Assembly: GCA_965649825.1 (NCBI GenBank)
Contig: OZ287712.1
Coordinates: 347,708 to 411,707, forward strand
DNA: 64,000 nucleotides
From: Penicillus capitatus
Lineage: Eukaryota > Plantae > Chlorophyta
Direction: 5' to 3'
The translations under genes were made by a program, and so were the position numbers. Positions 1 to 64,000 of this stretch are shown here, in pieces. Position 1 is the first letter of the stretch, and each line of letters begins with the position of its first letter. The notes under the pieces were generated by a model, which made no database searches, was not told the origin of the DNA, and saw nothing but the letters and a program-made list of their open reading frames with translations.

Positions 1-735
1 CTGCCGACGGCATCTTTCACGGGGTTGGTGGAGACCAGACCGTGCCTTTCATGATGCTTCGCCACAAGGAAATCCTTCTAAAAAGGGTTTGGGCATTGGA
101 CAGTATGCTTTTCAAACTGCCGTACGACGGAGGCGAGTTTTCGATGTACGTGTTGTTACCCGACAAGAAAGATGGATGGAAGAAAGCGGAGAAGAACCTT
201 GCATCCGAGATAGATTCTCTCTTCCGGGGTGGATTCTATTCAAGCTTCGTGGGGATGTTCAAAATCCCCAAGTGGGAATTGGAGCTGTCGCTCGAAGGAC
301 TGGAAGAAATTCTGCACAGTCTGGGATTGACTACCGCGTTCGGCGAAGATGCAAACTTCACAGGCATCATAGACTATCCTCCCCTTGCCATATCGAATGT
401 TCTTCACAAGGCCAAGATCGTTGTGGATGAAGAGGTGGGTATGAGAGTTGACTATTCTTTGCTTCTAATGGCGTGTGTCGTTGAAGGGCACAAAAGCGGC
501 AGCGTCAACAGGGTTACGCGCTGTACCGCTGACGATGCCGCCTGACTACTATGTGGATCGCCCCTTTATCTACTTTATCGTCGACGAGAAGGATGCGACG
601 ATTCTCTTCCAAGGGACACAGACCCGCTTCCCGACAACACAGACCAGTATCCCGAAAACACGTGTTGGTCGAAGGAAAAGGCACAGAAGAAGAGTCCATC
701 CGCCAACATCTCCGCCGTTTGTTCCAGTTTTCTAA
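1..735 (+). CDS. Serpin A (5' end outside window; intron 435-486)
   Basis: Serpin motifs FKLPY, MYVLLP, SNVLHKAKIVVDEE|GTKAAASTG hinge, then YVDRPFIYFI; ends FVPVF-TAA. Confidence 0.93.
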
Positions 736-907
736 ATTCTGCCGCTGTCTCTCAGTAAGACAGATCGCATAGATGAGTGACTGACTCTCTATTCGGAGGT
801 CGAACTCTCGGGAAACATCAGATTGAGGAATGAACGTCTGGCAAACCTGTTTGGTATCGTTGCCCGTTGAACGAACAGCCGAATGATGCTTGTGTCAAGT
901 CATCTTT
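1..907. repeat. Inverted segmental duplicate of 24617-25517 (serpin 3' part plus ~170 nt downstream)
   Basis: Position 1 (ctgccgacggcatcttt) is the reverse complement of 25501-25517. High similarity continues through the CDS, intron and 3' flank to agtcatctttg. Confidence 0.9.
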
Positions 908-3373
908 GTCTTGTACGTGACGCTTAACGAATCAAGACGTCCAGTACATCTTTTCTCTTTGTTCGAATCAAACAAGAGTCTTAAAAAAATGATACTACTC
1001 AAGGGAGAATGTCGACTGTTTCAGTTCGGCTTGTCGAAGAAGGAATTTCACCATCGAGACGGCAGAAAGAAACGCAATGCATTCACAGATTTGCTTCGCG
1101 ATTGGAGACGAGCGTCTGGCGTCGTCGCAGAGAATCGAACCGCTGAAGAGATAGCGACTTTCTTAACGATAATGGGAACAGGCGAATGCAATTCGACACT
1201 TCGAGAGAGGACTCGTCTTCGTATCGAACAATCTTTACAAAAACGTATGCCAACGATCGTTATCCCTTCTCTTTCTCGTGGTCGGGTACCCTATCTGTAA
1301 CGTAGCGTACTTTGCGGGTTCGTTGTATTTAAACGGAGTCGACTTCTTAGTCTCTGATAGACGCATTTGGCCTGCAGGACGCTTTTCGTTTGTGTATGAG
1401 CCGCCATCGACGCAAAAGCGGCAGGACTCTAAGAGAATCTGACACTTTGAGACGGTGAGTTGTTGAAGGAGTGTCTTCTAGGTCGGACAAAGGACCGATT
1501 CAGCTCATTAACGAAGTCTCCGCTTTCGCATTCCCTCGTCAGAAGACGGAAATGTTTACGCCTGGTACGACGCGTTTGACAAGACTTGTGACATAAAGCT
1601 GCTAACCGCAGAACGACACGCTTCTTTACGTCACATCCCTTCGCACACGTGGCAGATGGCTGGTCGTCCGGCGTTGTAAGTTTGAAGGAAAAAGGCGGAC
1701 GGGGACAGTTTTACGTTGTGAACTTCTCTTTCCATTCGCCGGCATCGGTATTCGGATCTCAAATTCGTGCAAGTTTTGTTTCGGTCGAGCTTCTGCTTGT
1801 CGCTTTTGAAGTTCTGCGTCCCGCATCGTCGAGGACTGAGTCGGTAAATGGCATTACCGCAAATACATTACGCATACGAACTGCGAAGAGGTTCGCCGTC
1901 GTCCAATGAACAGGACTCCCATGTAATACACGTACAGGTGAGAGAAACTAGTTATACAGCCAGAGAGACAATCTTTGGCAGTTCTCGGGAGAAAAAGCAA
2001 CAAGTCTAACGTTTCCGCCTATGCGCACGAATGGAAGAATCGTTCTCTGCGGGACAAGTGAAATCGTGAAGGAAATCCATGACTGCATAGTGAAGGTGAC
2101 GATCGAGGGGCTTGAGCTTCCAGAAGAGGTGGGATATGCATTGAAAAAGAATATGGACGAAGCAGCAGATAAAGACAGACTAATACAAGAGCTGACAGAA
2201 CGCTTAAAAGCATTAAGAGAGTTGTTGGAGATGCTGAGAAAGCGAGATCGGACTGAGAGATGTCAGGAACTAACCTCTCAGCTAAACGATACGAAGGAAA
2301 CGTTTTGCACTTCGTCAGTAAAGTACGAGGAATTGACATCAAACTTTAAAGAGCTGGAGGAAGCACTTGTAACGCAGATGCAGCAGCACTTCGCACAGGA
2401 AGCCAGATGGAAAGAACAACTCGAAGATATGCAAGATGACGCGAAAAGGGCAGCGATGGAATTGCAAGAAAAAGGTAAAAACATGTCCAAACTGCAGAAC
2501 GAACTCTCTGAATGCCAAAGCGTTATCTACCTCCGCGACGAAGAGATCCGTGTCCTCGAACACGCGCTGCAGATTCGCCGAATCCGTACGTCAGTCAGTG
2601 CCTCGCGTCATACGCTGTTCGCATGCAGCGATCAATGCGACCTGGACCTCAGCCGATTCGAACAAAACCAAATAACAACGCATATCCTTAAAGTCCATGG
2701 CGTCGTCTTCGTTAACGCATAGCGTCTTCACGGCCCTTTTCGTTTTGAAAACACGCAATCGGGTCATTGGGTCCGTGGACGAGATGGTTAAATGGCATTC
2801 CATACGTCGGCTGTATAAACAGAGCTATCCCCTACAGACGGTGCTTATTGCACGGCACGTTGCCACAGCCTTCATTTCTGACGGACTCTTTACCCGAAGC
2901 CTTTTTTCACTTCTCCGCAACGAAACGATGATACTCGAGGCCATCAATTTTCTCTTCTTTCTCCTCAGCGTTGCCTTCCTCGCCGTGAGCGTCAGCTCCA
3001 GGGTACGAAGGGAGTACGAAATCTTGACAGCTATGGATGGTCATGATATCGAAGACTCCAGCGCCGGCGAATCTTTACTTAGCGTAAGTACTCGGCAAAC
3101 GTCCCGTTCTCGCTCCTCAGAAAGGTCAACTGTAGACAAAGACATACGTCTCTTCCTCTACCGATGTCGGTAGAAACGGTTACAGCGCGGGTCGTGTTGG
3201 ACTGGAGTGTTGCTGAAAGAGAACAAACGTGTCGAAAACGAATGCTGCTCGCACGGAACATCAAGGGGTTTTGGCGGCGGCGGCGGCGGCGGGTCACCCA
3301 TAAGGCTCGTGTTGTGACATATTGGTGTATGTACGACAAGACCAGGGTGACGGTAATTCTGATTTTGGAATGA
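890..3373 (+). CDS. Uncharacterised multi-exon gene(s): long coiled coil followed by a hydrophobic/TM segment; boundaries uncertain
   Basis: ORF 2021-2722 is heptad-rich; ORF 2697-3173 has a TM-like AINFLFFLLSVAFLAVSVSS; GT..AG-flanked exon-like pieces lie between 890 and 2020. No family recognised. Confidence 0.45.
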
Positions 3374-3735
3374 AAATCGGCGAAACGTCCGACGCGTTCT
3401 TCGTTCGATCGGCTCGGCAGAATCTGCCTTCTGCCTTGGAGATATGTCACGGCGTTCCCTAAGAAACGCAGCCATGGAAAGAGAACGGCAAAAAGGCCAT
3501 TGCCACGTCGTCCACACCTCGCTGCGCAATCCCTTTACTCCGATTCGATGCATCCCCGACTAAAGGAGTGAAGGCAAAACATAAGACCGACCGAAACGGC
3601 GGCTTGGACGCGCGAATGGCGTCCTAACGCTTCGGCCTTTGTACACAAGCGAGAGAATACTGTGCGACGTCGTTGCCGAGCGTTGTTGAGTATGATGCGA
3701 CAGGTGCGGTGCGGCAATGGCACTGCTCGCGAGAG

Positions 3736-4581
3736 ATGGAACGATCATTGGCGACCGTCATCATCTCCGTCGCCACCGTGACTGCCGCCACCGTGGTCTG
3801 GCAGTTCTACGATGCCTCGCTCTTCTCCTATCACCCCGTCGCCATGACGACGGGCTACGCACTGCTCATGACCCTGGGTCTACTACAAGCCGTCTCCGCA
3901 CGAGATACCATCGCTGAGCAACGCACCGTCGCCCTAAGCAGGCACATGTATCTTCAGCTCGCTGCTGCTGGATGCATTTTTATTGGATTCATTGCTATCT
4001 ACTCTAACAAGGTCACTCTTTTGAGATATCTGTCACACATCGCACAAAGGCTTTGCAGATTCGATACGGCAAAGAGCATTTCGCTTCATGGCATGCCAAG
4101 GTAGCGCGCTATCTCATCGACATCTGCTGTCCGTCTCTTGAGATGTCGTGGATGGAGGTTGGCGTGGGGACAGTGATGTTGAGTGGGTCGACGGTGCTGC
4201 TGGGTATCATGAGCTTCCGTACCTTGGGCCTCTTCGAAATCCTGCCAGCTTTTGTCAAACGTCGCATCAAGACCGTTCACACTCGGGCATGACCGCCGCC
4301 AATGTCACTCTTCTACGCTTCAGCCATGGTGTGACTGACAGGCAGGGATGCTGACATGGTACGCTGCCGTGCTGGTTATGGTACTGGGCATCCGCACACC
4401 GAAGCAAGACAAAGTCCGCCACGCTCACACTTCTGCCCTCCAGCATCTGCTGAAGAACTAGGGTTTGTGGACTGTTCTATTGCAGTGTTGGTTAGCCAGT
4501 GTCGCCGCCGCGACGGCCTACGTCCTCTTTCGCAGCACCAAGAAGAGACAGAACCATTCCATCCTACCCGAACAGCAGTGA
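3736..4581 (+). CDS. Cytochrome b561 domain protein (CYB561D2-like), 4 introns
   Basis: Heme-His motifs FSYHP, RHMYLQ, SWHAK and KTVHTR in TM helices; spliced model ends PEQQ-TGA at 4579-4581. Confidence 0.8.
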
Positions 4582-5115
4582 ACACCATTCCGCTATGAAT
4601 CATCTACAAAGAGTGATATCCCAGACCATTGTCCACGAACGCCGCCACAAACGCACGCGCTCCGTCAAGCGCCACGCCAGACGGCCGAGACGCAACGCAT
4701 CGTGCTGTGCCCTATTGACGGCGCTTTGCACACGCCGCGTCTTGGCGAAGGCCGTTTCGCCAGAAAAGGTCCAGCTGCGTTGTTCGCTTCCCGTTCGTTA
4801 CAGCGTCCATGCAGCGCATCCGCCACAGCACGACCCTACATCTCCCATACCATCATGTCAAACGATCTTCCCTGCGTCAGGGCGACGCGATCGTTCCTAC
4901 GGTACTGCTGTCCTGACGACCATCGTCCTGCAGAAACCGTCGATGTGTCTCGCCTGCTTCGGAAGAAGTAACGGACGTCATCGACGTCACATGCATCACG
5001 CGTCCCAACGTCGCATCGTCGTCTACGAACACCGTTGCCATTCGTAGCCCGTTGCATGACGTTATAACCCGTTGTTCACTTCTTCATCGCCGAACTCTCC
5101 ATTTCATCCATAGTC

Positions 5116-8100
5116 ATGGGTCCGTCCACTGACCCATCGCTCTCTCCACCCATCGACACCCTTTTCCTGTATCGTAGGCGTTCCACGTTTCTTTCGCTGG
5201 GTCGCCGAGAGGTGGCCCTGTGTTTGTCAAACGATATCCATGGAATCCGCGCCTCCGACGGACAACCTCTACCTCAACCTGTCAGCCGTGCTGCAGGAGG
5301 CTGCCCTTCATTCAGGCGGACATGGAGACACGAGAGCCATTATGGAACACATTGAACACGCCGTGAACAGGATTGTCAGTCTTACCAAACCAAAATCTGT
5401 CGTCTTCCTCGCCATGGACGGTCATTCCACCACTCCTCCCTCACGCACACCACTCACGCCCCTCCCCCTTCAGGAGTGATACCGAGAGCCAAGCTGATGC
5501 GCCATCGATCGAATAAGTTTCGAATTGCTGAGAATATGAAACTGGTAACAGCCCGTGGAATGCGGCACCATCGATGCGTGCGTTGTGATGGATGTTAGGC
5601 ATCAGCCGCCGCCGCTCGGAGAGGGGAAGTATTGAAAACGTTCGATTTGAATGCCCTCACGGCCGGAACGGAATTCATGGTCGAGTTGATGCATCGATTG
5701 AAGTCATTCGTGCGGCAGAACATCAGTCAAGGTGCTCCATGGGCACCGGCTGTGATTCTTTCAGGCAGAACCGCACTCTTTTAGTCGGTTGCGATGGATG
5801 CATGGGGGTATAGGGTCGGATGTACCGGGCGAAGCCGATCACAAGATCTTGGACTACATCCGCAATCTCAAACATGCGTCAGAGTGGCGACCGAATCAAA
5901 GACATGCGTTCTATGGCCTAGACGCTTCGATCCTTCTGTCCGCGTTGGTGATCCACGAGCCACATTGTTATTTATTTAAAGAGAGAAGCTCCAAGTCTAA
6001 AGGAAGCAAGGGACCGGCTGCCAGAGTGATGTTGGAGAATCATCTGCAGGAGGAGTTCCTTCTCTGCAGCATCGGGTGCGTGGAAGAAGTGTGAGATGTG
6101 TGCGGCATGGTGTGATGGTGTTCAGTTTGCTGAGGGACTATCTCGAGATGGAGTTGGAAACGCAGCTTCCTCGCAGCTTCCGGCTAAACATCGAACGTGC
6201 CATCGATGACTTTGTCCTTTTCTGCATGATCGCTGGAAACGATTTTCTACCGGGCACGATCTCACTCTTTTCAGAACGCGCCATTGTGTGACGGATGGGC
6301 TCCCCTCTTTCTAGGATTGGAGTGTTTTGATGGGGTCGATGCTCTGATGGAAAATCTCATGGAGAGCTATAAAGTCATGTTACCTGTTCTGGGTGGGTAC
6401 ATTACGCAAATTGGCCGAATCAACGGCGAAAGACTACAAAAAGTACCATCCCCTTGTCGCCCCTCCCTCCATCCGCATACTCCTTCCTACCCTCAAGGTC
6501 CTGCATCACTGTTCGATCACCGAAGAAGGGCACGTTCGACGGCAGCTTCATGTGAGACCTACCTGCCTTAAGTACAGAAGGGCATCCGTGGTGGTCTTGT
6601 CGCCTAGGCTATGAACGAAGGGAAGCTTCAAGAGAAGGACAGAGTTGTGGATCAGGACTTCCTGTTTCTGAGCAACCGAGCGGCCAGAGATATCTTTAAC
6701 GAATCGCCCACGCCCGAAGATGCCATCGAAGCTTGGAAAGTGAGCGACGGCGGAGTGTCGTGGAAGACTGACTCGCTGGACGTGTCTGTTTAGCGTCGGC
6801 ATTATCAAGAGAAGCTTCATGTTCCACCCCATTCAAAACAGACTGTCATCACGCAGTACTTCGAAGGACTGAATTGGTCCATGAGATGCTTTTACAGAGG
6901 AATGCCGAGCTGGAACTGGTATTATCCGTATCACTATGCGCCGATGATTTCTGACATGAATGACATGGACCCGTCCAAAGGTCACATCACTCTTTATCTC
7001 ACTCTTTTGATATAGATCCTTCGCTCTGCTGTTTAGTTTTGTTCAGAATGGGCAATCCAGTGTCGACGTTATTTCATTTGATGTCCGTCTTGCCGCGTGC
7101 TTCACACAAACTTGCACCTCGAATACTGCAACCCCTGATTATGGATCCCAAATCTCCTTTGGTATCTTATTACCCAAATGACTGCCGAGTGGACATGGAA
7201 GGTCACACTTGTGTCATGCATCTCACACTTTCCTCTTGACCTCTGCCTGTGCATCGTAGGGAAAAGAATGGACTGGGATGCTGTTGTATTATTACCTTTT
7301 TTGGAAGACAGAAAACTGGAATGCATTCTGACCAAGGTCCAATCTCAGCTGACAAACAACGATCTTGATCGAACAAAAAACGGCCATTCTCTGATCTTTA
7401 CCTCTAAAGAAGGCACCCAGTCTATCGCCCTTCCTGCTTTGACTGTGGTTTCCAGGTCTGATTCGAGTGGCCCTATGTATCCACGACCCATCTGCCATGA
7501 CGAACCTCTCCGCCAATGGAGAATCAAGCAACTCGAGGAAGTCCTCGTCGAGCATCGATCTGAATAGTTTGAGTTCTCTTAAGGCTTTTAGAAGTGAACT
7601 AACACCTGATACTGTGACTGGCACTCAAGCTCCTAGTGGATACTGGACACTTAAGTCACACAAGGCGCCGCCGCCAGCCGCCGTTGCCGATCGTTAGGGT
7701 TTGGGTGTTTAGGTGATTGCATCTATGAAGGAATTGGAAGTGTGCCTGTTCAATTATCCAAGCGCAAGGCGTACCTTGCAGTTGACGCTGCCTCCCGCTG
7801 CATCTCTCTCCTGTCCCGAACTGCTGATCGGTAGAGTTGTGTTTGTGGACTGGCCCTCGCTGCAACGAGCACGGGTGGTCCGAATTGAAGACCGGCGTTG
7901 CATTACCGAAACGAAAGTGAACTATAGTGATGAACCGTCCTACAAAGCCCAAACCTGTCAAGCACATCACGTCTTCAAACAGACGCTAAATTCCCAGGAA
8001 TGGTCCAACAAAGTGCAACAGACCACCCGTCTTCTCCGAGAGAAGAAAGGAATTGAAGTGGGACTCGTAGAGGTCCTTGTCACCGTCAAGAAAATTAATG

Positions 8101-9965
8101 GCGCCCTACGACTCGGCCTGGATCATTTCGTCGAGCGATACGGCGGTCACGAAACCTATCCCCTACAGGTCGCGCCGCCAGCCTATCACATCATCGAATG
8201 ATCATCTCTTATGTACGCAGGCCGTCATGTTGGAGAATGTCTACCCGAATCATCCAGTCGATCTAGGAGACGAGCAAAAACTGACGTTATGTCCACACGA
8301 CCGTCTTCTTTATGTTGGAGAGGACTATCCAGGAACGGTCGCGACAGTGTTGGACGACGAGGATTCCCCGACAGAAACGTCATCGCTGAAAGGCACGTCC
8401 TCCCTGCGCCATACCACAAGCGCGATCGATCGATCTGTGTACAGAAGACGAGGTGGATCTCTGTTCGAGGGAGAACGAATCCCTGGCTGTCTCGCTCCAA
8501 ATGCCCGCCTCTTGTGCCACATCTGCTCTCAGATCTGTACAGAAACGGCTGAGAAACACATCTGAGCACTACTATCCGAGCGGAGCTGTCGCCACGCGTC
8601 TGGGTGTCACGCCTCAGGGACTCTCGCGCATTACTGGAAGTCTCTGGGTCAATACGGGTCAAGAACGACAAGAGATTGGACTGGCGGTTAAGCTAGGGAG
8701 CAAGAACATGTGTGTCGTGGGCTATGTGCGCCCAAGCTCCAACGGAACCGGTTGGGAATACACCGAATCGCTCATCCGCATACTCGAGAGCTATCACAGC
8801 GCCTTCTTTTGGGTCTTCGAAGCAGTGGATGCCACGCCCGAGGGAGGAGAGATCAATCTGAAACACGTTTTTCCTCACCGATCTGACACAGACCTGACAG
8901 AACTGGTCAAAAGAACACGAGAATGGCTGAACGGGCTGCCTCTCACTGGACGACCCCTCGTTACGGTAACGCAGCCCACGGCATCGACGTCGACTCGAGG
9001 CGGTGCCCTTTATGTAGGCCGATGCGTGCGTCGGGAGCATCGCCGTTATCGAAGAGGCCTGTGAGACGCTGTCCAAATCGAATGGCGGCGCAAAGCCTAT
9101 CCTGACGAGATTGCCCCGATCCCAACTCATCCCGCCGACAGACAAGTCCACTGTACGATCGAAAGAGGTACCGTCGTTGCGTCGATCGATCGGGCGATGC
9201 GTGAGCGGAGTGCGCTAGGTGGCTGGTGAGATGTTGATCGGCGATCTGGTGATCTACATCGGCACGTCTGTCATCAGTTTTGGATCGTCCGGCGTCGTTG
9301 TCGGAACGTTGAGGGATCAAGTGGAGGTGCTGTTTTCTTCGAAAGTCCTCCACGCTGTCTCGATACTAGGCAATTCAACAAAGAAACGCAGCTGCCTTGT
9401 GAATACTATGGACTTGGTCAATATCTCACGATTAAGGGGGGAAGAACGGTCGAAACACGAAATACATAACAACAAAAATACGCAGCACCACAACCACCAG
9501 TACTCTCAACGAGCCAAACGTGAGCCGCCATAGAGTGACGGACGGTCGACGGGGTGTCTGTGTTTGTGGTGCAGATGGCAGTATGGGTGGTCGTCTACAG
9601 AGTCCATATCCGCAGCAGAACAGCGCGAGAAGGCGTGGTCATTTGAGCTGGAACGATCGAGGAAGCCGAGTACTGCACGGTGTCCTTCCGCAGCATCATC
9701 ACCAGCAGCAGCATCACCAGCAGCAGCATCACCATCATCCAGGGCAACCTGTTCCCGAATCCGTCTGTGCGATGCGTCCAGTGATGGCAGTTCCTGCTTA
9801 CGGCTCAGGCGTGTACATTCCTGGGATGACACCAATGCCAGGTCCATAGATCTCACTCTTATGTCTCCTCCTCACACATATAGGATGGCTGTCTTAGGTG
9901 TCCAAGGCAGTGTCCCTTCGCATCCAATGCCATTCATAAATTATTCATTGACACCTCGCTATTAA
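5116..9965 (+). CDS. XRN1: Full-length XRN1-family 5'-3' exoribonuclease homologue with altered active site (18 introns)
   Basis: MGVPRFFRW start, DGVIPRAK, GTEFM, VPGEADHK, YGLD, AGNDFLP, YFEGLNW..PSWNWYYPYHYAP, GKRMDWDAVVLLPF, C-terminal SH3-like region (GDLVIYIG...VEVLFS) and Q/H/P-rich tail. Confidence 0.92.
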
Positions 9966-10339
9966 ATCTGTGGTCATGATAAATCGACAGATATTGTTAT
10001 AGTTAGCCGCATTCATCCGTTTTGGAATTTGATTGTGTCCTTCTGCCTTGCTACTGTGATTACTGCCAGCTTTCGTGGGTTGTCAACTGCATCGACGCAC
10101 GCGCTGCATTGCTCAAAGACATGATGGGACATGTGTCTTTTCGGTTTCCTCGGCGACATACTCTGTAAGTGCTAGTGCTAGAAAGACAAGAACGCTTTTG
10201 GAATTGTAAATAACGCGAGGCGGTTCACATCCAGCACAGAGAAAGTGACGGAGATGCGAAGGATTCTCTTACAGATTTTGTCGCGTTCAGAGAAACGACC
10301 AGCCGATGCAAAGAGAGATCAAGAGAGATCGAGGAGCGT

Positions 10340-13300
10340 CTACCCGTGAAGAGCAGCTCGACGAGTGGCGGCGCGCGTCTGCCGCATGGTATGTGTGCTC
10401 GTTGTGGATGTCGCCGTCTGAAAGGACTCGGGAATAGATTCGGCATCGCTCACATCTCCCATCTGAAAGACTTGCAGATCGCCATCGGTGTGCACTAACT
10501 GATCATGCATCCCTGCCAAGAAGACCTCCTCTGATGCCGAAGGCGATGCGGGAACAGGCGCGTCGACCTGAGGCGTAGCGATGGGAGGCGGGAAAGGGAC
10601 GTCGATCGTCGAATGTGCTGACAGGCGTGCCGGGACGCGTTCCTGATCGATAGGAAGCGACTTCTCCCTGAGGAAGAGAACAGACGGTTCAGATCAGGGG
10701 CGAAAGTGTCCGTAGGGTTACGGGAGAGAGGAGGACTTCGCTCGTGTCGTCTGCATCGTGCCCCGCTTGACGGCGCATCCCAGAACGCAGCGATGTGATC
10801 GGACTGCCGAACGCAGTTGGCGTCTCGGGAGGGTCATCGTTGCGGTCGATGTCGCGTCTCCCATCTCTTTGCATTCTGAATAAGGCGCCCGTGACGACAA
10901 GGGCAATTCCCACGAGTAGCCATATCACACGTGAGAGATCCAGCGCTGCCTGTGTCTCCGTCGACGCGTCTTCGATCACGAGCGGCGCATCGAACGAGAA
11001 CGCCGGGCATTTCGCATAACCCAGCGCCTTTTCTGCCAGCGAAGCGCACAGAATCCTCACGTCATCTGATCTGCGGTCCTCGTTGGCGGCCGCCGCCGCC
11101 GCCGCCGGGCACATGAACATCGGCGTGTAGACTGGACATGTGTCGTCCCTCGGCACGAACCGCACGTCCACTCCGCCGATCTCTTCGACGCCACTCGGTG
11201 CGTGCCACAACGGACAGAACTGAAGAAACGACCAGAGAAAAACGCTGGCGACTAACAGCCACGAGATGAGCTTCTGTCCGTGCCCCTCTCGTCCATTCGC
11301 ATTCCATTCCCACGAGAACCGCAAACCTTTTGCCTTGCCCTCCTCATCCTTCCCTAAGAACAGCCACCTCTCCAGCGGCAGTCGACGTCTGGCACACGTC
11401 GGATACCTTCCGTGATAAAAACTTCGGAGTCGTGGCCTGTGGACGTCATCTTTCGAGGCGGAACTGGAATCCGAGAAGATCCGTTTTTCCGGCTGCTCTT
11501 GTTCGTCGTTGGTTCGCCGCCCGAAGGTAATTCGCTTTCCGCGTGTCCGTGCCGCGGCGTATTCGTCAAATCCGTCAGTTGTATGTCGCGTGGGCGATTT
11601 GGACGTGGCGGCGTTCGTTTTGACGCGGAACTGCGGGATGGCTGATCGGCGGCATCGCGTGTGCGTTCAGGTCTGGGCAGCTTAGTGCCGGGCGATTCGG
11701 ACGTCGTCGAGACCGACGTCTTTTCATCGACGATCAAGATTTTGATACTCTCCGGCACCGAACCACGCTGCCTCTCGTTCTTCTTCGACGGCGACGGACA
11801 CGGCGGAATGCTTGACGTCGCAGAAGCGCCTCTTTCACTTTCGACGACGATCGACATCCCCTCGTCGTCGACCACCTTCGCGCTATCATCTCCGGTCGTC
11901 TCGTCAATGACGGCGGTCTTGATCGAGTGATCTGTCTTTGTCGCCGCCGGCAACGCAGACGGCTTCTTATTGGCGTTCTGCGCGAGAGGAGCCTCCGGAG
12001 TCGTATTGCGAATGATGCCGATGTCGGCAGAGGTCTCGCTGACCATGCCACGACGCACGGATTCGGTCAGCGCCGAAGTAGGCCGTTTGACGTCGTGCTT
12101 CTCAGAAAAACGCTTCGCTGGCGGCGACGTCTTCGTCTCCGTGCGTTCAACCGCTTGGCACAGCTGACTGAGTCGCTCCGACAACGGCAAGACGTTGCTC
12201 CGTGACAAACGTCCGCTGTCGCCGCCCTCATGCGTCGCTTTCTCACGCGTTTTGCTTTTTCGCGTGGTCTTCGTCGCCTGTTGGCCATCCGTCTTCTTTC
12301 CTTTTGCCTTTGCCCGTTTTCTTCGATAGCGCTGAACTCGAGGCGGCTCCGCATCACGTGTCCCCGTCACACGGAAGAGGCCCTCGGCGCGTTCGTCGTA
12401 CGAAAAGGTTCCGTCTCGGTCGCTTTGCGTCACCGTGTTCGACAACGAAGCGTCCTCCCACACTTCGACGTTGCTCAAGCCGTTCACCGCTCCGAACGCA
12501 AACAGGTCGATATCGTCTGTCGAGACGCTCTCGATATCCGTCGCTTCGGCACGGAGAAGTGGCGTTGTCACTCGGGCGATCTCTGTCGTCTTGGCACCGG
12601 ATCTCTTCCGAAGAAATCCACTTCCTTCATCCTCTCGGCTCAGTTCCTCTTTTCTATCGCACAGACAAACGACGTCGAGAGATGCCTGGCTAAGCGTGTG
12701 CCTTTCCCCTGACGTTTCTTTGAGGAATTTATCGAGTTTTCGGCATCGTCTGGAGTGGGGATTGATGGTGTAGCCCGAGGCGTTGGATATGGTGTCGTCG
12801 TACGAAGGGTAGTGGACGGAGTCAACGAGCGACGAATGCGGTCGCGGAAGTGTCCGTCCATCACGTCCGTCGACGTTTTCCGCCTCGTCTTGTGACGCAC
12901 CGCTCCCCTATCAGACCATCTGAAGGCGATTCGCAAAACGTCCGTCGCGCTCACGTAGAAGGTCAGCCGCGATGCCGATTCGCGCGACTGGCGGTCTGCC
13001 TGTACGTCGGCAGTGACCTCAGACGGTGCCTCCGAATCCGCAAAGACATCGACGTGCACGCGAGGACTCGCCGTATGCGAAGCGACTTTCGAACTCGCCC
13101 CTGCGACGCACAACGTCCGTCTCTGCATCCGAGGAGACAAAAGTGTAATAGAGTGACGTCACCTGTGGACTGCGACTGCAAGTACTCGGTAAATGTTTGT
13201 AACGTACCGCGAGTCGACAGCTCAAGTGAACCTAGACGCACTCCACACCACATCCGACGCGATCCTTCCACGCCTACCGGAGTCGTTTAGGCTCGACGGT

Positions 13301-13855
13301 ATGCTCGAGTCGGATCTTCGTCTGAGGGGCGTCTGTCGAGTGACGGCCGCCGGCGAGGCGTCTGGAGACGATGGATGCAGGGCGAAGCTGGGCAAGGGTC
13401 GTCGTACCTTGTCGGAGGTTCATGTCGTTTGGCTTCCATCCGAAGGCGCCGCTCTCTTCTTCCGTCGAAACGATGCCCGTCCATCCACGGGCGGCATTCG
13501 ATACTAACGGCCCCGTCGTCAGCGGGACGCCACGTGTGCCGCGCGTTCCGGTGCTCCTCGGCGGCAGAAGGTTCTGTTTGTCTTTCGTGCGACCGGAGCT
13601 TTGACCCGCGACGGACGCCGAGCGCGGCAACGGCGACGAAGAATGCGTGTCGCCGTGTCCGTGTGTCGTGTCTGCTTTCTTCATAGGATAGTGTCCGACC
13701 AGAAACTCGGCGCCAACCTGAAAACGCCATCGGCGTTTTGCCGAGAGGCATCTCGTGTCTTGCCGTTTTTTGCTCGTGAACAGACTGTTGACGCATTTGG
13801 GGCCCCGCGTTCGATGGGTGACCGTCAGCAAATGAAAGCGACCGTTGTCGCGCAC
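10340..13855 (-). CDS. Uncharacterised protein: long disordered S/T/R/K-rich N-terminus, two TM segments around a Cys-containing loop, disordered tail; 5' end uncertain
   Basis: ORFs 12640-13140, 11354-12571 and 10689-11324 join through plausible GT-AG introns; two hydrophobic stretches (LISWLLVASVFLWSFLQF; VIWLLVGIALVVTGALF); last exon ends RAALHG-TAG. Confidence 0.5.
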
Positions 13856-14191
13856 AGCTCTTTCGCGTTGCGTGTCAAAGATAGCGTCAACGGACAGGAG
13901 ATAGTGCGCAACGTTTGACGATTGAATGAAAGTAATGGCCTTCTCTTAACACCCACCCCTCGCGCCGCCGTACGGACACCGGTATCCAAAGGCACGTTCT
14001 CTTAGAGCAAAGGCGGCGGCGCCTTGACGCGCATTTCTCCCGTCGAGCTGACAGGCAAAGCCCTTTGGTCTATCGACGATGAGACGGTTGTCGATTCCGT
14101 CTCATCAAGACAGGCTGCCTCAGAGAAACGCCCGTCTTCCAGGATTCTGGACAGGAATATGAAGTGACCGAGCGCCTGCGACGAGAGGATG

Positions 14192-17100
14192 TCACTTTCT
14201 TAAGAGACAGACGCCAATGGCGAGCATCGTGACGAAGAGACCTGTGACAAGACCCAGTGCAAAAATCAAATACTCAATCACGGCAAAATGCCGAGCGTCT
14301 TGGGCTGTCCCATCCGAGCGCAGGTCTACAGCAAAGGCAGCCAGCCGTAGGTGCTCGCTTTGGTGTGGAAAGAGCGACGTGCCTTTCAGTAGGTAGTACT
14401 TCATGAGCGTGCCCAGGGCCTTGTCGACGGGCGCTTCGTCGTCGAAGGCGCCATAATCAAACGCGTGTTCAAAATGGTGTTCTTCAGGAACGGCAAGCGT
14501 CTTGCCCGACCACCACTGAGGACGATCGATGTTCTGCGCCTCCGACAAACCGGGTACGAAAGGAGACAAGGTCGACATCGCGTAGTCCTCTGCAGTTCTC
14601 GGACGCTCCTCCTCCAGCACCGCCTCGTCGCGAGCATCTTCGCTGGCAACATCTCCTGACGCTACGCACAAACCCGACGTGCGTTCTTTGTCCGTATCCG
14701 TAGAGATATACCCTGAAAAGTCTGCATAGGAGAGGGGTAGGCCTGTAGCAATGCTCTTTGTTTCCTTTGGCGGTCTGCTTTGCCATCTCGCCGTTTCGCC
14801 CGTCGGATTCCGTACGTCGTTTCCTGCAGCGCCGACAACGCCTTTACCGTTCGACCGACCTGAAATCACATCGTTGGAGGACAGACCGACATACGATGCC
14901 GTCTTTGACGGAGATGGACCTCGGAGAGGATCTCGTCTGAACCCGTTGGTAAGTGATCGAGCTTGAGAAGCTCATTGGGAAGACCGTGGTCCATCGTGGA
15001 ATGAAAATGCGCGTCGTGTGCGACGATGGCGGTGGATGCTTTCAAGATACGTCGCATCTCCTCTTCTCCGTCCTCCACGATGCGTGACCATCCATTGCCC
15101 AGGTGCTCACGCAACGATGCATCGAGCTTAGCGATGGTCGCCTTCATATCCTCTCCGTTGTCTCCGTTCGCCGCGTGCTCTTCTGTACCGCCGAGCGTCT
15201 GTCGAACCAGATCCACTGCCGCTTTTGTCGACGGATTTTCGATATCGATCGTGTCGAACTGTTCTCGGAATCGCAGCCAATCGCCGTTTCCATCGGTTTC
15301 CAAAGAATCGATCAAGGAACGGAGCTGCTCTCGAACAGGCTGCGGAAGATCCTCAATAGACGTTGCACGGGTCCGGGCGCGTTTTCGAGTCATCGTGGCT
15401 TTCCATTCGCCGAGGCGCTTCGTTGACGCCGACGCTTTCTCTCTGAAGATGCGCTGAATATCCGGCACGTCAGCAGGCGACATAGCACCCGCGTCTGCCA
15501 GAAGCTTTCGTTTGCGTTCGGAAAGAACATCTTGAATCCACTCCTCCAATCGATTCTGCACTTTGGTCACTGTCTGGCTCTTATCCACTCCCATGACCCT
15601 TCTGCCTATGGCCTGAAGCAGCTCTTCACGAAACGCCGCCACTGGCGTTGGCGCTTCGTCTGCATACTCCTCCTTTTCTTTAAAGCCCGACGAGAAATGC
15701 AAAGCGTCTGCGGAAAGGTGCTCGGCGCTTGCGTCGCTCGACTCTGTTCGCCGAGAGAGAAGCGTCTCGAGTGTATCCACGACTGCGTCTAGATCCACGT
15801 GGTATTCTGCCAGCACGTCTGGATGTGCGTCAGCGTCGGCTTCAGACAAGAGTCGTCGCTTCACCGAGGGCTGTTCATCGTCGTCTCGTTTTTGCACTCG
15901 AGAGAACTGGCCGATGTTGCGAACGAAGGCCTTGAGCTTCGAAACGGTATCTTTCAATTTCTCAATCGGTCGTTCCTTTGCCTCCGCAGCTGACTGAACG
16001 TCGATGTCATCAATGAGTTCTCTGAGTGTCGTCGGCGGAGCGTCGACAGGCAAGTGGCGTGCGACGATTGGATTGGTACCCGGTATGTAGCTCTCGATGC
16101 TGAGTATCTGCTTCAGTAACTGAACCAGACGAGCGTCACTTTTCGACAGCGCCGCCGTCTCCAGCTGTGCGTATCTCTGCTCTATGGCGACGACGCTTCT
16201 CCACCACTGTGCCAGACAAGGAATGCGCTTGAGATCCCGAAACTCCACGCATTCACGGAATCGCGTTATGGCGTCACTCATGTCCTGACGAAAAGAAGAG
16301 AGCAGAGGGATCTCGGCAGCTCTGCTCTGTGTCACATAAGCGCGAGCCTCAAAATCGGCAACGGTCGACTCCAACTCGCGGACCAACTACATCGAAAATG
16401 AACGTCTGAAATAAAAAGAGGCATTGGCAAAAAGAGACGTGCCTCGGCGAGACATACGAGGGAGGTATTGCTGGCATCCTGACGGCACGATTCATAACGG
16501 CGAAAAAGAGTGAACACCACCTGGAATGGCGCGCTCAAAACGTTTGAAAAGAGTGACAAACTCTACCTGGGCGAGATCGACGCGTTGTCGGAGATCTTGA
16601 ACGTCTTCTATACTTGCTTGTAGACGCTCCCAGGCGTCTGTCTCCAGCGTCGTGCTCTTTTCTAGATTCCAAAAGAGTGAGATGACCTTAACCGTAGAGC
16701 CGTAGAGCCGTAGCGCTCGACAGTACTTTGTTGTTCAAGAGTCAGGTCTTCCAAGATGCGTTGCATCAGATCGTGTAAGTGTGGCATCGAAGACGCATCG
16801 CCGAGTCCTTGATCGAAGACCTCCTGCAACGTACGCGTCTGATCGACTTGCTCGACGGCGTCTTCCTGAACGAGAGACTCGAGCAATGTCGTCCACGCTG
16901 CGCTTGGACGTTGCCATCGTGAGGGTGTAAGGCATGGCATACTTGCTATCCAGTCGCTGGGATCTGCGTCCGTCATTTGCTGCAAAGGACGCTGTTGCGT
17001 TTCTTCTTCCACGACGCGCAGCGCAGCGTATGCCGCAAGCGCTTCGCTATGTTGCGCAAGGAATGCCCTTCGTATATAAACTGTCAGATTTAGCTCGACA

Positions 17101-17387
17101 CAGGTAGAGCAGCGCACTGGATTTTCGACCGAATCGTCTCGTCGCCAGTATCTGACGCAGCGTCGTCGAGCAGAGACCGCAGCTCGGCCTGTCGGGCAAC
17201 ACGTGTCCAATACGACGACGGCGATCCTTGGCCGTCGTCACGACTACTCTACTGGTCAGACACTCGCCCCTCTTTATGTGGCGATTCGGCACACCTTTAT
17301 CATGTCAACGGATGCTCCACGAGCGACAACGGCCACAAATATACAAACAAGAAGGAAGCACACATGGCATAGGTGTTGCTTTGACAT
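14192..17387 (-). CDS. Uncharacterised type I membrane protein with large helical/coiled-coil ectodomain
   Basis: Signal peptide MSKQHLCHVCFLLVCIFVAVVARGA; ORFs 16662-17210, 14866-16386 and 14192-14869 linked by short introns; C-terminal TM YLIFALGLVTGLFVTMLAIGVCLL-RK. Confidence 0.6.
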
Positions 17388-17951
17388 GATCTGGACGCCG
17401 ATGTTAGCAGGGACAGATCTGGAAAGAGATGACTGAATGCGGGACGATGGTGTGTATGGTCACGCGTCTCTTCGAAGGACATCCTATAGACAACTCGACC
17501 TGTCTCGACCGAGAGCCATTCTCTTGGAGGCGCCGAATCGTCAAGACGCTTTGCAAAAGAAGACCGAGCGCTTGATTCCAGAGCATCGTGTCACATCATT
17601 CTGTGACGTTTCGTCGGACGTCTGCCGCCTCGTGACGTGACAGCTGACGCACGTCACATCAAAAACGCTACGCGTTCATCGCGACGCCGTCTATATCTGA
17701 CGGTTTTTGCCGCGGTCGATCCAGTATCGACCGAGCAACTTCGTGGCTTCCCTTGATAATAGCATCGAACCCACGTCCAACGTCGGCTGCCCTTGTTTGA
17801 TTATTGCCGACATGAAAGTGGAGGGCGAACCGAGTGGTCCACTCAATCTAGTTGATCGATGGCTTCTGATGTGACGTTGTTGGCTAAGGGATGCGATGAC
17901 GGGGTCTACACGTGCTTTGAGTACGATTTCAGTTTGTACAGTCGTTTGCCT

Positions 17952-18411
17952 ATGTCGAAACGCGTACGCACTTCGGACAATAGCGTGCCACCAGATGACG
18001 GCGCGAGCACGGCGTCTAAAAGTGCCGCAAGTCTTGTCGACGGTGCACAAGACGGTCGCTATTTCACCGACATCATTTACAACCTCGCCGACGAACTCGC
18101 TGTCGATCTGAAGGTCCGCCTCGGCGCACCGATCGATTCTCGAGTACCCATCATCTCAGGGGGCATTGGAATCGCATGCGATCGCACTTAACGATAGCGT
18201 GCGTACGTTGCAGCGTATGGCCGAAGGTAGAGCAACGGGTCTGTCCGTGTGATGTGACAGCTGGCTGTTTGGTACAGAGATCACGGCGCAACGCGAAGCC
18301 GAGGACCGAGAGATCCGCGACGAAACGGATCACCTCGTGAGCAAAGTCGCGAGCATTCAGTCGACGATCGCCGCCTTTATGGACACCAATCAGAAACGCA
18401 CGGATGCTTAG
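17952..18411 (+). CDS. Small uncharacterised coiled-coil protein (~120 aa, 2 introns)
   Basis: Splices in frame: MSKRVRTSDN...LAVDLK|GALESHAIAL...QRMAE|EITAQREAED...QKRTDA-TAG. Confidence 0.5.
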
Positions 18412-18508
18412 GAAAAGAGACGCTTTCACGGGAGGCGCTTTATTTCATTAGCGTTGTGCATTGGGGATGCTGAAATTCCTCCGTTACACTGAAGTCCGAT
18501 CTCGACCT

Positions 18509-20415
18509 CTACAGCTCCTCCTTCTTCTCTGACTCTTTGGTCGCAGCGGGCTCCTTTTCCGCCTCTTTGGGATCTTCGCTGGTAATGCCCAGCTTCGTTT
18601 CGACGAATGTTATGAGATCTTTTAGAGAACGATCTCCGGCGTAGTCCAGAACCTCGCCGCCTTTTTTCACGTACTTAAGCGTCGGATAGCCCTTCACCTG
18701 TAAAAGCGTCCATGTGAAGCCAAGATATGACGAATGTGAGAGAGATAGACTTCGAAACGACCGTCGGGGATGTCGTTGGCTGTGGCATCCATCTTGGCGA
18801 CGATGAGATTGTCGTTATCCTTGAAATGCTTGGCGAGGTTCTCGTAGATCGGCGCCAGTTTCTTGCAATGGCCACACCACGGAGCGTAGAACTCCATAAG
18901 GACGTCTTTTCCGGACGATAGAACTTCGGCAAACGTCTTGGCCACCACGACCTAAACACAACCGCCTTATCAGGCGAAATCTCTTCCAATCTCTTCCCAC
19001 TTTGACAGGGCCGCTGTCATCTTTTGGCGGCTCCTCCGATTTGATGGTCGGTTCCAGTTCTCCCGCCTGGTCGCAACAGCAGATCGTTGTTTATCCAGAA
19101 TCGTGGTGCCTGTGCCTCACCTTCCATTTGGCGACGAAGGATTTGATGTCGTCCACTTTAACTTTTTTCTGCACGAATTTCTTTCCATCCGAGTGGTCGT
19201 GCATCACAACAGCGGGGCAGTCACCCTCCTCGATGCCAAAGTATCGGGCAGCCTTTGAGTTGATGGATGCATCGATAAAGATCACATTGAAGCTCGTGTG
19301 TGCTTCATCTACTTCAGTCAAAATCTCCTTCATTTCCTGCAGCTGTTTGTCATCCTATACAAGACCCTCACTCAAAATCACACCACAAAGAATGAGAGTC
19401 ACATACAGGTTGCACGTAGGCGATTAGACGCGGCTCCGGTTTGGCAAAGATCTCTTGTACCCTCTTCATGTGTCGCGGACTTGTTCTAGTCACAAACAGA
19501 AGAGTGAGAAAGTGTGAGGGATCGTCGATGCAGCTACTGGATGAGTTCAGTAAGACGAGGGGTGGACGTTTTGATGGCCCAATCCACAATGGCATCTACC
19601 GTGAACTCTCCGTTATACTTGGAGATGTTTTTCTCGGTAGCTTTGAGGAAGAACACCATCGATCCCGTACAGAATTCCGGATCTATCTCACACATGTCAC
19701 ACTTTCGAAATGGCCACTTAATAATAATACCCGCTGTGCATTTTTCGATGAGTTTTGGATTGAACGTATGGGCGATGGCAAATCCTTCAGTCCTCACCTT
19801 CTCCGCAACTTCCAAATACACCTTCGATTCTTTGCTCTCTTCTCCAAAGGCGCCGATCATAATTGCCTCATTCTTCGCCAGTTTGACGCCCTCTTCTTTG
19901 GTCTGAATCAGGGTGGAGGCTGGACCGAACGCCTTGTTTACTTCCTCCACGATCCCAGCTGCCGTTCGCGGTCCATTATACTCCTCGGGATTCTCCAACG
20001 AGCCGTTTCGGAACAGGCGAATCGAAGGAAATCCCTTGATGTCATATCTGCACGTCATCCATCAGAAAAGTGTGAAAAGTGTGAGATCGTTGCTTTTGAG
20101 CAAGTGGTTTGTTTTTCTGGTCATCCACATCACACTTGGCAAGCTTGACACTGGAGTTGCTCTCTTTGAGCAATTGGGCCGCCTTTTCGTATTCCGGAGC
20201 GAGTTTTTTGCAGTGTCCACACCATGGCGCATAGAACTCCACGACGATATCTCCTACCAGGTGCAGAATCGTCAGGGCGTGTAGAGGACACGGACGAAGC
20301 GACCTTGTGCGACAACGGTGTCAAAGTTGTCGACGTCCAGGACGATAACGTGATCTTCAGCAGCGGCGCTAACGAATGCGCCGACAAAAACGAGGGCACA
20401 GATAAAGAGACGCAT
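18509..20415 (-). CDS. PDI: Protein disulfide isomerase (a-b-b'-a')
   Basis: Signal peptide, two [14 protein letters not shown] thioredoxin sites, GFPSI and GYPTL motifs, C-terminal KEEL ER-retention signal. Confidence 0.96.
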
Positions 20416-20530
20416 CAGGACTCGGGCGCAACGAAGGCGAGAACGGGGCAATTGTGGCGGAAGCTGAGCTCAAAAGGGCCTTGGTGGCAGGTGGCGACGT
20501 GTCTCATGTGATGTGACAGATGAATCGTCG

Positions 20531-22041
20531 TTACAGGATGGCCTCAGCGGGACGCAGACCGAGTTCTCGAAACATGACCTCATCTTCGTCTTGATCATTG
20601 TTGGATGTCGTCAGAAGCTTGTCGCCTAAACAGAGCGTCGTTGGCCTCTCCCGATCGATCAAAAGAGTGCGCGCCTGACCTGAGAACACGCTGTTGGCGC
20701 CGGCCAGAAAACAGAGAGCCTGATCTGAGAATGTGAGGTTCAGACGTCCAGCAGCGAGGCGGACTTTAGACTTGGGCATTAGAATCCTGGCCGTCGCGAT
20801 GCATCTGTTTAGGGGAAGAGACCAAAAAGAGTGACCAGAATGTGTGAGGTGTTGTACCGGACCATCTCAGGTGCAGCGACCGGTGCCTCGTTCTCAAGCG
20901 GTGTGCCTTTAATGACCACCAATCGATTGATGGGAACCGATTCGGGATGAACAGGCATCGAGGCGAGCTGATGCAGAAGACTGATCCGATCTTGCGTTTC
21001 CTCGCCTAGAAACGCTCTCTCATTCAAAATCACACGATCTGCATACGGTGTCCATACCGAGTCCCAGGATTCCACCACAGCAGACACTGATCCCAGCTGC
21101 TCTCACTTTTTGGACGGTATCCAGCCGGTCCTGTCAGAGAAGATCGAGATGCGTTTCGCCCGTACGCTGTCGTGTACTTCGTATTTTCGAGTCGTCGTGA
21201 TTTTGGGGTAGTGTTCGGGACTGGTATCCAGATTGTGGTTGTAGGCAGTGAGTCCAGCTTCCTTGAGTTGCATCGCCTGCTCAGCTGTCAGCATTCCTGT
21301 TCAAGAAGCTGGCGTGTTTCTGCATCTATATGAGGAAAGAGGACAGACCCAACGTGGCACAGACTTCCATGCCTAGGCCTCGCACTTTGGAAACCATTTC
21401 CAGAACGCGTTTGAATTGATTGGGTCCGACTTGAGATGGCCCTCTCCATGCAGCTCCCATGCAAAATCGTGTGCTCCCTGCTTCTTTGGCTTTCAGAGCT
21501 GCCTAAGATTGTGCGACCACGTTCTGCGACAGTCTTGTCTATGGCGATGTGACTTGGTAGACGTCATCAATGTTCATGAGCCGTTCTGCTTTGGTCCCAG
21601 TCGTGGCTTTGTACTTTGAGCTTTGTGAACAGTAATGGCAGTCTTCGGGGCATCCACCGCTCTTGATATTCAATAGAGTGCAACGCTGAACCTGTCACAT
21701 CAGATAGATATGAACGCCATCGCCATGTGCGTGGCCGCACGCTTCGAGGGTCGTGATAGAGACGATGCACCGAAGCTGCTTGGTAGACGAGATCGAGCAG
21801 GGGCATGGAGTAGACTCCTTTGATCTCGCCCTTGCTACGTTAGAAATAGTTGGGAGTCGAGAAAACAAGGGGCGGAAGGCTACGTCCAGTCGCTGCGTAT
21901 GTCGCCAATCTTCGTTCGCCATGAGTTCGGTGGCGGGGTCTCCTCTTCCGCTGCCGCGACAGCGGATTCGAAACGTATCAACGTCGACTGGAAAAATCGA
22001 AAGGGCGAGACGCGAAACAGACGGTGTAATACGATCGCCAT
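20531..22041 (-). CDS. BIO2: Biotin synthase (radical SAM), mitochondrial-type presequence
   Basis: [12 protein letters not shown] CxxxCxxC motif, [48 protein letters not shown]. Confidence 0.96.
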
Positions 22042-22528
22042 TTCGACGTGTTACGCAAGGTAGGATGCAGTTTTGGCACTTTTACGCTTCGTGTATACGG
22101 TACCGTATTCACGAAACATAAGGTACGACACTTCTCGGGTGCTTACTAAAACAGCTTTTAGACAACGTTCAGATATTAGTAAGTCTACAATCGTACGCGA
22201 ACAGGTTTTATGACGAACATCTTCATATCAATGGATTATTAGTCAAACACCTCCTTCAAAGTTCGCTAATGATAAGAGCATACATATCATATAATCACGA
22301 TTTCTATTCATCCACTCAGAGTTCCAAATAAGCACACGAATGTCGAGGAAAGGACTATCGGAGCCTGGGATTTTTACGCAAACCTGGGTAACACTCGTTT
22401 AGCTACACAGTATTGTCCCGAATAAGCGATTAGTATGATAAACTTTAAGCGTCCCCCTTCGTACATCACTGTATGTGTCATCGTGTGAACGTTGACCATT
22501 CTTTTAAGGATGAGCTTTTTGTCTTGTC

Positions 22529-23350
22529 TTGGAACGCGAATATGGTTTCAGAGCGGTATCTTTCATGTGTTGGACGCCAGATTTCCAACAATGGTTAATT
22601 CCGTTCTTCTTCTTAACGGAAGCAAGACATTGGACACGACCGCCTACGATGACTACTAAAAGCACATGGACACTAGCTCGTCCAGAGGACAGGCTGTGGC
22701 GAAGATGGCGGCTCGTTACCAGAATACGTCACGAGTCGAGATCCTTGCAGATTACACGCAAGAAACAGAACGTGCCGAAGCCGATGCAGTAGTCGGACTG
22801 CTTCAAATTCTCTGGTATTGTACTAAACTCGCTTTGCAAACGCTACACCCTTGGAAAATGCGGTAGCTCTTAAAACGCAGCTTTTCACTAGGCATCGGTG
22901 CAACAAGAGGTAGAACAAACGTGCTCGAATTCTTGTTTGGGATTCGCAGATGAATTTATAAAGCATGTCATGGCCACGAAAGAAAGCTGCTTGATATGTT
23001 ACACACCATGATATCGATCGTTCAATTCAGGAACCTTAGATACGGTGGACATCATCCAGAACAAACTCGATTCGCTATTGTCAGCAATCATTACGGAAGT
23101 GTTAACGAGTAGTTTCAGAAGGTGAACTACAATCATCTTGTTAACAATCCAAGACCGTCTTGTACAACGTTTTCTATGCGATTGTGAAGGGCTGATGTCA
23201 AGAAACAGCTGTAAGCTTCACTGTCTTGCCCTCTGGACAGCTGTCCCCTTCCGGGTTCTATCAACATCGAGATACTTAAACGCGTCCACTGTAGAACCCT
23301 GCCTTTCTGTAATCATCCTCGTGTTTGTGGCTGGACACCTTGACGATTGA
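22529..23350 (+). other. Exon-like fragments in an AT-richer interval (possible degenerate or orphan gene)
   Basis: Short open stretches flanked by GT/AG (e.g. TLDTVDIIQNKLDSLLSAIITEVLTSSF), but no stop-free spliced model could be built. Confidence 0.25.
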
Positions 23351-24785
23351 ATAAGTTTAATAGTATTGTTATATAACAGTGATTCGTTTTTTGAAAGATT
23401 TCAGTCTGCTATCGACCGTCCGTGAGGTTAACAGTAATGTTTCATTCATCTTGCCGATATGTCCTTACAGCTGTCAAATACAAAACCAAGGGAACACGTC
23501 ACGAAAGAACTCGGTGATTACATTGTCACTGTCAGGAAGGGAGAAGAACTTAAGAAGAAGGTCATAACATGACATGAGGCATGTCGCCATCATAACGTCA
23601 TGCAGAAAACCACTATAAAAAGGGGGTTATCCGAACAAAGATCTGTAACAAGTGAACGTCTATCTGTTTTAACAAAGTTTGGTATTTGCTCATATCAACA
23701 TGGAAGTGGTTGTGGTCGAGCTCGATGCATGAAAAATGAGAGACAAAGAATGTCGTGACATGCATGGAATGGTCATCTCAGGGACGGATATCAGCTTTTA
23801 ATGCCATTACGAATGCAAGTGGCATCATGATCGCGTGGTTTACAGACTCGGGAGCGAAGAGACTGACGTGCATAAATCTAAAAACAACTCAATGGCTTAA
23901 ACAACACTCTTCATAGCTTCTGAATGGAATGTTTCTCGTTACAAGAAACGAATGAGATGTCTTGGCACTGTTTAGAACTGATTGTTCATAGAACACTTGT
24001 ACAAACTTGCTCGTGCGATTCGTGCCGGATGTGTGAGCCTATTGTCACGGCGTTTTTAATTGACATACCCTTAGTCATCATTCGACAGGAAACGCTTTAT
24101 CTTTGTGTGCATTTACGACGACTGTTCTCAAGCTGTTCTTTATTTTCTGACCGAAATGCGGTCGACGGAAAACATGACTGTGACAAGTATCCGCCGAGGC
24201 CGATGGAAGAAACCGCAACGCAGCAAGCTCCCTCCTAACGCCAGAAATCAAAGATAGTCGCGGCGAAGCGATTGCAAAATAAAACAAACAGAACTAGGCA
24301 GCTCGCGTCACACTACGGTTCGCCCGCAAAGCGTTTGCGTCTCATCTCGCGGCCGAGGTTACGCAGAAATCATTAAGATCCATAAGCTGCATGAAGTAGC
24401 GACCACTTCACGGCTACGCCCAAAAGAACGAATGGCTACAGCTAGCAAAACAGAAAACATTCAGCTAGAGACGTTCGTTGTCTTTACAGCCGAGCAACAG
24501 CTCACATTTAACAAGCAAATGAGAGTTATACCAGAAATGCACATAAAATGTATGCCGTATTCGAACGCGCCTAAAGAGCGAATTCAACAGTGACCTGAGT
24601 GTCGTCTCATACCAAACAAAGATGACTAGACATGTGCTTCATTCAACTGGCCATTCAACAGCCAACGATACCAAACAGGTTTGCCAGACGTTCATTCCTC
24701 AATCTGCTGTTTCCCGAGAGTTCGACCGCCGAATAGAGGATCACTCATCCATGCGATCTGTCTTACTGGGAGACAGCGGCAAAAT

Positions 24786-26077
24786 CTAGAAAACTGGAAC
24801 AAACGGCGGAGATGTTGGCGGATGGACTCTTCTTCTGTGCCCTTTTCTTTGACCAGCACGTGTTTTCGGGATACTGGTCTGTGTTGTCGGGAAGCGGGTC
24901 TGTGTCCCCTGGAAGAGAATCATCGCATCCTTCTCGTCGACGATAAAGTAGATAAAGGGGCGATCCACGTAATACTCGCGCAGCATCATTCTCGCTGCGA
25001 TGCGTAACCCTGTTGACGCTGCCGCTTCTGTGCCCTTCATTACACGCCATTAGAAGGAAACAATAGTCTACTCTCATGCCCACCTCTTCATCCACAACGA
25101 TCTTGGCTTTGTGAAGAACATTCGATATGGCAAGGGGAGGATAGTTTGTGATGCCTTGGAAGTTTGCATCTTCGCCGAACGCGGTAGTCAATCCCAGACT
25201 GTGCAGAATTTCTTCCAGTCCTTCGAGCGACAGCTCCAATTCCCACTTGGGGAGTTTAAATACCCCCGCCTCGATCGAAGCGAATCCACCCTGGAAGAGA
25301 GAATCTATCTCGGATGCAAGGTTCTTCTCCGCTTTCTTCCATCCATCTTTCTTGTCGGGTAACAACACGTACATCGAGAAATTTCCCCCTTTGTACGGCA
25401 ATTTGAAAAGAATACTATCCAATGACGGCACTCTTTTTAGAAGGATGTACTTGTGGCGAAGCATCATGAAAGGCACGGTCTGGTCTCCACCAACTCCGTG
25501 AAAGATGCCGTCGGCAGTGTCCTGCGGGGAGAATTGTGTCTGCCACTTGTCCTTGAAGTAGAGGGCGTTGACAGCCACCAAGGCCGTGTTAGCATCAAGT
25601 ACGCCAGGCGGAATGATCTCTGGTATCATCCCCTCCGTTTTTTCTGCCACCCATGCATTGATGTCGCGTCCAACGGCATCGTATCCGTGAACGAAATCGA
25701 CGTGCTCGAGGTTGTCACGACCGACGTCCCGGACAAAGCGGTTCTTGATTTTCAACTCCTCTTCCACGTACACGCGATTTGCCATCTTGGCGGCGGAGTG
25801 TCTGCTGTAGTCGTCCATCTTGTCTGAAAGGCGACGCTTCTCGCGCTTGTCCTAAACGCATAATCATGAAGACGTCGTTGCTGTATAACGGAAAGCGTAC
25901 GTCAAATCCGAAGAGGTCCTCGATTTCTAACTTGGTCTTCCCGGCAGCGCCATGATAGACGAGCAGAAAGCACATGGCGATGGAGAGTGGGGAGAAGATG
26001 AGGCTTTCGCTGAGGTGGTTCGCTCTCCATTCCGAAACCACCTGCTGAGAGAATTCGTTGACGGCGTTTTCAGCCAT
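24786..26077 (-). CDS. Serpin B (complete, 2 introns, no signal peptide)
   Basis: IFSPLSIAMCFLLVYHGAAGKT, ANRVYV, INAWVAEKTEGMI, VNALYFKDKW, hinge EEGTEAAASTG, VDRPFIYFI. Confidence 0.95.
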
Positions 26078-26430
26078 AAAGGATTGCGGCGCAACTGTCT
26101 TCTGCCGAACAATCTACGTACGTTTCTTAATGACACGCGTAAATGGACACCTTGTGTTACAATTTACCACGTTTCGGCAAAGTTGGCCAGAAACGAAGCG
26201 TTTTCCCGTCTAAGGATCGTCTGTCGTCCTTCCTGTATAGCATCTCATTAAGGCCGACTATCATCTAGAGAATCGACAATTGTCCGGTGAGGTCGCCACC
26301 TTCCTGTCGAAAAGATACCAATGAGACTTTTATGCCGGATTGATGAATGCCTTCGTCGCGTGGATTACAGTCCTCTTCTCTCTTCTCAATCGACCCAGTT
26401 CTCTCTTAAAAAGAAGGACTTAAGGAAACA

Positions 26431-26571
26431 TCAGGTCTCAGCAGCGTTGAGAATAGGCCCCAATCGGTGTGTTTGTTCAGTGTAGATCCCTACGACGATT
26501 CCCAGACCGAAGCAGACGATCGCAGAATTATCATTCAAGATACCGCCGAGCAAACTTCTTAAGAGCGCCAC
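26431..26571 (-). pseudogene. Degenerate copy of the STMP1-like gene at 31867-32110
   Basis: Aligns with the 32110 copy, but start ATG is GTG, 12 nt are missing, and a TGA follows where the intact copy has its intron and exon 2. Confidence 0.7.
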
Positions 26572-26643
26572 ATGATAATAAATGAGAAGGACGTGACACG
26601 TTGTTTCAATTCGATTAACATTTCGCTGCGTTACAACGCGTCG

Positions 26644-27261
26644 ATGGCAAGTGAACTGTCGCGGTTTATCGAACAGGAACTTAAACGCAAAGGCATTGAC
26701 CCGGATGACGACCGTCGGAATCTCCTTGGACGAGAGAGCTTTCGCATAGAGGTGTGCATTTGCTGGTCGAAAATGGACACGTCATTCATCGTTTGTGCTG
26801 GCAGTCGCGTTCTCATGCTCAAGAAACCCAGAGAAAGGCGTCAAAGACGACGCGGAATTTCTGTGTTGGCGGTGGAATCTTTCTGGCGATGGTCCTGATC
26901 GTGTATTTTCTCTCCAAATCCAACGCGAAGAGTGTTCCTACGTCTAAGGAGAAGGACGCTCTAAAATCGCCAGACCCTGCCCTTAAACTAAGCACTTCAA
27001 AAAATAATGGCACGGAAAAAGAGAAAGCTTCACAGCCCTACGATGCCAGTGCAACGGCAATACCTTCAATTCCTGGAACAGGTAAGACAGCTTCCTTCAA
27101 GATACTTGTTTTTCATCACAACTGTCGCAGAAAATGAGAGCAATAAGTTTGTGAAAGAAGATATCGATCTAGAAGGAGAAACGGAACTAGAAGAGAGGGA
27201 AGCAGAACCCTCTGTCGAAGGACAAGGCTACTTCCTAGAAGAACCGACAGATACTACATGA
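26644..27261 (+). CDS. Single-pass membrane protein, paralogue A (2 introns)
   Basis: MASELSRFIEQELKRK...RIE|SRSH...FCVGGGIFLAMVLIVYFLS, then a short S/T/K/E-rich tail. Confidence 0.7.
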
Positions 27262-27445
27262 ACTGGGCCTAAGAGAACGCTTAAGAAGTTGCCACTACCT
27301 TTCCACCGCCGACAGATAGAAGGCGTCGTCGATTTCTGTTCTTATTGATCTGAAGATCATCAGCATCGTGAACGCGCCGCGCGGCAGAGTGATGCTGTCA
27401 CATCATCTTTCCGAGAAACATTGCTATCGGTCATGTTCAAAGACA

Positions 27446-27673
27446 TTACCCGATCATCAATCGTTTCCTCCCACGCATTCCCATCGTGCATCGTCGCCAC
27501 GGCCACTCCTATTCTCTCCAGCAGCACTCTTCGCTGCTCCATCGTCATCGCATTCTCCGAAAGCATCTCCTTGACGCGACGTCCCTCCACTTTCTCCAAA
27601 TAGAGTGACTTCGTGGGATAGTCCACTAAGTAGAGCCCAGGAGTGAGATCCAGTTTTCTCTCCCGTATCAACC
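27446..27673 (-). pseudogene. BUD32: BUD32/TP53RK fragment: 5'-truncated, internal deletion removes HGDL and DFG motifs
   Basis: Matches 33192-33226 joined directly to 33481-33676; similarity stops abruptly at ~27673. Confidence 0.9.
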
Positions 27674-28632
27674 GGTATTGGCGGATGCGGATTACGACGG
27701 CAGAAAAGCATAGCTCTGTGTGGGGAAAGAAGCGACATTCACCGACACTGGACCTCTACGTTCACACACGGTCTATATAAATCAAGGAAACTTGGAAAGC
27801 AGATTCCCCTACGTAAAGCTTGCTCGTGATGCTTAACAAATTTTCCGGGTGCATCTAAAAAAATCTGATTGCTTGGGTCCAGATGACCGTTTTTTAAGCA
27901 ATTGACTTTTTCGAGCGATTTGCTAATGGTTCCTCAGTCGTACTTTCATGTGTTAGGATGTGATCCTTATCCTTCGTCAAGGTGCAACGGCCTTTTACAC
28001 GAAAAGGTCTGTCACGATCGAGAAGGGTCACATAACGCATTGCGATTCGTGTCATTTCCAAAGTCCAATAATTCTCTCCATACCGTTCCGCACCGGACTG
28101 TCTTTTGAAGATATTGTAGATACTATGCAAACACATGTCATGTCAAACTAGCCCTTTATCTTGTCGACAGATTTGTCCGAAAAGCTGTCACAGGTGAACG
28201 GTGGACGGCGGTAAAGTTGTCAAAAAGTCGTCGGCGAAGTCGTTATATGTGCATGGTAAACGGCGGACAAAGACGTCAAGGAGACGTCGGGAGAGTCGTC
28301 AAGGGTGGTTATACGAAGGTGTCGGCAACCTCACGACCGTGGGGATCGACCCGAAGCGGATGGTGCAGTTGGACCAGTTCGAGAAGTACGACCGCGGGGG
28401 TTCGATTCCTGTGCCGGACTCAGAGGAGGGACGTCCCATCAAAGTTGACCCGGTTGAGTCTGGCAAGCCCGCGCCGAGTTGGATGGGTTACGGCGGGGAA
28501 AGGACAACGTCGCGCTAAGTTCGGGGGCCGACGATAGGGTCACCACCCGGACAAAAACTTTTGTCCTTCTACCTAACCATCGATTTTGTTCTTACGCACC
28601 ACAGCCTTCGTATATCTTCTTAAGGTTGGCAA

Positions 28633-29227
28633 ATGAACCCCATCGATGGGATTTTAGTCAAACTCGCGAACGACGGTTTCTTCGGTGACAACATGAACAA
28701 TGCCTTTCACAAAACCTGGCCAACATTTTTCGACGATTGCTTGAATAGTGACCACACAAACCCGTATTCCTGTCTCGTATTCGTTGGGCATCCTTTCTAC
28801 GCATTCGTGCACGCGGCTCAGGTAAAGAGTGCACATTCAATAATTCATTTGACCTTTCTTGCTTCGCAAGTGGTATCTGACCGACCTCGACAGAGCTTTG
28901 AGGGGGATATACAAGAGAGGATTTTGTTGCCGTACTACTCTGCGTTCTGGAGATGAGACATCGCAAAGTAGCATCATCATTGATAAACATCACACGCAGA
29001 CACAAGATGCGAGTTTTGGAGGTTCTCTTTTAATTCTCTGCTCGACAACTGACTGTTTACGTTTAGACTCCTTCCTCATCTGCTCAAAGAACATCCGCAA
29101 TGAGCGTGGCCCCTCTATGTACATCGTTTCGCGCTGCGACCTCGATTACTCTGAATTGTTCGAATTGTCTCTACATCGTGAACAACTGTTTGCTAAGTCG
29201 ATGAACGACACGTTGACCTCGGAGTGA
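28633..29227 (+). CDS. Orphan spliced ORF, unknown function
   Basis: ORF 28633-28956 and ORF 28859-29227 join in frame through a gtaaag...cgcaag intron (..VHAAQ|WYLTDLDRALRG..). Confidence 0.35.
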
Positions 29228-30161
29228 ATCCAGTTGCTAGCATCCCCAACGCATTAACAACACATCACAGCGGTGGTTTCGTCTATTTTGGCATCGTCGT
29301 TCACCTCGTCGGGCTTCACTTGGCACGTTTTCCCCTCATTGATGAGAGATTTCGCATCACGGCAGGCCTCGCAACCTGCGTCGCATACTGCCAAGCGTGA
29401 TCGATTTCTCTATCCTTGATAGCATTAGGAGGAGTCTTAGCGGGGAGTGTTAAAGGATCCGCCTGTAGGAATAGACAGAGAGGTCTGTTCATATATTACA
29501 AAGCATGCTTCTGTTATTTTAACTCTAGGGATTCATCAAAATAGACACTTCATCCTCTGACACGACTGCTTCTATCGGTGCCATTGCGGCGAGCACATGG
29601 ACGAACTTCAAAGGCAAAGGCAAAACTAACTCCGGAGCATGTTCCAAGGCCATTTCCATCACTTCTTCCAGTCCCATCGCATCTTTCGAGATTGAATCAT
29701 CGGTACTCGCACAATCTTATTCAGATATGGAGCCTAGACACGGATCTGCAGTCACAATGATCGTATCAGCTTCCCACTCTTTCAGGAGCATCACGAAGAT
29801 GGTCGCCGCCCTCTGACACGGAACCATCTGCGACAATTTCTACCGCGATAGGAAAACTGGCCTCTTCTAAACATCCTTATGGCAGGCATTCTTACCCACT
29901 GTGCACTTGCACAAGAGTCCTGTCGAGTTGCCTACACCTGCAAACAGTCACCAATGGCATTCGGTAACGTATGTTTCCAAGCAAAAAACGAACTGCGTCT
30001 GTTCCCCACTTATCCATGTGCACTACGGTACCACATTCCATACACGATGATGACGTGCATCTGACTTTCTATTTTGCATGGTTACGTTTCATCTCCTAAT
30101 GCGATCATATTAAAGACAACACGTTACCTCTGCTGTCTCTCGAAGTCGTTGCTTCGCCACG

Positions 30162-31068
30162 ATGTCCCTTATGTATCCCAACGTCGTCTTCGTGCGATGC
30201 GTCTGGATCACACTGTTCGTCTTGGTCCTGGTATGGATTGAAGAGTACATGGGCGGTTTCGACTCGAGCCCAGAAGACACGGGACCGGACCGCAACGACA
30301 CGAGTCGACTATTCAACTGGCATCCCTTTCTCATGATCCTCGCCTTCCCCGTCTTCATGACCGAGGCAATCTTCACCTACACCGCCCTTCCAGGCGTTCT
30401 CCTCCGTCGGCAAGCCCATCCTCCGATGCTCGACGACAGCGGCTTCACCCTGACTGTGTGTTCACGCAGAGATCTGAGGAAGATCGTTCACGCCGTCCTG
30501 CAGACACTTGTGCTGCTTGCGATGCTGTTCGGTCTTATCGCCGTTTTCCGCTCACACACCGAGAAGAAACCCAGGGCGATGGATGACCTGTACAGTCCTC
30601 ACAGCTACATGGGCATCTGCACGATGGCCTTCTTCGTTCTTCAGGTAAGGCCATCCGCTCCCTCCGTCCGGCTGCGATGGCCTGCCTGTGCAGTATCTCT
30701 GTGGCATCTTCTCGTTTGTCCTTCCGATCCTGACGCCTTCGCAGAGGGCCTTCTATGCACGTTATCATCACTTCTTCGGCACGGCAGCGTATCTCATTGG
30801 CATGGCCACGATCATGGCCGGCCTCCAGGAGAAGTCGACGTTCAATCGGAAGGGCGGTCGGCACATCAATTTCAAGGGATCCTACGAGCCGCTCAGCGTC
30901 ATCCCTGCCGTCATGACGCCTCTCATCATCCTCCTGGCCACGGCGGTGACGTTTCAGAGCGCGTTCCTGAAGGAGCCTCCTGTCGTCGAAGAGCCCGTCC
31001 CAGAGGAGGGCCCCTCGATGGAAGCGCAGCAGCCTTTGGTCAAAAGCGAGCGGGAAGCGGCAACGTAG
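30162..31068 (+). CDS. Transmembrane ascorbate-dependent cytochrome b561 (plant CYB561-like), 2 introns
   Basis: FNWHPFLM, KIVHAVLQ, FRSH, LYSPHSYMG, YHHFFG and GLQEK are canonical b561 motifs. Confidence 0.92.
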
Positions 31069-31866
31069 TCCGTCTGTCTTCACGACACGCCTATCTGACG
31101 ATCGAGCCCTGTTGACGTGGAAGCCCTTTGCTCTGTGCTTGTCTTGCCAGTGTCCTTGATGAACCGTTCTGCACGGTCTCCTGACGCTTCTCATCCGTTC
31201 ATACCTTTTGCCCTGCTTGGCTCCGCCTTGTGTACCTGTTTTTGATCACCTAGACCAAAAAGACTTGCCTTGCCTGTGTCTGAATGTACGTGTGACGGAA
31301 GGAATTCTTCTTGACTGTGCGTGGACAGGATCGAGATTCGATAGTGGTGCTCTGCAGATTCCTAGCTTCGATCTTTGGTCATTCTCAGACGGACGACGCG
31401 TTTAGACGGCAAAGAATGAAGGATCCTAGGAGATGAGCCACCTGTTCATTCTGACATCCTCTCCCTCGCACGATAGCTCTCTTTCTTCCGGTTTCCTTCT
31501 GTTTGGCAGAGTGGGATGCGCAAACACCGCATCACTCCGTCCTCGGCCATCCAACGCGTGCCAACGAAATTCGGCACAGTTTCAAGTCTCTGCACTGATT
31601 GCACGTATTTCACTGAAGATGGCGAGGAGACAGTCATCTGGGGCGATCCCGTGCGCGAGGCAATGCTGCATCATACAGCGCAGAAGCATCTTGGCTGCCG
31701 AAGGCGCTGAGAAGAGAGACCGCGCGATAGGCTTTGTAAAGCGACAAGAATGGAGAGCTACTCGATCGAGGCAAATAGACGATCCCGGTCACTCTTAAAC
31801 GCAATCTCCTATATAATGGACAAGTACTCAGGAAATCTTCTTATGCGTGCATTGTTTCAAGATGCT

Positions 31867-32110
31867 TCACTTTCTCACACTCTTCTCCCACTCCTTGAAC
31901 CGTGTCATGTATCTGCACAACTCATGCCAAAGAACATTCGTGTTGGCAAAGCGAAGCTCACGATTGGGCGGCGCTCTCAATGGGCGGCAGTCGGTATGTT
32001 TGTTCAGTGTAGATCCCTGCGACGATTCCGAGACCGAAGCAGACGATCGCAGGATTGTTGGCCAAGATACCGCCGACTAAACCGCCGAGTAAACTTCGCA
32101 CGAGCGCCAT
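31867..32110 (-). CDS. Short transmembrane mitochondrial protein 1-like (DUF4535) microprotein, ~64 aa, intron 31913-31961
   Basis: MALVRSLLGGLVGGILANNPAIVCFGLGIVAGIYTEQTYRLPPIESAAQS|YMTRFKEWEKSVRK resembles the FxxGxxxGIYxxQxYxxP..KxxE..RK pattern of STMP1. Confidence 0.65.
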
Positions 32111-32184
32111 ATGATTGATAATAAATGAGATGGACGTGACGCGTTGTTCTTAATCCGATTATCGTTTTTCTGCGTAACGCGTCG

Positions 32185-33099
32185 ATGGCGAGTGAACTGT
32201 CGCGGTTTATTGAACAGGAACTCGAACGCAAAGGCATTGACCCGGACGACGACCGTCGGAATCTCCTTGGACGAGAGAGCTTTCGCATAGAGGTGTGCAT
32301 TTGCTGGTCAAAAATGGACACGTCATTAAAGGGATGGTCTGTGTTGGCAGTCGCGTTCTCATGCTCAAGAAACCCAGAGAAAGGCGTCAAAGACGACGCG
32401 GAATTTCTGTGTTGGCGGTGGAATCTTTCTGGCGATGGTCCTGATCGTGTATTTTCTCTCCAAATCCAACGCGAAGAGTGGTCATATGGTGAGCGAGAAG
32501 ATTCTTTCGCAGAAAAACACTTCAGAATCGGCAGCCTCCGCCAATAATTCCAGTCCAGCAGAAGATAGTGGCACAGATAATAAGAATGAGACCCCACAAT
32601 CCAATGCTAGTAAATTGTCAAGCCCATCAGTGCCTAAAGAAGAAGGTACGACAGTTCTCTCAAGTTGCTTGTCATTCACCACTTTTGTCTCGCAGAGGAT
32701 GTATCTCAGAAGCCGGGTGGTGCTGTAAGCAACGAGACAGCTTCATCAGATTCAGATTCAGAAGGCGGAGAAGGGGGCGGAGAAGGAGAAGGAGGCGGAG
32801 GAACAGGAGGAGGCAACAAGGGCAAAAAAACAACTGAATTGAACAATCAAGTAGTAGGGTCCGCAAGTTCGACAGCCTCTACCGGAGAATCCTCACCTGC
32901 AAGCATAGAGAGCACTTCAGAGAAACAGCCTGGAGATGAAGACCCAACGCTGACCACACCTCCGGAAAACGAAGTTTCACCGGAAGAGTCCAGGAAAACA
33001 AACACAAAGTCATCGGATGATGATGAGAACGTGGACAGTTCAGATTCGCAGAAGAAAGATAGAAGAAGGCGTCGTCGATTTCTGTTCTCATTGGTGTGA
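32185..33099 (+). CDS. Single-pass membrane protein, paralogue B, with long S/T/G/E-rich (mucin-like) C-terminal region
   Basis: Same N-terminus, TM and first intron as 26644; multiple NxS/T sequons; ends KKDRRRRRRFLFSLV-TGA. Confidence 0.7.
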
Positions 33100-33191
33100 G
33101 GATCATCAGCATCGTGAACGCGCCGCGCGGCAGAGTGAGGCCGTCACATCATCTTTGCGAGAAACACTGCTATCGGTCATGTTCAAAGATA

Positions 33192-33839
33192 TTACCCGAT
33201 CATCAATCGTTTCCTCCCACGCATTCGCACCGCCTCGTACTTCGGAAACACCCGCGACCAGTTCCGCGTCTTCTTCTGATAGGCATCCAAGATCGTCCGA
33301 AACACATCCGAGAGTTCAGCATGGGCACTCGTAATCGCCCGTTCGAGCACATAGAGATCCACAGCCTTGTCCTCCGCTTCACTGGAGAAGTAGCTGAGGC
33401 CGAAGTCGATGAGGATCAGAGCGTCATCGTCCGAACGCACCAACATATTCGACGTCGTCAAATCGCCGTGGTTCAAATTCCCATCGTGCATCGTCGCCAC
33501 GGCCACTCCTATTCTCTCCAGCAGCACTCTTCGCTGCTCCATCGTCATCGCATTCTCCGAAAGCATCTCCTTGACGCGACGTCCCTCCACTTTCTCCAAA
33601 TAGAGTGACTTCGTTGGATAGTCCACTAAGTAGAGTACAGGTGTGAGAACGCCAAGTTTTCTCGCCCGTATCAACCCCTTCGCCTCCTGCTTCAGCCGTT
33701 CGAGGGAGAGCTTCGCGTCGAGTTCGTTCGTTCGGTACTCTTTCTTGAAGCGCTCCTTGACGTAGACATGACGTTGGAGGTAAGTCGTCTCCCAGAGCCG
33801 CGCTTCGGCACCTTGCCCGACGAGGACGGCACCTTCCAT
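33192..33839 (-). CDS. BUD32: KEOPS complex kinase BUD32/TP53RK
   Basis: GQGAEA, KERFKKEYR, HGDLTTSN, IDFGLS, EDKAVDLYVLERA and RGRKRLMIG C-terminus; intronless. Confidence 0.96.
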   Translation of the reverse strand: MEGAVLVGQGAEARLWETTYLQRHVYVKERFKKEYRTNELDAKLSLERLKQEAKGLIRARKLGVLTPVLYLVDYPTKSLYLEKVEGRRVKEMLSENAMTMEQRRVLLERIGVAVATMHDGNLNHGDLTTSNMLVRSDDDALILIDFGLSYFSSEAEDKAVDLYVLERAITSAHAELSDVFRTILDAYQKKTRNWSRVFPKYEAVRMRGRKRLMIG

Positions 33840-33951
33840 CGACCCGAACGTACAAACGCCGTCGCTTCACGGTTGGCCCTGTACACTTCCACTTACCCGT
33901 CCATTACCTGACGCAGTCCTTGTCGACGGTGCTCGACTTCACGTTACGCCT

Positions 33952-35799
33952 ATGTCGAGCGAATCTTCCACCACAGTAGCGGCCGGATACAGTCTTCATG
34001 GCTCGGAAGCCGCCAAGCGCCAAGCAACGGCAGAGTTACTCTTTTTCGCACACGTTGGAGATGTGGAACGATGTCTCCGACTCGTATCGACATGGAATCT
34101 GAATGTATGTATCGCTCCCCCTCCTGCACCGAACGTATCGGGTGAACCCTGTGACCGCCAGGTGAATGATGCCGGTTGCCAGGACTATGACAGAAGACGT
34201 CCACTGTGCTGTCGACTCTCTGTGGTAGCACATATGCGAAACCGTGTCTGTGTCATGTTAGGCACATAGCCGCAGCAAACGGTTGCTATTCCGTAGTAAA
34301 ATGGCTGTTGGCCGAGAACAGTGATGTCAATGTTGTGGACCGATTTGAAAGAACACCACTCGAGGTATCTCACTCTTTTAACGGCAGCACAGTCCCGAGT
34401 CAAAAGTGTGATGCAGGATGCCGTGCACGGGGGTCATAAAGAAGTGGCCGAATTGCTCATGAGCCACGGAGCCAAAGTGCACAATAAACAGACATTAGTG
34501 CCATTAGAGGAGTCGCATCTCTCACTCAGCTCACGTGCACTCGGAGAGTTTTTGCCGGAATGGGAAATAGACCGAAAAGATATTGTTCTGATGGAAAAGA
34601 TCGGGGAAGGTGAGTTCGGCGTGGTGCACAAAGCGAAGTGGCATGGGACCTACCTCGCGGTTAAGGTCTTGAAGGCCGGTACCGACGTGGCATTAGAAGA
34701 CTTCAAAACAGAGCTCAGTATGTTTCGTCAGTGCCATCATCCACACACAGTACCTCACTCTTTTGCATGTATGGAAAGTGTGAGATTCGTGTAGGTCCAG
34801 TTTTTGGGGGCTGTGACGCGTGAGCCGCCGTTTATGATTGTGACGGAGTTTATGAACGGCGGCTCGTTGGCTGACGTTTTCAGATCGAGAGTCACGCTCT
34901 CGATCCCACGCGCCTGCGAAATTGCACTCGATTGCGCCAAGGGCATGGCCTTTCTGCACAACTCCAAGAACTCCACCTGTTTTATTCATCGCGACCTAAA
35001 GCCTGCGAATCTCATGTTCGGTGGCCATCGGATCCAAACCGAAAAACATAAACTCCTCATGATCAAAGAAACAGGCCGTGTCAAGATCGCCGATTTTGGT
35101 CTCAGTCGGTGAGTGCCCCCAGCAGTCGTACGGTTCCAGATGCCGAGGTGGGATGATTGGTGTGAGGTCCATTTCGACACGACTCTATCGGCGTCATGCT
35201 CAAACGCATCCAGGAGCGATGAAACGATCGCCCTCGCTGGAGACGCAGATTCCTGAAGAATCCGCCGTGACCACGATGGACCAGGGATACAAGATGACGG
35301 GCGAAACGGGCTCCTATCGATACATGGCACCCGAGGTGTTCCGACACGAGATCTATAACGAGAAGGTCGATGTCTACGCCTTCGCCATGATCTTTTACGA
35401 ACTCTTGGAAGGCATTCCGCCTTTCATCGATCACGATCCCATTTCCGCCGCCACCAAAGCGGCAATCGGTCACTCTTCGCACACGATCGCACGCTTCGCT
35501 GACGGTGGCCATTTGTGGCGCAGGAAACTATCGACCGACGTGGAACTATAAGAATACCAACGGCGATCGTGTGCCAGCCGAGATGCGAGAACTGGTCAAG
35601 GAATGTTGGGATCCGATTTACTCGAAACGACCAGGTCCATCAACACATCTCACTCAAATCGAGACACGACAGCCGCGATCTAGGTTTCTTGGAGATTGTC
35701 GATCGGATTCGCACGTACTTAGAGACATCCATAGAGCCGCCCAAGACAAAGAGATCTATTTTCTCTTCCTTTCGCCATGCTCGGCGCCCTTCACACTGA
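33952..35799 (+). CDS. Ankyrin-repeat Raf-like kinase (plant ILK/VIK family)
   Basis: Ankyrin repeats (DYDRRRPLH, DRFERTPL), IGEGEFG, VAVK-like LAVK, HRDLKPAN, DFGLS, GETGSYRYMAPEVF. Confidence 0.92.
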
Positions 35800-35828
35800 C
35801 CATACGCATTAGGACTTGACCATACGCA

Positions 35829-38793
35829 TCATTTGATGTTCATACATTCGATTTCGTCCGTCGGTTGAGACGCGTTGGGTGACGCGAGCGTGTCCTCTTG
35901 TTCCTCTGCTTCTGTCTCTTCTTGTTCCTCTGCTTCTGTCTCTTCTTGTTCCTCTGCTTCTGTCTCTTCTTGTTCCTCTGCTTCTGTCTCTGCTTGTGCC
36001 TCTGGTTCCACTGACGTGTCGTTTTCGTAGTAGTCTCCACTCCCCACGACATCTTCATCAAAAACCTCCCCGCCGCCGTCTTCGGTGCCACTTTCGTCGT
36101 CGGATTCGATCTCGGGTTCTTTCCATCGTTGCTCGACTTCTGTTTTGAGACGTTCGGGGAACATCGGAGTCGATTCTCCAGGAAGAGATGTCATTTCGAG
36201 AATGTAAGCCGTCTTTTCTTCTTCCGTGGTATAACTGTTCCACACAAGCCTGTCGAGACGAATGATGCCGTATCCCAACGCCTTGAGGATCTGAATTCTC
36301 CATCGATCGACGTAGAAAGCAACTGGCTTTATTCCTGCAGACAGACAATGTGCGCCTGTCTGTCATCGAGGCAGATCACACCATAGCAATGCCGATCAAA
36401 GGATTTCCATTCCAGACAGAAACGCACGCCGTCTTTCTCTAACACGATTGCCGAAAGACCTTCTTGTCGCACCATCTCATAACCCTGCGCACACGTCACA
36501 GCTGGGATGATCGATGTGACTGATGGGACAGGCGAGAGGACTTTGTTCGTGTAGCCAAGATTCTGTAGGATTTCGAGGACATCTGGAGATCTAGGAGACG
36601 CCTGATCCATTGGCACCGACAACGTCTCCTTCCACCTGGCCTTCAGCGAGAATCTCTTCTCAGGATCAATAAGACTCTCTTTCTGAAGGATGATGTTGAT
36701 ATAGAGATGCAGACGGCCAAGTCTCAGGACAGTGCTCTTGAGCATATCACTCGTTTGCTCACGATTGATCTTCTTTCGGACGATGTCGATGACTTCCTGA
36801 TCCAAATGATCCAAATGCATCAACCCAGAGATCAGCGCAACGGCAGAGAACAGAGGATAAGAATTATGATGTGACAGGAAATGATCTCGGACACTCTGCG
36901 GAAACACGGTAACCAATACCACGCAAAGGGAAGCTGACCTCAATCAGGTTGGTGTGAACATAGCCCAGAAAAGAACAGTGTTGTATGGCATTGCGTCCCC
37001 AGTGATGAACACTCTGGTCGTCTCCATACCCAAGGTTCCGCACAATGATATCGATCAAGATGTCCAGAATCGCATCGCCGGGATGATAGAGCATCATCGA
37101 AAACGCCCTCAGCATCTGGCACGCCACAAAGTGTGAGAAATCTTCCATGTGTGATTCTGAGATACCAACGAGGCCTGCACAGGAGTAATCTGATTCTGCA
37201 CTTGCTTAATTCTCTTCAAACACGACGGCAGGTACTTCTCAATCTCCCTAAAGACGGTTGTACAGGACAAGTGTCGACAGAGGGAGTCGATCGGACATCG
37301 GATGCATTCGGGACAGCGAGCCCAGGACGTAAGCAACAGTGCCATGGGGTAAATTGCGGAAACGGAACTTATCGCTGTCCAGTATCGCAATCAGGTGTTC
37401 GTTGGGATCGAAGCGGTTCTTGGACAAGACGTGAATCAGCCAGACGACACGATCGGTTGCGAATCGCTCTCGATAGACCGGCAGATGATTCAGCAATCCT
37501 TGCATCAATCGAAACGTATTCTTGTGATTCAGTCGCTCCACGGCTAAAGATCAGCAACTAGGCGACAGACAGAAGCTGCACGGAAGCTGTACTGTGAATG
37601 CAGCCGCTGATGGCGAAGAAATCGAGGTCCGACAGAAAAGGCAGTATGTGATCGATCAGACGATCCATCAGCTGAGCCAACTCCATCCTGTCAGAGCATA
37701 CCTCACGGATCCATCATTGCCTGATGGGACGTGGACTTGATGACAGGGTGTCTGTGAATCTTTGGCCCAAAGCTGGCAATCGCGTGATTCAGCGAATGCA
37801 CTTGTTCCATGGTGAGAGAGGGGACAGCGTCCTGCATCTGATGCAAGACACTCCGTACAAAGTGACCGTGTGTGTTGATCAAGGCAGGTATCCATCCTGC
37901 CCGTTCCTGCAGGAAGAGCATCACCCCACAGTCGTATGTCGTACCAGGTGCCCTACGGCGATGAGACTGATGCCTTGGATCATGGACGTGAGCAATTCCA
38001 TGTCGAACGTCCCGCGTTGCGTGGCCAGCAAATCTTCATAGTTCTGTACGGCTGTGCTGAGCACCTTTGCCGTTTCTTTCGAGCCCTTTTCGCTTTTGTT
38101 CACATCCTGCTCCGCCAAGAACTGAATCCGAGCGATTTCTGAGTACAGCTTCTGTTGCAGCATCGCGTTCGAAGAGGCGTGCAGCTCATGTGTGCGATGC
38201 GTGATTCCCTACGGAAGGCACAACGGCGGCAACTGTGGGGACGACGGCACGGAGATCGATCGATGCCTGTGAACGGCGTTTGGGTGTCATGGACTGCATC
38301 TTCTCGATCTTCTCCATCGCTTGTCGAACGTGATCCAGCGTTTGCGGAGCGAGAGAAAGATTCCGCAGTTGCATCATGTTCTGCACCTCTTTCTTTAGAG
38401 ACAGTTCGATCTCGACCAGCCGCCGAAGAGACGCCGCCATCAATTCTTGAGAAGATTTCAACGTATCCGACGCATCGTATTGTGACTGCTCCAAGGGTGG
38501 CGGTATTCTCCGGTGGATCAGATCGTTCAGACGCTGGATGTTGTCATAGGTCTCCCTCTGCAAAAAGAAATCGGGCGCCGTACGGATCTGCCTCAGCTGT
38601 TCCTCCAATTCCAGCTGCACAGCCGCCAAGCGACTCAGTCCTATGCGAATCGCATTTTGGGCAGATGGCCCCGAAGCTAAGCGCAGGGCAATAAGATGAG
38701 ATGCCGTCAGAAGTTGTGGGGGAGGTTACTCGAGTTGGCACGTCGGCTCGCGGGTGGATCTAAGAAGCGCAGTCCCTTGTGTACGTCGCCCAT
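35829..38793 (-). CDS. Helical-repeat protein with C-terminal RAP-like domain and acidic tail (probable organellar RNA-binding protein); 5' end approximate
   Basis: Helical exons followed by CLEWKSFDRHCY...RIQILKALGYGIIRLDRLVW (RAP-like), then an E-rich tail. Confidence 0.55.
35896..35991. repeat. Four perfect 24-bp tandem repeats (coding EETEAEEQ-type units)
   Basis: (tcttgttcctctgcttctgtctct)x4. Confidence 0.95.
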
Positions 38794-38862
38794 CGAGGCG
38801 ATGCGACGGAAGGAACGGTGAAGGAGTCGACGCCAAGATACCATGAAAGCGACAAGAAGCCG

Positions 38863-41260
38863 ATGAGAAGATGGACGTCATCTCGGCGACATCTGGACGA
38901 TCAGTCCCGATCGCGTCGTGACGACTTTGACGATAGCGTGTCGCCCGAGACGATGCCGTCGAAGGTGAGATCTCACACTACGGTGATGTGACAGCGATGC
39001 AATGGAACAAGAGAAGGTTCCCGGGATGACGAACGGCGCCGGCCCTGTGTGGTGTAGAACGAACGAAAGAAGGCAAAATCGGCGAAGAAGGAGGGAGAAA
39101 AGGTCGATCCCGTGCCGCATCCGCCTCAATCGCCTGCAGATGTGTTCGTCGCGGTCGTAATCTTAGGGCCCATCCGCAACGTCTATGATGTTCGCGTTGT
39201 TTCGGCAGCCCATGCGCGAGACAGTGAAGCCGGCGTTGCAGTTGGAGTTAACAGACGCCGAACTGGAGGAAGAGATTCCGCGAATGCTGACGGCGAACAA
39301 TCCCGAAGCCCCACAGAACATCTCGCGCTTTCACGTCAAGGAAAAGATGTTCAAACTCGAGGCCATGGTCGAACAATGCGCCGTGCGTTTGCCCCTCTCG
39401 TCGCCGCACGTTCGAAACGCATCGATTAGATACACTATGCGACGGACGGGTGGCTTCTGGCCAAGGAGAGCGAAGAAGGGAAGAAGCAGGTCGAGATGGA
39501 ACGTCTACAGGAAGAGGCGCTGTCTAAAGCACAGGCTGAGGTATCCGATAGCGCCGGCGCAGCGGAGGACGATGCGGACGAGGCGAAGCAACTGCGGAAT
39601 CAATTCAATTTCAGCGACCGGGCCTGTCAGACATCGAACGCCGCGCCCAAGAGCCGGGGATGTTATACGGAACCGCCGCAGACGACGACGCGAAGTGGTA
39701 AGCTTTTCGGCGAAAAGTGTGAAAGTGTGACCTGCTGTTCGATCACGAAGGCTCCTGTTCTCAGTGGGAGATCTACGACGACTACGTGCGCGACATCGAG
39801 GCGCAGAAGATTCGCGAACAACGTAGCAAGAAACGCTCGAGCACCGCACGCAAAGCGAAAAATAACGAAGGCGTGGGGCAAGAGGGATCGGCAGAGATCG
39901 AAAACGTCGAGCCCTCGATGGTCGATGGCGTTTCGTCCCGGGCGGCGAAGGTCGTCGAGAGAATGACGATGCAAAACGTCTTTGACGAGTTCAGTATGGA
40001 CCTTAAGTACTGGGACGACAACTCAGATACCTTCCGTCCGAACGAAGCGTCGCTGCTGCCGCTGTGGCGTTTCGCCAGCGATATGTCGAGTGGCAAGCAG
40101 GTCACGTCTATCTGTCCGCATCATCAGCACTCGGATGTCTTTGCCGTGGGCTACGGAAGCTACGAAGCCCTTAGACAAACAGCGGGATTGGTCAGCGTCT
40201 ATTCCGTAAAGAATCCTGCCGTGCCAGAGATCGATCTGCCTCTGGAGAGCGGCGTCTTGACGGTGACCTTCCATCCCGAGTACGCGAGTATCTTGGCGGC
40301 TGGATGTTATGACGGTGGCTTGCGGGTGATGAAGACGGACGGCGAGATGCTGTACACAACGGACAGCGTGAAGAATCGTCCAAGCGAGGCCTTATGGCAG
40401 ATCTTCTGGAAGCGAGACGCCGGCGTCGGCGAATTGCAGCTCTACTCGGCATCGGCCGACGGGCAGCTCGGTCTCTGGACCTTCACCCGCGCCGAGATCC
40501 TCTTCGAGCCAATGATGATCATCGAAACGCAAAGCCACCCGATCCATCGCGTCGCCGGAATGCTGGCCCTAGACTTTAACCAGGTATGCCGCGCGGTTCG
40601 ACGACGTATCGCCGAGGGTGGTCGTGCAGTTGGAGGAGACGACGTATCTCGTTGGGACGGAAGGCGGCGCCATCCACCGCTGCTCGACGGAATACGATTC
40701 CGAGTATCTCGATACGTATCGCGGCCATACCTTGCCCGTCTACGCCGCAAAGTGGAACCGTTTTCATCCAGACATCTTCCTCACGGCGTCGGAGGACTGG
40801 ACCGTGCGCCTTTGGGATGCCGGATGGCCAGATCAGGCTCTTCTTACCTTCGAACTCGGCGCACCGGTCACCGACGTCGCCTGGGCGCCGTACGCCTCGA
40901 CCGTTTTTGCCGCCATCACCGCGACAGGTTCGACACATTGACTCCATCGATTGCCCCGACTCAGTGGGATGCATACCAGGCAGCGTTTTCGCTTATGATA
41001 TCGCACTTAACCGTCACACCGCGATATGTGAGCAGAAGGTCGTGAGTCGAGGACGCCTGACAAAGATCCTGTTCCACCCACAGCAGCCACTCGTTTTCAC
41101 TGGCGACACGCAAGGCATCGTGCGTTCGTTCAAGCTCTCACCCAATCTGCGCAAAAACGTCATTCACGATGCGTGCGACGCAGACGCCGTTCAGAAGGAA
41201 CGCGATCGTCTGCAGTGCGTCTTGGACATTGCGCTAAAGAGCATCATTGCCCATACTTAG
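38863..41260 (+). CDS. DIC1: Outer-arm dynein intermediate chain 1 (DNAI1/IC78); start approximate
   Basis: ELEEEIPRMLTANNPEAPQNI, LRNQFNFSDRACQT, EPP motif and WD40 propeller (FAVGYGSY, LTASEDWTVRLW, DVAWAPY). Confidence 0.9.
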
Positions 41261-41346
41261 ACGTCTTCATTTTAATGCAACCCATTTGCCAAAGTCAACA
41301 CGTAACGCACGCTATTTCCATTGTCTTCCGTGCTCAACACAGCGAC

Positions 41347-42711
41347 ATGGGCGAAACGGGAAACCCGCAGACGGTACTGCGCTGCTATGCTTTACCGTCG
41401 TTCACTACCGACTATTGTTCTACAGAACGCGACGTCTTCACCGCCGACGACAACACCACCGATGAGTGGCCAAGAACAACGTCCTGCCTATCCTGTAGGC
41501 GACGCCGAACGTCAACGACGATCATAAGGACGTGTGTTGTGTTAGGGATACCCAATGGGGGCGTTGCAACCGGGGACGTTTCAGCCATACGCGCCTCATC
41601 CCTACTACTATATGACGCCTCCTGCTCCGTTTCCTTCCCCGCAGTCGGCGCATACGTCCATTCCATCTGGACCTCCTGCGACAACGGCGCCGTCCGAAAA
41701 CGCTGCGAGCTCCTCTTCTGTACCGCCGCTCGGGGGATATGCGTTTGGACCGCCTAATGCGACGGTGGATCATCAACAGCACTCAGCGCCTCCGATGCTT
41801 CACAATCTCCATTTCGCCCATCCTCAACCGGCAATGGCGCCTGTGTCGGCACAAGATGCTACGGCAGCACCGCCAATGAATCCAGCAACGTCGACTCCCG
41901 CTGCACCGCTAGGGCAGTACCCTCATCCGCATCTGGGACCTGGCGGTTATCCAGGATATCATCCTTCCTTTTGGCCACCTCCGCAAATGATGCCCTATGC
42001 GCCGCACCCCTATGTTTATCCTCCGAATGGACACATCCCTGGACCTCAAGCTGCGCCGCATCCTATGTGTCCACCGCCTGCGCATGTCACACCCCTTGCT
42101 CCGATGTATGGCGCCCTTCCGCAGGCGGCGGCGCAGCCACAGCAGCCGCCGCCATCTGATCAGCAAATGGCGCAGCCGGCGTCTGAACCGCAGACGACAC
42201 CTTCACCGTCCGATCCGCTAATGCCGCCTGCTTTATCCGAGATACATCCTTTTGCTGAAAGCACTCCTCCTCCTCAGGCTCCGTCCATAAACAGCGCACC
42301 GTTTTCAGAAACACAAGAAACAGCTGATCCTTTGGATCCACATCCACCGCTTTCAAGTATCGGTACCCAGGCTCCAGATCAACATCCAGTGGTAACAACC
42401 TCCCTCATCGACCGCATCCATCAACGCCAACGTCTTCATGTGTGTAGGCAGTATCGGAAACGACATTGCCAGACAGTCCGCTCTGTTCGCGAGCCGAATT
42501 CGAAGCCGATAGCGAAGATCGAGCTCCGGACGATTCCTTTGACGATTTCATCGCCACGCTGAAATTAAAACTCGCGGGACTTCCATTTGACGAGCGCGTC
42601 GACTGGGTCACCGCCGCCTTTGAGCAGTTAGGGATGCAGAAGAGCATCGATGCCATCGTCGAGACCTTTGGCAAGGAGGCCGTCTACTGCTCAAGCGAGA
42701 AATCGCCCTAG
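41347..42711 (+). CDS. Uncharacterised Pro/Ala/His/Tyr-rich protein with small helical C-terminal domain
   Basis: 335-aa P-rich ORF with short upstream exons and a final exon ending FDERVDWVTAAFEQLG...SEKSP-TAG. Confidence 0.6.
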
Positions 42712-42819
42712 GCTTTCTGTTTAAATCGAACAAACCCAACCAATATCACGCAAGATCGCCGAAATAGATGCGTTTGTTTTGAAACAGCCCTTGTGCTACA
42801 GTGTAAAAAACGGTGAGAA

Positions 42820-44308
42820 CTATTCCCACCACAAACGGGGCGAATCTGGCGTCCGTGCCGTGAGGACCTCGCATCCGGCGGCGGTAACAACAAGGGTATG
42901 CTCAAACTGTGCACTGCGGCGGCCGTCCCGCGTCACGGCCGTCCAGCCATCGGGCCAGGTGACATCCTGAGAGACGCCTTCGTTGATCATGGGCTCGATC
43001 GTGAAGACATGACCCTCGCGCATCGTGCCCACCGCTTTGTTCTTGCCATAGTGCGGTACCGAGGGGGCACAGTGGAAGAGTTTGCCGATGCCGTGGCCGC
43101 AGTAAGATTTCACCACACTGTAGCCATGTTCGTGGGCATGCTTCGAAATCACGTCTCCGATGTCGCGGTAGCGCACGCCAGGCTTGACGATGGCGATGGC
43201 CTTGGCCAGGCAATCGTGGGCGACTTTGATCAGGTTCTTGGACTCTGCTGTGACCTCTCCAACCACGTACGTCTCATTGAGGTCGCCATTGTAGCCGTTG
43301 AGGCATGCGGTGACATCGACGTTGCAGATATCGCCGTCCTGCAGCAGCCGGCAATCCGGAATACCGTGACAGATGACCTGCAGCAGACGTCACGCGATAG
43401 CGACCGTTCTGTGAAAAGACAACCTCATTGACGGAAGTGCAGACGGATTTGGGGAAGTGGATATAGTTGAGAGGCGAGGGATAGGCTCCGGCCTGAATCG
43501 TCGCTTCGTGGACCTGGGTGGCGGCTGGTTGGCAAAAGAGTGAGAAGAGGGAGTTACGATGGCGTCGATGAAATCGGTCGTCACTTTCGGTGCGATCGCC
43601 GCATGCGCTTTGTCCAGGATCTCTCGAGCCAGCCTGTCACATCAACAATACACCGAAGGTCACTCTTTTTTCCAGTGGAGAACTTGCAGGCAGATCGGAT
43701 GCCTTCTAGCTGACTTCCACTCCATACAGGGACTAAGAGACACTGCGTTCGATCGTTGGCGGCGCAGGCCAATGAGCTCACTGTCTTTCTGAAAGCGACT
43801 CTGCATTTCTTTCTCTGGTCGTCCAGAAACGGCATAGTCTGGCAGCGTGATATGCTCAGGGACCTATCCGCATACCATAGGCAACAGGAGTCACGGCGTC
43901 GTCTACCAGGCGATAGGGTCCGATGCGTTCCGGTCTCAGATCTCCTGTCCAGGCAAAATCCGGTAGGACATCGGATCGACCGCGTCCTCTGTTCGTCGCA
44001 AAGAGCCACTTCCCACTGGTCTTGTGTACCTTCTTGTGCTCGTTCCAGGCGTTCTGTACGGCACGCCGCCAGTCAGTCGTGTGCGACTGTCTGTATTGGA
44101 ACACTTTGAAACAGGCTTGACTGCAGAAGACCGAAAGAGGCTTCGGAATTTTAAGGGCAATGCATTTGGGGCATTGGAGGTTGGCAGGGGTGTGACATCT
44201 ATGTCAGCGACCGTGACGCCTTCAATGGATGACACGGAAACGGCAGTACTGGCAGCAGAGGAAGTTATCGCGTGTGGCCGTCGTGGGATGGCTCTCCGTT
44301 TCTTGCAT
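42820..44308 (-). CDS. MAP1A: Methionine aminopeptidase 1A (cytosolic, N-terminal zinc finger)
   Basis: CCQC..LQCPKC..FCSQACF zinc finger, [51 protein letters not shown]. Confidence 0.95.
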
Positions 44309-44324
44309 TTCGGTCGCGTCGAAA

Positions 44325-45499
44325 ATGCGCTTCGAAATGAAACAAATGACGCGGTGGCGACACAGGCGAACGGGACGTGTCTACTGCCATGGTGCCGCAC
44401 AGACGACGCGCGTGTCGCAGCATCGGTCCCCATGTTGCACACGGGATGCACAGACAGTCCTGCAGCGGCAACAGCAATGCCAGACGACGCGCAGCCAGGC
44501 GACGCAAACGTGGCGCGATCTGTACAACGACACGCGGCGCGATGTCCTCCGCCCTATCCGTATCGTCGAACCATGCGTAAAGTATGGGGAGACGGGGTGG
44601 GTGCGCAGGTGGATACTACGAAACGGCGGCGGATTATCATGCTCGACGCGGAAAGGCCGCCCTGATGATTCAACGCTGGGTTCGAGGGCATCTCGGACGA
44701 AAACGCGCAGCGGAATGCCGCCGTCTGCGAATCGAAGCAGCAAAGGCGGCGGAAATGCAACGTCTCGAAAACGAACAGATCGAAGAGCGACGTGTGAAGG
44801 AAGAGCGACGGTGGCGTATGCATCCAGAGACACTGGCAGACTTTGCACTGCTCCGTGCCGAACTGCGACGCTGGGCGAGCGAGGTATCGCAACGGTTTCG
44901 CCTTCGAGTGGCCGAGAACTGGCGGTTAGGAAATGGAGACGATCCGACGTGAAAGCGTCTCGGAAGACGAGGCGCAGGAACGCCGCGTCGATCTTACCCA
45001 TCGCTGGACGCGTTTTCACCAAACCCTCGAACGCCTGGAGCATTCTCGACGTCGCCCCATCGCTTTCCCTCGCCGTTCGGTCATTTCTCGTGAGTCTAGG
45101 ACACAAGACGGCGCAGCGTCGTCCGATGCTGCTGTTGCAACGTGCGGCGGCGGCGGCGAGGTGGAAAAAGCAACGACGCGAAGGTGTCATGTATGTGGAA
45201 ACGGCAGAGACGTTGCATTGGAAAAGACAGCTCTCACTCTTTCAATCCCTCTGTGCTCGACAGCCAACGTCTCAGCAACGTCTCACTCTTTTGCAACAGC
45301 TGGACGAGCTTTTCCAGCACCACACCTGTCACATCTCCCATCTCATTCACCGCGAGATCGACTATCTCCGACGGTATCTCCCTGTGCGCTGTATAAAAGG
45401 GCTGAGGTGGGCATGGATGGCAGCGGTCTCTGCACCAAAGGCGTTCGGGCACAACTGGAAAACGCTGTCTTTGACGCTTTGGTTTCTGATGTGACGTGA
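44325..45499 (+). CDS. IQUB: IQUB/FAP253-like radial-spoke protein; start uncertain
   Basis: TGRVYCHGAAQT, DAQT and ATQT motifs, IQ motif ALMIQRWVRGHLGR, RMHPETLADF..L.AEL..W, HREIDYLRR. Confidence 0.8.
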
Positions 45500-45660
45500 C
45501 ATAGAGGCCACGTGTCAGCGTCGTCCCGTTGATGTGATTTGAACACCGCACGCACCGTTCTTTTGGACACCGCTTTTATTACGCCGCTCTTTACGCGGCC
45601 GTATCCTCAGTTGTAAGGATTTTACGTCGCAGAGTGTTTTTCTCACAAGCTCATGCGTGA

Positions 45661-47908
45661 ATGGAGACGACGTTGACGGACACAGCGGAGCCACCCGATA
45701 TTACCACCGAGGTAACATCCGAGCAGCGCGTTTACGTCTCTCATCCATCTACGGTCGATTCAGAGACCTGCTCAGGTTCCGCATTTCGACGCCTATCAAT
45801 ATTCCTTCTTTACCTCCTCCAACCCCAATGCCCTTGGAGAACTTGAATACGAGACAGGCCTCGAGGTGCGTTACGTCTGTTATCTTGGCTGTCGTCAGGG
45901 GCGTTGGTTGGTACGTGCGTAGGAGGGCGTCGTAGCCCCACCCGAGGAGACTTTCTTTGACTGCGCCGATAGTGACGTGACACCATCTTTGACATTTGAG
46001 ACGTTCGATGAAATCGAACAGAAGGCGACCAAGTCTATGATGGGACCCAGTTCCTCCATCCGTTCACCCAAGGACGCCCAGCGACCCGTGCTGCTGGTCG
46101 AGGAACTGGAGAAACAGTTTCAAGCGGCATCTCTGAAACCCGCTCCTCCATTGACTGTCTCGGAACTGGAGGCACAGATGTACGGTGCAGCGGCGGCTGC
46201 GGCGGCGGATGAAACGGAATCGCATTCCGTTGGATGGCAGCCTCCGCGTTTTGCGCAGCATCCTGGCGATGGGCTGCTATTGAGGGCATCGCTGATGGGA
46301 CAGCAGCCATCGACTATTCCTTGGCTGCGTCCTTCGCCACAATCTGCCTCGCTCCTCAGCTCCTTGACGCAAGTTTCGTCGCAGCTCGGCAGCAGTGGAA
46401 GCAGTGTACAGGGATCCTCACTGTTCATGAGTGATTTTCAGTCGACCGGTTTTGCATCGATCTCACCGAGTCTGCTGCGTTCGCAAGAGAGTCATCTAAC
46501 AGGCTATGGCGGCGGCGGCGGCGGCGGGAGTCTGGGACTGAATGCAGATCTCTCAATGTTTACTGGCGGAAGTCACACTCAGAAATACAAGTTCATGACA
46601 GCAAGCGAAATCGAGAAGATTCTGGCTTGCCAAGTGCAGAACACACATGTACAGAATCCTTACTCGGACGACTATTACTACCATGCCTTCATGAAAAAGT
46701 ATCGCCGCGGATCTGTGCGATTCTCTCCATTGTCTATTAAGGAACTGGAGCATCAGGAGCAAAACATGAAGGCAGAAGTGAAATTTGCGGATCTGCAGGG
46801 ATTGGGCAAGATTCCGTTCTCCAATCTGAGAACGCCGCGTCCTCTCATCGATTTCCTGGACAACGAATCGCTCGCCAGTGCCGAAGAGGAAGCCGGCTTA
46901 CAGAGCATCCAATGGGAGTACATCCGTTTGGCCCAACGAGCTCAGGCCATGCACGCACGAAAGCTGATCGAAGACGCCATGTGTCTGTTGCTAGAAGTGG
47001 ACGACGTCGATCGTCTGGCCATGTCCGAATGCGGCAAGATAGATCTACGCAAGCTGGCTGCCAGAAGACGCGATCTCATCGGCAGCATCGTCGCCGCCTT
47101 TCGGATTCCGTCCACTCCGGAGGGCGTGGCTTCGGGTGGACGCTTTAACGGCGATGGCGTTTTTCTTCGTTTGATGTCTATTGCCAAGGGACGATCACTG
47201 TTGGCCAAGCTTCTGAACGTCTTGGTGCCGCCGCGTCCCTTTCAGGCACTGCCGACCGATACCAAACCGCTCTCGCACATTTGCTGGACGACATTGCGCA
47301 ACATCCGAGCACTGTTCGGTCCGACAACGTGGATCACGAAAGCGGGAATCGATGTCGATCTGCCGACGCTTTCGGCAGAGACCAGCAAAATCGCTGTCGG
47401 TTTGAAAGAAGTGATCTTGACGCTTAAATCTGCCACCGATGTGTGCAAAGCGTTCGAGGCCTTAGCAAAGGGCGATCTGATGTCATCGGACGGTTCCGTC
47501 GTGACACCCGAAGAGCTCCTTCTGCCGTTTCTTCCACCAAATCACGTCCCTGGATGCAAGACGGGCATTTGGCTGGAGGCCGTTCTGGTGGCTTTACTGC
47601 AGCGTGCTCTGGAAGTCGGCTTGGCACAGCGCATCAGCTTTACCCATACGATCGGCGCCTATACCGATTTTGAACTGATGAAGAAGTGGGAATGGGTGTT
47701 CGGGGTTCTGTACGGAGCGGTAACAGCGCATCTGAAGATCTTGGTGCAGGTGCATCGTGTAGCTAAGGAGCGCAATCAGCCCCAGGCGCTGGAGTATGCT
47801 AAGGGACTCCTGGGCAAAGATCTGTTGAGTGCCACACTTATGCTCTGCGACCAACTGCAGTTCTCTAGTGTGAAACAGATTGTGAATGCTTTGTTGGAGT
47901 GGTCGTAG
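45661..47908 (+). CDS. PAT1: mRNA decapping activator PAT1
   Basis: N-terminal FDAYQYSFF, KFMTASEIEKIL, PYSDDYYYHA, LGKIPFSNLRTPRPLI, IEDAMCLLLEVDDVDR, KGRSLL. Confidence 0.92.
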
Positions 47909-48025
47909 TCAACAAGGTACGACTCGATGATCCCATATGTGGCGTGGCTCTGTGACGCTGCTGCATTGTAAAACAACAATCTTATCATCATGAGATGATC
48001 ATTTCGACGCGATTGACGACTCGAA

Positions 48026-49925
48026 ATGGCGCCACCTGCGAAACAGAAGACCGGCGATACTTACAAGTCTGGCGTTGCTGGACGCAGCGACGTGAGGGTG
48101 TGTATGTTCGTGTGTTTGGGTTTGTAGAGACGAGTCGAAGCGACGCGACGTTCGTTCGGCGAATATCGAATCGGCCAAAGCGCTTGCGGATGCGGTGCGA
48201 ACGAGTCTCGGGCCGCGAGGGATGGACAAGATGGTGTGTTCGTGCGGCGGCGGCGGCTGATTAGAAGTGTGAGAAAGTGTGATGTAGGTCTCGAGTCCAG
48301 AAGGCGTGCTGATCACAAACGACGGCGCGACGATTCTCAACAAAATGAGCGTCACACAACCGGCGGCGAAGATGCTCGTCGAGTTATCCAAATCACAGGT
48401 CGCACGATGCCGAACGCAGCGACGGTGGGAAGGCTGCCGTATAGGATGTGGTGGCGGGAGACGGGACGACGTCTGTGGTGATCATCTGTGGCGCCTTGCT
48501 GCGCAAATGCTCGGATCTCTTGGACAGAGGCATCCACCCCAGCGTCATCTCCGATGCCTTTCAGAAAGCGGCAATCCGGGCGTGCGAAGTCCTGACCCAG
48601 ACAGCCATTCCCGTGGATCTGGGTGACAAGACAGCGCTCATTCAAGCGGCCAATACGTTACGCGCCTGCTCGACGTCTCACTCTTTAAAAGAGTGAGATC
48701 GATTGTAGATCGCTCAATAGCAAAGTGGTGGCGCAACATGCGTCGCTGCTATCGCCCATGGCAGTGGACTGCATTCACAAGCTCCGTTCGGACAAAAGCC
48801 AGACAGGGTACACACATCTCACACATAACATCGGCTATCTCACTCTTTGCGATGTGTGACAGGCTGGATCTAAAGAATGTGAAAGTGGTGTCGAAGCTCG
48901 GCGGTATGTTGGAAGATGCAGAGCTGGTGGACGGTATGCTCTTCGATCAGAAATCTGCAAAGGGCGCCAGTGGACCCACACGTGTGACCAATGCCAAAAT
49001 CGCTCTGATCCAGTTCTGCATCTCGCCTCCGAAGACAGACCTCGAAAACAACGTCATCGTGAGCGACTACCAACAGATGGATCGCATTCTGAAAGAGGAA
49101 CGCAATTACATCCTCCAAATCGTCAAGAAGATTCGTGCGGCCGGCGTCAACGTCCTCCTCATCCAAAAATCGATTCTGAGAGATGCCGTCACCGATCTCT
49201 CCCTGCACTACCTCGTCGGCAGTGACTCGAACGAAAAGAGCGCGATCGGTGTTCTCTAGGCGAAAGCGAAGATCATGGTGGTGAAGGATATCGAGAGGAC
49301 GGATGTGGAATTCGTGAGCAAGACGTTGGGATGTCTGCCGATTGCCCACGCAGATCACGTGCGTCCGGAGAAGCTCGGATCGGCGGATCTGGTCGAAGAG
49401 GTGTCGATCGGACGCAATCGCGTCGTTCGCGTGACCGGTATCAAGAATCCTGGCCCGACAGCGACCGTCCTGCTGCGCGGTTCCAACAAGTTGATCATCG
49501 AAGAGGCCGAGCGATCGCTGCACGACGCCTTGTGTGTTGTGCGCTGTTTGGTGCAAAAGAGTTTTCTGGTGGCTGGCGGCGCCGCCCCCGAGATGGAAGT
49601 GACACATCAGCTCACGCAATGGGCGAAGACGCTGCCAGGGATGGAACAGATTTGCGTGCGGAGCTTTGCGGAGGCGCTGGAAGTGATTCCGTATACCCTG
49701 GCAGAGAACATCGGACTGAATCCCATCGAGAAACTCTCGGAGCTGCGCAATCGGCATGCCAAGGGAGAAGTCCATGCCGGCATCAATGTCAAGAAGGGTA
49801 TCATTTCGAATATGATCGATGAGAATGTCGTCCAGCCTCTCCTCGTCAACACCAGTGCGATCACGCTGGCCTGCGAGACGGTGCGCATGATTCTCAAGAT
49901 CGATGATGTCGTGTTAACGCGTTGA
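48026..49925 (+). CDS. CCT4: Chaperonin CCT subunit delta
   Basis: [72 protein letters not shown]. Confidence 0.97.
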
Positions 49926-49968
49926 GAAAGGCGGCGGCAACAGACGTCACATCACGATCGGCGAGTCC

Positions 49969-49973
49969 TGTAA
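49969..49973 (+). terminator. TGTAA chlorophyte-type polyadenylation signal (CCT4 3' UTR)
   Basis: TGTAA also follows the stops of PDI (18484-18488, minus), IQUB (45612), PAT1 (47967) and GDH (54979). Confidence 0.65.
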
Positions 49974-50045
49974 GAAACGTCGTGTCAAGGCATGATCGGT
50001 GTTCCAGACGTGTTGAGCACGGCGACGCCGAAACGTCACATCAAC

Positions 50046-50279
50046 ATGAATGCAGTCGTACGTCTGTATCGCGAGCTCTTCCGCATGACGCGTCGTCTGC
50101 CGCCGGAGTCGTGGCCGTACTATCGCCGTTATCTCCGCGAGAATTTCGAGACGCACCGCGAGGAGGACGATCCGTCGCGCATTCTCTTTCTCTTAGACAA
50201 AGCGCGTCAACACGCCGAATGGATCTTACAACAGTACGGCATCGTTTCTCATTCTTTTCAATGTGTGATGATGATGTGA
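50046..50279 (+). CDS. LYR-motif mitochondrial protein (LYRM9-like)
   Basis: LYRELFR...YYRRYLRENFETHREEDDPSRI...ARQHAEWILQQY. Confidence 0.8.
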   Translation: MNAVVRLYRELFRMTRRLPPESWPYYRRYLRENFETHREEDDPSRILFLLDKARQHAEWILQQYGIVSHSFQCVMMM

Positions 50280-50396
50280 CAGCCGCCGCCGAGGCCAGCA
50301 AAATTAACACACCATCCTAACTACGCTACCCTAACAACCGAGCCATACGTTCGTCTCGTCTTCGGTCATCATATATCCGCCACATGGTATCCCCCA

Positions 50397-50818
50397 TTAA
50401 CCCGACTTGAACAAGAGCACCGCGATTTGACCTGAAGCGCAGCTTCGCCGCCAGGTCCAAGGAAAAGACATTACCGATGTAGAAATAGATGAAGTGCTTG
50501 GTCTCATGTGTGACAAACGAACCTACATACAGCGACGTCGAATTCTATGGGGGATGATGAGGAAGGCGGCCGACCGAAGTTGCGCCCGACGATACAGTGC
50601 CACGTGGGATTGAACTTCTTATCGAATTCCTTTTTGATATACGAGGCAATATCGCGTTCGAGATTGAACTGGTCAAGGGCCTGTCATGGCAGAAACGTCG
50701 TCGTCAGCACCGGCGACGCATTGCCCTCGACAGCGACCTCCGTTGCGCGTTCTATCGCCTCGCACTGCATTTCTTCGCTCATGTCTGCATTCTTGACGAT
50801 CGCTTTCTTGTCCGCCAT
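50397..50818 (-). CDS. LC8: Dynein light chain LC8 (canonical type), 3 introns
   Basis: [18 protein letters not shown]...[58 protein letters not shown]. Confidence 0.95.
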
Positions 50819-50996
50819 GATAGCGCTGCCTGAGGATCGAAATAGGTCGGAATGGTCGTGGACAGGCGAGTGGACGAGTCAACGCGCCGCGTGCCGTTCG
50901 TTTAATGACCGACTGGTACAGATGGCCGCCATTAATGCATCCATTTTGGCTTCATTATCGCATCCGCTGTCGATGGGCGTTCCTGCTGATTCTGCG

Positions 50997-51450
50997 ATGA
51001 CGTCGTTAGACAAAGACGCTGTTATCAAGAGCGTGGATATGTCGGAGGATATGAAATACCAAGCAATCGAAGTCGCTAAAGAAGTGCGTCCCGGACGCGG
51101 CGCGAACGTACCAACACAACCGATATAACGAAGGGCTCCTGTGTTAGGCGCTTACCGAACAAACTGTCGAGAAAGACGTGGCGGCGCATATCAAGAAGCG
51201 TTTTGACACGTTGTATGGCCAAACCTGGCACTGTATTGTTGGCAGGAGTTTCGGTATGTCTCCTTCGAACCTTCGCCTGGCATGCTGACGTGAGTGCCGC
51301 CCGACAGGGTCCTTTGTCACTCACGAAGCCGGACACTTTATCTACTTCTATATGCGTATGTTTGTGCACCTGCATCATGCTGTGATGTGACAGGTATCTG
51401 TTGCCCTAGGTCCAAGCAAACAAGCATTCCTCCTCTTCAAGGCTGGGTGA
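50997..51450 (+). CDS. Second, divergent LC8-family dynein light chain, 3 introns
   Basis: [12 protein letters not shown]...[43 protein letters not shown]...[11 protein letters not shown]. Confidence 0.92.
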
Positions 51451-51568
51451 AGTGCAGACGCCATAGGATGCGTCGGTATAAAAGATGAAAAGACGTGACG
51501 CTGAGCGATAATAAGAATGAAGATACACAGATGATTATGTGTGTAAAGGGTGACAGACACGGACGGCA

Positions 51569-53286
51569 TTAAAGACGTTGGATTTCTTCATCTGAAGGGA
51601 TGTCTCCTAGATTCTGTGGTACAGTTGGCTGTGAGGACATTTCGATCTCGATCGTGTCATCGAGCGCTTTGCCCATCGTTTCGACAGGGATAAAGTAAAC
51701 GGCTGTCCAGGCAACCAGGCACAAAAGGGAAAAGAGTATTTCCACGACCGTTGCGTGACCTTCGTCCACCAGATGCACGGCAAAGAGTGGCGCCGCCAAG
51801 CCGCCAAAACGCGAAAACGCATTGCAGATGCCCATACCGAATGTCCGAACGTCCGTGGGGAACAGCTCAGGGGTATAGACGAAGAGCGCATTGAAGGAGC
51901 CCGTGATGGATGTCCGTGCAGCAAAGAGAAGGGCTGTCTGGTAAATATCGCTTCCACTGAGCGCGAGTGGCCACAAAGACATCGCACTCGCAAAGAGAAA
52001 GATCAGCATCGTCCGGCGGCGGCCGAAACTGTCGATCGTGAAAAAACAGATCGTAAATCCGACGGTCTCCGCCGCCGTATCGATAAAGATCTCAAGATAG
52101 TCGCTCTCTTCTAACTCCAGCTCGCCATCCGCCGAGCACTCTTCAGCTTCCTTGGACTGGAGCTCGGTCGTGAGCAGGACGATGCCGTAGTACATCATGG
52201 CATGGACGAACCAGGTGACGAAGAGCAGCAGGGTCCGTCGGATCAGGGCACTGGACACCAGTCTGCACACCATTCCCCGTTGTCACGTATTCGCTCAAAA
52301 GAGTGAGAAGAGTGACGCACTCGGCGAGGCCACGGAACATGCCAGACGTCACTTTTTTGACGTGATAGTTAAAGTTCTTCGGTTCTGTGCTGACCGTCGG
52401 CGGCGTTCGGACCATCAGTTTGCCGGCGGGCAACTCCTTGCCGTTCAATTTGGCAATCCGTGCCAGAACACGCTCGGCGCGGAGCTGTTTGCCTTTCAAC
52501 GCCAGAAATCTCGGCGATTCCGAGAGGAAAGGAAAGAAGAGGAGGAGAACGACGAAGGGGATGGTGGAAATGCCAAGCAGATATCTCCACCCCAACGATG
52601 GCAGAACAGCCCAAGCCAACGCGGCTTCGGCCAAGGCACCGATCGTCCAGAACGCCTGTACCAGAATGGCAAAGCGACCCCTCTGCTCCGTGGGGACAAA
52701 TTCCAGAAACAGACTGAAAGCCACGTGCAGGCCGCCGATGCCTAACCCCACCAGTCCACGGAAGATCAACAGACCCTACGTCACTCTTTTGTCACACGTT
52801 GATAGAGAGAGCCGAAATCCGACGGTGTAGTTCGGGGCAGCCGCCGAGGCAAAGCCCCAGATGGCAGTGAAAATGGCCGGGGCGAGGAATCCGATCTTGC
52901 GGCCTTCGCTGTCTCCGAGGACACCCCAAAGGTATGCACCGATGAACATCCCCACGAAGACGACGCTCGTAATCGCTCCCTTCTCCATCGAACTGAGATT
53001 CCATTCGCAACTTGCCTGTGGACAGACGACATTGTTGGTGGCCTCTCTGGCGTTGTGTTGCTGGCGAGGCCGTCCGTCTTACCGAAGGAGCCAGAAATGA
53101 CAGTAACATCATTTCCATGGCATCACACATCCAGGCAAAGCCAACGTAGAGAAGGAGAAGCCATTGGTATCGACCGACGCCTGCGGCGCTGAGAGCTTCG
53201 TCAATGGTGTAGGTCCCAATGGAAGAGGAGACGGGGGCGGCATCCGATGCCTCGGTACGGATGAGACGGCCTTCTTCTTTTTCCAT
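51569..53286 (-). CDS. MFS transporter, SVOP/OCT7-like
   Basis: GFAWMCDAMEMMLLSFL, GVLGDSEGRK, RGLVGLGIG, LGWRYLLG, ESPRFL, YTPELFPTDVRT. Confidence 0.92.
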
Positions 53287-53338
53287 CTAGGACAGGCGCA
53301 AGGCACAGACAGACACGGACGACCTGTCGCGTCTTGTC

Positions 53339-54886
<1,548 letters not shown>

Positions 54887-55448
54887 CATATCCATCGTAC
54901 CATCCAAAACGATCATCTATGGACGTATGACTTGCCGAGAGAATCGCCTTTGACGCTTCTCTATCTGTTCAGCAACAATGTAAACGTCACATCACATCCG
55001 CCGCCTCTCGGGCGTTTCTGGCAGATCATAGCTGCAGTGTATGTGGACCGTCGCTCTTCCATCTGCGAAACGCGTCGAGGTGTCGTCGCGCTGGGTCGTT
55101 TTTTCAAAGATCTCGCTTTTTGCAAGCAGTAACAATCGCTTCGAGATACAGCGTTAGCCAGTCATGCCTTCGGACTATTCCTGCAACACTTTCGACAACA
55201 GAGGCGGTTTCCTTTATTCAGAACAAAAAAATCACCGCCTCTATCCATGAATCTCCCTTCGCACCAAAGATCTGCCGCCTCTCGTGTCGCGATGTCCAGC
55301 GAAATCTTGATTCGAGTCCAAACGACGGAAAACGGCAACAGAAGCTCATCCGTCACGACCGATATAAAACAAACGACGGGCACTGCACGCGCTCACAGTG
55401 CTTATTGAAGTTGAAAGAGCAAAGAATTATTGGTTCACGAGATATGCT

Positions 55449-57040
55449 TCACTTTGTGGAGTCTTTCCGTTTCTTCACGGAGCTGTCTTTGGACGAGGCC
55501 TTGGCCACGGCACTGGCCTTCGATTTGGCTGTGGATTTTGTTCCGTCTGACGTTGCTTTGACCTTGCCGGTCGCCTTTGCCGTCGCCTTGCCAGACTTGG
55601 ACGTCACCTTAACCTTCTTCGTCACCTTCTCCACGGTAGGGGCCGCGGCAATGCGCTCTGTCGGCAGCGACGCCAATTTGCATTTCGTATCTGGCAAATC
55701 GAACGACGTCTTGCGTTCTCGCTTCTCATCGAAAACGCCGAGCTTGTATTCATGATCGCACAGATCGCAGATGCCATTCTCGAAACTCGACAACTAAAAT
55801 ACGCAAGATAGAAATGCAAGCAAATCTAAAAAGGCGGCGGGCGTCCTTACGGCAAGATTCTTTTCCAGGCAGTTGGGGCAAGGATTCCAGATGGCACGCC
55901 AATCGCGATCGAAGGCAGAAGCGAGGTAGTAAGGACGCTCGTCTGCACCCTTGACGAATTCCTTGACGTACTTCGTCGCCGCAGAGGATGACGCGATCGC
56001 CTGATAGCCATCCATATACACATCACTCTTCTCGACGGTTTCCTTTATGGACGCACCTGATATCCGTTTTTCTTTTCGGGAACATTGGGACAGCAGCGAC
56101 GTCCGTTTGTCGGCCAGCCGGTCTCGCAGACCCAGACGTCTTTGGTGTAGAATTTTGACAGTCCAGTGGCACGCGCGTTGGCATAGGAGGCCGCAGCGAT
56201 GCAGTTGTCCTTGGCGCGCAGCGGGCATTCCACAGGTCTCCCCTCTGCATACGGCATGATCTTGAGGCAGATAAAATCGACAGCCCTGGAGCAAGCGAGG
56301 GGTATCAGCGCAAGTCTTTGCGCGGGAGGGTCGATCTACTCGGCGAGCGTGGCTCCGTGCTCCGATTCCCAGACACCCCATCCTTCCGCCGTCGTCACCG
56401 GATGGGTCAGTTTGTGTTTGCGCAGAATCTTCTTGACGCGGTCGATGTAGCCGACCAACAGATCGACGTTGTCCTGGAAGAAGAGACAAGAGAGTTGGCG
56501 GCGTGTGTGTGGCGGCTGGAATAGAGGACCAGGATTTTGGCATAGCGGTCGGTGCTGCCAATTCTGCCGTTGACGAAGGCATCGCTGCCGACGACGATAG
56601 CCTGGACGGCACCGGAATGCTTCTTCATGACCGATTCCATCATCTTCATCTCCTTCTCGTTGTCTTCTGCCGACGTTCCGAGAAAAACGCCGAGCAGAAT
56701 GGTGACATTGAGCTTCTCTGCCTGTTCCATCATCGCCCACGTGGTCTCTGGACACACGGCAATGTTGTAGAGCCGGATGCTCTTGACAAACGTCGCCATG
56801 ATTTGGGTATCGATGATCGCCTAAAGTACAGATGGCGTTCAGAGGCTTCGGTTGGCGGCTGTGGCGGCGGACTTGTTCTTTCGAGACGCAGATGTCTTCG
56901 GTGGAGAAAGCAAAGGGGTCGTAGGTGATTCCATACAGCGGTTTACAGCCGGTTGCTTTGGCAGGTGCAGCTCCCAGTGCACCGTACGTGCAGCAACCGA
57001 TGACCAGAAGCAGCACAGCCAGACGGTCGAAGAATTGCAT
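55449..57040 (-). CDS. GH17-family secreted protein A, lacking catalytic NE motif, with K/A/T/S-rich tail
   Basis: Signal peptide, YGITYDP, SIRLYN, VVGSDA (vs VGNEP), HPVTTAE, VDFICL, CETGWP. Confidence 0.85.
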
Positions 57041-57733
57041 ATTGTTTTGCGAGCGACGCCAGCAGCTCAAGCGCAAATGCGTTAAGGGACGAGCGGGTCG
57101 ACGTATCGCCACAGAAACTCGTTCTTGTGTGTTTGCCGGTTCTTTGGTGTAGGTGATATACAGGCGAAGAGCGAGTCTTCAAGAGATGTACGCGTTTGGC
57201 GGTGTCAAGAAAGGACGCCGAATTTCGATGCGTTGTTCAGCAGACCCGTCCGTCCACAAATGCACGGTTGTACGGTACGCAGCGGTCAGCCATCGGTTCC
57301 TCTGCTCCAGCGGTTTTTGACTGGACGCCTGCGACGGTTGACCAAAACGCCTTGCCTATAGGATACCGTTCGACGCTGCCGATGGCGCCCTCTCGCATGA
57401 CGCATCTTGGCCGCATCCACGGTGCAAAAGCGAAACGTGTGTGACGTTTCTGCGCGTTTCGACGACCCGTCCACGACCGTCTTTGCTGAAAGAGTTCCTC
57501 GACGGCGATTTCGGCGTGAAGTTTCGTCCACTCAGCGACTAACCGTTTCATGGCGATTGCCGACGGTATGAAAACACGAAGCGCGTGCAGGTGTTAACGA
57601 TTCCTTGAAGACGATCGTGAACTGCGTCTGCCTTTCATTTCTTCCCACCCTCTGTCTTCGGTCAGACCCCAACCCAGAGGCGCGTATCTACCATCCACCA
57701 CCGACTCCGAAAGCGACCGCTACCGTGCCTCGA

Positions 57734-58899
57734 ATGTCGGTCGTGAAATTCGTCCTCCTCACTGCGCTCATTGCGGTCATCTCTGCGACGCCGTCGTGTG
57801 AACCCAAGCCGTTCTATGGCGTCACCTACGCTCCCTTCTCTATGGACTATGCCAACATCTGTCTTCCGACCGAACGGGTAGGGACATCCGCGTGGCACTG
57901 ATTGTCTCACCTGAGCGTGCGTGCGTTCGTGCGTGCTGCATAGGTCAAGAAAGATATGAAACTGATTACGAAGGTTGCACACAGTATCCGCCTCTACAAC
58001 ATCGGCATCTGCTACGACGATACCATCGTCGTAATGGAAACGGCGAAGCGTCATGGCATGACGGTGACCATCGGACTCTGGATGGATGGCAACGATACGA
58101 CGATCTTTGACAACGAGTTTGCCGTGCTCCCCGAAATGATGGAGAAATATGGAGACATCATCGAATACGTCGTCGTCGGCAATGAACCCCTGAAGGTCGA
58201 AGAGATGAAAGTGGAAGACGTGATCGTGCGTTATCGACGTGTTAAGAAGTGGATGATCGCCAACGGCTACTCCCATCCCGTGACGGTTGCCGAAGTCTGG
58301 CAGGCATGGGAATCGCCAGACGGATTCGAGCTCGTCAAAGAGGTCGATTTCCTATGTATGAACATGCAGCCCTACTGGGAAGGGTTCTATGCCGAATGCC
58401 CCGACAACGAACCAGACTGCACGACGGCAGGTCGGCTAATCTCCTCTCTCCTGCAGAAATCGCAACGCTGTCGTTCGTAGCGGACTATATCCATCTGAAG
58501 GCGGCGGGTTTGGAGGAGTTCTTTCAGAAGAAGATCGTGCTTTGTGAGTCTGGCTGGCCGACACAAGGCGAAGCCTGTTGCAGTGGTATCGATGATCCCG
58601 TGATCCCTGGCTTCCATGCCGTTCCTTCCGTCGACAACGCAGTCCACTTCGTCCACAACTTCGTCTACCGTGCGAAGGAGCGAAATGTAAAGTACTACTT
58701 GCATGCGGGTATTGACGACGACTGGAAGAAGACCTGGGATCCCTGCGACGAATGCAAGGGCACGGGCGTTTCGAAGTTTGGTGGGGAGGAATGCGATTTC
58801 TGTGTTGTGGATTATTACTGGGGCATGTACACATACGATCGCACGTACAAACCGCACTACGTGTTGCCAGAAGCGGCGGCGCAATGCGATGTTCATTGA
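57734..58899 (+). CDS. GH17-family secreted beta-1,3-glucanase/glucanosyltransferase B
   Basis: Signal peptide, YGVTYAP, SIRLYN, VVGNEP, HPVTVAE, VDFLCMNMQPYW, CESGWP. Confidence 0.9.
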
Positions 58900-60171
58900 G
58901 TGAGATGCGCATTTTTGTTTTCTCTCTCTTTTCTGCACATCTGAATTGATTTCGAACTTGATTCCGAATGCACGAGGTGATCTCGTTTGCTTTTCTGAAC
59001 TATTTCATTCAAAGCCGTGTAGCATTTTGCTATCGCTAGCAGAAATGGCACAGGGCTTGAAACTGATCTAGCATAATCTGTCACGTCGAATATCTTATGC
59101 GAGATAACCTTCGCACAATAATGTACACGTCTAAATTCTTGTCTGAATTCAGCAGACACAATAAAGAGGTCTCTCTGTGACAGCTATGTAATGGATGCTT
59201 CCATAAACTTATCGCACTGAGATTGAGAGGATTCGGCGGATGGGTTTGTCGAGAAGGGCAGGGTCGGCATCATGCGTGGCTGTTCCTTCAACGGAATCGT
59301 CAGAATCGTCCTTCGTCTTCTCGAAGGAAGAAAACGAACAGAGCGCGTCTTCACTTTGCCACCCGTGCATACGCGATTCCGTGCTCGTCGACGAAGAGGC
59401 CCGGCTTGAGAGAACCGTTTCGCCGGCTAGCAGCATCTGACCAGCCAAGAGCAGCAATGGCCTGGAAGGGCATTCGAAGGTCGCCGGGTTATATGCTCGA
59501 CGGCTCTTCTGCCTTGTCGAGCATGCTCTGTTCGTATCGGCAACGAAAGAACATCTGTGTAAAGGGTATAGTGAGTGGCTTCGTAGACCGCGCCTATCGG
59601 TCCGTTCATCTCATGTACGCGTTTTGCGTGTAAGCAACGTGCGAACGGACCGTCCTTTTTGGTCCGCTTCTTCCCGCGGTTCGTGTGTTCGTTTTGGCCG
59701 AACGTGTTGTGAGGCAGTGGACAAGATGGACAAATGGCTTGTTTTGCCAGCGGGCGTCATATTTAACCACACGCGGCCTGTCTTATGACGGTCGTATCTA
59801 TCATTCTCTAACAGGAGTTTGTCAAGAAGAACATGATGATCCAGCTGCGAACGCGTTTCTAACGGCTGTCACCGAACAATTGGCGGGTCGACGGGCAGCC
59901 AGCTGGACGACGAGGGCGAAGTTCGTACGTTCAAAGGCACCTAACCGTCAAGGCCTGAGCTCAAAGGCAGACCACCCGCCTTTGCAAAAAAGTACTTTAC
60001 CTGAAGAAACTTACCGATTCGGCACAATCGTTAAAAGCTATACGAGTGGTCTCTGCTTTCCGAGCGTCGGATTCTTCTTTACGTTGTCGAAATCTCTTGG
60101 CATCTCTCGTAGCTAAACTCGAGGTAAGGGGTTCATCTTTGGCGCATCGATGGAGCCGTCGGTCTGTGTAG

Positions 60172-61321
60172 ATGATGTCCATACCAACGATGGTCTTTTT
60201 CGCCCTCGCCGTGGCGGCGGTGTCCGCGACGGATTCCTGTACGCCGAAGCGCTTCTACGGCGTGACCTATGCACCGTTAGCATTAGACTCCACCAATATC
60301 TGCCTCCCTGTCGAGCAGGTCAGGTCCGTCGACAACGACGTCCAGCGTCATATGTCCCCGTGCAGGTCAAGGAAGATATGGAAAAAATTGCTCAGCTCGC
60401 CAACAGCGTGCGTATTTACAATATTGCCGTGTGCTACGAAAACGCCATTCAAATCATGGAGAGCGCCAAGGCAAACGACATGACGGTTCTCATGGGTCTC
60501 TGGATGCAAGAAGGGGACCCATCGGTGTTCGAGAACGAATTTGAGCACTTGCCTGAATTTATGGAGAAGTACGGTGACATCATTGAGTATGTCATCGTCG
60601 GCAATGAGCCCGTCTTCATCGAAGAGATCGATGTCGATGAGGTCCTTGCGGCCTACAACAAAACCAGAGCCTGGCTCAAGGAACATGACTACCCACACAA
60701 ATCCTCCGTTGCCGAAGTGTGGCCCGTCTGGGAGACCGAAAGCGGACTGAAGCTCGCCAACGCGCTGGACTTTGTCTGCATGAACATGCAGCCATACTGG
60801 GAAGGCTTCTTCGCCAAGTGCCCAAGCAACGTCACGGACTGCACACCCGCAGGTTTGCCCATCGCACGCGTCTTGCTCTCTGAGTGCTGTGCGCCTTAGG
60901 CGAGTACATCCACTTGAAGGCGGAGGGTCTTCAGGGTTACTTTGGCAAACAAGTCGTTCTTTGCGAGGCAGGCTGGCCAACGCTCGGCGAGCCCTGCTGC
61001 AGTGGCAGTCGCGACAATGCCCTCACTGGCTTTCATGCCGTTCCTTCTCTCGAGAACGCCGCCGCCTTTGTGCAGAACTTCGTCGGCATCGCACAGCAAC
61101 GCGAGGCCAAATACTATCTGCACACGATGTTCGACGAGCAATGGAAGCAAATCTGGGATCCCTGTGACGAGTGCAAAGGCCAACAGGTCTCCAAGTTCAG
61201 CGAAGACGAGTGCAACGGTTGCATTGTTGATTACAACTGGGGGTTCATGTCTTTCGAACGCGAGGTCAAGAGCGCATACGTCTTGCCAGAGCCTCTGCCT
61301 CAATGTCACTATAGCAACTGA
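60172..61321 (+). CDS. GH17-family secreted beta-1,3-glucanase/glucanosyltransferase C
   Basis: Signal peptide, YGVTYAP, SVRIYN, IVGNEP, LDFVCMNMQPYW, CEAGWP; same intron positions as copy B. Confidence 0.9.
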
Positions 61322-62031
61322 GAGAATAACCGCCGCAATTTTCGATACGAACTGTTTGATTGATGATCCCGAATCCTATCTGACATAGCCTTAGTGACAC
61401 TGTCTCCTTTACCGCTGGATTTGATTGGATCACGCATTTGATTGATCACCTGGTTAGCTATTGTTTTCGATGCCTCGATGCATCTCCTGCCTTGGATACG
61501 TGGCTACCAAATAAATCGTGAAGATGGCTCCTGTTCAAAATCTTCCTTTGTTGCCCGATAGACTAGACCAGTACGGAGAAGAATTTCGTGACGGCCTCGC
61601 TGTATGAAGGCGTCGTGAACAATAACGGATGGGATGTCGACACCCGTTTAAGAGAAATTCTTGTCAAGAATACTCCACGCTGTGCTCCTTTGATGCATCG
61701 CAGGGCATCATCGCTGTTCTTAAGGCCTCGGCCGTCGATCGCATTTCGACCATTCTTTTCCTTCATTTCAGGAGATGCGGTGTCGTCTCGTCCTTTCATC
61801 GACCTCCAAGAGCAGAGGCGCACGATGTTCCAAACAGACGGCCAAAAAAGACGAAAGAAACGGCGGCGATGTTGGGCGGGTGCATTCGAGGTAGGCAACG
61901 CCACACGTTTGCCCCTCTGTGCCAACCCTCGTTCGCTCAGGGACTTCCTGCGACATAGAGCACGATTTGCCGACCGATCGCTAACGGCCACACGCGTGCG
62001 TTGCCTCTTAGTTGGATATCGGTGAGACAGG

Positions 62032-63903
62032 TTGCTGCAGATAGCGCAGATTACTCTCTGTACTTCCAACCGAACACCGAGCGATTCTCCCTCGAGCAGC
62101 AGTTCGGCATCTGAGGTCTCGTTCTCGAGCCTTGCTCATCGGCCTGATCCTCTGCGTCTTACTCAGAGTCTCTTAACCAATCTGAATCCTTCATCGACGA
62201 GCGAAGAGAGCTTTTCGCCGGCGCTGTGCAAAGAAGACGTGCAGATCGCGACAAGGGAAACGACGGAGGTGTGCTGGCGCTGTATGTGGAGTATCGTGAG
62301 ATGTACACGCGTAGGCCATCGATAGTGTGACGTCTGGGTCGCAGCTATGGCTGAATCGTCGATGGGTGATCGTGGGACTGTGCTTCGTCGCTTTCATGTT
62401 GTGTAACATGGATCGGGTGAACATGAGCATCGCGATTCTGCCGATGGCGACGGAGTTCGGATGGGACAGCCAGTTGAAAGGCATCGTGCAGTCCTCCTTC
62501 TTCTGGTGACCTTCTGGGCAGCTTCCCATCGACGATCACGCGGTTCGACAGGGGTTACCTTCTGACGCAGATCCTGGGCGGCATCTGGGCCGATAAGTTC
62601 GGAGGGAAGCGCATTCTGGGTGCGGTTTGCAGATCGGAGAGGCGACAGACAGTGCGTATGTTTGTGCAGGCTTTGGTGTTGTCTGGTGGTCCATTGCGAC
62701 AGCGGTGACGCCGTTTGCTGCACATCTCGGATTTCCAGCCCTCCTGACAGCGAGAGCCTGTATGGGAATCGGCGAGGGCGTTGCGATGCCGGCCATGAAC
62801 AATCTTCTCTCCAAGTCTGTTGTCGCATCTCTCCTTCGCCGCCGCCTCTGCAAGAGGATACGATGCACTGTCTCAGGTGGATACCGGTACAAGAGCGATC
62901 GAGGTCTTTGGCCTTCGTCTACAGCGGTATGTTTGTGGGGTCGATTCTGGGATTGGCCATTTCGCCGCATCTCATTCAGCTGCTACAGTGGCCTTCTGTA
63001 TTTTTCATCTTTGGCTCATTCGGAATCGCTTGGCTGATTTTTTGGAATCAATCGGCGTCGAGCTCGCCGCAAGAAGACCCCCACATCAGCGACGCCGAAC
63101 GCGATTACATCATCAGCGGAAAACAACAGAACGTCTGTCCGACGATGGCGTTTGGCCTGGATTGACGCCTTGTGTGTTCAGGAACCGACAGTGGAGATTC
63201 CGTGGGGCAGAATCCTGTCGAGGATCGAAGTGTGGACGATCATCATCAGCCATTTCTGTCACAACTGGGGTACCTTTATCCTGTTGACATGGATGCCGAC
63301 CTACTACAACCAAGTCCTGGGATTGGACCTCATGAAATCGGGATTCTTCTCTGTCTTACCATGGATCACGATGGCCATCGCGGCGAACATCGGCGGATGG
63401 CTCGCCGACAGCCTCGTCCCACGAATCGGCGTGACAAAAGTCCGCAAACTTATGCAAACCGTAAGCCCGCCGCCACGCGCCGCCATCCCTCGGATGACAG
63501 AGGCCTGTCTGTTGCAGATTGGATTTCTAGGTCCAGCACTGTTCTTGACGCAGCTCAGCAGAGTCCATTCTGTCCCGATGGCTGTCCTGTGCATGATGTG
63601 CTCACAAGGACTGGACGCTTTTAGCCAGTCTGGACTGTACTCCAATCACCAGGACATCGGTCCCAAGTACTCCGGCGTGCTTCTCGGTCCGTCATCCTTT
63701 GTCCTCTTCAGCACCTCGAGTCTTTGCTTTTAGGCCTGTCCAATACGGCAGGAGTGTTGGCTGGAGTGTTCGGAACATATGTGACGGGGCGCATTCTGCA
63801 GTACGGTTCGTGGGATCAAGTGTGGCACGTGTCCGTGACGCTCTACATCGTGGGCGCCGTGATTTGGAACCTATTTGCCACAGGAGAACGCATACTTGAC
63901 TGA
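62032..63903 (+). CDS. PHT4: PHT4/ANTR anion (phosphate) transporter, SLC17 family; transit-peptide start uncertain (may begin ~61830)
   Basis: CNMDRVNMSIAILPM, QSSFFWGYLLTQILGG, RACMGIGEGVAMPAMNN, FCHNWGTFILLTWMPTY, YSNHQDIGPKYSGVLLGLSNTAG. Confidence 0.95.
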
Positions 63904-64000
63904 AAACCCGTCGATCGTCGTGCAGACCAGTTCCAAGGCTTTTTTCGCACATGAACTGGCACACGCTTTTCTGTTTAACGTATGGAAACAGCTTTGTGCA

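Follow-up and report, generated by a model that had tools for sequence, protein, structure and literature searches.

Gene structure and domain organization

The window, i.e. the whole stretch of 64,000 nucleotides analysed, contains one XRN gene, the spliced model of which comprises 19 introns of 43–61 nt each and a coding sequence of 3837 nt, which opens with the ATG at 5116, closes with the TAA at 9963–9965 and has neither a frameshift nor an internal stop (Table 1). The splice junctions are backed by a near-ungapped alignment with the orthologous mRNA L001, the weakest-supported ones—at 8393–8444 and 9520–9574—both lying in variable regions. Five of the introns are of the non-canonical GC-AG type, and four such junctions yield the orthologous mRNA sequence gap-free. 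A GT-AG intron at 7467–7521 was dropped for the GC-AG intron 7413–7455, because only the latter choice reproduces the GLIRV… segment of the orthologues. Concerning the 3' flank, the chlorophyte poly(A) signal is TGTAA; two such motifs follow the stop codon, and L001 carries one 28 nt upstream of its own 3' end. The genes neighbouring the locus look normal, and an Rfam scan of the whole window gave no match.

Table 1 Features of the XRN1-like locus (positions within the window)
Feature	Position	Strand	Details
XRN1-like gene, ATG to stop	5116..9965	+	20 exons, 1278 aa
Exons 1-10	5116-5119, 5178-5420, 5474-5544, 5599-5764, 5814-6075, 6126-6253, 6315-6442, 6498-6551, 6608-6739, 6794-6980	+	
Exons 11-20	7037-7201, 7260-7412, 7456-7664, 7713-8168, 8221-8392, 8445-8965, 9018-9167, 9219-9519, 9575-9841, 9898-9965	+	
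XRN_N domain, aa 1-218, spliced	5116..5983	+	Pfam PF03159, E = 1.5e-51; aligned with 2y35 residues 1-206
N35 (AAC), in place of metal ligand D35	5276..5278	+	N in 4/4 clade members; D in 76/76 canonical where present
HSGGHGD motif, aa 46-52, beside the active site	5309..5329	+	invariant in 4/4 clade members
5'-phosphate pocket segment PRAKLMRHRSNKF, aa 86-98	5482..5520	+	K93 kept; Q97 to H in 4/4; R100 = N/N/K/K; R101 to K in 4/4
Clade-hyperconserved loop, aa 91-130 (…HRSNKFRIAENMKLASAAAARRGEVLKTFDLN…), spliced	5497..5670	+	invariant 21-23/30 in clade, 0-10/30 in canonical chlorophyte XRN1
E-A-D-H of GEADHK	5831..5842	+	E176 kept, G177A, E178D, H179; 178 = D in 4/4 clade members, E in 100/100 canonical
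D-A-S of YGLDAS	5921..5929	+	D206 kept, D208 to S (TCG 5927-5929); 208 = S/S/H/Q in clade, D in 100/100 canonical
XRN_M helical domain, aa 219-564, spliced	5984..7411	+	Pfam PF17846, E = 5e-70
D288, equivalent of D291	6241-6243	+	inside XRN_M; D291 retained in 4/4 clade members
W519, equivalent of W540	7274-7276	+	inside XRN_M; Trp in window and L001, R in Caulerpa
XRN1 D1 domain, aa 613-789, spliced	7599..8229	+	Pfam PF18332, E = 3e-15; aligned with yeast Xrn1 6q8y residues 718-901
XRN1 D2/D3 domain, aa 851-1008	8465..8938	+	Pfam PF18334, E = 7.5e-25
D2/D3 core, aa 894-1008	8594-8938	+	best-conserved part of the protein within the clade
SH3-like domain, aa 1073-1135	9234..9422	+	Pfam PF18129 (SH3_12), E = 1.9e-6; 28.2 bits, cutoff 26.2
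C-terminal tail motif YGSGVYIPGMTPMPG…HPMPFINYSLTPRY, spliced	9793..9962	+	conserved; common to window, L001, L006, Caulerpa
Two TGTAA motifs, candidate poly(A) signals	10164..10209	+	199 and 240 nt past the stop codon

The homology to the XRN1 family is clear from Pfam and the PDB, the catalytic-domain fold being present as XRN_N and XRN_M. The C-terminal domains D1, D2/D3 and SH3-like, which XRN2/Rat1 do not possess, all score above their Pfam cutoffs; the D2/D3 core presumably corresponds to the 'winged-helix' domain. An earlier sequence-only reading of this DNA had described an intact spliced frame with XRN1 domains, and the open coding sequence with its five Pfam domains agrees with that. 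The alignment with Xrn1 structures that it recommended placed the Drosophila XRN1 2y35 at the top (E = 1e-107; 3pie at 1e-98) and displays the same active-site substitutions. With regard to the PDB sequences, exon 16 found no match and the C-terminal half weak matches only.

Active site and 5'-phosphate pocket

Besides the window protein, three relatives that include the catalytic end were compared, one from Caulerpa lentillifera, one from a genomic contig resembling Caulerpa and one being L001, a transcript contig of full length and free of introns; these are the four clade members of Table 1. In L006, another transcript contig, the catalytic end is missing. The window translation contains the segments DNLYLNLSAVLQ, PRAKLMRHRSNKF, GEADHK and YGLDAS. 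In yeast and Drosophila Xrn1, we take D35, E178 and D208 to be metal ligands, H41 to be the base-stacking residue and Q97, R100 and R101 to form the 5'-phosphate pocket. The seven conserved acidic metal ligands (D35, D86, E176, E178, D206, D208 and D291), DDEEDDD in canonical XRN1, are incomplete here and read N-D-E-D-D-S-D; the pocket (K93, Q97, R100 and R101) is likewise altered, i.e. K-H-N-K versus the canonical K-Q-R-R. In a set of 100 canonical XRN1 sequences, E178, D208, G177 and H179 were found each in 100/100, R100 and R101 in 99/99, Q97 in 98/99 and D35 in 76/76 where present. The heptad DDEEDDD occurs in 219/219 complete canonical sequences, and among 355 XRN_N-containing proteins, two or more of the seven acidic residues differ from it in this clade alone. 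N35, D178, the non-acidic residue 208, H97 and K101 are common to the three relatives, which are 57–67% identical.

The codon coordinates and motif readings given by the sequence-only reading for N35, E-A-D-H and S208 are exact. Its count of about eight lost functional residues comes down to six robust changes (D35N, Q97H, R100N, R101K, E178D and D208S), whereas D86, K93, E176, D206 and D291 are retained and invariant in the clade. The change reported for H41 depends on the alignment: the ungapped HMMER alignment puts Q there in the window protein (Q/Y/Q/H over the four members), whereas MAFFT opens a five-residue insertion and then sets the clade HSGGHGD opposite the canonical HNCTHGN (H41-N-C-T-H45-G-N). 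The partner of His41 in the stacking pair, by which translocation is driven, is Trp540; it is kept in the window protein and L001 and replaced by R in Caulerpa. It should be noted that, with E178D included, five of the seven carboxylates are still present, so that the protein could have a catalytic centre of a residual or altered kind instead of only binding, and that the invariant HSGGHGD motif could provide substitute ligands.

Several of the altered positions also vary within the clade, namely 208 (S/S/H/Q), 179 (H/H/Q/Q), 100 (N in the window protein, K in the Caulerpa branch), the ungapped 41 and the stacking Trp (W/W/R), a variability that fits a catalytic chemistry no longer under selection. 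On the other hand, the N-terminal segment MGVPRFFRW and GNDFLP are intact, and the SWxWYYPYHYAP motif is present. Of 137 columns conserved to at least 95% in canonical XRN1, 86 are kept, 26 are altered throughout the clade and 25 in only part of its members; with so many changed and the enrichment of functional residues among the altered columns being marginal (Fisher p = 0.05), the active site is not sharply singled out. To speak of a 'coordinated' loss, as proposed earlier, goes a little too far, since the divergence extends over the entire conserved core.

These data bear on the alternative that the protein remains an exoribonuclease, or acts as some other phosphodiesterase, its metal site having been remodelled: D86, E176, D178, D206 and D291, possibly aided by HSGGHGD, would bind one or two metal ions and bring about cleavage, perhaps with another metal or substrate preference. 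Such an enzyme would explain why the clade, in which about 40% of the residues differ, keeps four acidic ligands, E178D and K93 without variation, why MGVPRFFRW and GNDFLP are intact and why a clade-invariant His/Asp motif adjoins the active site; according to reviews, catalytic residues have migrated in some apparent pseudoenzymes (PMC10211241). We nevertheless regard it as improbable: no canonical XRN examined departs from D35 or D208, other residues stand in for R100 and R101, the Trp is lost in Caulerpa and, with S, H or Q at 208 depending on the member, no single replacement chemistry is conserved. Moreover, the single substitution D208A abolishes activity; xrn1-D208A, the usual choice of a catalytically dead allele, still binds decapped mRNA and remains trapped on it (PMC6428865).

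Evolutionary relationships, expression and selection

The clade belongs to the siphonous ulvophyte green algae, a lineage including Caulerpa and probably the Bryopsidales. In the distance tree, it falls with the chlorophyte XRN1 but has a long stem of its own; the mean distance to the outgroups is 1.24 for the clade versus 0.83 for the canonical chlorophytes. A single-exon query (8447–8965) matched, in addition to the window's own open reading frame, C-terminal fragments of about six further clade members. In the metagenome contigs, a profile search with the clade alignment found no related loci, and a degenerate pattern for ATPEGGEIN recovered L006.

The orthologues are transcribed. Both L001 and L006 carry UTRs and have no introns, and since the window gene is rich in introns, with L003 sharing intron positions, the two contigs represent spliced mRNAs. 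Between L001 and L006, dN is 0.116 at an unsaturated dS of 0.81, so that the dN/dS ratio (omega)—suggested earlier as a check among orthologues—amounts to 0.14, i.e. purifying selection; for D2/D3, it is 0.10. For the window gene versus L001 (pN 0.21, pS 0.79), the synonymous sites are saturated and omega is therefore a bound only, below about 0.1 overall and about 0.07 in XRN_N.

The possibility of an ordinary pseudogene, or of an assembly or annotation artefact arising from permissive intron calls, can be regarded as effectively refuted. It could draw on the GC donors needed by 5 of the 19 introns, on the metagenomic origin of the assembled locus and on the lack of an annotated protein model of the gene in databases, but the frame stays open over its full length, the four GC-AG junctions agree with the orthologous mRNA, intact orthologues exist in at least four other sources and the gene neighbourhood is normal. 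With the substitutions shared in the clade and the low omega, this is not a decaying pseudogene, in line with the earlier proposal based on a loss of residues without frameshifts.

Within the clade, the constraint has moved to the D2/D3 core and the loop of residues 91–130. For the D2/D3 core, clade members share 78% identity, compared with 39% among canonical green-algal (chlorophyte) XRN1. The tail motif (...NYSLTPRY) is clade-specific, the tails of canonical chlorophyte XRN1 ending otherwise, e.g. with …FWxxL…. Such a pattern, with the strongest conservation at the D2/D3 core and the tail motif, away from a pocket in which Q97, R100 and R101 have all changed, would also suit a structural protein making no contact with RNA ends—for example a ribosome-associated or granule scaffold—in which the C-terminal domains and the tail matter and the N-terminal domain serves folding. 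This seems unlikely, given that XRN_N is itself 68% identical within the clade with its omega of about 0.07, that the pocket is still polar and basic (K93, H97 and K101) and that the hyperconserved loop adjoins it.

A putative pseudo-exoribonuclease

Based on the above results, it appears fairly probable that the gene encodes a catalytically dead yet functional XRN1, that is a pseudo-exoribonuclease which would bind RNA ends or serve as a scaffold without catalysing. The protein is clearly homologous to an active enzyme but lacks residues essential for catalysis; it is under purifying selection, and two transcript contigs represent its orthologues. The sequence-only reading had likewise proposed a nuclease-dead XRN1 kept under selection, a view strengthened by the shared substitutions, the non-acidic residue 208 and the omega value; the loss of nuclease activity itself we infer from mutational precedent, xrn1-D208A being inactive and thirteen residues having been reported as essential for Xrn1p activity (PMC3854532). 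The ancestor would have been an ordinary chlorophyte XRN1, of which the whole fold with all five domains was kept. Hydrolysis of RNA would have been lost with two of the seven metal-ligand carboxylates gone (D35N and D208S) and a third shortened (E178D); the residues for base stacking and translocation are no longer fixed. The protein may still dock onto the 5' ends of RNA or onto the decay/translation machinery, which the partly basic remnant of the pocket and the four retained acidic residues would support; because that pocket is still polar and basic, RNA binding seems possible despite the changes of Q97, R100 and R101. RNA binding and a scaffold role are presumed for the window protein, the main function of which may be exerted via the newly hyperconserved D2/D3 surface and the clade-specific C-terminal linear motif. 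As a non-degrading RNA-end binder or scaffold, it would be a naturally occurring equivalent of the RNA trap formed by xrn1-D208A.

As far as an intact XRN1 is concerned, a search for which had been advised earlier, the window contains none, and a query with the Trebouxia XRN1 gave no ulvophyte canonical XRN1 among its top 120 matches, the unnamed EukProt matches being those of Cymbomonas and Chlorella A99. Three long-contig ENA fragments (P0147, P0186 and P0198) considered as an intact paralogue are canonical, but apparently belong to other organisms, being Mamiellales-like or apparently GC-rich (Ala/Pro/Arg-rich ORF read-through). Since no canonical XRN1 of Caulerpa or another ulvophyte was found where one would rank, this gene may be the only XRN1-type gene of the lineage. 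The sequence-only reading had counted a sole cytoplasmic XRN1 with normal decay against a dead enzyme; that this is the only XRN1 may hold for Caulerpa, and it would add interest to the case rather than refute it. We put forward, only tentatively, that siphonous ulvophytes may be without any catalytically competent XRN1, their sole orthologue having turned into a non-degrading 5'-end binder or scaffold before the Caulerpa/Ostreobium-like split, with a new D2/D3 interaction surface. If so, bulk cytoplasmic 5'-3' mRNA decay would be absent or rerouted, e.g. through an XRN2/4-type enzyme as in land plants, and decapped RNAs would be bound instead of being destroyed, with a possible tie to the longevity or transport of mRNA across a centimetre-scale cytoplasm; how a giant coenocytic cell disposes of its decapped mRNA would become a question.

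Comparison with known systems

XRN1 ranks among the most conserved eukaryotic RNA-decay enzymes, and its non-catalytic roles—transcription-decay buffering, translation of specific mRNAs and ribosome association—are debated. A protein kept for long with disabled catalysis would offer a natural separation-of-function experiment, the D2/D3 core, the loop of residues 91–130 and the C-terminal motif being the candidate non-catalytic surfaces. In the literature searched on inactive XRN1, Bryopsidales XRN1 and trypanosome XRNB-D, no natural dead XRN1 was found described, and the Bryopsis genome preprint does not mention XRN.

The window protein shares with canonical XRN1 (yeast Xrn1/Kem1, Drosophila Pacman and the chlorophyte enzymes) the domain order, the motifs MGVP.FFRW, GNDFLP and SWxWYYPYHYAP and the 86 of 137 near-invariant columns, while differing in the heptad and pocket, the long stem and the C-terminal motif; conservation peaks in the catalytic domain in canonical XRN1 and in D2/D3 in this clade. 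It resembles the engineered xrn1-D208A and E178Q (and Rat1-D235A) in the non-acidic residue 208 and the altered E178. Unlike these laboratory alleles, which are single substitutions, it is natural, old and clade-fixed, with extra pocket changes and new conserved surfaces.

A parallel is offered by Ssd1, a fungal pseudonuclease derived from Dis3L2/RNase II and acting as a non-catalytic RNA-binding regulator. The event proposed for the window protein would be of the same kind—a processive exoribonuclease becoming a selected non-catalytic RNA binder—although the fold (RNB versus PIN/FEN-like) and the lineage differ, the polarity is opposite (3'-5') and there is no sequence relationship. The term 'pseudonuclease' as such occurs in PMC8552689 and PMC8783092. 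The XRN family would thus be an addition to the short list of exoribonuclease-derived pseudonucleases. Finally, land plants have lost XRN1, their cytoplasmic enzyme being the XRN2-type XRN4, and would likewise be Viridiplantae without a catalytically competent XRN1-type enzyme; whereas they deleted the XRN1 gene, here it has been kept and constrained, with transcribed orthologues, and apparently disarmed.

Gene structure and domain architecture

The XRN1-like gene is eukaryotic in its organization, being broken up by many short introns, and no long bacterial-style ORF runs across its span. The spliced model joins 20 exons, separated by 19 introns that are 43-61 nt long, into a CDS of 3837 nt coding for 1278 amino acid residues and free of internal stop codons and frameshifts, so that the intact spliced ORF proposed in the sequence-only reading is borne out. 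The intron boundaries are GT-AG in 14 cases and GC-AG in the remaining five (see the table), four of the latter being forced by the frame or by in-frame stop codons; the same four junctions (VILSG/SDVPGE, NDFLPG/LECFDG, IFTSKEG/LIRV and LKSHK/VIASMK) recreate the orthologue mRNA gap-free. These GC-AG boundaries form a local excess: four introns in the CCT4-like gene nearby all have GT-AG boundaries, and the donors examined in L003, a Caulerpa-like genomic orthologue contig, are GT (after ATGG, …QLE and VDIEG). This contig has at least four intron positions in common with the window gene (after ATGG, GNDFLP, …QL(H/E) and VD(M/I)EG), yet its stretch 1-2392 lacks at least seven of the window-gene introns, residues 21-291 being contiguous; the intron density of the gene thus varies greatly within the clade. 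Many of the window introns carry, shortly 5' of the acceptor, a CTCAC(T)CTT element, which is probably the organism's branch-point and polypyrimidine signal.

All five XRN1 domains are matched by Pfam, in agreement with the architecture read from the sequence earlier, and the closest solved structures are those of XRN1 from Drosophila (2y35; 1e-107), human, yeast and K. lactis (3pie). By homology and architecture, the window protein is a member of the XRN1 family, yet it fails the enzymatic definition. Its C-terminal tail contains a His/Gln low-complexity tract, HHHQQQHHQQQHHHH, which is missing in the orthologues from Caulerpa and from the contigs L001 and L006.

Coordinates of the features in the window and of the domains in the window protein (aa); donors of the GC-AG introns read AG/GCA.. 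or AAG/GCG..
Feature	Position	Strand	Remarks
Serpin gene	42-545	+	
XRN1-like gene	5116-9965	+	ATG at 5116, TAA at 9963-9965
XRN_N	aa 1-218		Pfam E = 1.5e-51
XRN_M	aa 393-564		Pfam E = 5e-70; best-scoring stretch
XRN1_D1	aa 613-789		Pfam E = 3e-15
XRN1_D2_D3	aa 851-1008		Pfam E = 7.5e-25
SH3_12	aa 1073-1135		Pfam 28.2 bits
GC-AG intron	5765-5813	+	
GC-AG intron	6254-6314	+	
GC-AG intron	7413-7455	+	
GC-AG intron	7665-7712	+	
GC-AG intron	8393-8444	+	
His/Gln tract	9685-9747	+	
ORF	11354-12571	-	405 aa
ORF	14866-16386	-	506 aa
Serpin gene	24763-25818	-	Pfam Serpin 4.8e-53
ORF with weak PAT1 match	45977-47908	+	single exon, 643 aa; PF09770, E = 2.6e-4, 19.9 bits (below cutoff 25)
CCT (chaperonin TCP-1) delta-like gene	48300-49925	+	short GT-AG introns
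NEP-motif ORF	56336-57112	-	
NEP-motif ORF	57956-58899	+	
NEP-motif ORF	60150-60899	+	

Active site

XRN1 hydrolyses RNA via metal ions bound by seven acidic residues, recognises a 5'-terminal monophosphate through a basic pocket formed by K93, Q97, R100 and R101, and translocates via a His41/Trp540 stack, as structures of the K. lactis and Drosophila enzymes have shown. The motifs and codon coordinates given in the sequence-only reading proved exact on re-checking. Compared, in yeast numbering, with 100 canonical XRN1 sequences drawn from every eukaryotic supergroup, the window protein has N at position 35 (canonical D in 76 of 76), H at 97 (Q in 98 of 99), N at 100 and K at 101 (R in 99 of 99 at both), A at 177 (G in 100 of 100), D at 178 (E in 100 of 100) and S at 208 (D in 100 of 100), whereas D86, K93, E176, D206 and D291 are kept. 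The reported loss of His41 depends on the alignment: the ungapped HMMER alignment to 2y35 places Q at this position, whereas MAFFT introduces a five-residue insertion (QEAAL) and pairs HSGGHGD of the clade with canonical HNCTHGN.

Among 355 XRN_N-containing proteins aligned to the canonical profile, the acidic heptad DDEEDDD is complete wherever all seven positions are visible, save for the window clade with three deviations and five singletons with one each, the latter probably being gene-model errors. With regard to the 137 columns whose conservation among canonical XRN1 sequences is 95% or higher, the clade keeps 86, while 26 are changed in all members and 25 in some. Catalytic and pocket residues are among the changed columns, which extend beyond them (p = 0.05 in a Fisher test that sets known functional residues against the remaining conserved columns), and the description of a systematically rewritten active site is for that reason slightly overstated; the entire catalytic core has relaxed and later resettled.

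Members of the clade

Large protein searches delivered the relatives of the window protein, the closest named one being Caulerpa, which suggests that the gene belongs to a siphonous ulvophyte, probably one of the Bryopsidales. The orthologue from C. lentillifera (EP00210_P009231), known only as an unnamed gene model, is 57% identical and reads NFFLNLNPVLQ, AKLNQHRSKKF, GEADQK and YGLDAH; that of L001 (JGI contig Ga0099821_1560817; 67% identity) reads NMFFNLNSVLY, AKMMRHRSNKF, GEGDHK and YGLDAS, and that of L003 (Logan run ERR4592244) NLFLNLNPVLH, GEADQK and YGLDAQ. Residues N35, D178, H97 and K101 are invariant across the clade; variation occurs at positions 208 (S/S/H/Q), 179 (H/H/Q/Q), 100 (N/N/K/K) and, without gaps, 41 (Q/Y/Q/H), and Caulerpa has R in place of the stacking Trp (Drosophila W540). 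Such a mixture would be expected if the fold were selected but the catalytic chemistry no longer. An exhaustive HMMER search that used exon 16 as the query yielded about six more members, present as C-terminal fragments (P0241, P0243, P0244, P0252, P0263 and P0269), and also recovered the window gene's own ORF (P0242). In the neighbour-joining tree the clade groups with chlorophyte XRN1 via a long stem; it lies at a mean distance of 1.24 from the non-green outgroups, compared with 0.83 for the canonical chlorophytes.

No second XRN gene is present in the window, and the putatively dead copy is the sole Caulerpa entry among the best 120 matches listed in the first search. The best 120 matches listed for a Trebouxia XRN1 query cover Trebouxiophyceae, Chlorophyceae, Chlorodendrophyceae, Pedinophyceae, Chloropicon, Picocystis, Cymbomonas and Mamiellales-like MAGs, the unnamed EukProt entries being Cymbomonas and Chlorella A99, with fungi entering only toward the bottom; a canonical XRN1 from Caulerpa or another ulvophyte is not among them. 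The survey for an intact second copy is thus negative for the window and for Caulerpa among the matches listed, but as a database survey bounded by annotation completeness and the word-index prefilter it provides moderate evidence that Caulerpa lacks a canonical XRN1-type gene.

Expression and selection

The contig L001 contains an uninterrupted ORF of 1261 aa with flanks of 70 nt (5') and 239 nt (3'), the latter ending just past TGTAA, while L006 (Ga0099817_1567369), retrieved by a degenerate DNA pattern for ATPEGGEIN, covers residue 506 to the end and the 3' UTR. Since both are intron-free, whereas the window gene has 19 introns and L003 at least four at common positions, they are most simply spliced transcripts, and the orthologues are thus expressed. 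Between them, dS is 0.81 and dN 0.116, so omega is 0.14 (0.03 to 0.15 by region; tail 0.36), which indicates purifying selection and is not near 1. For the window gene against L001, pN is 0.21 and pS 0.79, the synonymous sites being saturated, with omega of ~0.07 in XRN_N. A pseudogene or artefact is hardly credible: omega and the orthologue transcripts rule out an ordinary pseudogene and, together with the absence of stops and frameshifts, uphold the earlier view that this is not simple pseudogene decay.

The conservation profile of the clade is inverted relative to canonical chlorophyte XRN1. XRN_N is conserved to 75% in the canonical proteins and 68% in the clade, whereas the D2/D3 core (aa 894-1008; …YYPSGAVATRLGVTPQGLSRITGSLWVNTG…VFEAVDATPEGGEINL…) reaches 39% and 78%, respectively, and the loop at aa 91-130, just after the phosphate pocket (…FRIAENMKLASAAAARRGEVLKTFDLN…), has 0-10 invariant positions of 30 in the former and 21-23 in the latter. 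All full-length members end with YGSGV(Y/F)I(P/A)G…P.PG…HP.P(F/Y).NYS(L/M)(T/S)P(R/H)Y, unlike the canonical chlorophyte tails. The core, loop and tail motif are putative hallmarks of gained or sharpened binding functions.

Neighbouring genes

The ORF weakly matching PAT1—a decapping activator and XRN1 partner in yeast—lies 36 kb from the putatively dead XRN1, the co-location being probably coincidental. The two serpin genes are very much alike and point in opposite directions, with ~24 kb between them; one is truncated by the window start, and the pair looks like a recent duplication. The three clustered, paralogous ORFs have motifs in common, among them NEP…VGNEP…MNMQPYWEGF, and look like putative members of glycoside-hydrolase family 17 (glucan endo-1,3-beta-glucosidase). 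Just downstream of the XRN1-like gene, two long uninterrupted ORFs of 405 and 506 aa, both with no Pfam match, are possibly lineage-specific genes.

Proposed function and comparison with known systems

Judged from its residues, the window protein is very unlikely to hydrolyse RNA because of D35N, the non-acidic position 208 and E178D. Thirteen XRN1 residues have been reported as essential (PMC3854532), and xrn1-D208A is catalytically inactive, binds decapped mRNA and remains trapped on it (PMC6428865). A remodelled centre that is still active, combining these substitutions with the acidic residues kept, appears quite improbable. The retention of D86, E176, D206, D291 and K93, with a pocket that is still polar and basic, suggests that the protein may hold the 5' end of an RNA, perhaps together with a single metal ion, and docking of a partner is suggested by the hyperconserved face of D2/D3 and by the tail motif. 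Candidate partners of the D2/D3 core and of the C-terminal peptide (aa 1241-1278) include the EVH1 domain of DCP1, PAT1 and ribosomes. A scaffold no longer in contact with RNA ends would fit the conserved D2/D3 face and tail motif, the retained residues pointing the other way, and is unlikely. We consider it probable that the protein is dead but functional, acting by binding as a non-degrading RNA-end binder or scaffold.

Full-text literature searches found no paper on a natural catalytically dead XRN1 and none treating XRN1 in Bryopsidales. In Bryopsis, RNAi has been reported to be effective (PMC12961179). The closest functional analogue is the laboratory allele xrn1-D208A, the closest evolutionary one being Ssd1, a fungal pseudonuclease derived from Dis3L2. 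Land plants demonstrate that Viridiplantae are viable without XRN1, there through loss of the gene, whereas in the window clade the gene has been kept and probably disarmed.
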